Source of the DNA: a virus
Virus record (IMG/VR): IMGVR_UViG_3300044714_000052
Location: 3,580 to 67,579 of that record
DNA length: 64,000 bases
Direction: 5' to 3' (one strand)
Below the pieces are notes generated by a model. The model saw only the letters and a list, made by a program, of their open reading frames with translations. It searched no databases and was not told the origin of the DNA. Positions 1-64,000 of the stretch are shown here, piece by piece. The position numbers and the translations under genes are program-made. Position 1 is the first letter of the stretch. Each line of letters opens with the position of its first letter.

Positions 1-25
1 AAAATCCCCGCGAAGGATCGCCTGC

Positions 26-268
26 TTATGGGCGATGCGTCTCCGATGCCCGAAGGGGCGCGTAACGCGCCCCTTCTCGCTGTTTCAGCCCACAACATGA
101 AGGATCAGAGCGGCCTGCCGGAGCGCGTGACAGACGTTCCCGGCGCAGCTTTGCAACGAATCTAGCGCGGTCTTTTCGCTTCTCCGCCAACTCTCGCACC
201 AGATTCGCGATCTGATTGTCCAGCGATGCGATACGCACTTCGGTCGGCGGCATCTCGTAGTCACTCAC
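26..268 (-). CDS. Hypothetical protein (coiled coil)
   Basis: GTG start after GGAGG, overlapping the upstream stop codon. Confidence 0.55.
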   Translation of the reverse strand: MSDYEMPPTEVRIASLDNQIANLVRELAEKRKDRARFVAKLRRERLSRAPAGRSDPSCCGLKQREGARYAPLRASETHRP

Positions 269-957
269 GCGGCATCCTCCGTCCTCGCGCGCCACGGCTG
301 GCCGGCGATCGTGTCGGGGATTTCGTCAACCACGTACAGCGGGCTTACTGGTTCTGGGCGGCGCGGAGGCGCCGGCTCATCTAGCCCATGCTCGCGGTGA
401 AGCTCAGCAAGCTCTTCCACGGTCATGCGCGATTCCCATTTCGGTAGCCGCGATTCGGAAATGCGAAATGTCTCGACAGTCCGCAACCGCCGCTGTACGC
501 CGGCGCGGCGCGCCTGTAGCTCTTCAGCGCACAATGCCCGTAGCTCGCCAGGCTTCGGGAACCACCGATTCGGCGGAACCGCGTTAATGTAGCGATCGAC
601 CGCATCGGCCAGCAAATCGAGCGGGATGTCGGCAAGCGCGTCGAGCCAAATGCCAGCGGTTATGTCGTCGCCTTCGCCATCAGCGCAGAACCACGATTGC
701 GGATAGCCGAACACGCGCCCGGCCTTGTCGAGGCAGGCGGCGCACTCCTTGCGGGCCGCGGGGATCAGCGCTTCCATCTCACTTGTCCGCAAAGTACCCA
801 ATGGAGCGCTACCATCGTCCAAATCCCGGCCGCCCATCCCCACACGAAACATTCCAGTGCGATCATTATCCCCTCCCGAGTGCGGCGCGGGCGAGCGCCC
901 CGCGGGCTGCGGCGATGCGTTGGTCGCGGACTTCAGGAATTGGCCGATCTGCTTCAT
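265..957 (-). CDS. Phage replication helicase loader/inhibitor-like protein
   Basis: W-x-D-A-L-x-D-I-P ... WFPKPGELR motif typical of G39P/P-like proteins; follows the initiator gene. Confidence 0.6.
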   Translation of the reverse strand: MKQIGQFLKSATNASPQPAGRSPAPHSGGDNDRTGMFRVGMGGRDLDDGSAPLGTLRTSEMEALIPAARKECAACLDKAGRVFGYPQSWFCADGEGDDITAGIWLDALADIPLDLLADAVDRYINAVPPNRWFPKPGELRALCAEELQARRAGVQRRLRTVETFRISESRLPKWESRMTVEELAELHREHGLDEPAPPRRPEPVSPLYVVDEIPDTIAGQPWRARTEDAA

Positions 958-1192
958 CTCCCCACCTTTCCCCGTTTAGCCAGGTAGCCGGATACGCGAT
1001 AAATCGCGGGTCAATGTCCTTGGTTTCAATGCCGTATTCGTAATATTTCTGGTGGATCAGCTCCTTCGGAGCCTTTCGGACGGCCCGCCGATACGCCATC
1101 CGCGCATGCCCTTTGTCTTTTTTGCGGGTCGATAGTTCCCAGAAGAGATCGAAATCGCTGTCGAGCGGTGAATAGCTACGAAGCGCGCTCAC
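866..1192 (-). CDS. Phage replication initiator C-terminal-type domain
   Basis: FDLFW..RKKDK..A..AY and YPATWLNGERW motifs. Confidence 0.75.
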   Translation of the reverse strand: MSALRSYSPLDSDFDLFWELSTRKKDKGHARMAYRRAVRKAPKELIHQKYYEYGIETKDIDPRFIAYPATWLNGERWGDEADRPIPEVRDQRIAAARGALARAALGRG

Positions 1193-1658
1193 AGCTCACC
1201 CCCTTTCCGCCTTCCATGATATGGCCACCCGGCCACCGGAAGAGAGCTTGTCCTTTGCTCTAGCCCCTCTCGGGACCGCGTACTCAGGTTCAGGACCGCG
1301 TTACCGATCCTCCCACCTTGTGGGCCGCCTCGGGCTCTTTTTTGAGCGAGCCCACGATGCAGGTTCGGACTCTGGCTGCACCGCCCAATCACTCTCCATC
1401 CCTGGCATGGCATGGCCGCTGGGCGCAGGGGGCGCGGAGCCAGCGATTTGTCGTTGCTGACTTGATTTGCGGAATCAGCGCCGCGGGGGGCGGCACATCC
1501 TTGCCAAACGGCTCCGGGGCGGTTATATGAGCCTCGGAATTCGATTGGGAATGCCGCCGCAAACCAATCGTCATAAGGCCGGGTCGGATTGGCGTCCGCT
1601 CGGCCTTTTCCACTTATTGGCACTGGGTTCCTCCGTCAAGTGAATTTCACCGCCCAGG

Positions 1659-2390
1659 TCAGAGTCTGCAAACTCGACAAGCAAGATTGTTGCGAAAAAG
1701 ATCGCCCTGTAGCTTCGCGCCCTGCGGTATCTCGCCGGCCTCGAACCTCAGCCTCAGTTCGGCCAAAGACGCCGGCCATGTGTCTCGCCCTGGCGAGCGG
1801 AATGTGTGGCCGGTTAACGATTCATCTGCTTCTGCGTCAGCATAAATCTCTGGATATTCGCGCCACAGAACCCACCATTCCCCTATGCGCTGCGCCCAGC
1901 ACCGCGCGCAGTCGGTGCGCTCCGGTATTTGAATGCCTCGTTGCTCTAGGAAGGCGAACACGTCTGATTCGCACATGGCGGCTTCCCGAAGCGGGAAGCG
2001 CATCGTGATCCCCGGCACAGCCGAATAGTCGCCGCCTTCTCGCTCAGGTTCGTCAGCCCGCAGCCCCACGTATACCATGGCTGGGGCATGCGGAAGCAAC
2101 CAAGCGGCAAATGTCTCGATCTTCAGTTCCCGCGTACACCACCGCTGCCGCCAATTCGGCAGTGCCTTATAATGCTCAATCAGCCCCTTCAGGCCGCCAG
2201 GGCGCATGACCGGAATGATGTCGGAACCGAGGATGTCCCGCATGCGGCGCAGATGAGCCCACCACGGCGGCAGCTCATCCCCTGTCGGTGTGCAGACGTA
2301 CACGTAATCCGCCGGCTCATTCTCCTTGAGCCAAAGTGCGACGGTCGTGCTGTCCTTTCCGCCAGATATGGGGACAACCAGCATCCTCAT
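1659..2390 (-). CDS. Phosphoadenosine phosphosulfate reductase family protein
   Basis: SGGKDS PP-loop, RWCT..LK, VGLRADE..R, FPL and CxxC motifs. Confidence 0.85.
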   Translation of the reverse strand: MRMLVVPISGGKDSTTVALWLKENEPADYVYVCTPTGDELPPWWAHLRRMRDILGSDIIPVMRPGGLKGLIEHYKALPNWRQRWCTRELKIETFAAWLLPHAPAMVYVGLRADEPEREGGDYSAVPGITMRFPLREAAMCESDVFAFLEQRGIQIPERTDCARCWAQRIGEWWVLWREYPEIYADAEADESLTGHTFRSPGRDTWPASLAELRLRFEAGEIPQGAKLQGDLFRNNLACRVCRL

Positions 2391-2638
2391 AGTGCCTTCT
2401 GAAGTTGCACATTGAGCAGCGTTCGCGTAGCCCGCGCCAAATCCTCGATCAGCCAGTACCAGCGCGTGTATGCCGCCAACGTCGGCTTGCGCTCGCCGCC
2501 TTCCCAGCTATAGAGCGCCGTCACAGTGCAGCCGGCGAGGCGCGCGAAGACCTTTGCTGGCATCCGCGTAGCGTGGCGCAGCGCGCGCATCATCGCCCGT
2601 TCCTCGGGCGACAGCTCGACCAGGACGCCCGCGATCAT
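2387..2638 (-). CDS. XRE-family HTH protein
   Basis: FARLAGCTVTALYSWEGGERKP; ATGA-coupled start. Confidence 0.75.
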   Translation of the reverse strand: MIAGVLVELSPEERAMMRALRHATRMPAKVFARLAGCTVTALYSWEGGERKPTLAAYTRWYWLIEDLARATRTLLNVQLQKAL

Positions 2639-2823
2639 TCGCACGGCGGAGGCTCCGGGAGTGGCATCCAGTGTGTAGGACGGCGTACATCGCCTGGGAA
2701 ACTGTTTTGCAATAATTGCCAACCAAATCCCGTCTCAATCAGGCCGGTCCCAAAGTTTCCGTAGTAAAACAGCATCCGAGTATCATCTTTTGGCGCCGTC
2801 TTAATCGGCTTCCACTCACTCAT
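2635..2823 (-). CDS. DUF551-like phage protein
   Basis: WKPIKTAPKD ... PTHWMPLPEPP. Confidence 0.8.
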   Translation of the reverse strand: MSEWKPIKTAPKDDTRMLFYYGNFGTGLIETGFGWQLLQNSFPGDVRRPTHWMPLPEPPPCE

Positions 2824-3365
2824 CGTCGCCACCTCCACTTGAGCGCGTCGCGCAGTTCCGGGTGCATCTGCCCGGCCTTCTGGTGGCACAGCTTCATGTG
2901 TTCGGGGCAGAACGAGGCTCCGACGACCGCGACCTTCTCATCGCAGTAATGCCAGCCGCCCGCCCGCACGTCGCCATGAATGAACCGGCATCCTTGCGGC
3001 ACCGGGTACGCGGCTAGGCGCTCATCCATCGTCGATCTCGCGCCCCTGGAAGGATGCCCTCTGTACGTGGATAGGCGGTTGAGTCTGCCGATCAGCGCAT
3101 TCCTCGTGCAGCCGATTCGCTCGGCGGCTTTTCTGAGAGTTTCGCCGGCATGAGCGGACTCCAAAGCCTCCGTGGTGCGCGCAGGGTCATCGAGCCAGAA
3201 TGGCGAGTTATGCGCTGGCCGATGAACGCGAAGCTCGCTAGCCTTTGATGTCACTGCAATAACAGTGCGGCCGACAACGCACGCTATGGCCTCTCTGGAG
3301 ACTCCCGGTATTGGCCAGAGCCGCATCAGGTCGTGTTCTTGGCGCTCGGTCCAGGGCATTCCCAT
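2820..3365 (-). CDS. gcrA: GcrA-like cell-cycle regulator
   Basis: MPWT N-terminus, TRNALIGRLNRL, C-terminal CRFIHGD...YC...SFCPEH. Confidence 0.75.
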   Translation of the reverse strand: MGMPWTERQEHDLMRLWPIPGVSREAIACVVGRTVIAVTSKASELRVHRPAHNSPFWLDDPARTTEALESAHAGETLRKAAERIGCTRNALIGRLNRLSTYRGHPSRGARSTMDERLAAYPVPQGCRFIHGDVRAGGWHYCDEKVAVVGASFCPEHMKLCHQKAGQMHPELRDALKWRWRR

Positions 3366-3619
3366 CACACCGACTCCCGATTCGCATCTGCGGAAAGGGA
3401 GCGCATGAATGCCTCGCGCTGCCCGTAAGCAATCCGCACCGCCCCGCCGCAGGAACAGCAGGCCGGGGTGCCGGTGTTCGCTCCTGGGCAAGCTGCATAC
3501 GGCTCCTCTACCCAGCACGGCTGTCCGCGCGTGCACTCGGCCGGCCGATTGGCCTCCCGCAGCGGCCGGAACCGCACGATTGCAGCCTCGTGGTCGTGGC
3601 GTTTGCTCTTCAGCATCAT
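3365..3619 (-). CDS. Hypothetical Cys-rich protein
   Basis: Stop/start coupled ORF within the operon. Confidence 0.5.
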   Translation of the reverse strand: MMLKSKRHDHEAAIVRFRPLREANRPAECTRGQPCWVEEPYAACPGANTGTPACCSCGGAVRIAYGQREAFMRSLSADANRESV

Positions 3620-3870
3620 TGGTCCTCCGAATCGCCAATAAAGATGCGTCTCCGCATGCTGCCGATGTCGGCTAGGACTGACCCGGTGGTTTTATCGGCA
3701 GATACGATCCGATATCCGCATTCGACCAACTCGTGGACGACCGGCATCGCCCGCATCTCGCGGAAATACTCGCAGCGCTCGGCACGCAGCCGCCGCGCAA
3801 GGTCATCCGCGTCCTCGATGTCGGCAGTGCAGCCTGCGATCAGCCGTTCGTACTCGTCTCGCGTCCTCAT
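3616..3870 (-). CDS. Hypothetical protein
   Basis: RBS present; coupled ORF. Confidence 0.55.
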   Translation of the reverse strand: MRTRDEYERLIAGCTADIEDADDLARRLRAERCEYFREMRAMPVVHELVECGYRIVSADKTTGSVLADIGSMRRRIFIGDSEDQ

Positions 3871-3882
3871 GGGTGGGGCTCC

Positions 3883-4092
3883 CTACAGCAGTGCGATTTG
3901 TTTGGGCTTCTCATAGACAGCTTGAGTGCCGCCTTTAGCAACGCACGTCATGACCTGCACAATGAGCGCGCCGGATGCGAAGTCACGCTCGCAGTCGAGA
4001 TCGGCGAATTTCCCGCAAGCCCGGCAGCGGCAGGGTACCTGCCGGGTCTCTGGATCGGGCTCGCCGCATCCCATGTCCCAAGGACAAGCCAT
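3883..4092 (-). CDS. Hypothetical Cys-rich protein
   Basis: TAATG-coupled start (MACPWDMG), CxC/CxxC. Confidence 0.45.
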   Translation of the reverse strand: MACPWDMGCGEPDPETRQVPCRCRACGKFADLDCERDFASGALIVQVMTCVAKGGTQAVYEKPKQIALL

Positions 4093-4496
4093 TACGCTGG
4101 CCTCCCCGCTGAACGCCCGCTCTTGTTCTTCCGTATCCGCGCCGCGCCAGTGATCTTGACAATTACGCCGCAGCAAGCCTCCACAAGGGCAATGCGCAGC
4201 CGGGCGATGTCGGTCTGATAAGACTTGAAGTCCTCAACCACATCGCGGCCATTCTCGCGATAGACAAAATCGGCGGTGAACTTCACCTCGCGGCCATTCG
4301 GGAAACCCTCACTGCGGATCAGGATCGGCTTGCCACCAACGCACAGCGGAAACTTCACCTGACGCCGCAGCTCGGATATCTCGCCGGCCCGCACCAGCAA
4401 TTGCAGCTCGTGCCATCGGCGCAATTCGCCCTTGCTGTCAAACACGATGCCGGTGAACTCGTCAGTTCGATCAGCCACCGAAGCGCGCTTGATCAC
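4092..4496 (-). CDS. DUF1064-family endonuclease
   Basis: GIVFDSKGE..RW..L, LRRQVKF, ADFVY, VVEDFK. Confidence 0.85.
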   Translation of the reverse strand: MIKRASVADRTDEFTGIVFDSKGELRRWHELQLLVRAGEISELRRQVKFPLCVGGKPILIRSEGFPNGREVKFTADFVYRENGRDVVEDFKSYQTDIARLRIALVEACCGVIVKITGAARIRKNKSGRSAGRPA

Positions 4497-4798
4497 GCCG
4501 CCGCGACCTCTTCGCCGAATTCCTGCTTGATCGCGGCACGGCCGAGCGGTGTGTCCGCCAGTTGCGTGAGCGCATTGCGGTACGTGTCGAGTATGTCCTG
4601 CTCTTCCCGCACATCGTCGGCATCACGTTTGCGCTCGGCGATCAGCTTGCGTAGGACTTTGGTGTCCAGCCCTAAGGCCTTGGCCTCCGCAAAAATCTCT
4701 TTTACGTCGGCGGAGAGCGCAGCCTTCTCTTCATTCATACGCTCGATCCGAGCCACAAACTCTTTGAGACGGGCGGCCGGTATCGGTATCGGCATCAT
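4493..4798 (-). CDS. DUF2312 / GapR-like nucleoid protein
   Basis: LKEFVARIERMNEEK..L..DVKEIFAEAK..G.D.KVLR. Confidence 0.9.
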   Translation of the reverse strand: MMPIPIPAARLKEFVARIERMNEEKAALSADVKEIFAEAKALGLDTKVLRKLIAERKRDADDVREEQDILDTYRNALTQLADTPLGRAAIKQEFGEEVAAA

Positions 4799-4949
4799 GT
4801 GGGGAACCTCCCGTTAACCAGTTAACCGTTAAGGGTTTGTTACAACTTTACCGATTGACATTCGGTACGAAGTGTGCAGAGTAAAGAGCGTAACTTAATC
4901 GTCGGGAACTCAACGGGATGCGCACAGACGCATGCGGCCGATTCGCTGA

Positions 4950-5117
4950 TCATTGCCTGGCCTCTTTAGCGACCGCGCGGTCGTACATGGCCCACAGGAA
5001 GTCGATGTCGGCGTGCAGACGGTGAATCTCGTCCCACAGCACGACCAACCGGCGCCGCAGCGCGACACTGCCGCCGTTGCGGGCCACGCGGCCTTGATCG
5101 GAGGCGATGGTCGTCAC
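4950..5117 (-). CDS. Small hypothetical protein (55 aa, below the ORF-track cutoff)
   Basis: GTG overlaps the stop of the 5114 ORF; reads MTTIASDQGR...AKEARQ. Confidence 0.4.
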   Translation of the reverse strand: MTTIASDQGRVARNGGSVALRRRLVVLWDEIHRLHADIDFLWAMYDRAVAKEARQ

Positions 5118-5677
5118 GGCTTCCCCGCGCCGCTGCCGGTGTGTGTTTCAGCCGGCGCGTTCAATCGGGCATGCAACGATTGCCGGCGCGCGAGGATGGC
5201 AAAGATCACGAGGAGCGCTGCCATGATGATGCAGCCGTTCGGCTCGCTTACCGCAGCGCCCGGCATGCCCGGCACACTGGACCCGCAGTCGGAGATGCAG
5301 CCCGATGTCCCGGTCAGGCTCGGCGGCGTGTTGAGGAAAGATGGTGAGCCGGCAAACGCGGACGGGATCAGCTCGGCGCCGATGCCCGATGGCAGCCCGG
5401 CCCCGTATCCGAGCCCGCTGCCGCCCGAGTCGAACCCACCGTATCCCCCGATGTCGCTCGGCGGCGCTATCGCGGCGACTGGTCCGGGCGCGATGAATGG
5501 GTGCCAGACCCACGCGAGCGGCGGGATGGCGAGAACCGGCGGGACAGAGCAAGTCCAAACCCAACGTCCAAGATGATGATGTCGAGCCAGAAGGCCGCGG
5601 CCATGACGATGAAAATGATGTCGAGCCAGTGGCGCATGCGAGGTAATCCACTTCCAGCAGTTGCTCAGCGGGGTCAT
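5114..5677 (-). CDS. PEP-CTERM-like sorting-signal protein
   Basis: Gly/Pro/Ser-rich body, then VSEP + hydrophobic helix + RR. Confidence 0.6.
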   Translation of the reverse strand: MTPLSNCWKWITSHAPLARHHFHRHGRGLLARHHHLGRWVWTCSVPPVLAIPPLAWVWHPFIAPGPVAAIAPPSDIGGYGGFDSGGSGLGYGAGLPSGIGAELIPSAFAGSPSFLNTPPSLTGTSGCISDCGSSVPGMPGAAVSEPNGCIIMAALLVIFAILARRQSLHARLNAPAETHTGSGAGKP

Positions 5678-5871
5678 TCGGCGGCTCGCTGCTCGGCCGC
5701 CTCAACGACCTGGCTAAGCGTAATAACTTGTGAATGCAGCGGTTCAGTCTCACCGCCAATCCAACGGTAGTAGGTTGACAATCCGATCCCGAGCCGCCGG
5801 GCGATATCTCGGGTCGATAAGCCCGCGAGGCGTGCCCGCTGGTCGAGGTCGAGGAAGGAGGGCAAATCCAT
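5674..5871 (-). CDS. Cro-like HTH regulator
   Basis: LSTRDIARRLGIGLSTYYRWIGGETEP; first gene of the leftward operon. Confidence 0.8.
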   Translation of the reverse strand: MDLPSFLDLDQRARLAGLSTRDIARRLGIGLSTYYRWIGGETEPLHSQVITLSQVVEAAEQRAAE

Positions 5872-5877
5872 GCCCTT

Positions 5878-5906
5878 AATTTTTCCCAACGTTGGGAACT
5901 TGTCAA
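5878..5906 (-). promoter_or_regulatory. Leftward early promoter with operator TTCCCAACGTTGGGAA
   Basis: TTGACA (5906-5901), 17-nt spacer containing most of a perfect 16-bp palindrome (5883-5898), AT-rich -10 region. Confidence 0.7.
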
Positions 5907-5959
5907 GCGCCGTCATTCGGGATGCGGAGGCTTTTGTTCCTCCGCTAATTTCTCAGCCG

Positions 5960-6409
5960 ATGAGCGAACGCCGACCGAGCGACGACCTTGCTGAATTACA
6001 GGGAATGATGAGGCTGACGGGCCGGACGGTTTCTGGGCTCGGGGAAGTCGCGCTGCCCCGGATTAATCCTTCGACCCTGAACAAGGCATGGAACAGGCTG
6101 GTTCAGGGGAAAGGGAAGCGACCCATCACCCGCACGATGGAAAGCCTGCGCCGAGGGCTCCGCGACAAGGGTTATAAGGATGCGGACTGGCTCACGTCGG
6201 GAATAGATTTGCAGCTTTTAACCATCGCCCTATCGGCGGTGGCGAAGGCCGAGGAGACAATCCGTCCTGAGACGGCCCCGGCTGCGGCGGCCATGGTAAA
6301 GCGCATCATGGACCGGCTCGCAAGCCAGCCGGAGCTATCTCACGAAACTGCCGTCGCCGTCGGTGATGCGGTCGCTGAGGAGTTGCGAATCAGTCTCCCC
6401 CGCAAGTAA
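5960..6409 (+). CDS. Putative immunity repressor (divergent)
   Basis: Divergent from cro; weak HTH-like INPSTLNK segment; no S24 peptidase domain visible. Confidence 0.5.
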   Translation: MSERRPSDDLAELQGMMRLTGRTVSGLGEVALPRINPSTLNKAWNRLVQGKGKRPITRTMESLRRGLRDKGYKDADWLTSGIDLQLLTIALSAVAKAEETIRPETAPAAAAMVKRIMDRLASQPELSHETAVAVGDAVAEELRISLPRK

Positions 6410-6568
6410 TTTACTCGCCGCACCGATCAGCACTAAAGCCATCCAACGGGGCGCATCAATAGTCGCCTCCCCATTCCTTTCTCGAAGCTGAGCGGCGACG
6501 TTGTGTAACTCCCTGACTATCTCGCCATTCCCTTGCCCTGACGGCATTTTTCGTTGATCCTGATACAA
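6335..6568 (-). CDS. Hypothetical protein
   Basis: ORF only. Confidence 0.3.
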   Translation of the reverse strand: MYQDQRKMPSGQGNGEIVRELHNVAAQLRERNGEATIDAPRWMALVLIGAASKLLAGETDSQLLSDRITDGDGSFVR

Positions 6569-6709
6569 GGTTCAGCACCCCTTTGCCTCTTTGCCCGCAA
6601 TATAGGCGCGTTCGGGCCATTGTCGATAGCAAACTTCTGGACGCAAAAGGGGACGGAAACGCGCATCCAGAGACAGATTTAAAAAATTCCTAGACATACG
6701 ATTTTACCG

Positions 6710-6741
6710 TTGACGGGAATTCCCGAAGATGGGAATATGTT
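6710..6741 (+). promoter_or_regulatory. Rightward early promoter with operator TTCCC-GAAGAT-GGGAA
   Basis: TTGACG at 6710 preceded by an AT tract; inverted repeat 6719-6736 with the same half-sites and spacing as at 5883. Confidence 0.65.
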
Positions 6742-6836
6742 GCCTGAAACACGATGAGGGAGCCGCCCGATGTCGCAGCCGCCCGACGACACACCCGCCC
6801 CGCCGAAACCCAAGCCGTGCCCCAGGGAGGACTAAA

Positions 6837-7022
6837 ATGTTGCGCGAGATAGCGGTGTTTATCGTAGGAGTCATTTCGGGCGCGGTGGCTGCCCTGTGGG
6901 TGGCCGATCACATGCTCACCCGCGGATCACATGCTCACCCGCGGAAGAGCTGCCGCCGTCAAAGCGGCAGCAGAACAGGCCGAGTTGCGGGGGCCCAGGC
7001 CGTGACAGACGAGATACAATAA
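6837..7022 (+). CDS. Small membrane protein
   Basis: GGAGG RBS; one N-terminal hydrophobic helix. Confidence 0.55.
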   Translation: MLREIAVFIVGVISGAVAALWVADHMLTRGSHAHPRKSCRRQSGSRTGRVAGAQAVTDEIQ

Positions 7023-7039
7023 AGGGAGATATTGTTGTC

Positions 7040-7783
7040 ATGAACTCAACGCTGACACCCGAGATCATCGTTGAACGGATCGCGCATTTTGGCCCCTTAA
7101 AGGCCGGGGCGCATAAGCCGAATGGCGAAGCCTGCATTATGGAAGTCGCCGCCTTTGTGGCCGGCGAGCCATGGTCGGATCATCCTGAATGCGTATGCCC
7201 GGTGCTCGGTGCGTTCCTTCGCGCTTGGAATGATGCGCTGCCGGACGATGACCGCGATCGGCTTCTGCGACCGTTAATTCCGCAGTTGCTCAATACAAAA
7301 GGCTCGGTGTCGCTAGAGAGACGGCGGTCTTTAATGGCGGCCGACTGGTTTATTCGGACGCACACGCCGGCATGGCTGCGCCTCGCTGGGCTCACAGTGC
7401 ACGCCGATGCTCTCGCGACACTCCCGGAAATCACCGGTATGGCACAGTTCCCGTCCCTTCGCGGCCCCGTTGAAGCCGCGCGGCGAGATGCGAACGCAGC
7501 CAGGGCCGCAGCCTGGGACGCAGCCAGGGCCGCAGCCTGGGACGCAGCCGGGGACGCAACCTGGGACGCAGCCGGGGACGCAGCCAGGGACGCAGCCAGG
7601 GCCGCAACCTGGGACGCAGCCAGGGACGCAGCCAGGGCCGCAACCTGGGACGCAGCCAGGGACGCAGCCAGGGACGCAGCCAGGGCCGCAGCCTGGGACG
7701 CACTGGAACCGACTAGGAGCGAATTACAGCAATCCGCTTTGGCCCTGGTCGAGCGGATGATTGCGGCCAGCGAGCCGCAATGA
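7040..7783 (+). CDS. Conserved phage protein with AARD/AAWD repeats
   Basis: GAH...CIME..A.VAGEPWSDHPECVCPVL N-terminus seen in many temperate phages. Confidence 0.8.
   Translation: MNSTLTPEIIVERIAHFGPLKAGAHKPNGEACIMEVAAFVAGEPWSDHPECVCPVLGAFLRAWNDALPDDDRDRLLRPLIPQLLNTKGSVSLERRRSLMAADWFIRTHTPAWLRLAGLTVHADALATLPEITGMAQFPSLRGPVEAARRDANAARAAAWDAARAAAWDAAGDATWDAAGDAARDAARAATWDAARDAARAATWDAARDAARDAARAAAWDALEPTRSELQQSALALVERMIAASEPQ
7495..7702 (+). repeat. 12-bp tandem coding repeat (gggacgcagcca / gggccgcagcct variants)
   Basis: Directly visible; encodes AAR(D/A)AAWD tetrads. Confidence 0.9.
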
Positions 7784-7980
7784 GCGCCGTAATGGCCGCG
7801 CCCGAATGCGACATCGCCGACATCGAGTGCCGCACGATCCTGCTGGCGCGCGACCTCGACGACTGGACGGACAGCAGCATCGGGAATGTGATGCGGCCGC
7901 ATCTGCCGGAGTTGCGGGCGTACAGCGAGCGGCTGGCGGCGATCATCGGCGCGGCTGAGACATTGGTGAAGGAGAGATGA
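7780..7980 (+). CDS. Hypothetical protein
   Basis: ATGA-coupled. Confidence 0.55.
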   Translation: MSAVMAAPECDIADIECRTILLARDLDDWTDSSIGNVMRPHLPELRAYSERLAAIIGAAETLVKER

Positions 7981-8171
7981 TGATGAACCCGACCATCCGC
8001 GCTGTCTCGCACGAAAACCGGCGCCGGCACGCGTCTGCTTTGCGTCCGATCGCGCTGCCGCAACAGGGCGAGGCTGAGAAGCCTTTCATGGTTCCGGCAG
8101 GTTCGGAGCGCTGCGGATTGCCGGACGCGCTCACTGTACCGCTGTCGGAGATGGCGGAGGTGCGGCTGTGA
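7977..8171 (+). CDS. Hypothetical protein
   Basis: RBS, ATGA-coupled. Confidence 0.5.
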   Translation: MMMNPTIRAVSHENRRRHASALRPIALPQQGEAEKPFMVPAGSERCGLPDALTVPLSEMAEVRL

Positions 8172-8488
8172 GCGAGAAATGGACGGCCGGTCCGTGGCGC
8201 CTACGGAGATCGACCCCATCAGAGGGGGTGGATGTTTATTGGCTTCTCGCCGGCGACAGTGATCTGGGGTCGATGTGCGGTGGGTATCCGTACCATGAGT
8301 GCCGCGCCAACGCGGTCCTGGCCGCGGCGGCGCCTGAGCTTTACAGAGCACTGGATGATGCTCGGGTGGCCCTGGAGGAAGCGGCCAAGGTTCTCGCGCG
8401 GCATTCCCCATCGCTGGCGAACAATATCGTCAACCAATGTGCCATACGATGCGCGGATATGCTTGCCAAGGCGCGGGGTGAGCCATGA
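8168..8488 (+). CDS. Conserved phage hypothetical protein
   Basis: WTAGPW ... ANAVLAAAAPELYRAL motif. Confidence 0.75.
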   Translation: MSEKWTAGPWRLRRSTPSEGVDVYWLLAGDSDLGSMCGGYPYHECRANAVLAAAAPELYRALDDARVALEEAAKVLARHSPSLANNIVNQCAIRCADMLAKARGEP

Positions 8489-8727
8489 CCCGCCTGCTGG
8501 ATTGCCAAGACGAGCACCGCAAGCCGGCCGACCTGCTCGATGGGCGCGTCTTGGTCGATCCATTCGATTCGGGCGTGTCATATCGACTCAATGAGTATGG
8601 CGAGCCGTGCGCCCTCTATCGGCCACCGATCGGAGCTTACCTCGCCGGGGCATTCGTCTGGCTCGCGTTTATCGCGCTCGCCGTCAGCTTCTATAGGGTC
8701 GGGCGCTGGTACGGATGGTGGCCGTGA
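8485..8727 (+). CDS. Small membrane protein
   Basis: C-terminal TM helix; coupled. Confidence 0.55.
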   Translation: MTRLLDCQDEHRKPADLLDGRVLVDPFDSGVSYRLNEYGEPCALYRPPIGAYLAGAFVWLAFIALAVSFYRVGRWYGWWP

Positions 8728-9374
8728 TGGCAACTTCACCGCGCGGCTACCATGCAGCCGACGGCGAGCGGGTGCCGTCAGTCACGACTATCCTGAGCCG
8801 GTTTAAAGAATCCGGCGGCCTAATTCATTGGGCTTGGCGGTTAGGCACTGAAGGCAAGGACTATCGGGAGGTCCGCGATCAAGCGGCCGATGCGGGAACA
8901 TTAGCCCATAAAGCCGTTGATGCATGGGTGCGCGGAAACATCCCTTCTTTTGAGCATGCCGACGCCATCGTTTCCGAGCGCGCCCAAAGAGCTTTCGAGG
9001 CGTTTTGCAAATGGGCTGAACAATCGGCTCTCCGAGTGACGCAGAGCGAGGTCAGGATGATCTCGGAAAATCACCGCTTCGGAGGCACCTGTGACGCGAT
9101 CGTCATCGGCAATCGCCGGGCCATCTGCGACTGGAAATCGAGCGCCGCGATTTACCCCGAATATCTCGTCCAAGTCAGGGCCTATGGCCATCTTTGGACA
9201 GAGACGCGCGACGGCGAGCCGATAGATGGCGGCTATCATTTGATCCGCTTCGACAAGGAATATGGAGATTTCCACCATCATTTCTGGTCCGAGCTAGACG
9301 ATGCATGGGAGGCTTTCCTAGCGCTTCGTCGACTCTACGACATCGACAAAATCCTCAAGGCGAGGGCCAAATGA
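8727..9374 (+). CDS. PD-(D/E)XK exonuclease (phage recombination)
   Basis: PSVTTIL, GT..H, FGGTCD, DWKS, Q..AY motifs. Confidence 0.85.
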   Translation: MATSPRGYHAADGERVPSVTTILSRFKESGGLIHWAWRLGTEGKDYREVRDQAADAGTLAHKAVDAWVRGNIPSFEHADAIVSERAQRAFEAFCKWAEQSALRVTQSEVRMISENHRFGGTCDAIVIGNRRAICDWKSSAAIYPEYLVQVRAYGHLWTETRDGEPIDGGYHLIRFDKEYGDFHHHFWSELDDAWEAFLALRRLYDIDKILKARAK

Positions 9375-10918
9375 GCGAGCACGAGATCATTGTTCCCGGC
9401 AAGCCAACGCGTGCGACCATGATTAAGGGTCTCGTGCCAGCGCTCCCGGAGCGCGGCAAGATCAAGATCGGCTACAAGGGGCGCGTTATAAAGTCCCGCC
9501 TCGGCAATAAATTTCAGCCGCCAGAGAAACTTGACCACTTCCTCATCACAACGACCGAGCGCGACTCCACAGACAATTTCAAAAAAGACGCCGAAATCCA
9601 TAAGCGGCTTGGCGAGAAGCCAACCGAAATCCCGGTGCGTCTTCTCTACGATGATCCGACGCTAAATTTCCCGACCCGTTACGCTTGCTTCCGAGGCCGC
9701 ACCTTGTGGTGCTCTGGCGACGGAGAGCGGGCGAGCCGCCTAGCGAACGACGGCACCTATCATGACATTCAATGCCCATGCCCGCGTAAAGACCCAGGAT
9801 ATGCCGGCCCCGATAAGTGCAAAATGAACGGCGCGCTTTCGGTGATGATCGACGGTGCTGGCGGGCTCGGCGGCGTCTGGAAATTTCGCACCACATCTTA
9901 CAACAGCATCGTCAATATCTTGTCGGCAATGGCATTGCTGCGGAGTGTTACCGGCGGAGCGCTTGCCAACATCCCGCTCATCCTGCGAGTTGGCCCTAAA
10001 CAGGGGACCAAGCCGGATGGCTCACCAGTGACGATATTCATGGTCTCTCTTGAATATCCCGGCGACGCCGACTCACTACAGCAGCGAGCCTTGGCCCGCT
10101 CGCAGTCGATGATGAACATCGCTAGCATTGAGGCCGAGGCGCGCCGGATGCTTTCCTTGTCGCCACCTTCTATCCCGCTTGCTGGCGATACGGTCAGCGA
10201 TGTGGTGGAAGAGTTCTACCCAGAGCAGGTATCCCCGGCAGATTACGATGAGACTACCGGGGAAGTCCATCACACACTGGAAGAGCGAGCGCGCCATTCT
10301 GCGGCCGCTGGCAAAGATGCCCTGGCTGTCTTTTGGAAAGCGTTAACTCAGGACGAGCGCCACGAAATCAAAGGCTTGGTACTGCCGCCTAAACCTGGCG
10401 AATATGCCGAGCTAACGCATATCGCCATCGCAGCGGATGCGGCGCGGGCATTAGCGGAGGCTAATGCGGCGGACGATGCCGCTGCGGCTGCGGCTGAAGA
10501 ATTGCCGGACGACCCATTCGGCTTGCCGCCGATCACAGAACAAGCTCAGCCTGACGCCCAGGCCGAGCCGGCCGAGGAAGGTTCCCCTCCCGCCCCTTCC
10601 TCGGCCGGTCCAGATCGACCTTCAGTCGTGGATATGCTCGGAGCCCGATCGGACAAACTTCATACGGACTCTGAGGTTTCGCTGCCGCCACGGCGTGGGG
10701 CGCTCATCGTCGATTTCCGCACCGACCTCGTGGGCGAGGCCATGCACGAAGCGACGTGCGACGACCTGATCGCGGCGTTCAAGGTGCTGCCCACGCTGGC
10801 CGAGATGCACCGGTTTATCAAGGCCAACTCGCAGACAATCCAGGCGCTGTCGGACGAGGCGGACGAGCGCTGGCGCGAGGCGTCGGCGGAGAGGATGCGG
10901 GAGAAGGCCGATGGCTGA
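9371..10918 (+). CDS. Gp3-like (recombination directionality factor-like) protein, possibly a strand-annealing protein
   Basis: LPERGKIKIG.KG...PEKLDHF, WCSGDGE, CPC, GGVWKFRTTSYNS; long acidic tail. Confidence 0.75.
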   Translation: MSEHEIIVPGKPTRATMIKGLVPALPERGKIKIGYKGRVIKSRLGNKFQPPEKLDHFLITTTERDSTDNFKKDAEIHKRLGEKPTEIPVRLLYDDPTLNFPTRYACFRGRTLWCSGDGERASRLANDGTYHDIQCPCPRKDPGYAGPDKCKMNGALSVMIDGAGGLGGVWKFRTTSYNSIVNILSAMALLRSVTGGALANIPLILRVGPKQGTKPDGSPVTIFMVSLEYPGDADSLQQRALARSQSMMNIASIEAEARRMLSLSPPSIPLAGDTVSDVVEEFYPEQVSPADYDETTGEVHHTLEERARHSAAAGKDALAVFWKALTQDERHEIKGLVLPPKPGEYAELTHIAIAADAARALAEANAADDAAAAAAEELPDDPFGLPPITEQAQPDAQAEPAEEGSPPAPSSAGPDRPSVVDMLGARSDKLHTDSEVSLPPRRGALIVDFRTDLVGEAMHEATCDDLIAAFKVLPTLAEMHRFIKANSQTIQALSDEADERWREASAERMREKADG

Positions 10919-11369
10919 CGCGAACCCGGAGCCGGGCTGGTACCTCATTACGCACACAAGCCGGCTGCCGGAATGCTGGTTTCGTCGGCGTGACGGGCGC
11001 TGGTCACCGCATCGCTATCATGCGTTCCCGACAGATGAACTCCCCGAAGGTTGGGCCCTCGGCTCGCGCATCGACGACCTGCTGCGCGATGCAACGCGGT
11101 ATCGGTGGCAACCAATAGGGACTGCACCCAAAGACGGGTCGCGTGTTCGTTTGTTCATCCCTTACCTCGCAGAGGCATGGGAATGTGAGGACACCGGAGT
11201 CTGGAAACAGGACGAGGGGGAGTGTGGCTGTTGGCGATTTGAAGGTGACGACGGGCCAGATGACATGCAGCCTACGCACTGGATGCCTCTCTCGGAACCG
11301 CCGAGTCTTGCTGAAATCGATGCCGAAATTGCGCGTGACGCCGAGGTCGCGCGGGAGAAGCGGCCGTGA
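10911..11369 (+). CDS. DUF551-like protein
   Basis: WQPIGTAPKDG ... PTHWMPL. Confidence 0.75.
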   Translation: MADANPEPGWYLITHTSRLPECWFRRRDGRWSPHRYHAFPTDELPEGWALGSRIDDLLRDATRYRWQPIGTAPKDGSRVRLFIPYLAEAWECEDTGVWKQDEGECGCWRFEGDDGPDDMQPTHWMPLSEPPSLAEIDAEIARDAEVAREKRP

Positions 11370-11638
11370 GGTGCGTGGTGTGTCAAGGCAGTGGCAAGCA
11401 AACAGTTGTCATCGCGGAACGTGAGAATGGCGAGCCGTACATCATCGGGCGACTTCCCTGCAAGCACTGCAACGGCAGCGGCCACTCCTATTGCTGTGAT
11501 GATGCTGGCGCCGGAATAGCTGAAGGCGGCGTCTCCAGCCCGGAGCCCAAGTTTAGCCGCTGTTTTGAATGTGGGCTTGAGCCATACGAATGTCGGTGCC
11601 CAACGCCCGGAAGGGCGCAGCCGGAGGATGCGCCATGA
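11366..11638 (+). CDS. Zinc-finger protein (DnaJ-like CxxCxGxG repeats)
   Basis: CVVCQGSG, CKHCNGSG, CCD, CFEC. Confidence 0.7.
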   Translation: MRCVVCQGSGKQTVVIAERENGEPYIIGRLPCKHCNGSGHSYCCDDAGAGIAEGGVSSPEPKFSRCFECGLEPYECRCPTPGRAQPEDAP

Positions 11639-12099
11639 CTCGCGAAGAAGCGCGGGCCATTGCCTGCATTGCCCTTGAGCGAGCGCTAAGAACGACGCGT
11701 GGCGGGTCGCAGGCAGAGGAAGACTGTATCGCGGATGCGATCCTGGCCGCGGTCGCTGGCGAGACGGAGCGGTGCGCTGAAATTGTCCTTGGGATGCGCA
11801 ACCAGCGGCACGCCTATCGGCGAATTGTTGGCGATCCCAAGGCGAGATTGCCGAAATATCATCATTGGGCACTCCCGTTCATCGATGATGTAACCTTGGA
11901 TGAATTGCGCCGTGCGCAGCCTCTCGATCAGTGGCACGAAGCCGAAGGCGATGTGCTGTGGTGGGAGTTTCCAGTCAGCGAGCCGCCATATGTAGGCTCG
12001 CCGCTCGACACGGGATGGCCAGGCTATCACACCCATTGGACGCGGATCGCGTTGCCAGATGGTCCCGATCGCCAGCCGGAGCCGGAGAAGGCGCCATGA
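11635..12099 (+). CDS. Hypothetical phage protein
   Basis: WHEAEGDVLWW..PV.EPPYVGSPLD..WPGYHTHW motif. Confidence 0.7.
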   Translation: MTREEARAIACIALERALRTTRGGSQAEEDCIADAILAAVAGETERCAEIVLGMRNQRHAYRRIVGDPKARLPKYHHWALPFIDDVTLDELRRAQPLDQWHEAEGDVLWWEFPVSEPPYVGSPLDTGWPGYHTHWTRIALPDGPDRQPEPEKAP

Positions 12100-12317
12100 C
12101 GCGCCCTCAAGGTCAAAGGCGGTGCGAGCAAATGGTGCACGGGGGGCGCTATCACACTGACTTTCGGTGCACGAACAGGGCTCTTTATCAAATCGACGGC
12201 ATGAGCCTTTGCGGCATTCACCTGAAGCGCATCATGAAACTGAAGGCCGATGATGATGCCGCCGCAAAACAATTGGAAGCCGCTGGGATTGAGCGATTGC
12301 CGGAGGACGCGCCATGA
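12096..12317 (+). CDS. Small zinc-binding hypothetical protein
   Basis: C...C...CxxH; RBS, coupled. Confidence 0.6.
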   Translation: MTRPQGQRRCEQMVHGGRYHTDFRCTNRALYQIDGMSLCGIHLKRIMKLKADDDAAAKQLEAAGIERLPEDAP

Positions 12318-12514
12318 AAGGCGCCGTGCCGATCGCCGACTTGGAACTCTACGATGCGGCGCACGCGGTCATCGACAAAATCCGCATGCACGTCGATCAC
12401 GCTGAGTACGAGGGCGGCATGAACGCTGTCGAGGACTTCCGCGAGATCGCGACGCATCTCCGGTGGAAACACGCCGACAAGGTGCCAGACCCGTTAGAAG
12501 AGGATGCGCCATGA
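12314..12514 (+). CDS. Hypothetical protein
   Basis: RBS, coupled. Confidence 0.6.
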   Translation: MKGAVPIADLELYDAAHAVIDKIRMHVDHAEYEGGMNAVEDFREIATHLRWKHADKVPDPLEEDAP

Positions 12515-12792
12515 CGCGCGCGGATATCAGGCGACTGATCCGAGATGCGCGGCGGCGGGGATTAGATCGCTGGCTCAATTATTCGGGGGACGACCCTGAG
12601 ATGATGCTATCGCAAAGCCGATGCGAATTCGACGAACTTACCACCGCGATACAGGCAGCGGTCGCTGAGCGCGACAAGGCCTGGCGGGAATGGCTTGATC
12701 GCCACATCACGTACTGGGATGCGATCCCGACCTACGATGTAGACCCGGCGCCCGATCGCGAATCAGGGCCACCGGAGAAGGCTGATGGCTGA
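12511..12792 (+). CDS. Hypothetical protein
   Basis: RBS, coupled; C-terminus resembles 16237-16464. Confidence 0.6.
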   Translation: MTRADIRRLIRDARRRGLDRWLNYSGDDPEMMLSQSRCEFDELTTAIQAAVAERDKAWREWLDRHITYWDAIPTYDVDPAPDRESGPPEKADG

Positions 12793-12943
12793 GTTGACCG
12801 AGTCGGAATGGCTGCACGTCTGGCTCTTCCGCGAGCTGCTGAAGCACAACGAACGCGACGAGAAGTTGCAGGGCAATGCGTGGGAGTTGGGCCGCTGGCT
12901 ACGGGCGGAAGGGAAGGCCGAGCCGGAGCATGCGAATGGGTGA
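12785..12943 (+). CDS. Small hypothetical protein (52 aa, not in the ORF track)
   Basis: GGAG RBS; MAELTESEWLHVWLFRELL...; fills the operon gap. Confidence 0.55.
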   Translation: MAELTESEWLHVWLFRELLKHNERDEKLQGNAWELGRWLRAEGKAEPEHANG

Positions 12944-13187
12944 CCCGCTCATCCTTGCTGGCAAAGACAACTTCGGTAAGCCGCGGCAAGCGTTTGCCGA
13001 CAAAATTGCTGCACTCGACGATGCCGGCTTCACCAGTGAGGCCGCAGATTGCATCTGGCTCTCAGCCTACGCCAACAACAATCCGCGCTCCGACTACCAC
13101 TGGCAGGCGGACGCCTGTTATGCGGAAAGCCAGCGACGCGGCAAGCCAGAACTCTACAAGATCGCTTTCAAGAAGGCGACGGCGTGA
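12936..13187 (+). CDS. Hypothetical protein
   Basis: RBS; WLSAYANNNPRSDYHWQADACY. Confidence 0.65.
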   Translation: MGDPLILAGKDNFGKPRQAFADKIAALDDAGFTSEAADCIWLSAYANNNPRSDYHWQADACYAESQRRGKPELYKIAFKKATA

Positions 13188-13211
13188 CTAGACGCTGGCC
13201 GGAGAAGGCGG

Positions 13212-13499
13212 ATGGGTGAGCGGCCCTACACCCCGAAGACGGCGGCCGAACATCTCGCTTGCAGCGCGTCGCATATTAGAAAACTCTGCCGCGGGGGAAA
13301 ATTGCGGCACTTCCGCCTTGGCGGCGACGAGCGCGGACCGATCCGCATTACCCCCGACGCGTTGGGGGAATTCGTGCGATGCGCCTCGTCTGGTTCCGCG
13401 GCAGATGGCATGCCTATGAGCGAACCCCTGCCGGAGCCCGGCGATACAGCCTTGGCACCAAGAATCGTCAGGTTGCGGAACGTGCTCTCCAAGACCTAG
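13212..13499 (+). CDS. Excisionase-like HTH protein
   Basis: YTPKTAAEHLACSASHIRKLC..GKL..FRLG; overlaps the integrase start. Confidence 0.8.
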   Translation: MGERPYTPKTAAEHLACSASHIRKLCRGGKLRHFRLGGDERGPIRITPDALGEFVRCASSGSAADGMPMSEPLPEPGDTALAPRIVRLRNVLSKT

Positions 13500-14335
13500 A
13501 AGCAAGCCGGAGGCGCAAGGCAACCACCGTGACCGAGATGTACGAGGATTATCACGCCGACCGCGGGCACGCTCTTGCCAGCCGGGAGACGCTGGGTTTC
13601 GCGTGGAAGCGGTTGAAGCCGATCTTCGGGCATCTGAGGCCGGATCAGGTCACCCGCGCTCTCACGCGCGCCTATGCGCTCAAGGAGACGCGTCGCGGTG
13701 TCGGGCCATCTTCGATACGCCGTGACCTCGGCGTGCTGGGTGCGATCGTGCGCTACAACGACAAGCAGTCGCCGGCGGTGATCGAACTGCCGCCCGCACC
13801 ACCTCCGAAGACGCATCACCTGACCCGCGAGGAATACAGGTCGCTCAGGGATGCGGCTCAGAAGATTCCTCACCTCTATGTGTTCGTGGTGCTCGCCTAC
13901 ACGACAGCCGGCCGGGCCGGCGCGATCTTGGAATTGACCTGGGATCGTGTAGATTTCGAGCGCCGCCTGATAGCGCTTGGAAGTGGCGAGCGCCGAGTGA
14001 AAGGCCGCGCCACGGTTCCGATGACAGGAGGATGTCATGTAGCCCTGACCGAAGCCCGCCGAAGCTCCCTCTCGGATTATGTGGTGGAGTATGCCGGGCG
14101 GCGGGTGCGCTCTGTGAAACGAGCGTTCAAGGCGGCTGTGGAGCGGGCCGGGTTGGACCCAAGCACAAGCCCGCATGTCTTACGCCATAGCGCCGCCGTC
14201 CACATGGCCGAGAGCGGCGTCCCTATGGCGGAGATCGCACAATACCTGGGTCACAGCAGCGAGAGCGTGACCTACCGGGTGTATGCTCGGTTCAGCCCCG
14301 ATCATCTCAGGAAAGCCGCGGGAGCATTAGAATGA
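13379..14335 (+). CDS. int: Tyrosine integrase
   Basis: TAGR, K, HVLRH, LGH, VYA catalytic set. Confidence 0.95.
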   Translation: MRLVWFRGRWHAYERTPAGARRYSLGTKNRQVAERALQDLEASRRRKATTVTEMYEDYHADRGHALASRETLGFAWKRLKPIFGHLRPDQVTRALTRAYALKETRRGVGPSSIRRDLGVLGAIVRYNDKQSPAVIELPPAPPPKTHHLTREEYRSLRDAAQKIPHLYVFVVLAYTTAGRAGAILELTWDRVDFERRLIALGSGERRVKGRATVPMTGGCHVALTEARRSSLSDYVVEYAGRRVRSVKRAFKAAVERAGLDPSTSPHVLRHSAAVHMAESGVPMAEIAQYLGHSSESVTYRVYARFSPDHLRKAAGALE

Positions 14336-14592
14336 GTAGCTGGCCGAAATTCATTTCTCACAAGGTCGTTCAGGCCGCCCCGATCGTTTCGATTGGTGAG
14401 TCCACGAGCCCTGACACCTTACGCGTGATCATGGTAGAGCCGCTTGGAGATGGCGTTTGGGAGCCATTCGCACCGACAGAGCCGGGGATGGGCGCCCGCG
14501 CGAGGGTTGGCGATTATGCCGTGGTCTATGACGACGGCTTCAAATCAATCAGCCCGAAGAAGGCATTTGAGGAGGGATACCTTCGCCAATGA
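14332..14592 (+). CDS. Hypothetical phage protein
   Basis: SHKVVQA ... GDY.V.YDDGFKS.SP...FEEGY. Confidence 0.75.
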   Translation: MSSWPKFISHKVVQAAPIVSIGESTSPDTLRVIMVEPLGDGVWEPFAPTEPGMGARARVGDYAVVYDDGFKSISPKKAFEEGYLRQ

Positions 14593-14837
14593 TCAAGGCA
14601 ACGATGACCGACGAGAACGGCCGCACGGTTCTGATGGTCGGCCTATCATTCGGCAACCTCGCAAAGTTCAAGGCGATGCCGATGGACACATTCATCAAGA
14701 TCGACGGTAAGGCAATGGGCCTCCCGATCGACGTGCTGCTGTTCTCGGGTGAGACGGAAGGCGAGATGGGCAGGTTCTTCGCCGGCAGGATTGGCCCTGA
14801 GACGAGGGTTCATATAGACCCAAAGCTTGCCACGTAA
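14589..14837 (+). CDS. Hypothetical protein
   Basis: GGAGG RBS, coupled. Confidence 0.65.
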   Translation: MIKATMTDENGRTVLMVGLSFGNLAKFKAMPMDTFIKIDGKAMGLPIDVLLFSGETEGEMGRFFAGRIGPETRVHIDPKLAT

Positions 14838-15090
14838 GCAGCCGCGCCCAAGGATGTTCCCTCTTGTGCATCCGATCACACGCCCAACAACGCATCGGGA
14901 ACATGACGCCGGTTCCTGCCGCGGATTTGCTGGAGGATGCAAGGGAATGCGCTTGGGACCGAGCCGAGAAGGCCCTTCACACTGGCGCGCTCGGTTGTTC
15001 TGTGTTAAGGTGACGGTCATTGATTCCATAGGGGATTTTTGGCTGTGAATGCAGAAGATGGGATGTGCTCTACCTTATCAGATGATCACG

Positions 15091-15165
15091 GGGAGGTTAG
15101 CTCAGAGGTAGAGCGGTCCGTTCACATCGGACAGGGCGTTGGTTCGACCCCAACACCTCCCACCA
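15091..15165 (+). tRNA. tRNA-Val (anticodon CAC)
   Basis: GGGAGGT/ACCTCCC acceptor stem, GCTC/GAGC D stem, GTCCG-TTCACAT-CGGAC anticodon arm, GTTGG-TTCGACC-CCAAC T arm, ACCA end. Confidence 0.92.
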
Positions 15166-15167
15166 CC

Positions 15168-15599
15168 TTGGCGCAGTTCTGGAGCCGCGTTTGCGTAGGG
15201 ACAGCGCGGGCTTGCTGGCCGTGGCACGGCAATCGAACCACGAGTGGATACGGAAGGTTTCAGCTACCAGGCGGGGCGATTGTTGCGGCGCATCGGTTCG
15301 CATGGGAAATCGTAAAGGGTCCGATCCCAAGCGGGGCAATGATAATTCATTCCTGCGACAACCCGCCTTGTTGTAACCCGGCACATCTCCGGCCCGGCTC
15401 CGCGCAGGACAATGCAACCGATCGCGAGGCCCACGGTCGCGGCGTCAAATCCTTTGGCGCGCGCAATGGCAACGGCAAGCTGACCGACGAACAGGTAGCC
15501 AGCATTCGCGCTGATACTCGACGTGGCGCAACTATCGCCCGCGAATATGGCGTCTCGCAAGCGCTGATATCGATGATCCGCAAAGGTGACCGGCGATGA
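15168..15599 (+). CDS. HNH homing endonuclease with C-terminal HTH (start uncertain; frame open from 15039)
   Basis: FWSRV..CWPW...GYG.F...AHRFAW...HSCDNPPCCNPAHL..G...DN. Confidence 0.9.
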   Translation: MAQFWSRVCVGTARACWPWHGNRTTSGYGRFQLPGGAIVAAHRFAWEIVKGPIPSGAMIIHSCDNPPCCNPAHLRPGSAQDNATDREAHGRGVKSFGARNGNGKLTDEQVASIRADTRRGATIAREYGVSQALISMIRKGDRR

Positions 15600-15761
15600 C
15601 TGGTTCGATCACAGCATCGCCCACACCCATCATCGCGGGCAGAGTCTCGGTACCGCAGCCGACGGGCGGCACACGACTCCCGCTTGGCTCTGACTAAAAT
15701 GTCCCCGGCGACCCCGCGATGACCCCGTATCAATGGGTTATGTCCTGAGAGGAAATCCACG

Positions 15762-15998
15762 ATGGAGCACGAGAAGCTGTACCGGCACATAGCCTTTAAC
15801 CCGACAATGCGGTCGCTAGAGCAGGTAATCACAAATTTCGGCGCCACCGACACGCCGTGGCGGCTCGTGCATGTGGTGCCTTACACGGCATACGAGGCGA
15901 TTGCGGTGTTCGAGCGATTATCAGCCGCCATGGTGGAGCGAGAGCCGTGTGGGTCGGGTGAGGCGACGATGGCACCGAGCGTCACAGCCTCCGCATAA
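15762..15998 (+). CDS. Hypothetical protein
   Basis: GAGG RBS. Confidence 0.5.
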   Translation: MEHEKLYRHIAFNPTMRSLEQVITNFGATDTPWRLVHVVPYTAYEAIAVFERLSAAMVEREPCGSGEATMAPSVTASA

Positions 15999-16027
15999 GC
16001 CGGGCGCGATTTGAGAGGAGAGAGGAA

Positions 16028-16240
16028 ATGAGCGAGAACCCCCCTGTTAGCTTCTGGAGACGCATTAGAGCGCTGCCGCCGCTAACCGAGGAAGTACTAA
16101 ACCGCGCAGCTCTAAGGGCGAAGCTTGATGAGATTTATGAGCGGCGACACGTAAGTATGCGTGATCGCTATTCGGTCGTGGTTAGCTGGCTGTCCGACGA
16201 ACGCCTGGCCGAGCTTGTGAAGGCTGAGGAGGGGGAATGA
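16028..16240 (+). CDS. Hypothetical protein
   Basis: Strong RBS. Confidence 0.6.
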   Translation: MSENPPVSFWRRIRALPPLTEEVLNRAALRAKLDEIYERRHVSMRDRYSVVVSWLSDERLAELVKAEEGE

Positions 16241-16464
16241 GCGAGCCGACAGAAGCCGACAGGCAGGCTGGTTTGCACTTAGTGGGAAATTGCGGTGATC
16301 TGCGGCTTCTTGCTGCGGGGATAGCACATACCATCGCCACTGCCCGTGCTGAGGGTTGGCAGGCCGCGCATCACGCGTGGCAAGACTGGCTTGAAGCGAA
16401 CATCCCCGATTGGGATGCGATGGCGGGGATTGATCTAACGACGCTGCCCAAGGAGCCGAAATGA
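16237..16464 (+). CDS. Hypothetical protein
   Basis: Coupled; paralogous segment to 12511-12792. Confidence 0.6.
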   Translation: MSEPTEADRQAGLHLVGNCGDLRLLAAGIAHTIATARAEGWQAAHHAWQDWLEANIPDWDAMAGIDLTTLPKEPK

Positions 16465-16661
16465 CCGAGCGGACAGATCGCCATCGCGAGATTGCGACAA
16501 AGATTGCGATCAGGGCTGGGCGAGGAGCAGACGAACAGTATGTCGGGTATGTCGCCGCGTGGCTCGCAACCGCATGCGCTGAGGAGCGTGAGCGGTGCGC
16601 CGCCGAGCTTGTGCGCCAACACCTTCCTTGCCTCGCCACCAAAATCAGGAGCGGTGCATGA
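16461..16661 (+). CDS. Hypothetical protein
   Basis: AAGGAG RBS; EERERCA motif. Confidence 0.6.
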   Translation: MTERTDRHREIATKIAIRAGRGADEQYVGYVAAWLATACAEERERCAAELVRQHLPCLATKIRSGA

Positions 16662-16930
16662 GCGAGGTGATCGAACGGGACCGTGAGATGGCGGCGGCCT
16701 TTTGCGGGCGCCATAGGCGCATTCAATACGCCTTTGACGATCTCAGCCAGATGTTCGCCGCCGCCCGTTCGGAAGAACGCGCCGAGTTTGCGCGGCTGGC
16801 GCAGAGCGAGGAGATGATCGAGCGAATAACCAGACGAGCCAGTTATGTGCCGAGCGACATTTCCCGAGGGATCGTAAGAGACATCCTCGCCGCACTCTTC
16901 CACGAAACCGTGGTTCAGTGCGGCGGCTGA
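16658..16930 (+). CDS. Hypothetical protein
   Basis: AGGAG RBS, coupled; last rightward gene. Confidence 0.55.
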   Translation: MSEVIERDREMAAAFCGRHRRIQYAFDDLSQMFAAARSEERAEFARLAQSEEMIERITRRASYVPSDISRGIVRDILAALFHETVVQCGG

Positions 16931-16970
16931 GCGCGACTAACCGATCGCGCTCGCCTGCCGGGCCGGCGCA

Positions 16971-17600
16971 TTATGCCCCGGCGGTCAACTCAAACTGCAT
17001 CGGCGGAACGAAAACCTCGGGCGGCGCGGCAACGAGATTGACGGTCAGGGTGCCGGCAAATGACGGCTGGGCGTTGCCCATCGGCGGGTTCCAAGTCGCA
17101 GTCGCAGTGGCCGATTCGGTCGGCGTGGTGCTGGACGGCGTAAAGGTGAATGTTTCGCCGTCCGGGCCGAGCGTCATGGTGACATCGCTCTGGCTCGCGA
17201 GGCCGGTCAGAACCCATGAAATTTGCGAGCCGGGGATGTTCTGCGGCGGGGTCGATGAGTCCTGGCAGATTACCGAGGATGGGACGGCGACAGTGGGGTT
17301 GATTGCAGTCACGAAAGCCATAGCGGCGGGACTCCAAAATTGCAGTGGGGGGAAGAGGGGGAGTTGCGGATTTACGTCAGCCTCGATCGCCGCCAGCCCA
17401 TCCGCAAGCTGCTGGCTCAATGTGCTGAAGGCAGCCTGTATCTGATTCTCAAGCGCCGTTTGGCCGGCGACCAGCGCATTGACGGAGGTCTGTAGCGTGG
17501 CGAGTTCGAGGCGAAGGTTCGTCGTGTCGGAGGTAAGATTTGCCAAAATTAGCTGAACATCCTCAAGGATGGTCAGGATGTCGGCTTGTGAGGTTGCCAT
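16971..17600 (-). CDS. Hypothetical protein (N-terminal coiled coil, beta-rich C-terminus)
   Basis: RBS; composition. Confidence 0.65.
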   Translation of the reverse strand: MATSQADILTILEDVQLILANLTSDTTNLRLELATLQTSVNALVAGQTALENQIQAAFSTLSQQLADGLAAIEADVNPQLPLFPPLQFWSPAAMAFVTAINPTVAVPSSVICQDSSTPPQNIPGSQISWVLTGLASQSDVTMTLGPDGETFTFTPSSTTPTESATATATWNPPMGNAQPSFAGTLTVNLVAAPPEVFVPPMQFELTAGA

Positions 17601-17679
17601 GCGTCCCTTATACGCCTTGACATATTACAAATCAACGGATGGTGTCGGGGTGCGAGGTGCGGGCCATAGCAGTTGATGG

Positions 17680-17901
17680 TCAAGGCCCGCTCTCAATCGT
17701 CTTCCGGCGATCCCTGACGGCCGCGTCGAGTTTGTCTACAGCGCGGGCGATAGCGGCGCGTGGCGTGCTGTGACTGCGGTGGAAGTGATGCGCTGGCGGC
17801 GGGAGAAAGACTGCGGCGGTGGGGGGTGCGGCTACCGGCTGCGCTGTCGGGTGAGCCGAGCACGCCGTCACAAGCAGCGCCAGCGCCGGCCAGAACCTCA
17901 T
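17680..17901 (-). CDS. Pro-rich lipoprotein (o-spanin-like candidate)
   Basis: LVTAC lipobox. Confidence 0.6.
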   Translation of the reverse strand: MRFWPALALLVTACSAHPTAQPVAAPPTAAVFLPPPAHHFHRSHSTPRAAIARAVDKLDAAVRDRRKTIESGP

Positions 17902-18359
17902 CGCTCCCGGATGTTGGCCTTGAGCGCGAGCTGCACCTTGAGATCGGCCAACGCCTGCAAGATCGTGTCAGTCTGGCCGCCCACCTTATTCTGCCACGCG
18001 AGTGACGCGGCATAGTGCTCGGCCTCGTCTTTCTCGACGTAAGTCAGCCTCTCTTCGTCGGTCGCCAGCTTGGCTTCATCTGAAGACAGCCGGTCAAGTA
18101 CCAACGCAATGGCTGCTTGATTCGCGTGCTGAGCCGAGTCGATGGCCGTCTGATTCGCATGCTGGGATGCGTCGATGGCGGCATGCAGGTTCCACCCCAA
18201 TGCCGCGAACATCGCCGTAACTGAGATGAACGCCACGACGGGAATGCGAAAATCGAGGGCATCTTTCAGAATGGCCAATGCACGCCAGCCCCACGCACCA
18301 AGAGAACGATCACCACCGTAGGTATATGTAGCGTTAACGATCATCAGCCGCGCGTCCAA
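17898..18359 (-). CDS. Membrane-anchored coiled-coil protein (i-spanin/holin-like candidate)
   Basis: One TM helix followed by a coiled coil; start uncertain. Confidence 0.55.
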   Translation of the reverse strand: MDARLMIVNATYTYGGDRSLGAWGWRALAILKDALDFRIPVVAFISVTAMFAALGWNLHAAIDASQHANQTAIDSAQHANQAAIALVLDRLSSDEAKLATDEERLTYVEKDEAEHYAASLAWQNKVGGQTDTILQALADLKVQLALKANIRER

Positions 18360-18391
18360 AAGCCGTCAAATCGTTCATAGGTTAACGATTT

Positions 18392-18547
18392 TCAGAAGCG
18401 TCCGTGCCCGACCAGCAGATAAATCACCAGCACGATCAGCAGAATGCCGCCGATCCCGATTCCGCCCCCGTAACCGTATCTGCTGAAACCCCACCCACCC
18501 CCTCCGAGCAATAAGACCACGAGGATGATGAGGATGAGAAAATCCAT
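18392..18547 (-). CDS. DUF3309-like small membrane protein
   Basis: ILIILVVLLLGGGGWG..RYGYGGGIGIGGILLIVLVIYLL. Confidence 0.8.
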   Translation of the reverse strand: MDFLILIILVVLLLGGGGWGFSRYGYGGGIGIGGILLIVLVIYLLVGHGRF

Positions 18548-18558
18548 AACCGGGTCTC

Positions 18559-18795
18559 CTACTTGCCGAGCGACCACGCGATTCCAAGCGCGATCAAGAT
18601 CAGCACGACCAGTATAACATATTCCCGCAAGCCCCACCGGGTCGGCGTCTTCACGACAGGCCGTGGGAGCCGAAAGGGAAACGCCTTGCCGGAAGTGCGC
18701 CGTCGCCGCAGCCAGCCCTTCCGCGCCGCGACTACCCGCGTGTGGACCTTGCGGATGGCTTCCATCGAGAAGGGCGGCTTTGCCTTATCGGGCAT
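18559..18795 (-). CDS. Basic membrane protein
   Basis: Arg-rich N-terminus, C-terminal TM helix. Confidence 0.5.
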   Translation of the reverse strand: MPDKAKPPFSMEAIRKVHTRVVAARKGWLRRRRTSGKAFPFRLPRPVVKTPTRWGLREYVILVVLILIALGIAWSLGK

Positions 18796-19288
18796 CTCGC
18801 AACTCTGCGTCCGCAAGCGTCTGCTGCTTTGCCCGCTGCGCCAAGTCCGCCTGCAATTCGCTGATCTTCTCTTTGCCGGCCTCAATGATGCCAATTATCT
18901 CAGCCGATGGCTCCGTTCCGCGTTCACGGCTGACCGCAACTGCCTCTTCGGCGAGCTTCAATTGGCCCGTCACTGCGTCTAGCTGCCCCTGGATGGCTTT
19001 CGTGAGATCGCTGTTGACAAGGGTGTGGATCACCGCCGCCGTTGCCGCGATGCCGTCGAGCTTGTCGAATGTGGTCGCCGCAGTCTCGACAACCTGCCTG
19101 TTGGACTTAATGAGCCGCAGGGCAACCTCGTCCTGCCGGGCGTAATCGCGGCGTTCTTTATCAGCGGCGGCGCGCGCATTCATCTTCGACAGGATAACCG
19201 CGCCGACAAAGGCGATCGTACCCGCACCGCAGGCGGCCATGACGGCCGAGCCGCCCGCGATCCACTCGATCTGGACGAGAGGGTCCAT
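18785..19288 (-). CDS. Membrane protein of the lysis region (holin-like)
   Basis: N-terminal TM helix; IHTLVNS motif common near phage lysis genes. Confidence 0.6.
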   Translation of the reverse strand: MDPLVQIEWIAGGSAVMAACGAGTIAFVGAVILSKMNARAAADKERRDYARQDEVALRLIKSNRQVVETAATTFDKLDGIAATAAVIHTLVNSDLTKAIQGQLDAVTGQLKLAEEAVAVSRERGTEPSAEIIGIIEAGKEKISELQADLAQRAKQQTLADAELRDAR

Positions 19289-19692
19289 CAGTTGATCGAG
19301 AGATGCCGCTGGTGCGGGCCGCTGTCGCCGGGGCTCATGCCGAGCCCAGACCACGTGTGGTCGCCGACATGGCATGCAGCATCCATGTGCTGCGGCACGT
19401 TGAGGGCGCTCTGGTAGTTGGCGACGGCTCCGCGCGTCTGCGGCCCGCAGAGACCATCGATCCGCCCGTGGTAGTAGCCCTTGGCCCTCAGCGCAGTTTG
19501 CAGGCTGACAACGTAGGCATTCGAGTTCGCCGCCGCGGCCGTCTCTTGCGGTGCAAGCATGACCGGAGGAGGCGCTTCGTAAGCGGTGGGCGGCGCCGGA
19601 GCCGACTCGGGTACAGGGGCTGGCGCTGGCTCGAACCACGAGCATGCGGCCAGGGAGAGCGTGAGGAGTGCGATCGAGATGATCTTGATCAT
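19288..19692 (-). CDS. Lipoprotein with a peptidoglycan-binding domain
   Basis: LAAC lipobox; LQTAL..KGYY.G.IDG..GPQT..AV..YQ. Confidence 0.85.
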   Translation of the reverse strand: MIKIISIALLTLSLAACSWFEPAPAPVPESAPAPPTAYEAPPPVMLAPQETAAAANSNAYVVSLQTALRAKGYYHGRIDGLCGPQTRGAVANYQSALNVPQHMDAACHVGDHTWSGLGMSPGDSGPHQRHLSIN

Positions 19693-19702
19693 GTGGCTTC
19701 TC

Positions 19703-19987
19703 CTAAGCTGCCTTGACCGGGAGGCCCATCTGATTCGCCGTGGCGGACTTTACCGCGCCAGCATGCGCCATCTGGGCTGCCCGGAATTTCTGCCATAGCG
19801 ACCATGCGGCGGTCCCGAGCCCGACGGCGATGCTCGCATAAAGGGTCAATGTGCTGTCGGGGATGTTGGTCGCCGAGCCGGCGACGATGCCCGCTCCCGA
19901 CAGCAGAGCGAGCACGCTGCGGATGACCGAGGCTACGAGTGTCACGGTCTGTGGGTTTGGCGTTGAAGGGACGAATGTGGGGTCCAT
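19703..19987 (-). CDS. Putative holin
   Basis: Two TM helices, IRSVL and WSLWQK motifs. Confidence 0.7.
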   Translation of the reverse strand: MDPTFVPSTPNPQTVTLVASVIRSVLALLSGAGIVAGSATNIPDSTLTLYASIAVGLGTAAWSLWQKFRAAQMAHAGAVKSATANQMGLPVKAA

Positions 19988-20118
19988 CAGAATTTCCTCT
20001 TTTTGCGCGCTTGGTCAGCTTCCTCGGCTATCCGCGCGATCAGCAATGCGGCGATTAATAACGCCAAGCCCACGCAGACGATCGCCATAAGGACGTGCGG
20101 GTCGATTTGCTCGCTCAC
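19987..20118 (-). CDS. Small single-TM protein (43 aa, not in the ORF track)
   Basis: MSEQIDPHVLMAIVCVGLALLIAALLIARIAEEADQARKKRKF; coupled at both ends. Confidence 0.5.
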   Translation of the reverse strand: MSEQIDPHVLMAIVCVGLALLIAALLIARIAEEADQARKKRKF

Positions 20119-20415
20119 GGCGGCATGCCCAGCTTCCGCCGCGCCTCGCCAAGATGCGGCCGGTAGTATTCGGACGGCGGAACATGCCGCTCGGGCTGAT
20201 GGCAGTAGTGGTACAGGAACAGGTGCGCGGTCCAGGCCGCCATGTCAGCGTGATCCTCAAGATGCCACAGTGCGGCCTCGTGCCAGGACTGGCGGCACTC
20301 GCGCTCGGTCTCGGTCATCGGCGCTCGCGGCAATCTATCTGCCACGACGCCGTCCCGCCGTAGAGCATGTTTTCGTGCTCCCAGAGGTAGAGCCACCACT
20401 TCGGATCGGCGCAGG

Positions 20416-20949
20416 TCATGCGTATGGTCCCTGCGCGGCGAATCCGTAAATCCAACCGTCATCTGCAAATGACGTATTCCATTGCGATGCTTGCCCATAC
20501 TCGCGGAGCAGCCAAAGATTGACGACATCTTGGCTCGCGGGCGAGAAGTCGGGAACGCCAGTTGCCACTTGTGCTGCCGCCCACGTCGCCGGCTCGTCTT
20601 GCCCCGCCCCGGCTGCGTGCGTCGGCGAACCGTTCACCGTCACTCCGGCCCAATCAGGAAAGGTGGCGAACTCCGTGAAGCGTGTGAAGCCGTAGAGGAC
20701 ATTGTAGAGCCCCTCGCTCTGCTCGCGGTAGATTTGGCCGAGGATGGATTGCTCCTCTTGGGTGGGGTCGAATTGAAAGAGGGGCGTCGTCACTAGCGCT
20801 GCTTTCGGCTTCAGCATAAACGGCCGGAATGGCGGCGCTGGCCCTTTCGTAATCGGCGCTACCTGGATGAACGGGCGCGACCTGAGCGGGGGCGACGGTC
20901 GGTTTGGACCGTCGTAGGGCGGCGGCGAAGGATACGGAGACGGCTTCAC
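20416..20949 (-). CDS. Lysozyme-fold muramidase/endolysin (lambda R-like, divergent)
   Basis: SEG.YNVLYG, THAAGAGQ...TW, DFSPASQD. Confidence 0.7.
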   Translation of the reverse strand: MKPSPYPSPPPYDGPNRPSPPLRSRPFIQVAPITKGPAPPFRPFMLKPKAALVTTPLFQFDPTQEEQSILGQIYREQSEGLYNVLYGFTRFTEFATFPDWAGVTVNGSPTHAAGAGQDEPATWAAAQVATGVPDFSPASQDVVNLWLLREYGQASQWNTSFADDGWIYGFAAQGPYA

Positions 20950-21347
20950 TGGATCACCGGGGTTGGGGGAATGGCGGTCGTCGTGGGCGCAGTCGCGGGA
21001 GGCGTCACCGAGCCCGTCGGCGTGACCACAGGCCCAGTCGTTATCGTGCCAGTAGGCGTTCCTGGCGGCACGATCGGCACCGCCGTAGTCGTCCCTCCCG
21101 CCATCGTCGGTAGGGTCGGCATCGGCGTGCCGTCAAGCTGCGCCTTCAGCATTTGAAGCTGAGCGGTGATGCTGGCAATCTGCCCGATCTCGGCCCCGAC
21201 CTGCGTCGCAACCGTGGCCGCCGGAATGCCGAACAGGCCTGCGGCCTCGCCGCCAATGCCGCTCGCGCCGCCCGCTGCGCTCAGGGCGCCCTGCGCCGCG
21301 CACCCCGCCAGAGCAAGCGGCAATGCCGCCCAAAGAATTTTCCTCAT
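20946..21347 (-). CDS. Lipoprotein with a Pro/Thr-rich tail
   Basis: MRKILWAALPLALAGC lipobox. Confidence 0.7.
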   Translation of the reverse strand: MRKILWAALPLALAGCAAQGALSAAGGASGIGGEAAGLFGIPAATVATQVGAEIGQIASITAQLQMLKAQLDGTPMPTLPTMAGGTTTAVPIVPPGTPTGTITTGPVVTPTGSVTPPATAPTTTAIPPTPVIQ

Positions 21348-21447
21348 TTCAGCCTTCCAATCCAGTATGGGGGCCAGCATCCCCAAAGGGCAACGCCGCC
21401 AATACACAGCCAAAACACAAAGCCGAGCCAATGAGCAATCATTTCGC

Positions 21448-21654
21448 TTACCTGACGACAATCCAGAGCCCGTCCGGCCCGAAGTTGAATTCCTGGCGTT
21501 CGCCCTTGGCGTCGCATAGCAAGCAAAGCCCATTCTCGACGTTGGCACACAGGATCAGCCCCGGCACGTCGGCCATCGTGTCGCGGCGCACGAGCTTGTA
21601 GCGGCTCCGCAGGGCTTCGCTATCGGCTGCGCTCAGGCTGCGTGGCAGCATCAT
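21448..21654 (-). CDS. Hypothetical protein
   Basis: Coupled ORF. Confidence 0.55.
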   Translation of the reverse strand: MMLPRSLSAADSEALRSRYKLVRRDTMADVPGLILCANVENGLCLLCDAKGERQEFNFGPDGLWIVVR

Positions 21655-21884
21655 TTTATCTCGTATCTACCCCTACCGCACCAACGGCAGTGATCCAGAG
21701 CCCATCTGGGACCAGTCTTCGTCCAGTCATGATAGTCGAACCAACGACAAGCCCCGCGGGGCGAAATAGAACCTGCAATTTCCTGTATGCACAGCATAAT
21801 GAAGCCCAATATTTCACGGCGATGGCCAATCAGGTCGCGGTTGTCGAACCAGCGCCAGACCGGGTTTATGCGGATGTCGCTCAC
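21651..21884 (-). CDS. Hypothetical Trp/Cys-rich protein
   Basis: RBS; C..FDYHDW...CRWC. Confidence 0.5.
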   Translation of the reverse strand: MSDIRINPVWRWFDNRDLIGHRREILGFIMLCIQEIAGSISPRGACRWFDYHDWTKTGPRWALDHCRWCGRGRYEIK

Positions 21885-22112
21885 TTCCCTTCCTTGTCAT
21901 AATGCGCCGGGGTGCCGAACAACTCGCGCCGCCGATCGCCTATCGCACCGAGATCGGCGAAGACCGAGACCGGAACCGGCCGCGGTACTTCCTTCGGCAT
22001 GCAAGCTCATTGCTCCCGCTCGGCATACGACACGCCGCAGCCGGGCACCGTGCATTTGTCGCTCGCCGGGGTGTTGTTGAAGACGTGCTCGCGGATGATC
22101 ATGGTCGGCTCC

Positions 22113-25100
22113 TCACGACGGCGGGCTGTCCGGCGTCGCCGGGTAGAAGGTGTCCTGGTACGCATAACGGCAGTCATTCGGCGTGTAGTTGCCCCCCGCG
22201 GCCTGACCAGTAACCAGCGGAAGCGGACCGCCTACAGCGTTGAGAATGCGGTAGTCCACATCGGCCACGACCGTCGTGGCCGGCGACACCGGGCCTCCCG
22301 TAAAACCAGAGATGCCAAGAGAATTTGCCCAGCATCCGAGAGACCGCATCTGATATGGGTAGCCCGCTTCGACGCCGTAGCCGGCAGCATCCAGCAGGTT
22401 GGGCGTGCCGGGCCAATTGAGCTTACCAGCAGTGCTCATAAAACCACTGAGAGCGTTGGGGTTGCCTCCCCACGTCGCGGTGAAAGTCGCCCCCGTCCCG
22501 GTCCCGCCGGTCACCGATAGCGTCCCGGTCGGCACGGCGCTATACATCCCCGGATTGGTCACGGTGAAGGTCTGAATGACGCCGCCGCTCACGGTATTGA
22601 CGGTTATCTGCGCCGCCGACCCGCCAATCCCGGAATTAGCGACAGTGCCGCCTGTTATCGTCAGCACATCGTTTACCGAGTAAGACCCACCGCCGCTGAC
22701 TTTTGTGGCTCCTGTGCAAGACCCCGAGACGATAGCGATCGCCGCATTCGTCGGACTGCCTTCCGCAAGGTTGAAGGTCGCGCCGACCCCGCTGCCGCTC
22801 AGATCGCGAACGTAGTACGTCTTGGTGTAATCAAGCTGGACAGGGTATGTGAGTGGCTGATAGCTGGGATTGGGAATGTAGATGTCGCCGTTATTGATCC
22901 CCGTCCAATTGTATGCCGAGCCTAGAGTGCTCACGGTGAAATACGGTGAGCCGGCCGTTGACCAAGTAGTAGAGCCATTGCGCCAGTTCTGATCGCCCCA
23001 TCCATATCGGGCGTCGCTCGATACTGGGGTGCCGGGAGGATTCGCCCCGCTAGGGAGGGCCGTAAACGGAGTGGATGGGTAATACTCGCCCTGCCTCGTC
23101 AAATAGGCATAGTTGAAGAACCACCCGAAGTTATTCCCCATGTAGTTCCAATACTTGGCAATGATGTTTTGTAGAAATGATCGCGCATCGAGGTTGCCGC
23201 GAGCGGCAGCGACGCACATCACCCAGGCGACATAGGTAAGCTCGTAGGTCGCCCCCGTCTGAAAAACGACATTGACCCCGGAGCCGTTGTTGTTCAGCGT
23301 CAACCAAATCCCGGCATTAAAACAATAGGCATAGGCAGAGGGATCGCTGACATTGTAAATCGCCTGGGCTTCCGCAAGGTACTGAGTGCTGTCCGCGCAC
23401 ACCAGCCCGAACTGCGCCACCGGGAACTTGCAACTCGCGTCGCCAAGATCATTAAGATACTGTCCCATCTGCGACCCGGAGACTTCTGTGTAGACGGGAT
23501 TAGCTCCGGTCGGATCAAACGAGTACAGAAGTGCCGCATACTCCACGGCTCTCATGGTCCAAGAGATTGCGCGATACTGCGTGTTGACATACGTCGTTAC
23601 GCCAATCGCATTGTAGGGGCTATCGCCGTTGGCGACGGTCGGGTTGCGCACGCTAATGGGCCACGTGGAAATGGCCCTTTGTGCATTATTCACCATGTGG
23701 TCGAGATACTGAAGCTCGCCCGTCCGATAATATGCCCACGTAGACATATTCGGTTCATGGGCAACATCGTCGTACATCCCCCAGGAACAGACATTCGAGC
23801 CGGGATTTGTAAACCCGGCATAGTTTCCCCGAGGACTCCAATAGACCGTCGAATAGACCGGGCCAGATGGCCCCGTTCCCGCGACCCCGGTGTAGCTTGC
23901 CGAGAGAAAGTTTAGATTCGTGTCGGTTGTCTTGTCGTGCAGGTCTTGTGCCCACAGGCCGCCCCCATGCCCGTAAAAGCGGATGGCGCGGTCGGAGTTT
24001 ACGCTGGGCGTGAAGAAGTCATTGGCAGCCATGCCGGGGATAATCCCCAGCCACGCCAAGTCACCACCCGTTCCGTTGCCGGTGTCGTCCGACACATCGC
24101 ATCGGTTGTAGGGATTCCAGGCAAATGTGTAGGTGGTGTCAGCTACCGAGCCGATTGAGCCGAGATCAAATGCCGGGATGACGCCGCTCGATTGCCAATA
24201 TTGCTGATTCTGCACCACTCGCAGCGTGGTCTCGGCGGAAATCCCGCTCGTTCCGCTGCCGACGAAAAAATTATAATGCCCAGTCGTCGTCGCATTTTGC
24301 AGCACCGTAAAGGGTGTCTGGGCCGCGACCAATGTTGCCGTAAATGTCCCTGCGGCAAGGGTTTGGCCGCTATCGCTCTCCATGTTGGACAGGTTCCATA
24401 TGCGGAGCGTCCCAGCGGTCGGCGGATAGGTGTTCCACGACATCCACAGGAAACCGACGCCGCCCGATATGACGACCGGCAGCAGCGTCCCGTCCCCACC
24501 AGCGCCATCGTACCAACCGGGGATCGAAGTCCACGCGTAGTTCCCCGCGCCGTCAGATGTGAATGTCGCCGACGCAGGCGAGGGGAACCAGGTCCAGGCG
24601 TGCGAATTGCTGTTCTCAACCCAATTCAGTCCGCTCGCTGGCGAACCCGAGTTCGGCGCGACCCAGGCGACGGGGTTCTGCTTCCCGAGGCCGCCATCGT
24701 AGTTGTAGAACGGCTGGCGGATGTGATGCAGGACACGAAAGGCGCCAGCCCCGCCGGAGGCGTTGTTGAGCGCTTGGACGTAGTAGTTCGTGGCCAGCTG
24801 CCCGTCCGCCGATCCGCCGACTGTCGAGGCCATGTTGCAAGAAATCTTCCAACCCGTCCCAGCCCCGCCATCGAGCCACTTGCTGATCTTGTACGTATTG
24901 GCGTCGCCATTGCACCACGACGAGATCGTCCCGCTCCGGCCGCCGATCGTGGGCGAGAGCGGCGGGCAGACGATCTCCATCCCTTGCGGGTAAACGTCGG
25001 TGCTCAGACTCCGGCCCGATGCGCTGGGCCATGGGCCGGCCCCGCCATCGGTGATCGTGACGGCCTGTGAGCCGCTGCCCGCGATGGTGAATGTCGGCAG

Positions 25101-25466
25101 AAGCTGGAAAGTGGCAAACATCAGCGCGCCGGACTTGTAGTACCGCTGCAACCCGGCCGAGAACGGCTGCGTCACCCCTCCGACTTTGAACTGCGGGACG
25201 TGTCCGCTCGGAATATCACCGTCCTTGAAGACCTGACCAAAGGTCTGAGTCGGCACGCCCGATGTCTGCGACGAGCCGCTATCGTTTACGAGCGTGACCG
25301 TCGTGGAAAACGCGGATGGCCCGCCCCCGCCACCGCCGCCACCAAAGAGATGCGGCCGAAATGCCTCAACCGCCTGCGGCAGCACCCCGAGCGTGAGCGC
25401 TGCGAGCAGCGCCTGCCCGATCGAGCGCCGGGTGAACCGCAGAACGGCTTTGCGGATTTCGCTCAT
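22113..25466 (-). CDS. Large exported polysaccharide-lyase-like protein (PcRGLX/YetA-like architecture)
   Basis: Signal peptide with TRR; TFGQVFKDGDIP N-terminal barrel; HEP....AYYRTGELQYLD; RAISWTMR. Confidence 0.6.
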   Translation of the reverse strand: MSEIRKAVLRFTRRSIGQALLAALTLGVLPQAVEAFRPHLFGGGGGGGGPSAFSTTVTLVNDSGSSQTSGVPTQTFGQVFKDGDIPSGHVPQFKVGGVTQPFSAGLQRYYKSGALMFATFQLLPTFTIAGSGSQAVTITDGGAGPWPSASGRSLSTDVYPQGMEIVCPPLSPTIGGRSGTISSWCNGDANTYKISKWLDGGAGTGWKISCNMASTVGGSADGQLATNYYVQALNNASGGAGAFRVLHHIRQPFYNYDGGLGKQNPVAWVAPNSGSPASGLNWVENSNSHAWTWFPSPASATFTSDGAGNYAWTSIPGWYDGAGGDGTLLPVVISGGVGFLWMSWNTYPPTAGTLRIWNLSNMESDSGQTLAAGTFTATLVAAQTPFTVLQNATTTGHYNFFVGSGTSGISAETTLRVVQNQQYWQSSGVIPAFDLGSIGSVADTTYTFAWNPYNRCDVSDDTGNGTGGDLAWLGIIPGMAANDFFTPSVNSDRAIRFYGHGGGLWAQDLHDKTTDTNLNFLSASYTGVAGTGPSGPVYSTVYWSPRGNYAGFTNPGSNVCSWGMYDDVAHEPNMSTWAYYRTGELQYLDHMVNNAQRAISTWPISVRNPTVANGDSPYNAIGVTTYVNTQYRAISWTMRAVEYAALLYSFDPTGANPVYTEVSGSQMGQYLNDLGDASCKFPVAQFGLVCADSTQYLAEAQAIYNVSDPSAYAYCFNAGIWLTLNNNGSGVNVVFQTGATYELTYVAWVMCVAAARGNLDARSFLQNIIAKYWNYMGNNFGWFFNYAYLTRQGEYYPSTPFTALPSGANPPGTPVSSDARYGWGDQNWRNGSTTWSTAGSPYFTVSTLGSAYNWTGINNGDIYIPNPSYQPLTYPVQLDYTKTYYVRDLSGSGVGATFNLAEGSPTNAAIAIVSGSCTGATKVSGGGSYSVNDVLTITGGTVANSGIGGSAAQITVNTVSGGVIQTFTVTNPGMYSAVPTGTLSVTGGTGTGATFTATWGGNPNALSGFMSTAGKLNWPGTPNLLDAAGYGVEAGYPYQMRSLGCWANSLGISGFTGGPVSPATTVVADVDYRILNAVGGPLPLVTGQAAGGNYTPNDCRYAYQDTFYPATPDSPPS

Positions 25467-26554
25467 GGGAATGTCAGCCCGGAGAAGAATGCCTCCGTGT
25501 TCGCCTGGTAGGCCGCCTGATCGCCTGAAGCGTTCGCGTTATTCGTGAAGGCGACATCAAACATGATGCTCGGAGCAGGCTGGCTCAGATCGCCGCCACC
25601 GCCGAAGTGAACGTGTGTGCTGGGGTTCATAGAAGACTGCGGAATCTGCGGCGTCCAGGACAGATGTCCGTTCACTTCGCCCGACACAATGTTCGCGGGC
25701 TCATTCCAGCTAGCAAATCCTATAACATTCAAAACCGATGAGCCAAGACTATTGCCGGCCGGCAGGGTATTGCTTTCGATATCGAGGAGTTGACAAAAAA
25801 CATTCGCAGAGACGCAGTTTCCGAAGCTACCAGTATTGGTGTACTGGAATCCCATACCGAAGTCAGTGCCCGGTGTGTCGGCTCCATTATAGGCGTGGGA
25901 GATGAGGACGGTCGCGCAGCACTGAGCCGCGACTTGGACCGCTGTCCCAGTAAAGAACTCGCTAACACTTGATGAATTCCCCCCGGTAATCCCGGTTGCC
26001 GTTCCATCGCTGGCGAGCGTGTACTCACAGTTTAAGCCTGAAAATGTTGTGCTATCCAGCGGCACCTGGGGCAGACCCGTCGTCCCGTTCACCTGGAGAG
26101 GACATGCGCAATTCAACCCGCCACCTGAACAATTTGGACCGAATGGGTTGGCGTTGAAAACTGAAGGAACCGAATTGTTGCCGGTGCCTTGGATTTGAGC
26201 GTAGATGATGGAAATCGCGCAGTTGGAATAAGTGCCGCCACAGAACGACAGTACCCCGCTCATGTTCGCTGCGTGAGCGCCCGTTTGTGTAATGTTAGTC
26301 GTCATCGATGGTGACGAGAACAGCGCGATTTGCAGAAGCGGCCCAGAATATGCCGAGGTCATCGCCCGATCGACCGACCACGCCTCGGCGCAGCCGCCTG
26401 TGATCACGTCGCACGGACCGCTATATGAGCCTTCCCCGCCGCCACCTCCGAAACCATGCCCGAGTGGCCGAAACGCCTCGGCCGATACCGGAGATAAGTA
26501 GAGCGCAAGGGCGACGAGCAACAACCCTGCGGCGGCTTTGACGACTTCGCTCAT
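25463..26554 (-). CDS. GH54 alpha-L-arabinofuranosidase B catalytic-domain-like protein, exported
   Basis: GPCDV..GGC..AWS..RA..SAYSGPL; vicinal CC; DIE; GGGGDLS; signal peptide. Confidence 0.8.
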   Translation of the reverse strand: MSEVVKAAAGLLLVALALYLSPVSAEAFRPLGHGFGGGGGEGSYSGPCDVITGGCAEAWSVDRAMTSAYSGPLLQIALFSSPSMTTNITQTGAHAANMSGVLSFCGGTYSNCAISIIYAQIQGTGNNSVPSVFNANPFGPNCSGGGLNCACPLQVNGTTGLPQVPLDSTTFSGLNCEYTLASDGTATGITGGNSSSVSEFFTGTAVQVAAQCCATVLISHAYNGADTPGTDFGMGFQYTNTGSFGNCVSANVFCQLLDIESNTLPAGNSLGSSVLNVIGFASWNEPANIVSGEVNGHLSWTPQIPQSSMNPSTHVHFGGGGDLSQPAPSIMFDVAFTNNANASGDQAAYQANTEAFFSGLTFP

Positions 26555-27231
26555 GACGCGGGGGGAGCGCCCCCAAAGGAGATATGACAGTTCGTCCCGT
26601 CGCTCGAAACCCAAGCGGTTGCGCTGGGGCCATAGACCCACAACCCGACTGTCTGAGCGCCGGGTGGCTGGTCGGCCCACGATCCTGACGATAGCTGTAG
26701 CACCAGCGGACCCACCCCGGTTGTATCAAAGTAGCTAGGGGCAGAGATGGTGGAACAGGGCGGCAGTATGGCGGTCGCAACAGAAGACGAGTTCATCTGA
26801 TACCAGTTCGCGAGCGGCGCTGTCAGGGTGATGCTTCCCGTCAACAGCGTAGGACCGCTGCCGCTCGGCTGCGTTGGCGCGCTGCCGCCAGACGAGCCGC
26901 CGGTCGTGGTCCCGCCCCCGGCCGAAGGCGCGCTTGCCTCTTGGGTCCAGCCGGAGCCGTTCCACAGGAACCACACGCCCGGAGAGACCGAGGTGTTCTC
27001 GGCGTACAGCGCGCCACCGGAGACTTCCATGACCGCGGCCTCGCCGCCGTCGGCGGACACGCCGTTGCGCAGGACGTAGTATTGCCCGGCCTGCGGTGCG
27101 GTCCCGCCCCAACTCCACGAAGCCCCATCCGAGGTCGTGACGGTTCCGGTCGGGGCATTGATGGTCTGGGCCAGTACCGCTGCGGGCAGCATCATCGCCA
27201 TGAACGCGAATATTTTCAGCATGATCCACAC
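26551..27231 (-). CDS. Exported two-domain protein of the tail module
   Basis: Signal peptide (AVLA-Q), Trp-rich beta domain, Gly/Ser linker. Confidence 0.65.
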   Translation of the reverse strand: MWIMLKIFAFMAMMLPAAVLAQTINAPTGTVTTSDGASWSWGGTAPQAGQYYVLRNGVSADGGEAAVMEVSGGALYAENTSVSPGVWFLWNGSGWTQEASAPSAGGGTTTGGSSGGSAPTQPSGSGPTLLTGSITLTAPLANWYQMNSSSVATAILPPCSTISAPSYFDTTGVGPLVLQLSSGSWADQPPGAQTVGLWVYGPSATAWVSSDGTNCHISFGGAPPAS

Positions 27232-28319
27232 GGAGGAGGGAAGGTCAGCGTCGAGAAGAAGGATTGGATGTTGTTCTGCGCATCTGTCGCATCAGCCTGG
27301 CTCATCGTCCCGTTGGTGATAATCATCTCTCGGCAGAAGCATGGAGCAGGCTGGCTCAGATCGCCGCCGCCCCCGAGATGGATCGCCAGATCGGTGTTAA
27401 CGTGATCGCTGAAATCGGCGAGAAAGGCGCCATTAACATAGCTGTGGATGGGCATGCCGCCGGACACTGTGTCCCACGCACCGATGGTGACCCTGTTCCC
27501 CTGTGAGGTAGCATAGTCGCCGAGCGGGAGCGCCGGATTGCCGCCGCCCTCCATCCGCAGGCAGTAGGTCGTGCTCGATCCGCATTGGTTGCCTGAGATG
27601 AGCCCGTTTCCATACCAGACCCCCGGCCCCAGATCGTAACCGTCGTTGGGGTTGTCGGGGAGGCTGTTCAGGTGTGCGAGTTCAAAGTGTCCGCAGCAGA
27701 CGGCGATCGGCTGATCCTGTTCGTTTATCAGCACACTCGACGGGGAAGAACCGCCGGTCACTCCGGTCGAATTGGCATCCCCGGAGATGTAGTAATCGCC
27801 GTAAAAACCGTTCGTATTGGCCACTCGGGTATCGACGATCGGCAACCCGGTGGCGACCTCGATCTCGAACGGCGCGGCGCAGAGGTAGGGACCGCCACCA
27901 GTGCAGTTCGGGCCGTACTGAGTATTGATCGTGATCGGGACCAGCGTGTTGGGCGAGCCTTGGATGGCGTCGTAAAATGCCGCGTAATAGCACGTCGTTG
28001 ACACTAGGACCGCAGTGCCGTAGTGGGTCGTCGAGGTCATGCTGCCGCCGCAGAACGCCGCGTAGGTTGAAAGATCGACGGTATGATTTGCGGTCTGCCC
28101 GACATTCAGTGTCGATGAGCCGTTCCATAACTGGAACAGGGGCCCACTGTAAGCACTGGTCGGCGACCGATCGACATCGTAGGCGACGGCGCACCCGCCG
28201 ACGATGACATCGCACACCCCCTGATAGGTGGGGGACGCCCCCCCTACAAACCCCGCGAACCTATGTGGGCTGAAGGCGCACAGCGCCAAGAGCAGCGCGA
28301 GGAAGGCAAGACGCCTCAT
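27216..28319 (-). CDS. Second GH54-like catalytic-domain protein, exported
   Basis: GVCDV..GGC..AY...R..SAYSGPLFQL; vicinal CC; GGGGDLSQPAP; signal peptide. Confidence 0.8.
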   Translation of the reverse strand: MRRLAFLALLLALCAFSPHRFAGFVGGASPTYQGVCDVIVGGCAVAYDVDRSPTSAYSGPLFQLWNGSSTLNVGQTANHTVDLSTYAAFCGGSMTSTTHYGTAVLVSTTCYYAAFYDAIQGSPNTLVPITINTQYGPNCTGGGPYLCAAPFEIEVATGLPIVDTRVANTNGFYGDYYISGDANSTGVTGGSSPSSVLINEQDQPIAVCCGHFELAHLNSLPDNPNDGYDLGPGVWYGNGLISGNQCGSSTTYCLRMEGGGNPALPLGDYATSQGNRVTIGAWDTVSGGMPIHSYVNGAFLADFSDHVNTDLAIHLGGGGDLSQPAPCFCREMIITNGTMSQADATDAQNNIQSFFSTLTFPPPCGSC

Positions 28320-29083
28320 GGCTTTAGCGCCAGTTCCGCATACGCGGATTGCGTGCCGCCGACAACCGTCAGATTTCCACCATACGTACCTGTGCCAGTC
28401 CCCTGCTGCGTCAGAGCGAGACCACTGACACCCGTCGTCCAAGTGCCGCCGGTCGCCGTCAGCGAACTCGATCCCGAGTTGCCCCAGCCCGCCAGAAAGA
28501 TGAGGTCATTAGAAAACGATGTGGTGGCGGAAAGAGAGAAGGCGACTACATTTGATCCAGTATTCCCCGCGCCATTTCCTCCTTCATAGATGGTCCCTGA
28601 CGTGGCTACGTTTTTTGCTTGATAAATCTCCCCTGCAAATGGCTGGGTATTGTTGGATGTGATTGCTACCGATGTGCGCCCTGATGCTACATTTGGGCAA
28701 ACTATCCACGTAATGTATGAGGGAGCTACGCCAGCATTCCCGCTATTTTGAGCAACGGCACAAGTATCGCCGCCGTCATTGATCGTGTAGGTCTGTAGAG
28801 AGGAGTTCGTTAAATTGCCGAGCGGGATTACGAGAGCATATCCCGCTACCGTCGCGGGAATCGTAAAACTGCAACCGGACGTGCAGCCAGACGATTGAAA
28901 TGGAACATTCGTGTCTTGGGCGACGGCGGGATTGCTGCCGCCACCACTCGATGTCGGCGCCATCGCGAGGTTGGCGACCCTGAAGCTGAGCGCGGGCTGT
29001 TGCGCTTGCGCGCCAACGGCAACGAGCGCCCACAGCAGCGCTGCGGCGGTCAGGCTGAGACGGCGGATCATTGCTAGGCTCAC
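28316..29083 (-). CDS. Exported beta-rich tail-module protein
   Basis: Signal peptide (AQA-Q); Thr/Gly/Ser-rich. Confidence 0.65.
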   Translation of the reverse strand: MSLAMIRRLSLTAAALLWALVAVGAQAQQPALSFRVANLAMAPTSSGGGSNPAVAQDTNVPFQSSGCTSGCSFTIPATVAGYALVIPLGNLTNSSLQTYTINDGGDTCAVAQNSGNAGVAPSYITWIVCPNVASGRTSVAITSNNTQPFAGEIYQAKNVATSGTIYEGGNGAGNTGSNVVAFSLSATTSFSNDLIFLAGWGNSGSSSLTATGGTWTTGVSGLALTQQGTGTGTYGGNLTVVGGTQSAYAELALKP

Positions 29084-30813
29084 TGGAGGGTCAGGGTGAT
29101 CGCGCCGGCTGCCGATCCTGAGGAGCCAAAGCCGGTCCCGGTGAATACAACGCCCACGTCATCACCGGCCGGGATCGTGGCGCTCGCGACGCCCATGTTT
29201 TGATCTTCCAACGCGGTGCCGTTGCCGTTGCACGGCGTTGTCGCGATCGCCGTACCGCTGCCGTAAGCCGTACCAGCGCCGCTGAAATTGGGCGTAACAT
29301 AATAGACCTGAGCGCTCGCCGTCGCGCCCGCCGCCGCGTCAATCCGGCATTTGACAGCTACGACGGTCCATGCAGCCTCGTTACCGGGCAGAACCATCGT
29401 GAGGCCATTGCTGATCGCGGTGAGGTTCTGCCCAGGAGCCCAGGACAGAGTCGGGTTGGCCTTCCGACTGCCACCCGTTACCGACAGGGACGCTGTCTGT
29501 GCCGCCTCGCAAGTGCTACCCGATTGGAGGCATGCGACTTGGTAGTTGCCTGGGCCAAAGACGATACTAGTGCTGACCGTGTTCCCGTTGACGCCATCAC
29601 CCGTCCCTGGCGTCACTGTGAAGCTCTGTCCCTGTGAATTGATGAAGATGCCGCCATTCGCTGGCAGCCCCGAGACGATCGGGAAGACAAAGGTTTGCCC
29701 GCTCGCCGTCACCGTGCAGGTTAGGCCAGCGCTCCACTGTGCGGCGCTGAAGGTCTGCCCCGCGCATGGGGTCTGGACCGGCGAACCGACCTGGTTCGTA
29801 AGCACCCAATCGGTCGAGGCGACGTTATAGGTGACGATGCGCTCCGTGTTCAGCGCGATCTCGCCAGAAACCAGCGCGACAAACCCGGTGGGTATCTGCT
29901 GAACGATAGGCACAGTGGTGCCGCCGCAGCCTGTCAGGGTCGCGGCGCCCGTATTCGTCGCGTTGAACACGATGTGGATCGTCGGCGCATTCGCCAGCGC
30001 GCAGCCTGAAGACGGGAACAGCCCAGAGAGCGTGTAGGCGTTAGTCGAATTGGTCGTCGTGGCGCTGAAGGCGGCGGGCGTGCCCCCGCAAGCGGAGCCA
30101 TTATCCTGGACGCCAGGCCCCCACTTCAGACAATTCCCCGTCGTGATCGCCCCGTCTTGCGTCGGGAATGAGCCCGTCGTACCGGGCGCAATCGCGAGCG
30201 CGGTCGTGACGCCGGTGCCCGGAACAACGGTGCCCGCAAGTCCGGTTCCTGAGGCCCATATGCCGAATGCGCCCGTCGAGATCGAACCCGAGGTCGAGAC
30301 ATTCCCGCTGCCGCTCGGCGTCACGCACGTGCCATCGCCTCGGACGAAGTTGGTCGTGCTGGCGCTGCACAGTGTCGATACGGCCGCGCCAAGGTTGGTT
30401 GACATCTGCGCGGCCGAAGCCGAGCCGGCCAGGTTAGAGAAAGCTGGCTGCGAAAGCGTTGCGACGCCCGCAGCAGAGATCGAGCTAACCCACTCATTCG
30501 AGGAAGCGCCTCCGCCAGTGATATTGAGGGAAGCCGTCCCTGTGCCCGTAAGGGGGGTTGGTGAGAAGACGATCCCGGCATTCCCCGCCGTGATGCTGAC
30601 CGAGCCGCCGCCGCCTGGGCAACTCCCCGTTCTCACGTTGCCGCCGGAATCCAGGACAAGCCCGCTCGCGCAGGTCCCGCTCGCCAAACCTGACATCAGC
30701 GGGGTTCCGAGAACCGTGAGATTCTGTACGGTTGGCGAGGGATAGGTCTGCGCCCGCGCTGTGCCGATACCGGCCAGAGCCACAAACGCCAGAAGAGCCA
30801 GGAGCTTTTTCAT
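29080..30813 (-). CDS. Tail fibre-like protein with a signal peptide
   Basis: MKKLLALLAFVALAGIGTARA; fibre motifs FVRGDGT, SQPAFSNLAG, NATNTGAATL; many Cys pairs. Confidence 0.75.
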   Translation of the reverse strand: MKKLLALLAFVALAGIGTARAQTYPSPTVQNLTVLGTPLMSGLASGTCASGLVLDSGGNVRTGSCPGGGGSVSITAGNAGIVFSPTPLTGTGTASLNITGGGASSNEWVSSISAAGVATLSQPAFSNLAGSASAAQMSTNLGAAVSTLCSASTTNFVRGDGTCVTPSGSGNVSTSGSISTGAFGIWASGTGLAGTVVPGTGVTTALAIAPGTTGSFPTQDGAITTGNCLKWGPGVQDNGSACGGTPAAFSATTTNSTNAYTLSGLFPSSGCALANAPTIHIVFNATNTGAATLTGCGGTTVPIVQQIPTGFVALVSGEIALNTERIVTYNVASTDWVLTNQVGSPVQTPCAGQTFSAAQWSAGLTCTVTASGQTFVFPIVSGLPANGGIFINSQGQSFTVTPGTGDGVNGNTVSTSIVFGPGNYQVACLQSGSTCEAAQTASLSVTGGSRKANPTLSWAPGQNLTAISNGLTMVLPGNEAAWTVVAVKCRIDAAAGATASAQVYYVTPNFSGAGTAYGSGTAIATTPCNGNGTALEDQNMGVASATIPAGDDVGVVFTGTGFGSSGSAAGAITLTLQ

Positions 30814-31499
30814 GCTATCGCGATAACTCCCCCTTGATTGTAAAGCTGCCCTGAGCCTGGGCCGGGATTGGTCAGAGGAAGATTGCCGCCGCCGAGCGCC
30901 AGCAATGCCGCAGCGGTTATGTTGCCGAAGAAAACCGGGGGCGCGGATGGATTTGGCGTCACGCCAGGCACGACGGTAGCAAGCGCGCCATTGCTCCATA
31001 GCGAGCCGGCCGGCAGGGAAACCGAACTGGTGGGCCAAGCCGCCGCAGTCGCGACAATCAGCCAGCCCCCGTCATTCGAGAGCAGGGTCGTGATCGGCGC
31101 CGAGCCGGAGCCGGCAAAGCCCACAGACCCCGAGATGCCGCCAACAAAGAATTCAAGCACCGTGAACGGCGTATTCGGAGCGGTCGCGCTGCCGTTCCAT
31201 GCCGACCAGGTACCCTCTATCGGCAGCCCACCGCCGGGCGGGATCGGGATGCTGCCGGGGCCACCAGCCGCCAGGGGATTGTTGTTGCCGTCCTGCGCCG
31301 GGCAGATTAAAGCTGTCGCCGTGGCTGAAAGATTCGCGAAGTAGACTAGGTTCCTTGCCCTTGCCGCAACAACTAGCTGCGAGCCCGTACCAAGCAGTAT
31401 CGGCCAGCTAACAGGCGATACTGCCTGCCGTCTGGTATTTGTTACCGCAATAACAGGTGGCCCGAAGCTCTCAAAAAAAGGCGCCGTCTGGGCTGCCAA
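30810..31499 (-). CDS. Tail-associated structural protein (no signal peptide)
   Basis: TTG start with AAGGAG; LP.T.PG.GSGQL.N.GGVIAI C-terminal motif seen in phage fibre proteins. Confidence 0.65.
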   Translation of the reverse strand: MAAQTAPFFESFGPPVIAVTNTRRQAVSPVSWPILLGTGSQLVVAARARNLVYFANLSATATALICPAQDGNNNPLAAGGPGSIPIPPGGGLPIEGTWSAWNGSATAPNTPFTVLEFFVGGISGSVGFAGSGSAPITTLLSNDGGWLIVATAAAWPTSSVSLPAGSLWSNGALATVVPGVTPNPSAPPVFFGNITAAALLALGGGNLPLTNPGPGSGQLYNQGGVIAIA

Positions 31500-31581
31500 T
31501 GGCTCGCGCTCCTTGGCGAGCCGAAGCGGCCGCCTTAGAGCGCGGCTAATGCATCATGCGTAAACAATCAAGGAAGGGCAG

Positions 31582-31596
31582 GGCTATTGGCGGGAA
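31582..31596 (-). promoter_or_regulatory. Late regulatory motif TTCCCGCCAATAGCC, copy 1
   Basis: Identical 15-mer occurs twice upstream of the capsid gene. Confidence 0.6.
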
Positions 31597-31600
31597 CGCC

Positions 31601-34600
31601 TTACTGCGCGGCTACTCCGGCCCTCTTGGTGACGACGGCTTTCTGAATGATTGTGGGATCGCGCATCATAATCAGAGATCGCGCCTGTTCTCGCGCAGCA
31701 GAGATTGTCTTGCTGATGATCTCTTTCTGCGCCGTCTCGGGGATTTGAGCGAACCCAGGCGATGGCACGATTTGATCTAATCGGCCTTTTGCCAGCCGGC
31801 CGGCGATGCGCGAGTAATCGTCATATTGCTGATCCGTCAGGGCGACGCCGCGTATCTTGCGCTCCGGTAGGGCCGGCCCCATGCCGAGTGCCACCATTCG
31901 CTGGTTGACCGGGTCGTTGTTGATTTTGCTCTCGTAAATCGCCGTCAGGCCGGGCAGCGGGGATTCGCGGTTCGGCATCTTCTCGCCCCAAACGTCCCGC
32001 ATCGGAAATAGAGCCTCCGATTCGATCGGAATTTTGCGCCGCATCGCGTCGGTGATCGTGCGTGCCTGCCGGGTGTAGGGGTCAATTGTCCGGGCGATCT
32101 GTGCCGCGCCGACGCTGAAAGGCACAAAGGATGAAAGGAAGGTGCGGACAAAGGATGGCCCGTAACGCTCATGGTCGGTCAATGCCCTGATCAGATCGGA
32201 CGGTCCGCGCATGAATGACTCGTCAAGGATGTTCTGCGAAAATGCGTGGACAGCGGCCCAAGCCGCTGTTGAAAAATCTTCCGTGGTGGCCTGATGAGCG
32301 ACATCATAGAGGTCTGCGGCAATCCCAAGCTGCATCCCAAGGACACCCAGGCGATTTATCTGATAGTAAATATCGCCGATCTTGACGCTGTGTGCCTGCC
32401 AGCCGGTCATACGCTTCATCATCGCTTTCCGGTAATCGTCTGGCCCAGAATTAGTGAGCAAAGCTTCTGCGGCGAGGCCGCCCCCCATAATAAAAAATGA
32501 AGTTCCAGCCAACATTTTGCCAGCGGTTCTATCGAATGCGAGAGTCCCATTTTCCCCAGAAATATCCGCACGAAATTCAGGAGACAAAATCCCGGCTGGC
32601 GTGCGGCTGAGATTTGTCTTTATGACATTTGAACTGATAGTAACAAATGGGTCGATGTATTTGAGCGGCCGGAGCGTGCCCATCGGTACGCCTGCGACAT
32701 CTGGAATGTGCACTCCCCAATTCGTAACCCGTTGAACTGCGGCCGTGAACGATCCATAGGGTGCCCGCTGCATCAGTGCATTCTCGTTCGCCTCCTTGAC
32801 CGCCGCCGCCATCATGTCTTCGGTCGGATTGGTGCTCAGTATATTGATTCGCGCGGCAAGTCGATCATCTGAGAGGCGCTCGTTATGGGCGATCCGGTAA
32901 GCTTGAGCCGCGATGGAGGTCTCGTAGCTGGTTGTCCGCGACCAACTGTGGATCGCGGCAATGACGCGCGAAGGGGACTCGATGACGCGCCCAGCGACAC
33001 CAGGGATCACATGCTGGCGCCCCATAGCGTAGTTCGGCCCCAGGGTCTCTCCAGGCAACGAGACGGTCTGGTCGGTGCGGAGTGCGTCCCAGGCCGCACG
33101 CCATCCCTGACGCACGCCCTGACCCATAAAGCTGTAAAGCTGAGCGCCGATCTCTCCGGCGTGTACTCTCTCAGTTCCGGTCTCGCCAGTTACGGCTTCA
33201 CGGACAATTCCCACCAGGGCCTGCACGCCAGTTTCGTAAGTCGCTTTGTAGAGATGAAACAGCGTGTTGGCGATCGCATAAGTGCCATGCGTCGCCGGTC
33301 CCGAAATTAGAGCATTTACAAAATAGGACTGTAACCAGTCAAAAAACCCCGTTTTCTCGCTATCGGTAACAAATTTTGAGACTTGAGATGGGATAGGAAG
33401 TGCTGCACCCCTTGCGGCCTCGCGGCGAAGCTGGTTCAACGTGCGGCCTGTTGCTTCCTCGATAAACGAGCCGATCTGCGCAGCCTGTTCCGTTCCGGCT
33501 ACCCGCTGATTGAATGCCCGCAGTGCCCGCCCCGCTTCAGCCGTCACACCTGAAACTTGAGATTGAATTAGGCGATGACGGTCCTTCGCTGCTGCGTAGG
33601 CCATGACATCTTCGTCAGTGCCCGCCGCCGCTTTCGCCATCGCGTCATGAACAGCGTTCGCCGACTGCACGAGAAGTTTGCGAGCCGCCGTCACCTCCTC
33701 GGCATTGAAGGCTTGACCGAGCTTGCGCCGATCAAGCTGGCTGGCATCCATGCCGAGCGCATCAGCAAGGCGTAGGACTTCCGCATCCGAGATGACCCCA
33801 CGCCGCGCCCCCAGGAATTCGTTATTCTCGGCCGCTGCGGTGCGGATGACCTCGTTTACATTTTCGGGAGTTCCGAGGAGGTCAAGCCGGATATTCCCGG
33901 CGCGGTCGATGAAGGGAGATTCGTCGGGGCGGACAAAGGCGACATTGGCGTCAACTGGTCCTCTGGCTGCTGCTGGCTCAGCCAATCTAGGCTTTTCCGC
34001 CGTAGCTGTGCCTCCGCTCGTGCGCTCCGCTCCAACTGGCTCAGAAGCCGGAGCCTGTCTGGGTCTTGGGCCGGCCGCAGGCCCATTACGATCAGGTCCG
34101 CGATCCTCTGGCGCGTTTCCGCCAGTTTCTCCGCTTGTTCCTGCTGATCTTGAGCCAAGCTCATCGTAAATCTCCGGCGCTTTCTCAAGGGCGACGCGAT
34201 CGGCCTCGGCGCGCACCCGATCGGCAGCCCCACCGGCGACTTCCGGTGCTGTCCGCTCAGCCAGCGCTTCGTGCTCGGCCGCAAAATCTTCCGGGATTGC
34301 CATGTCTTCGGCGATGACCGGCTCGCGGTTCGGCAGCGCGATCAGTCGATCGAACACGTCGCGGATATCGTCGGTGATCGGAGCCCGGAGGCGGCCGACC
34401 GTCTGGTAAATCTGCGTCAGCCATTGCTTGAACTGGTCGAAGACGCGCGCGAGATTGCCGCTCGGCGCGCGGCCCTCCATCATGTAGCGCTCAAATCCGC
34501 GGGCGAATTTCTCATGCGCGCGCGTCGGGATCGCCTCATCTTCGCCGACGCCAAGCCAATTCCGCACCGTCCCGGCATCGTTCCGGAGATCGTCGGGAGC

Positions 34601-36235
34601 GCGATCGTCGGTGGCGTCCCGCATCATCTCTTCAAGCCACGCATGCCCGGTTTCGTGGATGAAGGTTGATGCGTCGGCTTTTCCCATCAGCCGGATCGTC
34701 GCCTGCCCGTCGCGGAGCACGGTTTGCCCCGCGATAGCACCCTTGCCGGCTCCGGCCTCTACCGATGGCGCTTCGCGCGCATAAAGCTCTTCGGGCGATC
34801 CGAGCGCACCATCGAAGCGCGCAGCGCGGGCGTCATAGTGCGCAGCCACCAGAGCAGCCGCAGCGTTCGCCTCGTCAGGCAAACGCCCGGCGGCAACGAG
34901 TCGCTGATAGGCATCGTCGTGGATGCTTGGTACAGTACGGAATTCGAGTGGAGGCGCAACGGATGGGACGGCAGCGGGCGGCTCAATGCCAGCAGGCTCG
35001 GCGGGAGTTGGAGCGGCTTCGGGCGATGGTTGAATTTGCTCTGACGGAGGTTGCGGAGGTTCCGCGAGAAGCCTGGAGCGCGCTTCTCGATATGCCGCCG
35101 ACACCGGCTCAGCCAAATCCCGCATCCGATAGTCGTTCTGCTGAAGGTCTTGGCGAACCCGTGCCATGTCCGGGGTATCGCGACTGACCTGATCGGCCAC
35201 GAAGGCATCACGCTCGGCGATCAACGGATCAAGCCGATCCTGATAAATCTTCGTCATCCGCTGGTTGGCGGTCTGTAGCCTAGTCTGCAAATCCTCGATC
35301 TGCGCCGCATTCGGCGCCGTCGCCTCTGCCGTCTGTTGACGTGTCTCTGCGAGATCATCAAGCCATCGCCGATATGTGTCGCGTCGCGTCGTCAGTGCGT
35401 CATACTGGCTGAAGGTATCAGGGTCGATCTGGCGCGCGATCTGGTGAACATCGGAGGCAGCCGGGATTTCGGGTTCGGACGGAGCCGCGGCCGTTGGGGT
35501 TCCTGGACCGCCCGGCTGCTCCTCGGCGGCTTCTCGTACTTGTTTGATCGCAGTGGCCCGCGCGGCATCGGATTCAGGCGCAAGCGGTTCTGGCAGACCC
35601 TTCCATCCAGCCTCGCCTTCGCCGATGACACCGAGGCTACGCGCCTCAGCGAGATCGGGAGGGGCTAGGGCTTGAATGGCCGACGCAGTTGCACCGGGAG
35701 TGATTGGGCGCTCTGCCGGCGCTGGCGGGATTGGCTCCCCCAACTCCGCAGCACCGCGTGGGAAAGCTTCCGGCAACGCCGCGATATCGCGCGCCAGCCC
35801 CGCGGCGCCCGGAAGGCCCCCTTGTTCGGCCCGCTCGCCGATCGCCTCGATACCTGCCTGAGCGCCACGCAGCAGCGCCGTGCCGCCCCGCAGGACGGTG
35901 TCGAGCGCCACGGCGGCCGGCCGGATCATCGCCTCATTGAAGGTGCGCAACCAGGATTGATGGCCCTCTTGGGCATCGTTGAAAATGCCGGCATTTTTGT
36001 AGAAATCCTCAGTCTCGGGCGATAGACCAAGCGGCTCGGCTCCCCACCCCTGTTCGACCCCCTGCCCGAAGGCGCTCATGATGTTAGCGCGCGGGCCTTG
36101 CTGAAACATGAAGTCCGGCATCGCCGATCCGGTTGCGGCTTGCGGCGCGCCGAAAAACTGGTCAGCCGTAGGTAATTGCCCGACGGCAGGCGGGGCGCCA
36201 AAAAAATCATCAGCGGTTGGAAGCTCTGCTGCCAT
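31601..36235 (-). CDS. Large internal virion (DNA injection) protein
   Basis: 1544 aa, helical; ADASTFIHETGH..HEKFARGFE.Y motif; position after the nozzle gene. Confidence 0.75.
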   Translation of the reverse strand: MAAELPTADDFFGAPPAVGQLPTADQFFGAPQAATGSAMPDFMFQQGPRANIMSAFGQGVEQGWGAEPLGLSPETEDFYKNAGIFNDAQEGHQSWLRTFNEAMIRPAAVALDTVLRGGTALLRGAQAGIEAIGERAEQGGLPGAAGLARDIAALPEAFPRGAAELGEPIPPAPAERPITPGATASAIQALAPPDLAEARSLGVIGEGEAGWKGLPEPLAPESDAARATAIKQVREAAEEQPGGPGTPTAAAPSEPEIPAASDVHQIARQIDPDTFSQYDALTTRRDTYRRWLDDLAETRQQTAEATAPNAAQIEDLQTRLQTANQRMTKIYQDRLDPLIAERDAFVADQVSRDTPDMARVRQDLQQNDYRMRDLAEPVSAAYREARSRLLAEPPQPPSEQIQPSPEAAPTPAEPAGIEPPAAVPSVAPPLEFRTVPSIHDDAYQRLVAAGRLPDEANAAAALVAAHYDARAARFDGALGSPEELYAREAPSVEAGAGKGAIAGQTVLRDGQATIRLMGKADASTFIHETGHAWLEEMMRDATDDRAPDDLRNDAGTVRNWLGVGEDEAIPTRAHEKFARGFERYMMEGRAPSGNLARVFDQFKQWLTQIYQTVGRLRAPITDDIRDVFDRLIALPNREPVIAEDMAIPEDFAAEHEALAERTAPEVAGGAADRVRAEADRVALEKAPEIYDELGSRSAGTSGETGGNAPEDRGPDRNGPAAGPRPRQAPASEPVGAERTSGGTATAEKPRLAEPAAARGPVDANVAFVRPDESPFIDRAGNIRLDLLGTPENVNEVIRTAAAENNEFLGARRGVISDAEVLRLADALGMDASQLDRRKLGQAFNAEEVTAARKLLVQSANAVHDAMAKAAAGTDEDVMAYAAAKDRHRLIQSQVSGVTAEAGRALRAFNQRVAGTEQAAQIGSFIEEATGRTLNQLRREAARGAALPIPSQVSKFVTDSEKTGFFDWLQSYFVNALISGPATHGTYAIANTLFHLYKATYETGVQALVGIVREAVTGETGTERVHAGEIGAQLYSFMGQGVRQGWRAAWDALRTDQTVSLPGETLGPNYAMGRQHVIPGVAGRVIESPSRVIAAIHSWSRTTSYETSIAAQAYRIAHNERLSDDRLAARINILSTNPTEDMMAAAVKEANENALMQRAPYGSFTAAVQRVTNWGVHIPDVAGVPMGTLRPLKYIDPFVTISSNVIKTNLSRTPAGILSPEFRADISGENGTLAFDRTAGKMLAGTSFFIMGGGLAAEALLTNSGPDDYRKAMMKRMTGWQAHSVKIGDIYYQINRLGVLGMQLGIAADLYDVAHQATTEDFSTAAWAAVHAFSQNILDESFMRGPSDLIRALTDHERYGPSFVRTFLSSFVPFSVGAAQIARTIDPYTRQARTITDAMRRKIPIESEALFPMRDVWGEKMPNRESPLPGLTAIYESKINNDPVNQRMVALGMGPALPERKIRGVALTDQQYDDYSRIAGRLAKGRLDQIVPSPGFAQIPETAQKEIISKTISAAREQARSLIMMRDPTIIQKAVVTKRAGVAAQ

Positions 36236-38412
36236 CAGGGCGGCGTCGTAGCGGGAGCAACGATCGGTGGCGCAGGATTAGCCTGTATCCAGCCATTCCG
36301 CAGCGCGATGCCCTCGGCTTGTGCGCGTAGCGCTGGATTCGCTCGCACGGCAGCGACGAGTTGCTGCGGATTCATCTTGCCGAGATCGGATGGTGCAGCA
36401 GCGTTGCCGGTGACTTCCTCGCCAGCCCCAAGCTGATCTTTCATCAGCTCTGCTGGTGTGCGCTTAAACGGCGTGACGAGCCGGTCAATCTGGTCCTTCG
36501 CGACAAGATCGGCCGGCGTCTTCCCGGCGGCGATGCCATCCTGCCAATATTTGAAGAATGCGGGGGTGAAGCCGATGTTGAAGGCGTCCTCGCCCTTGGG
36601 ATCGCGGATTTTGAACGTCCCGTAATCGGCCTCGAAACTGAGTTGGTGCTTGGCGTAGGCAAGCGCCCCGGCTTGCATCTTCGTGTCGCCGGCCTGCTCC
36701 GGCCGCCGCACTTGTGCCATCGTTTTCGTTAGTTCCTGCGCCCCCGCAAGCGTCAGATCGCCGCCCGGACCCGCATGCCGCATGATCTCGGACTGGTCGG
36801 TCAGGGGCGGCAACTGGCCGCCTGGCCCCGCCGTAACTCTCTGATAGAGCGACCAAAAGCCTGGGCCATAAGCAGCCAGCGCTTGCTCGTTTGGGTTCGC
36901 CGCCTTACCGCGAATTACCCCCATCATGCGTAGCTTAGCATCGGGCGTCAGCGCCGTATTGTTGGCAATCTGCTGTGCCGTGATGGTTGGCTTGTCGCTG
37001 GCCGCATCCTGAATGATCGAGTTCTCTGCGTCATCCGACGCTTGTTTCTGCGCCCGCTCATGCTCCTCATATTGGCGCGTCTGGTCGGTCCAGGACGCCG
37101 TGTAATTCATCCGTGTCAGCTCGGCCGCTTTAGTCTTGGCCTCCGGCGATAGGTCGGAATGCTCGATCCTGTCCAGCGCAGCACTCAGACCTGGCGCGCC
37201 ACCTCCTGGGCCGCCTCCCGTGCTGCCGTGTCCGGTGTATGTCGAGATGAAGCTGCCCACAGTTGGTGCTGGCCCATAGGCCGGGCTTTGTCCTTGCGCA
37301 GCATGCACGATTAAGCTGTCTATCGCCGACCGACCAGCAGCCGGCGTGGGGTAAGAGGCGAACGTACCCCCATCGGTAGCGCGAACGCCGCTGTCGGCCT
37401 GTTCCGGTGCACCGGTGAACTTGATATTCCCCGGATTGTTCGTCACTCCCCGCGGGGAGCCGCCTTCATTGTGAATGATGCCGTCAACCAATGGGCCGAT
37501 CTGACCGCTGGAAACCACCTCCGCAAGCGGTCGGCCGGGCGGCGCATTCGGCACCCTAACCGCCGGCGGCGGGGCGATTCCGTTCACATAAGATTGCGCC
37601 GCTTGATCGGCCGCCGGCACCTTTAGGCGATTCGCCAGTTCCTCATACTGCTCGGCAGATAGAACGCCACGATTGCGCTCAAGAGCCGCCTGCGCGCCGT
37701 TCGCATCAGTCGGTGCGCGCGCCATGATTTCCGTCACAGCAGCGTCACGCCGCCCGCGCAGCATGGCGTCGCTGATCAGATCGGCACCACCACCGAGGCG
37801 TTGCGCTTGCTTGACATAAGAGCCGACCAGATCGGATGTAGCGTGCTGCAATCCTATGTCGTCGCCACGGCTCACCGAATTGACGATATTCGACTTCGCC
37901 ACATCGGAACTGGCCTTCTCGACTTCGCCGTACCACTGCTGAGCCTGCTCATCAGCGTGCCGGCTGACCTCGGTTCCCATATAGTATTGAAATCGCCGAG
38001 TATATTGGTCGAACTGAAGCTGTTCCTCGGGCGTTCCCAAGCCGCCTCGGAGTTGCGTGCGAATTTGATCGATCTGCTGAAGCGCCGCGGCGCGCTGATC
38101 AAGCGCCGACCGCCCGCGTGTACCGAAATATCCGAGGTCTTGTTGCGGCGTTCCGTCCGGCCCCGTCACGGTCTTTGTCGGGTCGCCGTAAAGCGCCGTA
38201 TTCGCGGCGGTCATGAACTTGTTGGTCGCGTCATCGGCGGCAACCTCGCCGAAGAACTGCCCCGCCTTTGAAAGCCCTTCGCCTAGCCGTTCAGCCCCAG
38301 CCCCTATCTGCGCGCCGAACTCACGCGGATTGGTTTGAATAGTCTGGTAATCGCTCGGGGGTGCTTCCCGCGGCTGGACAGTCGGCGCTGGCGAGAAATC
38401 AATGTGGGCCAT
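36235..38412 (-). CDS. Internal virion protein with a lysozyme-like insert
   Basis: IIHNEGG...NNPGNIK...FASYPTPAAG. Confidence 0.7.
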   Translation of the reverse strand: MAHIDFSPAPTVQPREAPPSDYQTIQTNPREFGAQIGAGAERLGEGLSKAGQFFGEVAADDATNKFMTAANTALYGDPTKTVTGPDGTPQQDLGYFGTRGRSALDQRAAALQQIDQIRTQLRGGLGTPEEQLQFDQYTRRFQYYMGTEVSRHADEQAQQWYGEVEKASSDVAKSNIVNSVSRGDDIGLQHATSDLVGSYVKQAQRLGGGADLISDAMLRGRRDAAVTEIMARAPTDANGAQAALERNRGVLSAEQYEELANRLKVPAADQAAQSYVNGIAPPPAVRVPNAPPGRPLAEVVSSGQIGPLVDGIIHNEGGSPRGVTNNPGNIKFTGAPEQADSGVRATDGGTFASYPTPAAGRSAIDSLIVHAAQGQSPAYGPAPTVGSFISTYTGHGSTGGGPGGGAPGLSAALDRIEHSDLSPEAKTKAAELTRMNYTASWTDQTRQYEEHERAQKQASDDAENSIIQDAASDKPTITAQQIANNTALTPDAKLRMMGVIRGKAANPNEQALAAYGPGFWSLYQRVTAGPGGQLPPLTDQSEIMRHAGPGGDLTLAGAQELTKTMAQVRRPEQAGDTKMQAGALAYAKHQLSFEADYGTFKIRDPKGEDAFNIGFTPAFFKYWQDGIAAGKTPADLVAKDQIDRLVTPFKRTPAELMKDQLGAGEEVTGNAAAPSDLGKMNPQQLVAAVRANPALRAQAEGIALRNGWIQANPAPPIVAPATTPP

Positions 38413-38973
38413 CTAGTATAGCCCTCCAGTCCCTGCCCCCGGAGATGGCAACGCAGCCGAGGTGCCAAGCCCCGCCCATTTGAAAGAAAGATTGGATGCG
38501 CCTGAAGCAAGCGTCCCGAGTCCCGTCAGCGCCCCGCCCAGCACATCGCGCGGCGCTTCAGCCGCCTCAAGTTGACTCTCGGCAGTGAAGCTGGTGGCCT
38601 GTGTCCGATATCCATAGGCGGTAAGCCCGGCGTTCGCGAGCGTCTGCTGCACATTCTCGGTCCCGATTTCGGCTTGGCTCTCCCGCACCGCCTTCGCCGA
38701 CCCCGTGTTCACGTCGATGTTATTCGCCGCGATGCCGCTGGTGATCTGGCCGCCCTGTGCACGCTGCTGAAGCCCGACATTGGTTGCCTGTGTCTGCCCG
38801 GCGGCGAGTGCATAGTTGGCGTTCTGCTGGGCTATTTTTGCATTGTTGGCGGCTACCTGAGATTGATAATTGGCCTCCGCCGCAGCCGATTCGCCCTGGC
38901 CGATCGCGCCCACAGCCGAAGTGACCGAGCCGACCGCACCAAGGATGGGGGCTGCGGCTAATGCGAAGCCCAT
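38413..38973 (-). CDS. Small internal virion/ejection protein
   Basis: Ala/Gly-rich, A.NIDVNTGSA motif; T7 gp14-like position. Confidence 0.75.
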   Translation of the reverse strand: MGFALAAAPILGAVGSVTSAVGAIGQGESAAAEANYQSQVAANNAKIAQQNANYALAAGQTQATNVGLQQRAQGGQITSGIAANNIDVNTGSAKAVRESQAEIGTENVQQTLANAGLTAYGYRTQATSFTAESQLEAAEAPRDVLGGALTGLGTLASGASNLSFKWAGLGTSAALPSPGAGTGGLY

Positions 38974-39419
38974 CAGGCTGCTCGCGAAATCTGGATTTCG
39001 ACAAATCCCTCGCGCACCGTTCCCTCGATCGCGCGGAAGCCAAGGAGATCATAGAACCGTAGCGCGCGCGTGCAGGACTTGTGGACCGATGATCGGATGG
39101 TTTGCCTGGCCTCAAGAATGCGGCCGATCTCCTGCCGAGCGATTCGCACAAGCGTCATCGGCATGCGGTCAAGCGCATCGCTCGTAAAAAACCAGATGAG
39201 TCCCTCGGGCGCCAGCGGGGGAGCCACATCGCCCCACACGGCGACAACCTCACCGCTCGTGATCGCCGCGCGCGGGCCGACAGTCTCTCGCCATAAGCCA
39301 AACAGCACATGCCGCGCCTTGCCGTCGATCGCCGCTAGTTCAATCTGCTCCTCGCGGCGCAAGCGCGGCACGATCGCCCGGATATGGGCCAGCTTGCACG
39401 GCACAATCTCGATGCTCAT
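38973..39419 (-). CDS. T7 gp13-like / GNAT-fold tail assembly protein
   Basis: LR..EQ.E, V....RALRF..LLGF; conserved position. Confidence 0.7.
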   Translation of the reverse strand: MSIEIVPCKLAHIRAIVPRLRREEQIELAAIDGKARHVLFGLWRETVGPRAAITSGEVVAVWGDVAPPLAPEGLIWFFTSDALDRMPMTLVRIARQEIGRILEARQTIRSSVHKSCTRALRFYDLLGFRAIEGTVREGFVEIQISRAA

Positions 39420-42400
39420 GCAGCGCGACCTTGCTGCTGCTGGCGCGGCGGCAACGCATCCTCGGGCTGATCGCCAGTCTGAAGATCGGGGATGAAGCTC
39501 AGGACATTCAGAGGTACGGGCAATGTCTGCTGCACCGCGACCTGACCGGGCTTGCGCGGCTTCGCAGGCACTTTGACGTACACGTCGCCCGTAAAGACTG
39601 GCTGTACGGTAGCGCCGCCGGGTGATGTGTACGTCGCGGGCGGCGTCGGATCGACAAAAGCGAGTTGCGGTGTCACCATGCCATTTGTCCAAGGGACGGC
39701 GATGACGGGCGGGATCGTCGAGGCATCAGTCTGGTTCGTCCCGACTTGCGGCAAGAGCGAGCCCTGTACCCGCACGGTGACGTTGTATATCAGCTTTCGC
39801 CGCCCTTGGATTGTCGGTTGGCCGCCATTTAGATAGACGCTCTGAATCTGCGGCGTAAAGGCGAGCCCGATCACCACGTTGCTCGCGGCGAAGGGCAGCG
39901 TCACTTGGCCCAGCGCATTGACGACAAATGGCCCGACCGGGACGCCATCAGCCGTGCCGACGACCTGACGGCCGATCAGGTGGCCGAGGCCGCCGAATAC
40001 TGTGTTGTTGGCTTCGATGTTCCACGATCCTGACGGCTGCGGCAAGGGTGCATTGTTCGGGTCGGTAGGATAGGTTTCCTGGCATGGCAAGTTCCAAGTC
40101 CCGGCGAGCTGTGTCGGCCCAAGGTATGCGGTGATAATCGCAATGCCGCCACCCATTCGGAGGGTTTGCCCAACATATCCGGCGCCGATAGCGGAAAAGA
40201 CGCTTGCCGTCGCGGTGAAAGTCACATTGCCGACAGCGCTGCTGGCATAAAGGGTTGCATTGTAATCGCTGGGGAATTCAAGCGGCCCAGCTGACACCGC
40301 CGCATCCACGCACCACGAATCTTCGATTGTCTGCCACAATCTGTTGTTCATCCGCTCTATAAAGAATCTGGTGCCACCTGCTGAAACTGGGCGCTCTGTG
40401 GCAAAATAAACGGCGTTGACCGGCGGCACTTCGACGGAGCTAATCGGGGATTCGATTACCGATGTAACGGAGCGGAACTGGCCTTGCGTGTCGTGACGCG
40501 CCCAACCAGCTAGTTCCTGCTCTTTCACATAGCTAAGGCTGAGCAGTACCCCGTCATTTCGGACTGCCCACACGAGCCGATAGGGTTGGCGAGCATAGCT
40601 CCACTGAAGAATTTGGTAGTTCTGTAGAAGGTGCGTCGAGGGCCAAGAGATGTCCGTGCCGGCGTAGATGTTGAAGAAAATCTGATATGCGAGATCGAGG
40701 ACCGTGTTGTTGGCTATCTCGGCATACAACACGTCCCAATTGATGCGCAGCGGCGGGACTGTCGGCGAGCAGCCGATCGACGATTGCGGGAAGGCGATGA
40801 TATTTGTCGGCGTGACGGCTGCCGGAGAGGAAGCAAAGCTGCCGGGTGCGCCGATCTGCCATACACCGGCCCCGGTAAACGACAGCAACCCAAGCGGCAT
40901 CGAAAGCATCCATTGGATGCCGTCCACGGTTTCGGCCGTCACGGTGCCGGTAATCGCGTCCGAATCGATGACCGGAATTGAGGCATCGAAATCAGTGAAC
41001 AAGCCCGGCTGGCTCATGAAGAACGTGTCGGGCGCGTTCAGGGTCTGGGAATAGACGCGGCGCTCTTGGAAGTAGGAGACGACGCCGGGGTAGGTTCCCG
41101 TGAGCTGGCCGACGTTGACCGTCCCGGATGCTGATGTGCCGGTTCCCGCGAAGACCGGCGTGTCCGTGCTCCGATAATTTATCCCCGGATTAACGACGAT
41201 GACCGCAACAACCGAGCCGGTCGGCGTCGGCGATATCACGACTTGGCCGACAAATCCGCTTCCGGTGCTCGTCGTAATGCTGACGGCGGCGGCCGTCCAA
41301 TCCGCAGATGAGGCCGAGATGGGAATGCCGAGTACTTGTCCAGGGGCGAAGGGGTCGAAGTGCTGCGGGGGCACTTGATCGAAATCTTGAGTAATGTTCG
41401 AATCAACGAACTGTGTCCCATAGGCCGCGCCGACAAGGTAGAAGTTGGCTCCCACAGGAACCGGAAGGGCTACGGTGGTGCTGCCGGGATCGGTGTTGTA
41501 GGAAGTCGGTGCGCGATAGATGTTGTAGTAATACCCGTTGCCGGCGACCGCATTCCAATTGACGATGTTCGAGCCAGCGGTCTCCGCCATATCGACGCCG
41601 TTCGTCACATTGACGGGACCGGCAGACTGGCTTTCTTCTCCGGTCGCGGCATTAACGGATGTGACCTCATAGGCATAGGCGGCCGGCAACGTCGGCGGTG
41701 ATGTGCTGGAATTTGGCTGTGTCGTGGCCGTGACGGAGATTCCAGTCACCTCCGGGGATGTCGTCCCGAAGGCTGTCGCCGTCAGCGTCCAGTCAAGCGG
41801 ACCGAGCCGCGCTAGGTCGTAAGGTGCGTATGACCCGCCGTTCGGGTTGACGCAACAGAGCGACATCACGTCGGCAGATTGCGTGTACTTCAGGTAGGCC
41901 AGATCGGACGCCGCATATGGGCTCGCAACGGTGTAAATGCGCGAGACAGTGCCGCCGCCGGTAAATGCTGGGAAAAGCGCGGTGTTGACCGGCAGGTTGT
42001 TGATTGAGTCGGCGATCGAGAATGTCGTCGTGGTCAGAACGGTGATGATGTATGCGTTGTCGTCGAGATTGACCATTCCGCCGATATTCTGCGGGATCAC
42101 CCAATCCCCGGTGTTGTAGCCATGCGCCGTGGGCGCCGTGCTGATAACGCCAGGGGTCGCTTGAGATATGGCGGTAACAGCAATCCCGTTCTCGACAACG
42201 ACGGAGCCTTCAAAATAGAAGCGGACGTAGTTGTCGCCGAACTCCAGGACGTAGCCCTGCTGGACGTTGAATTGCCAGTTGATCAGCCGCGGCGGTGAGT
42301 TTCCGAGGTCCGGCCTCTGTTTGGATGCCAGAATGAATGACGTGCCAGCGCGGGATTTGGCACCTCCCCGGTAATCGACGAAGCAATTTCTCATCGTCGT

Positions 42401-42496
42401 CGCGGAGGTCTCGACGCGCGCTAAGTCCGCGTGCCCCCACAATTCTGGTGCGATCTCGCCACCGGCAAAAGAGGTTTTCTGAAACGGAACGGCCAC
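39416..42496 (-). CDS. Tail tubular protein B (nozzle)
   Basis: SFAGGEIAPEL.GH.DL, YTQSADV, YP..V.YFQER, GWARHDT. Confidence 0.9.
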   Translation of the reverse strand: MAVPFQKTSFAGGEIAPELWGHADLARVETSATTMRNCFVDYRGGAKSRAGTSFILASKQRPDLGNSPPRLINWQFNVQQGYVLEFGDNYVRFYFEGSVVVENGIAVTAISQATPGVISTAPTAHGYNTGDWVIPQNIGGMVNLDDNAYIITVLTTTTFSIADSINNLPVNTALFPAFTGGGTVSRIYTVASPYAASDLAYLKYTQSADVMSLCCVNPNGGSYAPYDLARLGPLDWTLTATAFGTTSPEVTGISVTATTQPNSSTSPPTLPAAYAYEVTSVNAATGEESQSAGPVNVTNGVDMAETAGSNIVNWNAVAGNGYYYNIYRAPTSYNTDPGSTTVALPVPVGANFYLVGAAYGTQFVDSNITQDFDQVPPQHFDPFAPGQVLGIPISASSADWTAAAVSITTSTGSGFVGQVVISPTPTGSVVAVIVVNPGINYRSTDTPVFAGTGTSASGTVNVGQLTGTYPGVVSYFQERRVYSQTLNAPDTFFMSQPGLFTDFDASIPVIDSDAITGTVTAETVDGIQWMLSMPLGLLSFTGAGVWQIGAPGSFASSPAAVTPTNIIAFPQSSIGCSPTVPPLRINWDVLYAEIANNTVLDLAYQIFFNIYAGTDISWPSTHLLQNYQILQWSYARQPYRLVWAVRNDGVLLSLSYVKEQELAGWARHDTQGQFRSVTSVIESPISSVEVPPVNAVYFATERPVSAGGTRFFIERMNNRLWQTIEDSWCVDAAVSAGPLEFPSDYNATLYASSAVGNVTFTATASVFSAIGAGYVGQTLRMGGGIAIITAYLGPTQLAGTWNLPCQETYPTDPNNAPLPQPSGSWNIEANNTVFGGLGHLIGRQVVGTADGVPVGPFVVNALGQVTLPFAASNVVIGLAFTPQIQSVYLNGGQPTIQGRRKLIYNVTVRVQGSLLPQVGTNQTDASTIPPVIAVPWTNGMVTPQLAFVDPTPPATYTSPGGATVQPVFTGDVYVKVPAKPRKPGQVAVQQTLPVPLNVLSFIPDLQTGDQPEDALPPRQQQQGRAA

Positions 42497-43435
42497 TTAG
42501 TAGACACTTCCATCCGCGAAGCTGAAGCTTTCCCAGCCGTAGCCGTAGACACCCGGCCCTCCGCCGCCACCGAAGCCGTCAAAGCCGCCCGCGCCCCATC
42601 GGCCAAAGCCGCCGAGCCGGCGCACGCGCAGCCAGTCAGGCTGATGGTCGGTCGATTGCCGGAAGCCGGCCTCATTATCCGACGACACCCGCGCCTGCCG
42701 AATCGCATCCTTGGCGATGGCGATGTGCGCATTGCGCTCGGCGATGGCGAGCTTGGGGTCGCGCAGCACCTTCATGGCAAGCTGCGACGCCAGTACCGAG
42801 ACCATCGCTTGGTCGAACAGCGAGTCCCAAACCTCGATCTCGGCCGCCAAGTACGTGTAGACGAACTGTGCCTGCGGGACGTTTGTCAGTATGATTCGGC
42901 GGCTGACCGGCCCAACGCCCTGGGTCGCGTCGAAGTCTGGCGCATAGGGACCAATCTGCGACGGGTACTGATCTGTGTTGCTCAGCAGGAAGCGGGCTGG
43001 CCGCTCATAGGGGTAGAGCGGGATCGACGGCACGTTCAGGTTCGGTGTGATCGGAACCGCCGGGTTCGGCGGCTGAATGTTGCCCGGTATCGGTGGGCCG
43101 CCAGCAATCGCCAGGGCCGAGGGCGGTAGCCCGCTCCACGGGAGCCAACGGGCACAAACCGCATCATTCGGCCATGCGTAGCAATATATCCAAGGAGCCT
43201 CCACGATTGTCCCGACGTTCGGGGTTTGCCCGGTGGAATCGCCCAGCAGGGTCAGCGGCCCCCGCTTGCGGGCAAAGGACCAGAATGACGCTCTCAATAA
43301 TTGCATTAGTGCTGTCGTATAGATGCGGCGCGCAGCCTCGCTCTCGGTCGTACCATCGAAGATGCTGCCGATCGTGACTGGCGAACCAATTGCATCCAGG
43401 GAGCGGTTGACGATGTGCGCGGGCTCGGTCGTCAT
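42497..43435 (-). CDS. Tail tubular A / adaptor paralogue 4
   Basis: IVNRSLDAIG, WSFARK, W.YCYAWPNDAV. Confidence 0.8.
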   Translation of the reverse strand: MTTEPAHIVNRSLDAIGSPVTIGSIFDGTTESEAARRIYTTALMQLLRASFWSFARKRGPLTLLGDSTGQTPNVGTIVEAPWIYCYAWPNDAVCARWLPWSGLPPSALAIAGGPPIPGNIQPPNPAVPITPNLNVPSIPLYPYERPARFLLSNTDQYPSQIGPYAPDFDATQGVGPVSRRIILTNVPQAQFVYTYLAAEIEVWDSLFDQAMVSVLASQLAMKVLRDPKLAIAERNAHIAIAKDAIRQARVSSDNEAGFRQSTDHQPDWLRVRRLGGFGRWGAGGFDGFGGGGGPGVYGYGWESFSFADGSVY

Positions 43436-44061
43436 CCCCGCCGCCTCTCCGCGGCTGCGCCGACGGCAACCGCCGTCTGCTGCTCAGCCTGCTTGAGTTG
43501 CAGATTGCCGGCGAGATGCGGCACCAGTGCCTCGGCAAGCGCATCCACGAACGTCTCGACGAAGTCTGCCGTCCAGAGAGCGGGATTCGTGACGCGCGCC
43601 CGATAGACGCACAGAGCCGACGGCATATTGGCGAGGATCACCTTGTAAGGCTGGACCGCCGCTCCGGTTGCGCTGAAGCTGTCGTCATCCACCCGCCAGT
43701 TCGCCGCACGCGGCACAAGGATCGGATAGAGCGTCGGCGGCGGGACGATCGCCGCGAATTGCAGGCAATCGGACGGATAGGCGTATTCAAAGCCCCATCC
43801 CGGTGGCGGATAGGCTGGCGTCCAAGGTTGCCAGGGTCCGTAGCCGCCGATCGGCGGTGGGCCTTTGAGAAGCGTCAGGGCGACATTAGCCCGGCGCGCG
43901 AAGTCCCAATCGGCCTCGCGGATCAGATAATCGCGGGTTTGGCCGAAAACATCGAGAGCAGCCCTCGCAGCTAGAGTGCCTTCATAGATGTTGCCGATCC
44001 GCCGCGTGTAGCCGATCCTGACTAGAGCCTGATTGCAGAGCTGTTCAACGCTGGGTGCCAC
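43432..44061 (-). CDS. Tail tubular A / adaptor paralogue 3
   Basis: LCNQALVRIG, WDFARR, W.FEYAYPSDCL. Confidence 0.8.
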   Translation of the reverse strand: MAPSVEQLCNQALVRIGYTRRIGNIYEGTLAARAALDVFGQTRDYLIREADWDFARRANVALTLLKGPPPIGGYGPWQPWTPAYPPPGWGFEYAYPSDCLQFAAIVPPPTLYPILVPRAANWRVDDDSFSATGAAVQPYKVILANMPSALCVYRARVTNPALWTADFVETFVDALAEALVPHLAGNLQLKQAEQQTAVAVGAAAERRRG

Positions 44062-44665
44062 CGCCAGCTCCGATCATCTCCATGCGCGGGGGTGCTGCCG
44101 TATCATCTACGACCGCAGCCGTATCGCGAGAGGCTTCCGAAATCCCGGCCTCTTGCTGCAATAGATTCGTCGCTGCCTGCGAGAGAGTTAGATGCGCCGC
44201 TAGCGAGGCGACGAAGGCGCGCGTGAAGCCCGGCTCCCAGGTATTCGGGTTCGTCACCTGTCCTACGTAGACAAGCGTTGCGGGCGAGATGCTGGCTAGG
44301 ATCGCGCGGATCGGCGGCGACGGCCGCTGATCATTCCAAGGCTCAAACAGCACTGGCTGCGGATCATAGGGATCAAGCGCGGCAAAGCTCCCCGGCTGCA
44401 CATAGCGAATGCGCAGGCAGTCGCTCGGATAATTGAATTCGTAGGGCCAAGGAGCTGGTGCCAATTGCCCAGCCACAGCCGTCAAGCCGGCCTCGCGCAT
44501 CGCGAAAGGCCACTCCTCGCGTTGCAGCAATTCATCGCGGACCTGCGAGAAAAGCTCAAGACATGCTTTGGCAACCTCAGAGCCCTCATAGGCAGAGCCG
44601 ATGCGTTTTTTGACGCCGAGCTGGCGAAGCGCCTCATTACAAAGCCCCTCCCACGTTGCCATCAC
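44045..44665 (-). CDS. Tail tubular A / adaptor paralogue 2
   Basis: LCNEALRQLG, WPFAMR, W.YEFNYPSDCL. Confidence 0.8.
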   Translation of the reverse strand: MMATWEGLCNEALRQLGVKKRIGSAYEGSEVAKACLELFSQVRDELLQREEWPFAMREAGLTAVAGQLAPAPWPYEFNYPSDCLRIRYVQPGSFAALDPYDPQPVLFEPWNDQRPSPPIRAILASISPATLVYVGQVTNPNTWEPGFTRAFVASLAAHLTLSQAATNLLQQEAGISEASRDTAAVVDDTAAPPRMEMIGAGGGTQR

Positions 44666-45267
44666 GCACCCGTCGCACTTTCGTCCGAAAGCTCGGCCAT
44701 CTGCTCATATTGAAGTGCCTGGCTCAGAAGCTCGCGGGCATAGTCGGGGCGTCCCTCAAGAGCCATAGAGAGCGGGTTGGCGAGTTGGCGCACGACCGCC
44801 ATCGTAAACATCGGGTCCCAATCGTTCTCGGTGAGCTTCGACGATGTGTAGACAGCGAGCGCATTCACTTGGTTGCTGAAGATGACCTTTGTCGGTGTGC
44901 TGGCGATCTCGTCGAGCGCGACATTGCCAAGGATCAACTGAGGATCGTAGATGTCATAAGAGCCAGCCGGAGGGGCGAGGCATCGCAGCCGCAGGCAGTC
45001 GCTCGGGTATGCGTACTCGAATGCCCAGCCGGGCGGCAGGTTGCCGTTCGTGATCGGCGTCAGGGCCGCCGTCAAACGAGCAAAGTCGGGGTCAAGCTGC
45101 CGCGCCACCATCTGCCATGTCGGCTGATAAAGCACGGGGGCCGCGAGTGCCGATGTCCCGTCACCCGCCCAAGTGCCGCCACCGCCGGCTGGCCCCGTGT
45201 AGGTGACAAAGGCTTGGTTGCCGCTGAATTCCAGGGCTTGGTTGAATATGTCGGCAGGCGAGGTCAT
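44662..45267 (-). CDS. Tail tubular A / adaptor paralogue 1
   Basis: IFNQALEFSG, DFAR, W.FEYAYPSDCL. Confidence 0.8.
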   Translation of the reverse strand: MTSPADIFNQALEFSGNQAFVTYTGPAGGGGTWAGDGTSALAAPVLYQPTWQMVARQLDPDFARLTAALTPITNGNLPPGWAFEYAYPSDCLRLRCLAPPAGSYDIYDPQLILGNVALDEIASTPTKVIFSNQVNALAVYTSSKLTENDWDPMFTMAVVRQLANPLSMALEGRPDYARELLSQALQYEQMAELSDESATGA

Positions 45268-47342
45268 TGCGCCGAGTTGCAATGGACGTTGATAAATATC
45301 AAGGTGCCGACCTGGATATTCGTGTCATTCAATTGCCCGATGATGCCAGAGAGGGGTTGTGCGGTCAGGCTGATCGGCGAGGCCACACCGGGCGTGCCCT
45401 CCAACACCAACTGCCCACCCAACACTCCTGGACTTCCAAGGATATTTGTGGCGTTCGTCACCGGGTTGGTCACGTTGCCACCCTGACACGAGTAGGCACC
45501 CCCGATGATTTGCGCGGCCCCCGATGTCGTGCCGCTTTTGCCGGACACGACAATCTGTGCGTACTCCGTAAAGCCGCCATCTGCCGTGCGATACTCGAAG
45601 CCAGAGGTGCCGCCGCCCAGCGTCCATCCGGTACTCGAACCGCCGGTGATCAGAACCGGCGTAAATCCCGTGCGGTTCGGCGACTTCATTGTCACGGAGC
45701 CCGTGGCGGCCGTGTCCGCGACGACGCCAGCAAGCGGGTCGTCGATTGCCAGCCGTTCCCACGGCCCTGTCACCGTGAGGCTAGACATAGAATTGTCGTC
45801 ATCCCATAAGACATTGGCGGTGCTGGCGTTATTAGCCGTGTAACTGACCGGCCCGCACATCTGGTTGTGGTCGAAATTGTCGTTCTCAAACGCGGGGCCG
45901 CTCGCGGGGGCCGGGACTAATGCCGTGCTGGAGCACGAGAACGCGTTGTGGTCAAGATTCCAATTCTCTAATGCCGTAAAGGAGTTAAGATTATACATGG
46001 CCGGCACAGTTGCGCCGCCGACAGCGCCCATCGTCCATGTCGTGTGGTGCAATGAGAAACTGGCAATGACCGGGACGGTGTTGTCCGAGCAAATATTGGC
46101 CGGGGTCGAGCCGGTATAGTCATGATATTCAAAGTGACTGTCGCTAAAGGTGATGTCGGCACCCCAATTGGGGTTGGGAGTCCCGGCATTGAAATTCGCA
46201 AACCGGATTGAGCACTGCTCGCCGCCGGATGAGATAAAGTCGTATCCAGAAAACGTAATGGTGTTAGGCCCACATCCGCCGGTATTGCATGCCGTGTTCT
46301 CAAACAGCACATCATCCGCCGATGTCGTGGGGTCGCCGCTTCCATTGCGACCAGCGTACCCACCGAACACATGCGCGTCAACGTAACCGTCGAATACCCA
46401 CTTGTGGTTGCATATTGCCGGCTTCATATCGTACATATTCGTCGTTATGCCAGCATTGCTAACCCCCTGGAAATCGAGACAGGTATCGAAGTTCTGGACC
46501 CCCATATTCGATAGATGCGCACCGTTGCCGCCCTGAAGCATAAATCCGACGCCACCCACGGCGCGCGTCGAACCAATCCCGACGATGTTAAGATTGCTGA
46601 TCTGGGCAGGCTGAAGACTGCCGCTGCCGCCGGTGAACTTTAGGCATGGGGCTGCAATGCTGTTTGGGCAGGCGAGCGTGGAGCCTTGAATGTAGTCGCC
46701 GGCGCCCGCGAAACTCCCTATGATGCTTGCGGGAGCGGCTCCAGTTACCCCAGACTGGCTAAAGCAGGTCGTTCCGGGCCAGCCGATCGCAATATGAGTG
46801 GCGACGGATGCCGCTAGAGCATTGTCGATTGCGCTGGTATCGTCCGTAACCCCATCGCACTTTGCGCCAAAAGCCGTCACCGAGACGACGCCGGCCTGTC
46901 CGGTTGGGTTGACGACAAACGGGAACTGATAAAGTTGACCATCGACCTTAAAGTGCAATGGTTGTCCGGTCGGCGAATTGAAATCAATCAGTCCGCCACC
47001 GAGAGCGTCCGCATCCACGCAAATGTAAGGAGGTGGCGTCGGGTTGCCGAGGACATAAGCGCCCCAATCGCAATCGTGCGTGCCGTCCGGCCCGGTCCCT
47101 GGCCCCTTCGCTTGCAACAACTTCTCGGATAGGCCGGTTCCGATTGGGCCTCCGCTAGCCGGGCCAGAGTCCATAACCTGCGCAGCACCTTGCGGGCTCG
47201 CCGGCATGTAGACGGGCGCGTGGCCGCCCCCATTCAGGATCGGCCCGGACTGGATCACCGCCTGGGCGAATGCTGAGGGCGCAATCAAAAACGCGGCCAC
47301 GAGGGCCGCGGCGACGCGCAATGTCAGGCGAAGATGCGCCAT
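45264..47342 (-). CDS. Beta-helix tailspike/depolymerase with a signal peptide
   Basis: VSVTAFGAKCDGVTDDTSAI pectate-lyase-3-like start; AFA-Q cleavage site. Confidence 0.8.
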   Translation of the reverse strand: MAHLRLTLRVAAALVAAFLIAPSAFAQAVIQSGPILNGGGHAPVYMPASPQGAAQVMDSGPASGGPIGTGLSEKLLQAKGPGTGPDGTHDCDWGAYVLGNPTPPPYICVDADALGGGLIDFNSPTGQPLHFKVDGQLYQFPFVVNPTGQAGVVSVTAFGAKCDGVTDDTSAIDNALAASVATHIAIGWPGTTCFSQSGVTGAAPASIIGSFAGAGDYIQGSTLACPNSIAAPCLKFTGGSGSLQPAQISNLNIVGIGSTRAVGGVGFMLQGGNGAHLSNMGVQNFDTCLDFQGVSNAGITTNMYDMKPAICNHKWVFDGYVDAHVFGGYAGRNGSGDPTTSADDVLFENTACNTGGCGPNTITFSGYDFISSGGEQCSIRFANFNAGTPNPNWGADITFSDSHFEYHDYTGSTPANICSDNTVPVIASFSLHHTTWTMGAVGGATVPAMYNLNSFTALENWNLDHNAFSCSSTALVPAPASGPAFENDNFDHNQMCGPVSYTANNASTANVLWDDDNSMSSLTVTGPWERLAIDDPLAGVVADTAATGSVTMKSPNRTGFTPVLITGGSSTGWTLGGGTSGFEYRTADGGFTEYAQIVVSGKSGTTSGAAQIIGGAYSCQGGNVTNPVTNATNILGSPGVLGGQLVLEGTPGVASPISLTAQPLSGIIGQLNDTNIQVGTLIFINVHCNSAQ

Positions 47343-47765
47343 TTAGTAATCGCCGTCTTTCTTGGCGGGGACCGATCCGAATACGACGGTAGTGCCGCCC
47401 GCAGGCGCGCTGGGTGCCGGCGGTGCTACGGCTTCCTTCTCTTGATCCGGCTGATAGACCGTCTTCGGCGCGCTCAGCGCGTTGCGCCAGGTCTCCAACT
47501 CGGCGATGCGGCGTTCGAGGCCCTGGCAGTAGACCAGCATTTGCCGATCATCATCGGACATGCGCGCCACTGCCCCCGAGCCGGGCGGCAACGGCTCCGG
47601 CAGGTCGGGGTACTCGTGGCCCTCGATCTTGGCATGCTGCGCGCCGCGCTTTGACGGCTCGATGGCGACCACCTCGCCAGCATTGCGCATGGCGCCGTCA
47701 TGGTAGGAACGGTGCAGCAGCCGGTAGAGCAACTTCGGCTCGGGATAACCCTTATCGTCAGGCAT
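47343..47765 (-). CDS. Hypothetical head-module protein
   Basis: AAGGA RBS; operon position. Confidence 0.6.
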   Translation of the reverse strand: MPDDKGYPEPKLLYRLLHRSYHDGAMRNAGEVVAIEPSKRGAQHAKIEGHEYPDLPEPLPPGSGAVARMSDDDRQMLVYCQGLERRIAELETWRNALSAPKTVYQPDQEKEAVAPPAPSAPAGGTTVVFGSVPAKKDGDY

Positions 47766-47895
47766 CGGCTTGTCCTTTCGGCAGCCCTCGACCCACGAGT
47801 CGCTGCCTGTCCAGTCGTTAATCCGGCTAATGTGCGAAAGGCTGTCGATTGGCAGTAGCGGCCCACGCAGGTCGTCTCGGAGCAGATGAGAATGG

Positions 47896-48195
47896 CTACT
47901 CATCCATGTCCTCATCGTTCTCGTCTTCGCAGGCGAGCTGTTCGATTTGCAGCTCTACCCTGCGGTTGCCGTTGCCGCTGTCAGAAACGCTCATCACGCG
48001 GGCAAAGGCGCGTAGGTCGATTACGTCCCCGACATCCGGCATTTCATCGAGATCGAGCTTGTCAAGCTCGGGGCCGCAGAGACAAATCCGCAGTCCGTAA
48101 GGATACTCCGGCATATCGGCCGGAATCGGCATGACGGTATCCAATTTCTCGTCATCCGTGAGACTCATGTTCACGAACTTGGACCACCCGGCCAT
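47896..48195 (-). CDS. Capsid staple-like protein
   Basis: YPYGLRICL...ELDKL...VGD...A.V..VS...RVELQI. Confidence 0.75.
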   Translation of the reverse strand: MAGWSKFVNMSLTDDEKLDTVMPIPADMPEYPYGLRICLCGPELDKLDLDEMPDVGDVIDLRAFARVMSVSDSGNGNRRVELQIEQLACEDENDEDMDE

Positions 48196-48197
48196 TG

Positions 48198-48656
48198 TCA
48201 GGCAGCCTTCCGTTCCGGCTTCTCTTCTTCGCCGCCCGCTCCCATTTCGTGCCGCTGGTGGAGGTCGTGGATTGCCGTCAGATGGCGGTGCAGCATCTCC
48301 GCATGCTCGTGCAGATGCTTGTGCCGCATGGCCCGGTGTTCGTGCTCGTGCTTCCGATGGACTTTCATCATCGCCTCACGGTCATCGCCGGCCTCGGCGC
48401 GCTCTTCCTTGTGCCGGTTTTCCATGTCACGGTGTTCTGTCCGGTGGCGCCCGTGCATGTCGCGGCGCTCGCCTTCCTGAGACTTGAACAGCGCCTCGTG
48501 CTCGGCCTCATGGCCACCCGTACCCTCGGGCCGCACATTCCGCATCGGGGTCGGCTCTTCGCCCTTCTCGGTCGGGCCGCTCGGGCCACTCTCTTTCGGC
48601 TCTTCTTCGTCTTCGTCGCCGCCGCGGCGTTTGTCGTAAAGCCGGCTCTTCGCCAT
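48198..48656 (-). CDS. His/Glu/Arg-rich helical protein
   Basis: AGGAG RBS; repeated RH..E units. Confidence 0.7.
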   Translation of the reverse strand: MAKSRLYDKRRGGDEDEEEPKESGPSGPTEKGEEPTPMRNVRPEGTGGHEAEHEALFKSQEGERRDMHGRHRTEHRDMENRHKEERAEAGDDREAMMKVHRKHEHEHRAMRHKHLHEHAEMLHRHLTAIHDLHQRHEMGAGGEEEKPERKAA

Positions 48657-48665
48657 TGCGATCTC

Positions 48666-48983
48666 CTAGCTCCGCCCATGCGTGTAGGGCATGCGCTTCT
48701 TGCTGCCATCCCTGTGCTCGCCAAGGCCGGGCTCGCCGAGTTCCTTGGCGCGCTTGTTGATCCAGCGCCGGGCGGCAGCCGGGTCTTTAGCGCGGCCGAC
48801 GTCGTGCTTGGCATTCGACAGGTCAGATGCGTTGCGGATCGGAAATGAGCCGCCGGCCATCGTCTGGCCTTTGCCCTCGGCTTCACGCCGCGCTCCCGCG
48901 CTGACGCTCCCGCTCGCTGTCCTAAATTTCGCCACGGTCGGCAAACTCCTCGATGCCAGGTCGGCTATGGTGAGATGAGGCAT
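48666..48983 (-). CDS. Conserved small head-module protein
   Basis: GSFPIRN..DL.NA....GRAKD...RRWI.KRA..LG motif. Confidence 0.7.
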   Translation of the reverse strand: MPHLTIADLASRSLPTVAKFRTASGSVSAGARREAEGKGQTMAGGSFPIRNASDLSNAKHDVGRAKDPAAARRWINKRAKELGEPGLGEHRDGSKKRMPYTHGRS

Positions 48984-49045
48984 CGGTTGAACGGCCCAAC
49001 CGAGAGCGCCATATACGCGCCGCGACTTTTCGCTAGGGGTAAAAG

Positions 49046-49309
49046 ATGATGATCCGATACGCGGCGTTCGCCGTGGCGATGCTGACCGCCGGGGCCGCGT
49101 CCGCTCAGTGCGTCAACGCTGGGGCCTACGACTTCTGCCAGCCGGGCTACAGCCAGCCGCAGACCGACAACTACGATGCGGCTGCCGCACAGGAGCGCGA
49201 GCAGATGATCCAGGATCAGCAGGACACGCAGCGGCGCTTCGACGACCAGCAGCAGAGCCAGGATTTCTACGCGGCCACGCATCCGAGTTGGGGACAGGAC
49301 GATCGCTAA
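49046..49309 (+). CDS. Small secreted protein (moron on the opposite strand)
   Basis: Signal peptide ASA-Q; Gln-rich. Confidence 0.6.
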   Translation: MMIRYAAFAVAMLTAGAASAQCVNAGAYDFCQPGYSQPQTDNYDAAAAQEREQMIQDQQDTQRRFDDQQQSQDFYAATHPSWGQDDR

Positions 49310-49311
49310 GC

Positions 49312-49509
49312 TCATTCGCGACTCTTCCGCGAGTGCGAGTAGGCGCCGCGCATCATCTTGTTGCCGGTCTTGTTCGCGGTTGCGATAGCTTCGCCTTCCG
49401 GGACACCCGCCTTAACCATGGCAGTCGCTTGCTCAGCAGCCTTGCTGGCGGCCGGGCCACGGAGCTTGCTATTGTGCCGCTCCTTGAATTGCTGCGGGGT
49501 CCAGGGCAT
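49312..49509 (-). CDS. YdaT/DUF2188-like small protein
   Basis: MPWT ... KAAE.A.AM...G..EG.AIATA. Confidence 0.6.
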   Translation of the reverse strand: MPWTPQQFKERHNSKLRGPAASKAAEQATAMVKAGVPEGEAIATANKTGNKMMRGAYSHSRKSRE

Positions 49510-49512
49510 GGA

Positions 49513-50013
49513 TCACAGGTAGCGATACCAAGTCGCGGTCGCGTTAATGTAGCGCCAGCAATACTCGGTCCCGGCCACGCCCGCCGTCACAGCGGTTCCC
49601 ACGACCGACTGCCCGGTGTTCGCCGTCATCGTCACCGCGGTCTGCGTCTGCGTGCTCATCCAGCAGAAAGCTTGGGCTGAGCCGGGCGATGCCGGGAAGG
49701 TGATTGTCCCGGTTGCCAGCGTGCCGGCCGGATTCAGGAACAGCAGGGTCGTGTTGTTGTTCGGCGTGATCGTGAAGGCAGTCAGCGGCACGACATCCTG
49801 CTCGTGCAGCATGCCGCCGACGAGTCCCGCATCCGCGAATGGCGTCGGGACCCCGCCAACCCCGCCAGCCGCGTAAGGCACGAGGTCGCCTTGGTTCATG
49901 TGCTGGACGCCAACCGCGCCAGCCGTCGGCACGGTGAACTGCGCCGCGAAAGCGCCAGCCGTGCCAAATGACAGCGCGAGGCCGCAAACAGTGGCGAGGA
50001 GAAAACGCTTCAT
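49513..50013 (-). CDS. Exported head-module protein (decoration/fibre-like domain)
   Basis: Signal peptide AFA-A; LNPAGTLATGTITFP..P...Q; TWYR end. Confidence 0.7.
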   Translation of the reverse strand: MKRFLLATVCGLALSFGTAGAFAAQFTVPTAGAVGVQHMNQGDLVPYAAGGVGGVPTPFADAGLVGGMLHEQDVVPLTAFTITPNNNTTLLFLNPAGTLATGTITFPASPGSAQAFCWMSTQTQTAVTMTANTGQSVVGTAVTAGVAGTEYCWRYINATATWYRYL

Positions 50014-50417
50014 TGGACACGATCCCAGCTAGTATTGCTTGCGCTGTAGAGGTAGCAGTACTGTGTAGTCGCGGATGCCGATGTAATGGCGTCATTGAGT
50101 GTCTGCCCCGACGCCGCAGTCAGTGTCAGGGTCGTGATCGCCGGCTTCGTGTAGAAGCAATTGATCTGCCCATCGTCGGGGGAAATCCGCAGGTCGATTG
50201 TCAGCGCCGTGATCGTCGTGCCGCCACCAATCTGCATGATTTGCTGATGTCTGTTGAACACCAGCGTCCCGGAGGTCGGCGATTGCTTCGTGTAGTTCTG
50301 CACGGCGAGCGGCGGGATCAGATAGGTCGATCCCTGGAACGTGATCGTGCCGGCGGCCCACGCCGCGACAGCGCTGAGTAGCGTCGCGAGACCGGCGGCA
50401 ATTATTGGCTTACGCAT
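50010..50417 (-). CDS. Exported head-module protein, paralogue of 49513-50013
   Basis: Signal peptide AWA-A; TITALTI....P.DGQ; SWDR end. Confidence 0.7.
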   Translation of the reverse strand: MRKPIIAAGLATLLSAVAAWAAGTITFQGSTYLIPPLAVQNYTKQSPTSGTLVFNRHQQIMQIGGGTTITALTIDLRISPDDGQINCFYTKPAITTLTLTAASGQTLNDAITSASATTQYCYLYSASNTSWDRVQ

Positions 50418-50629
50418 ATCTCGCCTACGGGGTTCATGGTCAGCGGCGCGACATTTCCGTTCGAGTAGGCCCAGCCGGTCGATGCCGGCACGGTCGGAGC
50501 GGTCCCGCATGTCGTCACCACGTAGGCGAGCGTCAGCGGAATGGTCGTAGCTTGAGACCAAGCCGTCCGCGCCAGGATGGCTGCGGCGATCAATGCAGCC
50601 CCGATGACGAAGGCGTGCGGCGCCCTCAT
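50402..50629 (-). CDS. Small exported protein
   Basis: Signal peptide AWS-Q; two Cys. Confidence 0.65.
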   Translation of the reverse strand: MRAPHAFVIGAALIAAAILARTAWSQATTIPLTLAYVVTTCGTAPTVPASTGWAYSNGNVAPLTMNPVGEICVSQ

Positions 50630-51528
50630 CCGTTCTGCACCGCCGGGGGCGCGATCGTGCCGAGCACGCGCACCTGAATGGTGGGCGGCCCGTTGCCTTG
50701 GCGCATCGGGTCTTGCCCATGAATCGAAGCGCCCCCACGCGCGGCCGGAGCGATACTCGGCTGACCTCCGGTGGCGTTGTGGAGCGCCATCGTCGCCGTG
50801 CCCGTCGTCACGTTGTGACCCTGATTGGTGACGAAGAACCGATCCTCGCCGCTGGCGAAGACAGGCTCCGCCGCAGCGCCTTTGCCTCTAATGCCGGAAA
50901 CGCGGACACTCGCCTGGTTGCCGATCGACTCCTTGAAGAGCGCAAAGATTTCTTTTGCCGGTCCGTTGAGCGGCACCATCGCGAGATTTGGCGGCAGCGG
51001 CCAATTGAGCTCGGTCGGGACAACCAGATTGTCGGCCCCGCGGCGCATCGGCTCGATCAGTTCGTCGCCGTTGAGCAGTGGCGCTTGAATCTTTGACACA
51101 AGCCGGTAACGCGGCATCGCGTCTTCGTCGCCGCGCTCTACTTCGGCAACCGCACGCTCGATGCGCTCACGCATGTCCCGATCGGCCTTGCGGCGGTCGG
51201 CGAGCACTTCCGGGGAAACGAGCTTCTGACCCGAATTCTGGTTCGTCAGGTCGCCGATGGTCAGCGCCAGCTTTTCCATCGTGATCTGGAGACTGTCGCC
51301 CGCCGGAGCCGGAGCAGCGGCGACGACTTGGCGCGCGACAGCGGCAAGAACCTCTTGCTTGACAGCTTCGACGGCAGCCTTGAATTCGGGCGTGTCGGCG
51401 ATGTCAACGGTCGCTGCGGCAGTCTTCACTTTCTTCGGTGGCACATGCTCGGGGCAAAAGCGCGCCCAATGATGGGTCGCGACAAAATCAGCCCCGCAGT
51501 TGGCGCACTGGCGATTCATGCCCACCAT
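50626..51528 (-). CDS. Hypothetical protein with an N-terminal zinc ribbon
   Basis: TAATG-coupled start; CANC..F......FCPEH; PN.AMVPLN..AK. Confidence 0.65.
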   Translation of the reverse strand: MVGMNRQCANCGADFVATHHWARFCPEHVPPKKVKTAAATVDIADTPEFKAAVEAVKQEVLAAVARQVVAAAPAPAGDSLQITMEKLALTIGDLTNQNSGQKLVSPEVLADRRKADRDMRERIERAVAEVERGDEDAMPRYRLVSKIQAPLLNGDELIEPMRRGADNLVVPTELNWPLPPNLAMVPLNGPAKEIFALFKESIGNQASVRVSGIRGKGAAAEPVFASGEDRFFVTNQGHNVTTGTATMALHNATGGQPSIAPAARGGASIHGQDPMRQGNGPPTIQVRVLGTIAPPAVQNG

Positions 51529-52109
51529 TAAGCGACCACGTAGTTCGACGCTGCTTGCTGCGCCGAGAAGAAGTCGTCGCGGCCCTGGACCATGAATGCC
51601 GCCGTAATCGTGCCTGCCGTGAAGATGCCAGAGGCCGACGGCGCCACTCGCATGATCATGCGGTAAAAGCGCGGGGTCAGCGTCGCGGGGGGCGCCGGCG
51701 GCATCGCCATACGGAAGACGCCCTTGCCGAGCGTCGTCGCGGCCACAAGCTCGCTCGCGGCCTTCGCCCCCGTCGTCGCGAAGTCTTCCCAGGTGCCGGG
51801 CTGGTAGTTGCCGGACGATCCGGTGTCGGGCGCGCCCTGAATGCAGAATTCGCCGGTCGCCGAAGTGCTGGTCGTGAAAGCGACGCCGACGTTGATCTGG
51901 ATGTCGAGTTTCCAGACGCCGAGACCCATGTCGGTCCCGAAGAAGCCGGATGCCGGATTCCCGATGATGTTCGGTGGCGCGAAACCGGGGCCAACACCCA
52001 TCACGTCGATGATGCCAGGGAAGATGATGGACGCCCCGGCGGCACCGATTACGGAAACCGGGGGGCCGTTCGGCGGGACGAATGAGGGAAGTGCCGCATC
52101 GAGCATCAT
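51528..52109 (-). CDS. Bbp16-like capsid cement protein
   Basis: MMLDA, IID.G, DMG.G, GTITA; directly after the capsid gene. Confidence 0.8.
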   Translation of the reverse strand: MMLDAALPSFVPPNGPPVSVIGAAGASIIFPGIIDVMGVGPGFAPPNIIGNPASGFFGTDMGLGVWKLDIQINVGVAFTTSTSATGEFCIQGAPDTGSSGNYQPGTWEDFATTGAKAASELVAATTLGKGVFRMAMPPAPPATLTPRFYRMIMRVAPSASGIFTAGTITAAFMVQGRDDFFSAQQAASNYVVA

Positions 52110-52112
52110 GGC

Positions 52113-53156
52113 TCAAGTCACCTCGGTTTCTGTATTGATGAGTTGATCCACAGTCCTGATTGGCACGCCATCCCAAGAGGTTACGGGGCGGCCGGCATAA
52201 TCGTCGATCGACTGCAAGACGTTGCGGTTGCGCATCGACTGGATGTGCATCCAGTGGCGCCCGGTACGGTTCGTGTACCAGACCGGGCGCACGCTGGGAC
52301 CGGGGTCCCGCGGGTCGTCGGTCTTGCTGATGCCGCTGAGTTTGCCGAGGGCCGGCGGCAGATAGACGGCCTCGGCCATGAGGGCAAAGAGGTCTGCGGC
52401 GTTCGGGCCGGCAAGACCGGCGTTGGTCGTGTCAATGTTGGCGATCCGCACGCCATAGCGCCAATCCTCGGGGCAAAAGCCGAGGCGCTGCCGGAACCAG
52501 ACGGTGTATGCCTCAAAGCGGTTGCCGAGACTGTCGAAGGCGGGGACGGTGTTGCCCTTGTCCTCCATCGCGAGGCCCGCTTTGGAGCGCTCGGGGAAGA
52601 CGCCGTAGAGGGTACGCGGCCCCCAGCCGAGCAGAAGTATCGACAGATTGGACGACCCAGTGCCGCCGCCGTTGATGACGTTGGTCGCGTTCGCGGCGTT
52701 GGCGGTGTTGAGCGTGTTGTAGAAGCTCATCACCCCCATGATCGCGCTTGGGTTCGCAACTGAGTTTCCGTAGAGCATGTATTCAGTGGCGGTCTGCGAC
52801 ATGCCTTCCAGGAAGGCCATGTCCTCGCTTTCGCAGAACGCTTCGGGGTCGCCGCTGTCTTCGGCTAGTTCCTGATCAACCTGGCTGTAATCCTGCAAGC
52901 TCGCGACAGAGATCGACGCTTTGCCGGTCGTCGATTTGCTGTACGGGACGCCCTGATTGTAGGAGCGGAAATAGCCGCCTGGCATCGACGTGCGGAAGGC
53001 GAATTCATGGCGCGTCTTGCCATTGGCCATCTTCCAGGGAACATCGTCGTAAAACTCGTTTGCCTGGCTTAGAAGCTCGGCGATCATGGGAACTTTGCCG
53101 CCCGGATCAAGCCGATTGGCTACATCAAGAATGGTCGGCCACTGACCTGTCGCCAA
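52113..53156 (-). CDS. Major capsid protein (probable TTG start MATGQW; ORF open to 53171)
   Basis: IAELLSQ.NE, ESEDMAFLEGMSQ, DWRY.VRIANID, GVPIR.VDQL.NTE. Confidence 0.92.
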   Translation of the reverse strand: MATGQWPTILDVANRLDPGGKVPMIAELLSQANEFYDDVPWKMANGKTRHEFAFRTSMPGGYFRSYNQGVPYSKSTTGKASISVASLQDYSQVDQELAEDSGDPEAFCESEDMAFLEGMSQTATEYMLYGNSVANPSAIMGVMSFYNTLNTANAANATNVINGGGTGSSNLSILLLGWGPRTLYGVFPERSKAGLAMEDKGNTVPAFDSLGNRFEAYTVWFRQRLGFCPEDWRYGVRIANIDTTNAGLAGPNAADLFALMAEAVYLPPALGKLSGISKTDDPRDPGPSVRPVWYTNRTGRHWMHIQSMRNRNVLQSIDDYAGRPVTSWDGVPIRTVDQLINTETEVT

Positions 53157-53231
53157 AGCGGGCGCTCCCATAGGGTAGACGAACTACCCGCGCCCTTACT
53201 CATGCTTACAATTAATGGTCCATAATGTCAG

Positions 53232-53270
53232 AGGCTATTGGCGGGAATGTGTAGGCTATTGGCGGGAATG
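53232..53270 (-). promoter_or_regulatory. Tandem 18-bp repeat CATTCCCGCCAATAGCCT x2 upstream of the capsid gene
   Basis: Copies at 53232-53249 and 53253-53270 (21-bp period). Confidence 0.7.
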
Positions 53271-53275
53271 CGCCA

Positions 53276-53530
53276 TCAATTGTCGTTATCGGCCTGCTTC
53301 GCCATCCTATAGAGCAGCCTAAGCCTCTCCTTGCTATACCCATAACGATGGCGGAGTATTTTCCACATGATTTTGTCTATGTCGCGCGCCTTAACGATCT
53401 CGCGGCCAAGCTCTAGTGGCGAAACGCCGGGGTGCCGAACTAGCGTTCCTTTCTGCGGATAAACAGGTTTATTGCCAGGCATAAACCATGAGGCCCCGGC
53501 CGTGTTGTCCGCATTCTGACCCTTCGGCAT
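53276..53530 (-). CDS. Small basic protein, possible DNA-binding regulator
   Basis: MPKGQ start; basic helical C-terminus; lies between scaffold and capsid genes. Confidence 0.5.
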   Translation of the reverse strand: MPKGQNADNTAGASWFMPGNKPVYPQKGTLVRHPGVSPLELGREIVKARDIDKIMWKILRHRYGYSKERLRLLYRMAKQADNDN

Positions 53531-53531
53531 G

Positions 53532-54362
53532 TCAATTACGCGCGCCGCCGCGGGAATGTGTATAAGCGATCCGCGATCCACCGCCGGGCGGCCGCCCTTG
53601 CTGCTCACGGGCCGATGGCGGCCTGGGCTGTGGCGGCGGGCCGCCTTGGGATTCATCGAGCATGTGCGATAGACGCACAAGCGCCTTAAACAAGGCATAG
53701 CTGTCGGTGGCTCCCGACACGCTAAGCCACTCGTTCATCTCGGCGTGATTGGTCGCGGTTTTCGCGGCGTCACCGCCTGGATCGCGGGCTATCAGATTGA
53801 GCATCCGAATTGCCGTGGCTTTGCTGGTCTCGAACCCGGCCCCGCCAACTTCCGGGTCGGCTGCGATCTTAAGCCGTTCGCCGCGACGGTATTCGGCAAA
53901 AGCGTCATGCTGAGCTTGCAATGTGCGGTTGGCGAATTCTTCCATCGCCGCGGTGTGCATGCCCCACAGCTTCTCAGCCTGTTCCTTGGGAACATTGGCC
54001 TCCGTCATGATGGCTCGCACTTCGTCGAGCCGTTCGGCCGGGACTTCAAAGTTCTCCGGTATCGTGAATTCGTAGGCCGTCGCTTCGGGCGCGGCCGGCT
54101 CGGCTGCCTTCGCCTCACCCTCTGGTGCGGGCTTCGCCTCTTCGGGCGGTGTCGCCTGCAACAGCCCCGCTTCGTCGGTGTGCGGCTTGATCTGCGGCTC
54201 GGCCAGCGTGGGAGTGGCTGGCTCTGCGACAGGGGCTTCTGCTGGTGGCGCAGTTTCTACGGGCGCTGCAACTGGCTCTGGAACCGCAGTCGCACCAGCG
54301 GCGGCCTCAGGTGCCGCGACGGCGGGGGTCTCCGTCGGAATGGCCGGATGCTCTTCACTCAT
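53532..54362 (-). CDS. Capsid scaffolding protein
   Basis: Pro/Ala/Glu-rich N-terminus, YEFTIPE, EQAEKL, DPEVGG. Confidence 0.8.
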   Translation of the reverse strand: MSEEHPAIPTETPAVAAPEAAAGATAVPEPVAAPVETAPPAEAPVAEPATPTLAEPQIKPHTDEAGLLQATPPEEAKPAPEGEAKAAEPAAPEATAYEFTIPENFEVPAERLDEVRAIMTEANVPKEQAEKLWGMHTAAMEEFANRTLQAQHDAFAEYRRGERLKIAADPEVGGAGFETSKATAIRMLNLIARDPGGDAAKTATNHAEMNEWLSVSGATDSYALFKALVRLSHMLDESQGGPPPQPRPPSAREQQGRPPGGGSRIAYTHSRGGARN

Positions 54363-54607
54363 AAACGATCTTTCCAATTATAGTCAGTCTCAACCGATGC
54401 CCAGCCGTTCGGCTTGCGCTCGCCGGCCCCCGCCAACCAACCCTCTCCCCACGCCTTCGCGCACACGGCAAATGTTGCTGGCGGGATCGGTGGCCGGCCG
54501 AGAAGCCCGGCCGTGTGGCCGGCCGATCGTGCCCAGGTGAGCGCTTCGGTAGATGCGCCGGCGGGTTTGGGCGCGGGCTCCGGGAAGACTTCCTTGTCAA
54601 AATTCAC
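54359..54607 (-). CDS. Hypothetical protein
   Basis: Fills the operon gap; AW.EGW.AG motif. Confidence 0.5.
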   Translation of the reverse strand: MNFDKEVFPEPAPKPAGASTEALTWARSAGHTAGLLGRPPIPPATFAVCAKAWGEGWLAGAGERKPNGWASVETDYNWKDRL

Positions 54608-55016
54608 GGTAGCGCCTTGGCGGTTTTGGCGGCGGCCGCAGATCGGGGTGATGCTCAGCCAGCATCTTTACGACGCCCTCTTGGCATAGCCGCATCCATT
54701 CGATGAACATTCGCTTCCCGACGCGCTGCTCTCCGGTGAGAGCGTAAGTCGCCAAGGGGTCCGGGAATCCTGTCGGCGAGGCCACCGCATAGCGCTCGGC
54801 GAAGAACCCGGTCAGCTCCAGCGTCTTCCATGCCTCGCGGCGCCCGATCTCGCTGGCAAATACTTCGGTCCAGAAGGCTTTCGCCTCAGCAGCCTCACGT
54901 TTGCCGGCGTCCCGGATGCGGCGATGATGCGTCGGGTCCGCCAGGTTCGGAATTTGAGGAGCGTCTTCCTCAGCATCCTCGTCGGCGAAAGGCTCCTCAC
55001 CGCGCTCATTGCTCAT
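54597..55016 (-). CDS. Bbp19-like head assembly protein
   Basis: V..SEIGRR..W..L...G...; T....GEQ.VG. Confidence 0.7.
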   Translation of the reverse strand: MSNERGEEPFADEDAEEDAPQIPNLADPTHHRRIRDAGKREAAEAKAFWTEVFASEIGRREAWKTLELTGFFAERYAVASPTGFPDPLATYALTGEQRVGKRMFIEWMRLCQEGVVKMLAEHHPDLRPPPKPPRRYREF

Positions 55017-55225
55017 GCCGGGATAACGAATTTCGTCCCGCACCAGGGGCAGAATCTGATCGGAGGCAAGTCATGCCCGATCTCATAATGCGCTGGGTAC
55101 TCCTCTGGAGGATATCCGGGTTCTGTCACAGTTATTTCTTCTCCGTATCCCTCGGCATCAGTGCCCCGCTCGCGCGCTTTGGCAAAGACTTCGCAGCAAT
55201 ATTTGCTGGCTAGCTTCTCGCTCAT
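55013..55225 (-). CDS. Small zinc-ribbon protein
   Basis: YCC ... IRFCPWCGTK. Confidence 0.65.
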   Translation of the reverse strand: MSEKLASKYCCEVFAKARERGTDAEGYGEEITVTEPGYPPEEYPAHYEIGHDLPPIRFCPWCGTKFVIPA

Positions 55226-55404
55226 CCTCCAAACCAACGCTTAAACGCGGAATTATCTACGTAGGTCAACTCTCCGGGCTTCATGCCTTCCATGCCCTTC
55301 GGGAGGGGCGGACGCTCCCCGATGAACTTTGGTTCTTCCACGAGTCTGGACAGCTTCTGGTCGATCGAGGCGAGCAACGCGATAATCTGTTCTGCTTGAG
55401 TCAA
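55222..55404 (-). CDS. Hypothetical protein
   Basis: Coupled ORF. Confidence 0.5.
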   Translation of the reverse strand: MTQAEQIIALLASIDQKLSRLVEEPKFIGERPPLPKGMEGMKPGELTYVDNSAFKRWFGG

Positions 55405-55874
55405 TGTATTACACTCCCCTCGGGAATTATGATGCCGCCCGGCGTCACGACCTGGACCGGCCGCGTGTCGCGATGCGGCCCCGGCATCGGCTCGGGTAGA
55501 ATCATCCCGAGCTTGCCGGTCGCCTTCGTCCGCATCTCCTCGGCCTCGCGGGCAAACATGCGCAGATTCTCCGCGAGCTTCTTAAACCTGACATCTGCTT
55601 CCTTGCGCTCGTCCTTCGTCTTCGACCCGCGTATCCAAGCCCCGGCGCGGCGGTGGACCTCGCCCATCATGATCCCGATGTTGAGCCAACGGTAATCCTC
55701 GCGCCATGTGCAGGCTTGCTGGCACGCGCCCTCAATCAGTCGGATTTCCGACAGGAATGCGAAATATTCAAAGCCCCGGCGCGGATGCCACGCCAATTTC
55801 TCGCATCTTTCAGCAGCGAGCGCGAAGTTCTCCGAAAGGCACGAAAAGATTTCGATCTCGGTTAAGGCGCTCAT
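55401..55874 (-). CDS. Hypothetical phage protein
   Basis: Coupled ORF; TPGGIIIP C-terminus. Confidence 0.65.
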   Translation of the reverse strand: MSALTEIEIFSCLSENFALAAERCEKLAWHPRRGFEYFAFLSEIRLIEGACQQACTWREDYRWLNIGIMMGEVHRRAGAWIRGSKTKDERKEADVRFKKLAENLRMFAREAEEMRTKATGKLGMILPEPMPGPHRDTRPVQVVTPGGIIIPEGSVIH

Positions 55875-56341
55875 GACTTGCGCGCGCTCTCGCGGATCGC
55901 GGCGAGCATATCCGCCTCCGGCCCCGGCAAAACTGGCGCGGGGCCAGCAGCCAGGGCCGGGAGGACGGTCGGGGCCAGCGCCGAAGCACCGGCTTGCCGC
56001 CGTAGCTCGCGAGCGCGGAACCGATTGGCGGCCCGGCGCTTGTTCTTCGCTTTGCGGGATGCCCTCTGCTCGGCGGTGAGCGGGAAGGAGGCATAGACGG
56101 CGCGCGGCCCACAGAAGATATTGAGCGACCCAGGCGTCACCGTCATACCTTCGAGAAAGGCATCGTCAGCGACGATGGGAGGCGCGACTACTTGCTGGTA
56201 ATGCCAACCAATCGCCGCCATCGGGTCAGGCTCGCCCTCCACCTTGCGGATTTCGGCAAGTTCTTCTTCGGTCGGCTCGGCATGCGGATCGTCCACAATC
56301 CAATGGCTCGCGCGAAGGCCGCGAATTTTGTGCTCGTTCAT
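55871..56341 (-). CDS. Hypothetical protein
   Basis: Coupled to the portal stop codon. Confidence 0.55.
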   Translation of the reverse strand: MNEHKIRGLRASHWIVDDPHAEPTEEELAEIRKVEGEPDPMAAIGWHYQQVVAPPIVADDAFLEGMTVTPGSLNIFCGPRAVYASFPLTAEQRASRKAKNKRRAANRFRARELRRQAGASALAPTVLPALAAGPAPVLPGPEADMLAAIRESARKS

Positions 56342-58182
56342 CCTTGCCCCGCTTGCTGGCCACCACCGACCAATTGCCCGAGCGCCGAGTTGCCCCCGTC
56401 GGGCGGTATCGCCGCGAGGCCCTGCGCCGCCTGCACTGCCGGCTGTGCGAGTTGGGCCGCCTGCGCCAGCGCCGCGTGCTGCGCCTTCATTTGATCCATC
56501 TGCTCAACCTGCTGCGGCGTGTACGTGTCCTTAGCGGGGAAGCCGCTCAAATCGCAATAGTCCCGCATCGTCTCGTCAAGGTTGATGACCCGGATCGGCT
56601 GCGGCACGCCGGCGACCTGCGCGGCTTCGGCGAGTTTCCCGGCCAGCGCCAGCGTGCGTTCCATCGAGCCAATCTGCGCCTGGCGCTGCGCCTGCTTCAT
56701 CATGCTCGTGTAGGTCAGCTTGATCGGGGTACCGCGCAGGGATTCGGGCATTGGCTTGACCAACCCGCGCCGCTGCATGATCGACACGACGCGCTGAATG
56801 CCGGAGGCGACCTCTTGCTCGAACAACTCGATGACCGGGCCGAGGAGTTGGATTTTCTCGGCGACCCGCTGGGACAGCTCGAACTCGTTTTTTGGCTGGA
56901 TGCCCTCCATATTCGTGATCGCCATGAAGACATCGACGTTGAACGCCTTTTCGATCCGGGCCTCGACGCGCTCGATATCCTGGACGAGCGGGGCCATGCC
57001 CTGCCCGTTGACCTCGAAAGCCGGGTAAAACTGGGTCTTTCCGTCCTTGGCGTTCACATAGGTAATTTCGCCGGGCAAGATGCTGGCCGGCTTGCGCTCC
57101 AATTCGACATCCCCGACCATCGGCGGCCGGACCATCTTGTCGATGTACTCACCCTTGCGGCTCTCTTCCTGCTGAAGCTGCCGCGTGCCCGGCAGCGCGT
57201 CCATGCCCCAGCCGCGTCCATAGGCATCGTTCGAGGTTTTCGACGCCCGCACTGCCATGAAGGGCCGCTCGGTGAACCCACGCCGCGACAGGGGACGCTC
57301 GCGTGCCCCACCACGCAGCCAGTAAAGCTCGCGGAAGGTGAAGTGGTCCGGCACCACCTTTATCTGCTTGCCGCCACGCCGCGAGGCGATCGGGTAGTTC
57401 GGCTCGATCGCATGGACGACGATGAATTCCTTATCGACAGAAGCGCCGCCTCCTTCCCACGCTTTCCGTATTTCCAGCGGGCAGTTCTCGACCCTGAAGA
57501 ACTCGACGATCTGTCCGACCGTGTAGGTGAACTCGCGGTAGAGCACGTCCACCGATAGCCGCGACCCGACTTGCAGGAAATACTCCCCGGCGCACGGGTT
57601 GTAGACCCGGATCACGTCCTCGTAGTCTTCGTAGATTATCAGCGGCGACGTGCCGAAAGTCGCCACGTCCTGAAACATCTGTGCGGATTCGAGATACCAG
57701 TTCGACCCGGCCATCACGGCGAGGATGCGCTCCGCCGTGTCGTCGAGCCACATGCGACCCGCTGCGTCCGGCTCGATCGACGATAGCGCCGGGTCCAGCC
57801 GGAACCACGGCCGGGACGGCGACATTAGCCCAGACAGCATCCCCGCTGCGGCGATCCGCATCGCCAAGGTCGCCGTCTCGTTGACGATCGATTCGTTTAC
57901 CGGAAAGCCGCGGTTGAAGGTGTTGGCGCTGATCCACCAATGCCAGCGATACGGCAAAATATACTGCGCGAGTATCGCCCAATGTTGCCACCAAGAGTAG
58001 CGCCACGATCGCAGCATGTTGAGCCGCGCTTCGACGCTCTGGTAGACGGTTGGCCAGTCTTCCCAGATCGGGCGCGGCTCGTAGTCGTTGTCGTTGACCG
58101 GCTGGAGCGCCAGGATGCCAGGGCCGGCCTGCTCGTAGGGAGCCGATCCGAAATCCTGAATGGCGGCGGCTGACTGGGCCAT
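56338..58182 (-). CDS. Portal / head-tail connector protein
   Basis: AAGMLSGLMSPSRPWFRL, FGT, YGRG.GMDAL, EKI.LLGPV. Confidence 0.93.
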   Translation of the reverse strand: MAQSAAAIQDFGSAPYEQAGPGILALQPVNDNDYEPRPIWEDWPTVYQSVEARLNMLRSWRYSWWQHWAILAQYILPYRWHWWISANTFNRGFPVNESIVNETATLAMRIAAAGMLSGLMSPSRPWFRLDPALSSIEPDAAGRMWLDDTAERILAVMAGSNWYLESAQMFQDVATFGTSPLIIYEDYEDVIRVYNPCAGEYFLQVGSRLSVDVLYREFTYTVGQIVEFFRVENCPLEIRKAWEGGGASVDKEFIVVHAIEPNYPIASRRGGKQIKVVPDHFTFRELYWLRGGARERPLSRRGFTERPFMAVRASKTSNDAYGRGWGMDALPGTRQLQQEESRKGEYIDKMVRPPMVGDVELERKPASILPGEITYVNAKDGKTQFYPAFEVNGQGMAPLVQDIERVEARIEKAFNVDVFMAITNMEGIQPKNEFELSQRVAEKIQLLGPVIELFEQEVASGIQRVVSIMQRRGLVKPMPESLRGTPIKLTYTSMMKQAQRQAQIGSMERTLALAGKLAEAAQVAGVPQPIRVINLDETMRDYCDLSGFPAKDTYTPQQVEQMDQMKAQHAALAQAAQLAQPAVQAAQGLAAIPPDGGNSALGQLVGGGQQAGQG

Positions 58183-58373
58183 CAGGGCTTGTCGTCAAGC
58201 AGCCGCTGGTTGATGCGGTTGATCGGCAGCATGTGCGCCACCTTCGCTGAGATGAACGTCTCGATCGCCGAAGTCAGCCGCTCGGCATAGGGGCCCGACG
58301 GGATTTCGACGACAGCGATGATCTGCCGGATAAGCGCGTGCCGGGCCACGAGAAGGTCATCGGCCGCAGTCAT
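58182..58373 (-). CDS. Hypothetical protein
   Basis: TGATG-coupled to the portal gene. Confidence 0.5.
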   Translation of the reverse strand: MTAADDLLVARHALIRQIIAVVEIPSGPYAERLTSAIETFISAKVAHMLPINRINQRLLDDKP

Positions 58374-58387
58374 CAGGTCAGGCTCGC

Positions 58388-58603
58388 TCACTGGCCGGTC
58401 AAAGTTTTCTGCGCGGTCGGCGGTGTCGCGGCACCCTGGCCCGTCGTCAGGATCGTCCCCGACAACCCTCCGCCGGCAGCAGCGGCAGCCGCATTCGCCG
58501 CAGCAGCACCCGACGTTGAGACGGCCGGCGTCGCTGCCGATGGTGGTGTTGGCGGGGGAGGAGGTGGGGGAGGAGCCGGTATCTTCGGCGCGAGGAAGCC
58601 CGT
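58388..58603 (-). CDS. Conserved pre-portal Pro/Ala-rich virion protein (apparent ACG start)
   Basis: xGFLAPKIPAPPPP ... GTILT.GQG ... KTLTGQ; AAGGAG 7 nt before ACG. Confidence 0.7.
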   Translation of the reverse strand, partial: TGFLAPKIPAPPPPPPPPTPPSAATPAVSTSGAAAANAAAAAAGGGLSGTILTTGQGAATPPTAQKTLTGQ

Positions 58604-58614
58604 TTTCGTTCTCC

Positions 58615-59148
58615 TTACAGTAGCAACGCCTGCCCCGTGAAGGGGTTTTCCGAGCGCGCATGTTTTCTTAGATTGCACAAACCATGTGCAGCCGCAAGGT
58701 TTGTGACATCGTGCGTCCCGCCTTTGGCTAAAGGGATGACATGGTCAAGTGTGGCTGGGTTGCTTTTGGTGAACCGTTTGCGGCAAACGTGGCAGCTCGC
58801 TGCCCTCAGTACACGCTCCACTTCGTCAGATGTCGCGGTCGCAGATGACTGGAGCTTTAGGGCGCGGCGCTTGGCTTCATGCGCTACCGCCCTGCGTTTG
58901 CCAATGGCGGTTTGCTTGTATGCCGCCCTTACCGCGGCGCTCACATGCTTCCTGTCGGCGCAATATTTTAGCCGATCCTCGCGATTCGCCCAATAGTAAG
59001 CTATTGCGTAGGTCCGGCGATAATCTTGGTGCCGCTGATATTCTGCCGGCCAGTCACGCTGCGGCCTGTTTGCCTCATACTCCGCAAGCTTCTCGGGGTG
59101 CGCCGCGCGCCAAGTCTTCATGTACTCGCGCTTTTCGGCCGCATCCAT
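58615..59148 (-). CDS. HNH endonuclease
   Basis: CHVC...LDHVIPLAKGGTH...NL...H..CN..K. Confidence 0.9.
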   Translation of the reverse strand: MDAAEKREYMKTWRAAHPEKLAEYEANRPQRDWPAEYQRHQDYRRTYAIAYYWANREDRLKYCADRKHVSAAVRAAYKQTAIGKRRAVAHEAKRRALKLQSSATATSDEVERVLRAASCHVCRKRFTKSNPATLDHVIPLAKGGTHDVTNLAAAHGLCNLRKHARSENPFTGQALLL

Positions 59149-59381
59149 CACCCAGCCTCTCCCATCTCGCGCGCGGCCTCGCACACCAATTCCGGGTCAA
59201 TCGCCGTCGCCAATGCCTCGCGCACGACCAGCGCGCACTCCGGGTGCCCGTCGGCAATCGCCCGCACGCCCTGCGCCAGCGCTTCAGCATGCGTCTCGCA
59301 CAGCACAAAGCACAGATGCACGCTGACCGAATTGTGATTCGCGCACTCCGCTCGCGTCTCGACGACCCAGGCCGATTTCAT
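59148..59381 (-). CDS. Hypothetical protein
   Basis: Coupled at both ends. Confidence 0.55.
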   Translation of the reverse strand: MKSAWVVETRAECANHNSVSVHLCFVLCETHAEALAQGVRAIADGHPECALVVREALATAIDPELVCEAAREMGEAG

Positions 59382-60838
59382 CGCAGTATCTCGCTATCCT
59401 GAATCTTGTACGGGTTGTACTCCGAACGGAAATACCCCCGGTTCCGGCCCATCCCGCGATCCGGGCGCCGAGAGCCGACCGGCTGTGCAAAGGTCATCGC
59501 CAGCGCGTCCGCGTGATCCGGCGACATCCCAATCCGCGCTTTCAACTGCTCCTTGTCCTCCAACTGAAGACGATCCCGATTATATGTATACATCGTCTGC
59601 GTCAATGCCTGCGTCAACTCCGGGCAGTCCGGCGGCAACTGGCCGCCCTGCTTTATCCACTCAACCAGCTCCCAATAAATCTCGGCCCGCTTGTTCAAAT
59701 ATCGCGGGTCGTTAGGTGCCCCGGCAAACTGCACGGCGACCGGCCGATGCCCCAGCAGCCGCAAATTGTCGATCCAGCTTGCCCCGTACCCGCCCGTGTT
59801 GTCCACGAAGCACGCATCCGCATCCCAGTCCTGCCACTTCCGCGACACGTGCCCGGCGCCCTGGATGCCATCTATGTTCCGCCACATCGAGGGCCGAAAG
59901 GCCACCAGCCCCTGCCGCGGGAACAGCACCGACGCGTCGTCGCCCTCGCGTGCCACGTCCACCCCCATCAGCCGCGACGAGTACGCAATGTCGTGCTCGC
60001 GGTACGACCGCTTCCCGGCCGCCTCCATCTCCTCCGGCCCGATCAGCACATTCAAGTCCGAGTCCGGGAACTCCGCGAATACGTTGACCTTGACGAAGGC
60101 ATTATTCCGTCCCCACCGCGCGATTTCCTGCTTGGCCCACTCAAGGGGTATCCGCGGGCTCCGCTCCGGGTCGTCCGGGTCGCCGGTGATGCGCACCCAC
60201 TCCCAAAGCCCCCGCTCGCTTGTGGACGCCCGGTAGAGCGGTCCCGACCGCTTCGACGTGTTCCCGGCCTGCGCCATCCGCGCCTCGTGGTTGTCGTCAA
60301 TGCCGGCCGTCATCGCGGCCTCCGCCGACGCCATCACGGCTTCCGGCATCCCGCCGGTCTCATCCAGCAAATACAAAATCCGATCCGCGTGGAACCCCGC
60401 CAGGGTGTTTGCCTGCTCCTCCGCATTCGCATTCTGCTTCCAGGTCCGCGCCGACACAAACCACGTCTTCGGGTACTGCTTGCAGATGATCCGCGCGCTC
60501 TGAACCTCAAACAACTCCTGTAACAACTTCGACTTACCATGCCACTTCGCAAGTTCCTTCCAGAGACCATCCTGCAAGTTCTGCCCAGAGATCGACGTGA
60601 CCCCGACGTTGGACTGCCACCGGGTCAGCACAAAATTCCAGCACAGCCACGCCAAGATGGTTGTCTTTCCGGGACCCTTGGCACACCCCATCGCAATTCG
60701 CTGCCGATGCGGAAACAACTCCAATACCTTCTCTTGCCATGCATCCGGGACCGCCCCAAACTCCTCCCGAACCATCTGCGCAGGGTGCCGCTCCCACCGC
60801 AGCAACCGCTCCGCACCAACGTCAATCGGGCTTGGCAT
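59378..60838 (-). CDS. terL: Terminase large subunit
   Basis: PDAWQ, KGPGKT Walker A, LLDE Walker B, GVDVAR.GDD, SPD.ADAL. Confidence 0.95.
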   Translation of the reverse strand: MPSPIDVGAERLLRWERHPAQMVREEFGAVPDAWQEKVLELFPHRQRIAMGCAKGPGKTTILAWLCWNFVLTRWQSNVGVTSISGQNLQDGLWKELAKWHGKSKLLQELFEVQSARIICKQYPKTWFVSARTWKQNANAEEQANTLAGFHADRILYLLDETGGMPEAVMASAEAAMTAGIDDNHEARMAQAGNTSKRSGPLYRASTSERGLWEWVRITGDPDDPERSPRIPLEWAKQEIARWGRNNAFVKVNVFAEFPDSDLNVLIGPEEMEAAGKRSYREHDIAYSSRLMGVDVAREGDDASVLFPRQGLVAFRPSMWRNIDGIQGAGHVSRKWQDWDADACFVDNTGGYGASWIDNLRLLGHRPVAVQFAGAPNDPRYLNKRAEIYWELVEWIKQGGQLPPDCPELTQALTQTMYTYNRDRLQLEDKEQLKARIGMSPDHADALAMTFAQPVGSRRPDRGMGRNRGYFRSEYNPYKIQDSEILR

Positions 60839-61007
60839 GGCGCCGCATCATTTCAATGCGCCCTAAAGAGCGGGCCTCAATCTCGTCCGGCGCTACGGAT
60901 TCGGAATACAGTCGGGCCAAAGTCTCCACTGCCCCGATCAACTCCTCGCGCGTCATCTCAGAGAGCCGCTTCCCCTTGAATGTCACTACCGGGTCGGGCA
61001 TCATCAA
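60822..61007 (-). CDS. Hypothetical protein
   Basis: GAGG RBS; GK.LSEMTREELI. Confidence 0.6.
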   Translation of the reverse strand: MMMPDPVVTFKGKRLSEMTREELIGAVETLARLYSESVAPDEIEARSLGRIEMMRRHAKPD

Positions 61008-61855
61008 CCTCTCCAGAATTTACATTTTTTATGTGTGCGACCGGCCGCCTCTCAGCCTATTAGGACAGACCAGCGAGCCCACGTCGGTAAACCACCTCAA
61101 GCCTGGCCGCAGCGCTCGCCCGCGCCGAACATCCATCACAAAGCCAACCCGGCGAGCACTCCTCCCCGTGCCCTAGCGTCTGCCCGCACGGAACGCCCCG
61201 CCGGGGATCATCTGCAATCAAACTCAATTCCGTAACCACATTTTTTATATGTGTAGGCAACATCGCCACTCCCTATTAGGCAAGCAACTTCAGAACACTC
61301 CCAATCCACGTCGCCAGCATCCGGGACGGCAAGCCTGCGCTCAGCCACCAACCGCACGCCTCACACACCCTCCGCTCCGCACAATCCCCACATCCCGAAT
61401 CGCCACCACACGGAATCGCCCCACCTCGATGCGAGCCTGCCCAAACTAAACGGCAAATCGCATTTTTTATTTTCAGGTCACTCATGCGATGCCTATTAAG
61501 CGCAAAAGATGACATATCCGAGATGTAATCCCATCTCTGGCAGAGGCATCAATTTGGATGCAGTAACACCCAAGCGGGTCAAGAGCGCCAGCATCCCTCA
61601 GACTATCGTATTCCGCTTGCGTCATTACTCTCTTCCTCTGCCATTCAGCAAAATCTGATGGCAACTGACTATTTTTATTTTCTGCTAACCGCATCTGTCC
61701 GCCTATAACCGATCCGCCGAGACGAGAGAGGAGGGGTAGGTGTCAATCGAGCGAGGCCGGGTATGCCCCCCAAACGGTACTTTTCTCGAACCGGGGGGGA
61801 GGGTCGATCTGCCGCCTTTGGTACTCGGGATAACACCTGTTGTCACGAGTACGCA

Positions 61856-62413
61856 CTATCGTTTGTCTTCAATGGCTTGCGTCGGCTGCACATCGTCAGC
61901 GTGTTCAATAGTCTTCATCTCGTCTTTGCGTTGAAACAGCGTCTCAAGAGCGAGTGAGCCGCTGACTTCCTGCTCGACCCGATCGGCCCACATCACAGCT
62001 TCGGCGGGCTCGCGTTTCTTGCCCCGACGGTTCCGCAACCATAAGGAGGCCGCGTTCGTATCTGGCGGGAAATGCTCGATAAATGGCGCATAGACTGGCT
62101 CCGGAGCACCTGCCGGCATGAAGATTTTGACTGCTTCGTGGCTCCAGCCGAGACCGCGACGGTACAGCGAATGAGCCATGTGGGCATCGGCTTCAGCTTT
62201 GCCGCGCGCGCAGGACTCGGACAATTCTGGGTGTTTTGAACGCCACTCGTAGAGCGTGTCCGGGCTGATTTTGAAGCAATTGGCCATTTCATTATCGGTC
62301 GCGCCGAGCAGGCAGAGCTTGAACGCGAGTTCTGGATGGAAGCTTGCGTCGTAACCTGTTGGTCTACCGGCTGGCATGTTGGGGCACATAGCGCAGGCTG
62401 GGGTAGGTTGCAA
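61856..62413 (-). CDS. terS: Terminase small subunit (likely start MPAGRPT near 62377)
   Basis: GRPT.Y, LCLLGATD.E.A..F.I...T...W...HPE, SLY.R..G, PPDT.AA..WL.NR. Confidence 0.9.
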   Translation of the reverse strand: MQPTPACAMCPNMPAGRPTGYDASFHPELAFKLCLLGATDNEMANCFKISPDTLYEWRSKHPELSESCARGKAEADAHMAHSLYRRGLGWSHEAVKIFMPAGAPEPVYAPFIEHFPPDTNAASLWLRNRRGKKREPAEAVMWADRVEQEVSGSLALETLFQRKDEMKTIEHADDVQPTQAIEDKR

Positions 62414-62667
62414 GCGCTGAAGGAAGTTCCGCTAAAGCGGCCACGCCCTTTCGGGCTATTTTGGTGCATCGTGCCCCACGACACCCCCTTACCCCCTAGG
62501 CACCCCTGGAGGCTTGCGGATGACGTTGATATGGCAACCTGGTGTTCCGGCGACGTGGTGAGGCTGCGCCGGGCTTAGATTGCTCCCGGCTGCTTAGGCT
62601 CGGTCCAGCGCGTTGTGTGGCCGCGGCACTTGGCTCCTCCGCATTGCATTGCTCGGGAGAACCGGCG

Positions 62668-62886
62668 TCATGATGGATTGCCTGCCGAGCGGACGACGCG
62701 GGGTTGATTTTCCGCGGGCGCATCAGAAGGCCCTAAAGCAAGATACTCGTCGAGCCAGTGTTGGTAGGATGGATGTTTGAGGCGCGGGCGACACCAGCGC
62801 AATAAGCGCTTCAGCCACGCAATTTCGTATTCCAGGTCTTGACGTTGGGAACTTGGCTGTGCCACAAGCGCCTCGCTGCTCGACAC
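62668..62886 (-). CDS. Hypothetical protein
   Basis: ORF with an upstream GGAGG-like RBS. Confidence 0.35.
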   Translation of the reverse strand: MSSSEALVAQPSSQRQDLEYEIAWLKRLLRWCRPRLKHPSYQHWLDEYLALGPSDAPAENQPRVVRSAGNPS

Positions 62887-62925
62887 AGCGCTGCTACGAC
62901 AGCCCTCCCCTCGCTGTCAAGCACG

Positions 62926-62960
62926 AAACCCGGCCCGATCCCCCTCGGCGCCGGGTTTTT
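62926..62960. terminator. Putative intrinsic terminator
   Basis: AAACCCGGC ... GCCGGGTTTTT inverted repeat downstream of the 63004 gene. Confidence 0.55.
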
Positions 62961-63003
62961 CGTGCGCTCAGTCGAGGAGCTCGGCTGCCCCCTCGATCGC
63001 CGG

Positions 63004-63498
63004 CTAGGTCGGCAATCCCAGCCGTATTTTCATCGCCACCTCTGATACGTCAAGCGCCCTCGCCAGAGATTGCGCTGATGTGTTATGCCCTTTATCTGAA
63101 AGATGATCTTGTATTAGGTTCCATGGCATGAGCATATCGGCGGCAAATCTATTTGCTTCAGCTTCTCGGAAATTAGATAGCTTAGACCTATAGAACACGT
63201 CGTCCTCAAGGCTGTCACCGATAAGATCAAGATGTAATACAAAATGCCCTATTTCATGAGCTATAGTAAAGCGCTGCCTTACCTTCGCCTCTTCATTGTT
63301 TGCTAAAATTGCCCATCCAGAAGACCCACCCTCAGTAGGACTGCGATAAAGCTTTCCCGATATGCCAACCGGCAAGCGTCCAGAATACACGTTTATGCCT
63401 AGAGCGTGGGCAATGGCTCCTACCTGCACCGGGGCCTTTCCCTGATGTTGCCGTATCAGAGCTGTCGTATCAAGGGGGGGCATCGTCCCTCCATTCAT
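63004..63498 (-). CDS. ImmA/IrrE-family metallopeptidase (DUF955)
   Basis: RQRFTIAHEIGH, E.EANRFAA..LMP, VS..AM.IRL. Confidence 0.9.
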   Translation of the reverse strand: MNGGTMPPLDTTALIRQHQGKAPVQVGAIAHALGINVYSGRLPVGISGKLYRSPTEGGSSGWAILANNEEAKVRQRFTIAHEIGHFVLHLDLIGDSLEDDVFYRSKLSNFREAEANRFAADMLMPWNLIQDHLSDKGHNTSAQSLARALDVSEVAMKIRLGLPT

Positions 63499-63874
63499 CC
63501 TTTGCTGGCGTCCCCGGGAAACGCGGTTCTCGGGCATCGTCTGGTGAAACTCTCTCCTCGCCCAAAACTGACACAACCAGCGCGTTCTTCAAATGTTCTC
63601 TCGCGGTACGGGATACAAGGATCTCGATCTGCTCCATGAATGCGGGCTGTGCGAGATGCATCCGCACCGTCTCTTCCGCTTTAGCTCGGGCGGCAATTTC
63701 AGCTGAAATAATCGCACGTCTTCGAATCTCGCGGTATCCGAAGATCGTCACGATCGCGACGATCACCCCCAAGGCCGCTACGATAACGGTCGTCGCCAAC
63801 AAGACAAGGGTCGCCAAATCAAAGCGGCTCAGCGTCGCGGCGATCTCTCCGTTCGTGACCTGATTGCCGACCAT
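63470..63874 (-). CDS. Single-TM membrane protein paired with the peptidase
   Basis: Long hydrophobic helix then FGY..IR..A. Confidence 0.65.
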   Translation of the reverse strand: MVGNQVTNGEIAATLSRFDLATLVLLATTVIVAALGVIVAIVTIFGYREIRRRAIISAEIAARAKAEETVRMHLAQPAFMEQIEILVSRTAREHLKNALVVSVLGEERVSPDDAREPRFPGTPAKDEWRDDAPP

Positions 63875-64000
63875 CCGCCAACCTGGGCGTTCCTCTCACG
63901 GTTGTATAACTTATGACGAAATGAAATACAATACGCGCGCTATCGACTGCGTTGCCAGTACCCGGCAGAATCGACGCTCGGGAGGCTGGCGCGCGGGAGA

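Follow-up and report, generated by a model that had tools for sequence, protein, structure and literature searches.

A shared peptide behind the predicted cleavage sites of three exported phage enzymes and its possible role as a docking handle

The gene block and its enzymes

The stretch of viral DNA analysed here (the window) covers 64,000 nucleotides, positions 3,580 to 67,579 of IMG/VR record IMGVR_UViG_3300044714_000052. It contains a translationally coupled block of seven genes, all on the minus strand, which occupies the tail-fibre slot of a temperate, podovirus-like phage. An export signal is predicted for six of the block's proteins, each with an even number of cysteines, and three of these are enzymes that share a tag behind the predicted cleavage site. 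The start positions of the enzyme genes (25466, 26554 and 28319) agree with ATGA/GTGA overlaps to the genes upstream.

The largest enzyme, of 1117 aa (22113..25466, minus strand), begins with a Tat-like leader (RFTRRSIGQ...VEA, residues 1-35), behind which come the tag FRPHLF, a run of eight Gly and a three-domain body resembling PL26/PcRGLX. Its AF2 model has a pLDDT of 54, falling below 50 for residues 22-51, and shows disorder in the tag and Gly run. Foldseek returned 13 PDB matches at E<=1e-3, the best 10 of which are chains of the PL26 lyase PcRGLX with TM values of 0.25-0.32. The protein atlas also points to PcRGLX families (score 0.81), and a Pfam search gave no match. The protein may be called PL26-like by fold, as judged from a weak model.

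The other two enzymes are GH54-like. GH54b (363 aa; 25463..26554, minus strand) starts with a Sec-type leader (residues 1-27), after which come the tag FRPLGHGF, a GGGGG spacer and a catalytic domain beginning at YSGPCDV. It matches Pfam PF09206 at 32.7 bits, above the cut-off of 25, and its family profile matches the AbfB structures 1WD3 and 6SXT with E about 1e-8. GH54a (367 aa; 27216..28319, minus strand) has a shorter Sec-type leader (residues 1-15), the tag FSPHRF and the spacer AGFVGGAS ahead of its catalytic domain. It matches PF09206 under the cut-off (18.6 bits) and shares 36% identity with GH54b over 353 residues; it is also 98.6% identical to a copy in locus L003. The 1117-aa protein, which had been described as otherwise unrelated to the GH54-like pair, indeed has no BLASTP match to either at E<=1e-3.

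A common tag at the predicted mature N-terminus

The initial annotation had proposed that a shared peptide lies directly behind the cleavage site of the three proteins, and all three strings are found in place behind credible predicted sites. The translations of 22113-25466, 25463-26554 and 27216-28319 (minus strand) read VEA followed by FRPHLFGGGGGGGG, AEA followed by FRPLGHGFGGGGG and LCA followed by FSPHRFAGFVGG, respectively. In the 1117-aa protein the tag and Gly run, FRPHLFGGGGGGGG, occupy codons 36-49 (25320..25361), in GH54b they span codons 28-40 (26435..26473), and the GH54a tag, FSPHRFAGFVGG, takes up codons 16-27 (28239..28274), all on the minus strand. The Gly linker that was said to follow the tag is present in the 1117-aa and 363-aa proteins, but the 367-aa protein has a short G-containing spacer and no Gly run.

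A six-frame translation of the whole 67,579-base contig contains exactly three matches to the pattern F[RS]P.{1,6}[FW].{0,5}GG, each of which begins at residue +1 of the predicted cleavage site VEA, AEA or LCA, and a looser pattern combined with a hydrophobic-stretch filter recovers the same three only. The tag occurs only on enzymes, as six other exported proteins in the window are untagged, with a predicted mature start of Gln in four and Ala in two. A common tag behind the predicted cleavage sites of three exported enzymes of this phage, which between them have unrelated folds, is thus confirmed.

Predicted export of the block proteins

The segment in front of each tag has the n-h-c architecture of a signal peptide, with a Pro or Gly 4-6 residues before a terminal small-x-small site. 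Of the three leaders in front of the tag in the window, one is of a Tat-like RR type, the second is a Sec leader partly related to it and the third is an unrelated Sec leader of 15 residues. Partial homology links the leaders of the 1117-aa and 363-aa proteins (MSE..KA... EAFRP), so that in this pair common descent explains part of the shared motif. The Pfam TAT_signal family is not matched by the 1117-aa window protein and gives sub-threshold matches in its relatives P0070 and P0073 (E about 0.1).

The mature parts of the seven large signal-peptide proteins contain 16, 14, 4, 14, 2, 12 and 12 cysteines, all even numbers, and two small signal-peptide proteins have two each, whereas the internal virion proteins of 725 aa and 1544 aa have none. 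The block proteins show, in their sequences, the hallmarks of truly exported, disulfide-bonded proteins, and their leaders are probably cleaved. Since cleavage is predicted, the hydrophobic N-termini might instead serve as membrane anchors or virion-binding helices, with FRP..GG as a hinge. This is highly improbable given that in every tagged protein the h-region is short (12-15 residues) and gives way to a helix-breaking Pro or Gly and then a small-x-small site, that the cysteines of the mature parts are paired, and that the GH54-like family has lipoproteins or secreted proteins as its cellular homologues.

The untagged members of the block

The tagged genes are accompanied by four others on the same strand. 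An exported accessory protein of 223 aa (26551..27222), with mature start QTINAP, comprises an N-domain of ~80 aa, a G/S/T linker and a conserved C-domain of ~95 aa. No match was found in Pfam, PHROG or NCBIfam. Full-length homologues are P0074-P0077, and the N-domain is also present, in many cases more than once per protein, on proteins of GH28, beta-helix, polysaccharide-lyase, GH5-like and sedolisin-like type. A second accessory protein of 255 aa (28316..29083; AQA followed by QQPAL) is 92% identical to a 238-aa protein of L003 and is related to a C-terminal extension found on GH54-like enzymes of other phages, as seen in an alignment and a BLASTP match (E=2e-5) to the C-terminal part of P0030. 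The fibre-like exported protein of 577 aa (29080..30813; ARA followed by QTYPSP; 14 Cys) gave no match in Pfam, PHROG and other family searches, and is 44% identical over 536 residues to a 749-aa protein of L003.

The first gene of the block encodes a leaderless 229-aa protein (30810..31499) that is possibly a virion fibre or adhesin. The leads are weak, consisting of a Pfam GP38 match at E=0.03 and protein-atlas rows, all viral and scoring <=0.80, from clusters that include Mtd_N, T4_gp9_10_N and an upper-tail-fibre name; it has no homologue within the L003 module. The untagged neighbours resemble binding modules that elsewhere occur as fusions with enzymes, which makes a non-covalent assembly in this phage plausible.

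Distribution and evolution of the tag

Other phage contigs also encode tagged relatives of both enzyme families. Six-frame scans of whole records give three F-type tags in this contig, two F-type in G002 and three RFP-type in G001, with no further tags in any of the three. The second allele, in which the Ala of the cleavage site is followed by RFPPRGG or RFPHGG, is carried by three other enzymes of another phage; at locus L002 three leaders run into RFP(P/H)(R)GG, two of them Sec leaders that are related to each other and the third an unrelated RRR leader. The allele is uniform within one phage and different between phages.

It had been reasoned that the docking idea would fail if the motif were not conserved in homologues, and here the families differ. 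Most GH54-like homologues have no tag, with only 5 of the 62 tree rows with a readable N-terminus carrying one, whereas 10 of the 15 PL26-like proteins with a leader are tagged. All 32 rows of a Polyangia-type clade are without it. On the 63-row GH54 tree the five strictly tagged rows require five changes, and tagged and untagged enzymes occur as sisters (P0051/P0053 and L002_592/P0048), a scatter which indicates that the tag travels with the leader and not with the enzyme. In the 1117-type family the leader and tag are 94-100% identical in P0064, P0066, P0068 and P0072, although full-length proteins of the family share a pairwise identity of only 31-53%. The suggestion that the enzymes are interchangeable is borne out by both observations, and the sequences indicate a modular cassette that moves independently of the catalytic domain.

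The tag itself, referred to here as the cap, is variable. Close relatives with the same leader have FRPHLF, FHIPRI, FQRPGHDF, FQRLGHGF, FHRLGSGF or FRRF, so Pro is not invariant and the order of residues is not fixed. P0119 has LGLRRGGS in place of the cap, and P0073 and P0120 retain F..R..F-GG without any Pro. Between the 1117-aa protein and its L003 homologue the nine codons of FRPHLFGGG show four synonymous and no non-synonymous differences, a small count that suggests protein-level constraint on the cap. Only one further viral record contains the exact FRPHxFGGG coding pattern, and none of 111 metagenome pattern matches, with contexts judged by eye, lies behind a signal peptide, confining the motif to a narrow phage group.

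What the cap may do

The reading favoured here, at a probability of roughly 0.45, is that a portable export leader, a cationic-aromatic cap and an oligo-Gly tether precede interchangeable glycanases, and that the cap acts as a docking handle after cleavage. The docking-tag interpretation of the initial annotation is in this sense partly supported. Its proposed scaffolds, the 577-aa and 255-aa proteins, match no cohesin-, dockerin- or T4gp10-like domain, nor does any other block protein in family searches that included Pfam.

It is also conceivable, if rather doubtful, that the cap has no job of its own and is simply a fast-evolving junction between signal peptide and glycine spacer. The likeness would then stem from recombination of 5' cassettes, with GGN-rich spacer DNA as the crossover site, from the generic needs of export and cleavage, and from protection of a floppy N-terminus against exopeptidases, an X-X-Pro start being an alternative to the pyroglutamate-capable Gln start that most untagged exported block proteins have. 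The plasticity of the cap among close relatives, one of which has lost it, its absence from most homologues, the partial homology of two window leaders and the modelled disorder of the tag and Gly run all suit such an origin, as do leader swaps that join at the Gly spacer (for example P0051 vs P0053). Against it, the same cap stands behind leaders without detectable similarity, in two independent alleles, and gene conversion restricted to about 7 codons is unlikely to have brought this about. Within the block only the enzymes carry the cap, its codons differ only synonymously, and P0073 and P0120 keep F..R..F-GG without any Pro. Moreover, Sec export is as a rule disfavoured by Arg at +1 to +3, which suggests that selection has retained it here.

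The initial annotation had placed the enzymes on the virion. Nothing locates them there, and the export signals and paired cysteines imply that they are moved out of the cytoplasm, the site of tailed-virion assembly. In a modified form, which is improbable, the enzymes would fold in the periplasm and the cap would bind the virion, or an exported fibre that joins it, once lysis mixes the compartments. The block does occupy the tail-fibre slot, with the small 229-aa protein as its only leaderless product, and the related Pseudomonas phage Ab31 has a tail fibre gene after its internal virion proteins. The head and tail genes include one for a signal-peptide-bearing protein of 692 aa, whose pectate-lyase-like match is below threshold (22 bits vs a cut-off of 27), and short, phage-group-specific N-terminal peptides are a known docking route for extra depolymerases on tails, in the part of the survey drawn on here (PMC6872550). 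However, a 122-kb phage record has the same tag and block but none of this phage's four phrog_394 tail genes, so that any receptor would need to travel within the block. In addition, family searches of the block proteins detected no T4gp10-like branching domain, and tailed-virion assembly outside the cytoplasm is not described in the literature searched.

The cap might also be recognised by the host envelope instead of a phage protein, and be tied, covalently or otherwise, to peptidoglycan or the outer membrane and so hold the enzymes in the periplasm until lysis. LD-transpeptidases are known to anchor exported proteins to peptidoglycan by the N-terminus, through Ala-Asp in Hyphomicrobiales and Gly-Gly in Coxiella, according to part of a review (PMC12729407). 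The host may be alphaproteobacterial, judging by a weak GcrA-like match (E=1.6e-4, under the cut-off), and the tag alleles could track hosts. Such anchoring is nevertheless very unlikely, as the N-terminal residue here is Phe or Arg, and the metagenome matches include none behind a signal peptide.

Comparison with known systems

In the cellulosome different glycoside hydrolases share a docking element and a non-catalytic scaffold with carbohydrate-binding modules. Dockerins are folded domains of about 70 residues that bind calcium and usually lie at the C-terminus, and cohesins can likewise be recognised as domains. The phage system is similar in concept, with one common element on different glycanases (the scaffold being only proposed here), but the element has 6-10 residues and no block protein matches the dockerin or cohesin family.

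A likeness is also found in the branched systems of receptor-binding proteins (RBPs) in the K1-5/K1E/SP6, KP32, KP34, Menlow and PhiK64-1 phage groups, where secondary RBPs carry conserved N-terminal docking peptides (Latka et al. 2019, PMC6872550). In the sections of that survey concerned, these peptides can be as short as 7-11 residues, are conserved within a phage group and differ between groups, and head unrelated, horizontally exchanged depolymerases encoded adjacently at the tail-fibre position. There, however, cytoplasmic virion proteins carry the peptide as their primary N-terminus, and its docking site is a T4gp10-like branching domain (PMC6872550), whereas here the peptide follows a Sec-type or Tat-like signal, continues into an oligo-Gly leash and belongs to proteins built for an oxidising compartment, with no T4gp10-like domain detected.

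WceF of Pantoea stewartii, as far as the excerpted account goes (PMC7949094), is likewise a phage-depolymerase-type enzyme with a twin-arginine export signal, a trimeric, tailspike-like exopolysaccharide glycosidase that acts on the surface glycan of its own cell outside the cytoplasm. It differs in being a chromosomal gene of the stewartan cluster rather than a phage late gene, and the same excerpt describes no common post-cleavage tag or co-exported partner set (PMC7949094). Prophages of Porphyromonas gingivalis encode signal-peptide proteins, with no function assigned, that follow the Bacteroidetes Q-rule (Matrishin et al. 2023, PMC10367356). They too are phage-encoded and adapted to the general secretion of the host, the Gln start recurring in 4 of the 6 untagged exported window proteins, but the host belongs to another phylum and the portion of the paper at hand describes no Phe/Arg cap or enzyme cassette (PMC10367356). 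Finally, the peptidoglycan-anchoring motifs of outer-membrane proteins, in the reviewed excerpt, also exist as a signal only after signal peptidase has made the new N-terminus; these are Ala-Asp or Gly-Gly on beta-barrels, in contrast to Phe or Arg on soluble enzymes here (PMC12729407).

A proposed portable cassette for exported glycanases

In the favoured docking-handle model the N-terminal cassette consists of three parts, a Sec-type or Tat-like export signal, a short cationic-aromatic cap and an oligo-glycine tether. The cap has the form F-(R/S)-P..H..F in this phage, F-x-R-x-G-x-x-F in relatives and R-F-P-P-R in another phage, and phages of this group place the cassette before GH54-like, PL26-like and beta-helix polysaccharide-degrading enzymes. 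Signal peptidase would free the cap as a new N-terminus on a flexible leash, where it may serve as a small handle by which one shared partner docks or anchors the enzymes. The likeliest candidate is a co-exported non-catalytic block protein, either the fibre-like one of 577 aa or one of the two carbohydrate-binding-like ones of 223 aa and 255 aa. In this way several glycanases and sugar-binding modules would be kept together outside the cytoplasm and may be released jointly at lysis.

A shared peptide uncovered by predicted signal-peptide cleavage

Three enzymes encoded on the minus strand of the window carry, directly after the predicted signal cleavage site, a Phe/Arg-containing tag of 6–10 residues that runs into a glycine-rich spacer. 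The initial annotation had quoted three N-terminal strings, which match exactly the translations of the three genes, and the gene starts at 25466, 26554 and 28319, for products of 1117, 363 and 367 aa in that order, agree with 4-base overlaps onto the upstream stops. When the entire contig of 67,579 bases around the window is translated in six frames, the pattern F[RS]P.{1,6}[FW].{0,5}GG is matched three times, each time starting one residue past the VEA, AEA or LCA that closes a signal-peptide-like segment, and a looser pattern combined with a hydrophobic-stretch filter returned no further tag from the same six frames. As all three matches sit directly behind such segments, chance placement is excluded, and the shared tag is a real, non-random feature with a putative function.

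The leaders of the 1117-aa and 363-aa proteins have their first eight codons and the EAFRP junction in common, a likeness that leaves some room for common descent of this pair; the 367-aa protein has a leader of 15 residues that is unrelated to both. In the 1117-aa gene the AVEAFRPH codons share sequence with a terminator-like hairpin at 25352–25373 (-). Since the other two tags use different codons, the hairpin is probably there by chance, and an RNA- or DNA-level element was ruled out as the explanation of the tag.

Leaders, export and cysteine content

In every tagged protein the tag is preceded by a leader of 15–36 residues with a small-x-small end. Six of the seven proteins of the gene block in which the tagged enzymes lie have a basic n-region, a hydrophobic core of 12–15 residues, a Pro or Gly near its end and small residues at -3/-1, and the same architecture is found in a 692-aa protein and two small proteins encoded between the capsid and tail genes. 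Sec-type features (charged n-region, h-region of 10–15 residues and c-region with small -3/-1 residues, as read by eye) are present in the 363-aa and 367-aa proteins and their relatives, and cleavage by signal peptidase I is predicted from these sequences. Compared with the twin-arginine consensus S/T-R-R-x-F-L-K that precedes the h-region of Tat signals, the 1117-aa leader contains T-R-R-S-I-G-Q, with T-R-R-N-F-L-L in the relatives P0070 and P0073, and is putatively Tat-like; the Pfam Tat model PF10518 gave no match on the window protein at E<=5 and stayed below cut-off on P0070 (E=0.13) and P0073 (E=0.076).

Cysteine counts in the mature parts of the seven large signal-peptide proteins are 16, 14, 4, 14, 2, 12 and 12, and each of the two small proteins has two, giving even numbers in nine out of nine (22113–30813, 45264–47342 and the two small genes). 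The 725-aa and 1544-aa internal virion proteins contain none, and the other leaderless virion proteins 0–6. The cellular relatives of the GH54-like enzymes, from Polyangia, are lipoproteins or secreted proteins. Among the six untagged exported proteins of the window the +1 residue is Gln in four and Ala in two, the latter being the two small ones. Within the exported set the tag marks enzymes only.

The second set of signal-peptide proteins, placed between the capsid and tail genes, comprises the 692-aa protein (45264–47342 (-); AFA-QAVIQ at the predicted cleavage site, 16 Cys), which gives sub-threshold pectate-lyase-like and endosialidase-N-terminal matches, and the 166-aa and 135-aa proteins, with first codons at about 50013 and 50417 (-).

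Genomic setting of the tagged block

The late operon lies on the minus strand and encodes terminase, portal, protease, major capsid protein, phrog_394 tail genes, a 1026-aa tail protein and internal virion proteins of 239, 725 and 1544 aa; an integrase and a tRNA-Val are found at 13–15 kb. The tail protein is 30% identical to its counterpart in Pseudomonas phage Ab31, where a tail fibre gene follows right after the internal virion proteins and is itself followed by an O-antigen acetylase. In the window the corresponding slot holds seven genes joined by ATGA/GTGA overlaps, encoding in order a leaderless 229-aa protein, a 577-aa protein, a 255-aa protein, the tagged 367-aa GH54a, a 223-aa protein, the tagged 363-aa GH54b and the tagged 1117-aa protein, after which comes the lysis region. 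No sigma-70-like promoter was detected between 19.5 and 32.5 kb, and terminator-like sites in this interval are not in excess (8 observed against 9.3 expected from shuffles), so that the block looks like part of the late transcript.

The lysis region (19288–21548 (-)) encodes a lipoprotein of 134 aa that has a peptidoglycan-binding domain, a holin-like membrane protein of 94 aa, an endolysin-like protein of 177 aa and a Pro/Thr-rich lipoprotein. The last, at about 160 aa, is unusually long and occupies a place where one might look for an outer-membrane spanin. The sole hint of an alphaproteobacterial host is a GcrA-like match at 2820–3638 (-), below cut-off at E=1.6e-4, and a scan of cellular-genome contigs gave no host, only Polyangia-type GH54 homologues at 34 loci.

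The same block with the same tags is present in record G002, a 122-kb phage of different build without a phrog_394 match. The phrog_394 genes of the window are four consecutive paralogous tail genes (42497–45282 (-); 206–312 aa), of which Ab31 has one and record G003 three. A tie of the tag to these genes was considered and rejected: G002 and a further record, G001, are tagged and lack phrog_394, and G003, with its three copies, is untagged.

Catalytic bodies behind the tag

GH54b scores 32.7 bits against PF09206 (cut-off 25), over profile positions 1–94 only, and GH54a stays below the cut-off at 18.6 bits. A profile of the 26-sequence GH54-like family matches fungal AbfB structures over about 400 positions (E about 1e-8), with the Asp of the family-invariant GGGGD aligned to the Asp of AbfB GIGGD; of the presumed catalytic acid/base and nucleophile residues of AbfB, the nucleophile lies in a stretch where the alignment is unreliable. 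GH54b found no match among cultured phages by tblastn.

The 1117-aa protein has no family match, and a PDB sequence search found nothing. The fold of PL26 lyases of the PcRGLX type has three domains, a RIFT barrel, a beta-sandwich and an alpha/alpha toroid. Its AF2 model (pLDDT 54) consists of beta domains followed by a helical domain, and the ten best-ranked Foldseek rows against the PDB are all chains of PcRGLX, a PL26 exo-rhamnogalacturonan lyase (E 1.7e-6 to 3.5e-5, with TM of only 0.25–0.32 and the low pLDDT of the query model). A protein-atlas language-model look-up also led to PcRGLX (score 0.81), and PF19501 (PcRGLX_1st) was touched by the relative P0070 only, below cut-off at E=0.0032. 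These leads suggest, with moderate confidence, a PL26-like protein.

Distribution and evolution of the tag

Twenty proteins of the PL26-like family were seen, 15 with a leader and five leaderless or fragmentary. Ten of the 15 carry the tag, with Phe at +1, Arg within and a Gly run at the end: FRPHLFGGG in four, and FQRPGHDFGGG, FQRLGHDFGGG, FQRLGHGFGGS, FQRLGYGFGGG, FHRLGSGFGGG and, in P0072, FHIPRIGGG once each. Two more read ..MG FRRFGGGGGGG with an ambiguous cleavage site, and the remaining three are untagged, among them P0119, which has the leader of the window protein followed by LGLRRGGS. Strict tags occur in the GH54-like family on the two window proteins, the G002 copy, P0037, P0051, P0127 and the G001 enzyme, and four further GH54-like proteins have the tag-like starts RHFFGGG, FRPG, FWRGG and RWPGIGG.

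A maximum-likelihood tree was calculated from 63 GH54 catalytic domains, cut at the first conserved Cys motif and trimmed to 345 residues, with the incomplete or odd P0052, P0058, P0063 and P0062 and the G002 copy left out. All five strictly tagged rows fall in a 31-row phage-type clade (support 99) and none in the 32-row Polyangia-type clade. These five rows require five changes relative to untagged rows, and two of them have an untagged sister, as P0051 has in P0053. The 223-like P0117 and the tagged P0124 are each listed on a contig of 10,777 bases, which may be one and the same.

The number of tagged enzymes per record is three in the window, two in G002 and three in G001. The last record holds a second allele, which reads TEA-RFPPRGMGG, ADA-RFPPRGGAGGGG and AAA-RFPHGGAG, the third behind an RRR leader, on three different enzymes: one is GH54-like and has the extension fused to it, and two are larger, at about 800 and about 1290 aa. 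The two larger proteins appear by eye to contain beta-helix-type repeats; Pfam gave a non-significant Beta_helix match (E=0.27) on the former and nothing on the latter. G001, G002 and the contig under study, scanned over their full length in six frames, gave no further tags. The tag stands behind unrelated leaders, and its allele is uniform within a phage and different between phages.

Compared with G002, the window shows four synonymous and no non-synonymous changes in the nine tag codons and five synonymous and three non-synonymous ones in the 35 leader codons, and the rest of the 1117-type protein aligns at only 31–41% identity. The enzymes had been proposed to be interchangeable behind the tag, and this is borne out by the same leader and tag on bodies only 31–53% identical. 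The constant part is the N-terminal cassette of leader, tag and Gly spacer, the catalytic bodies being exchangeable with the crossover at the spacer.

Among viral contigs the exact FRPHxFGGG coding pattern occurs in one other record, G002, which is also the only one returned by a search with the 56-residue leader; the 1117-, 229- and 363-aa proteins as single queries found no viral-contig relatives. In a metagenome collection FRPHxFGGG gave 111 matches, and inspection of their printed contexts by eye placed none of them after a signal peptide; the scan did not return the JGI contigs of P0037, P0066 and P0068, which the collection either lacks or omits. Within the collections searched the tag therefore appears to be restricted to a small group of phages and does not look like a sorting signal in general bacterial use. 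In G003, positions 2691–11611 hold at least six consecutive signal-peptide proteins, several of them tail-fibre-like by eye and with mature starts that are mostly Gln; the last of the run is a GH54-like enzyme that has a C-terminal extension and no tag.

A possible docking handle or recombination junction

The best explanation of the tag, at a probability of roughly 0.45, is a short docking handle recognised by one shared partner, through which enzymes and binding modules would join non-covalently outside the cytoplasm. Modularity, unrelated leaders, uniformity within each phage and placement on enzymes only are as expected of such a handle. Its weak points are the plasticity of the tag, in which neither Pro nor residue order is fixed, the untagged close relatives and thin selection evidence. 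In the main rival reading the tag is no more than a junction that evolves fast under recombination, the constraints of export and the need for protection from exopeptidases, and this is considered somewhat unlikely.

Candidate partners within the block

If the tag is a docking handle, the movement of the block between phages with different tails implies that a phage-encoded receptor should lie inside the block, where the 223-, 255- and 577-aa proteins would be the candidates. No docking partner for the tag was found. The 223-aa protein (26551–27222 (-)) has at residues ~19–100 a Trp/Gly-rich domain of about 80 residues without a Pfam match. Metagenome proteins of CAZyme-like and protease-like type (GH28, beta-helix, polysaccharide-lyase and GH5-like among them) also carry this domain, in one to seven and often several copies. 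The domain is matched by 43 library proteins at E<=1e-3, with a Pfam match in 10 of the 17 that were scanned, and is a candidate for a new, undescribed carbohydrate-binding module family. The 255-aa protein is related to a C-terminal extension fused onto GH54-like enzymes in other contigs (BLASTP E=2e-5), and its AF2 model (alignment A3) is unusable (pLDDT 43). The 577-aa protein, fibre-like and rich in Gly, Thr and Ser, matches no family. Complex prediction covered one candidate partner, the 223-aa protein (residues 20–223; alignment A4), with the tag region of the 1117-aa protein (36–75; alignment A2), and its score of 0.01, obtained without controls, is evidence in neither direction.

Neither NCBIfam nor PHROGs returned anything for the block proteins, and no T4gp10-like branching domain was detected in the block with Pfam, PHROG or NCBIfam. 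The 229-aa protein was placed by the atlas at 0.76 next to a cluster in which 42% of members carry T4_gp9_10_N, a lead at best. The initial annotation had envisaged a mini-cellulosome, an idea that found no backing: the seven block proteins have no dockerin or cohesin Pfam match at E<=0.01, nor do five of them at E<=5, and the tag is just 6–10 residues long.

In a broader proposal, tailed phages of this group would mount some of their host-recognition and depolymerase apparatus outside the cytoplasm. The glycanases would be exported by Sec or Tat and folded oxidatively, signal-peptide removal would uncover the Phe/Arg tag and so arm the enzymes, and the tag would clip them to a fibre or carbohydrate-binding scaffold that is exported as well, and thereby to released virions (a ‘virion cellulosome’), by a plug-and-play docking code that differs in each phage. 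This is regarded as doubtful. Equally doubtful is the attachment of tagged enzymes to virions after lysis as such, for which room is left by the fact that no other large leaderless fibre is encoded, and which drew no support from anything tested here.

Comparison with known systems

The closest described logic is that of branched RBP systems, where secondary depolymerases carry an N-terminal group-specific ‘conserved peptide’ of 7–11 residues or more (PMC6872550). The likeness lies in a short N-terminal peptide common to several enzymes whose distal parts vary. Unlike the conserved peptide, which forms the primary N-terminus of a leaderless virion protein, the tag in the window is uncovered by predicted removal of a signal peptide; it also sits on a glycine leash, and no T4gp10-like receptor was detected with it. 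Among solved examples, the exported tailspike-type glycanase that comes nearest is Pantoea WceF (PMC7949094), and prophages of P. gingivalis have been reported to encode signal-peptide proteins of unknown role (PMC10367356). The open-access papers searched on exported phage tail fibres, tailspikes and depolymerases give no account of phage enzymes with such a tag in common behind the cleavage site.

The enzymes might also be anchored to the wall by the host through the tag. Anchoring to peptidoglycan by LD-transpeptidases is described for mature N-termini beginning with Ala-Asp (Hyphomicrobiales) or Gly-Gly (Coxiella) (PMC12729407), whereas the present mature N-termini are F-R/S-P, F-x-R and R-F-P, and host anchoring is accordingly judged highly improbable.

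Three other readings were set aside. Against a curli CsgA N22-like signal, the enzymes are presumably too large and folded for a CsgG-type channel; against a ClpS N-degron-like signal, ClpS is a cytoplasmic protein; and against an ATCUN-like motif, position 3 is not His.

Implications

If the tag is only a junction, it is a tidy case of cassette shuffling at a glycine-coding spacer. If it does work as a handle, cleavage would switch on a docking signal of very small size, behind which phages could shuffle exported polysaccharide-degrading enzymes under one constant address label, and the ‘conserved peptide’ logic known from branched tail-spike systems would be carried over to proteins maturing in the periplasm. 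A tag of 6–10 residues together with its receptor could then be put to practical use in building enzyme assemblies on a scaffold. The finding also bears on why many uncultured phages equip fibre-like and depolymerase-like late proteins with export signals.
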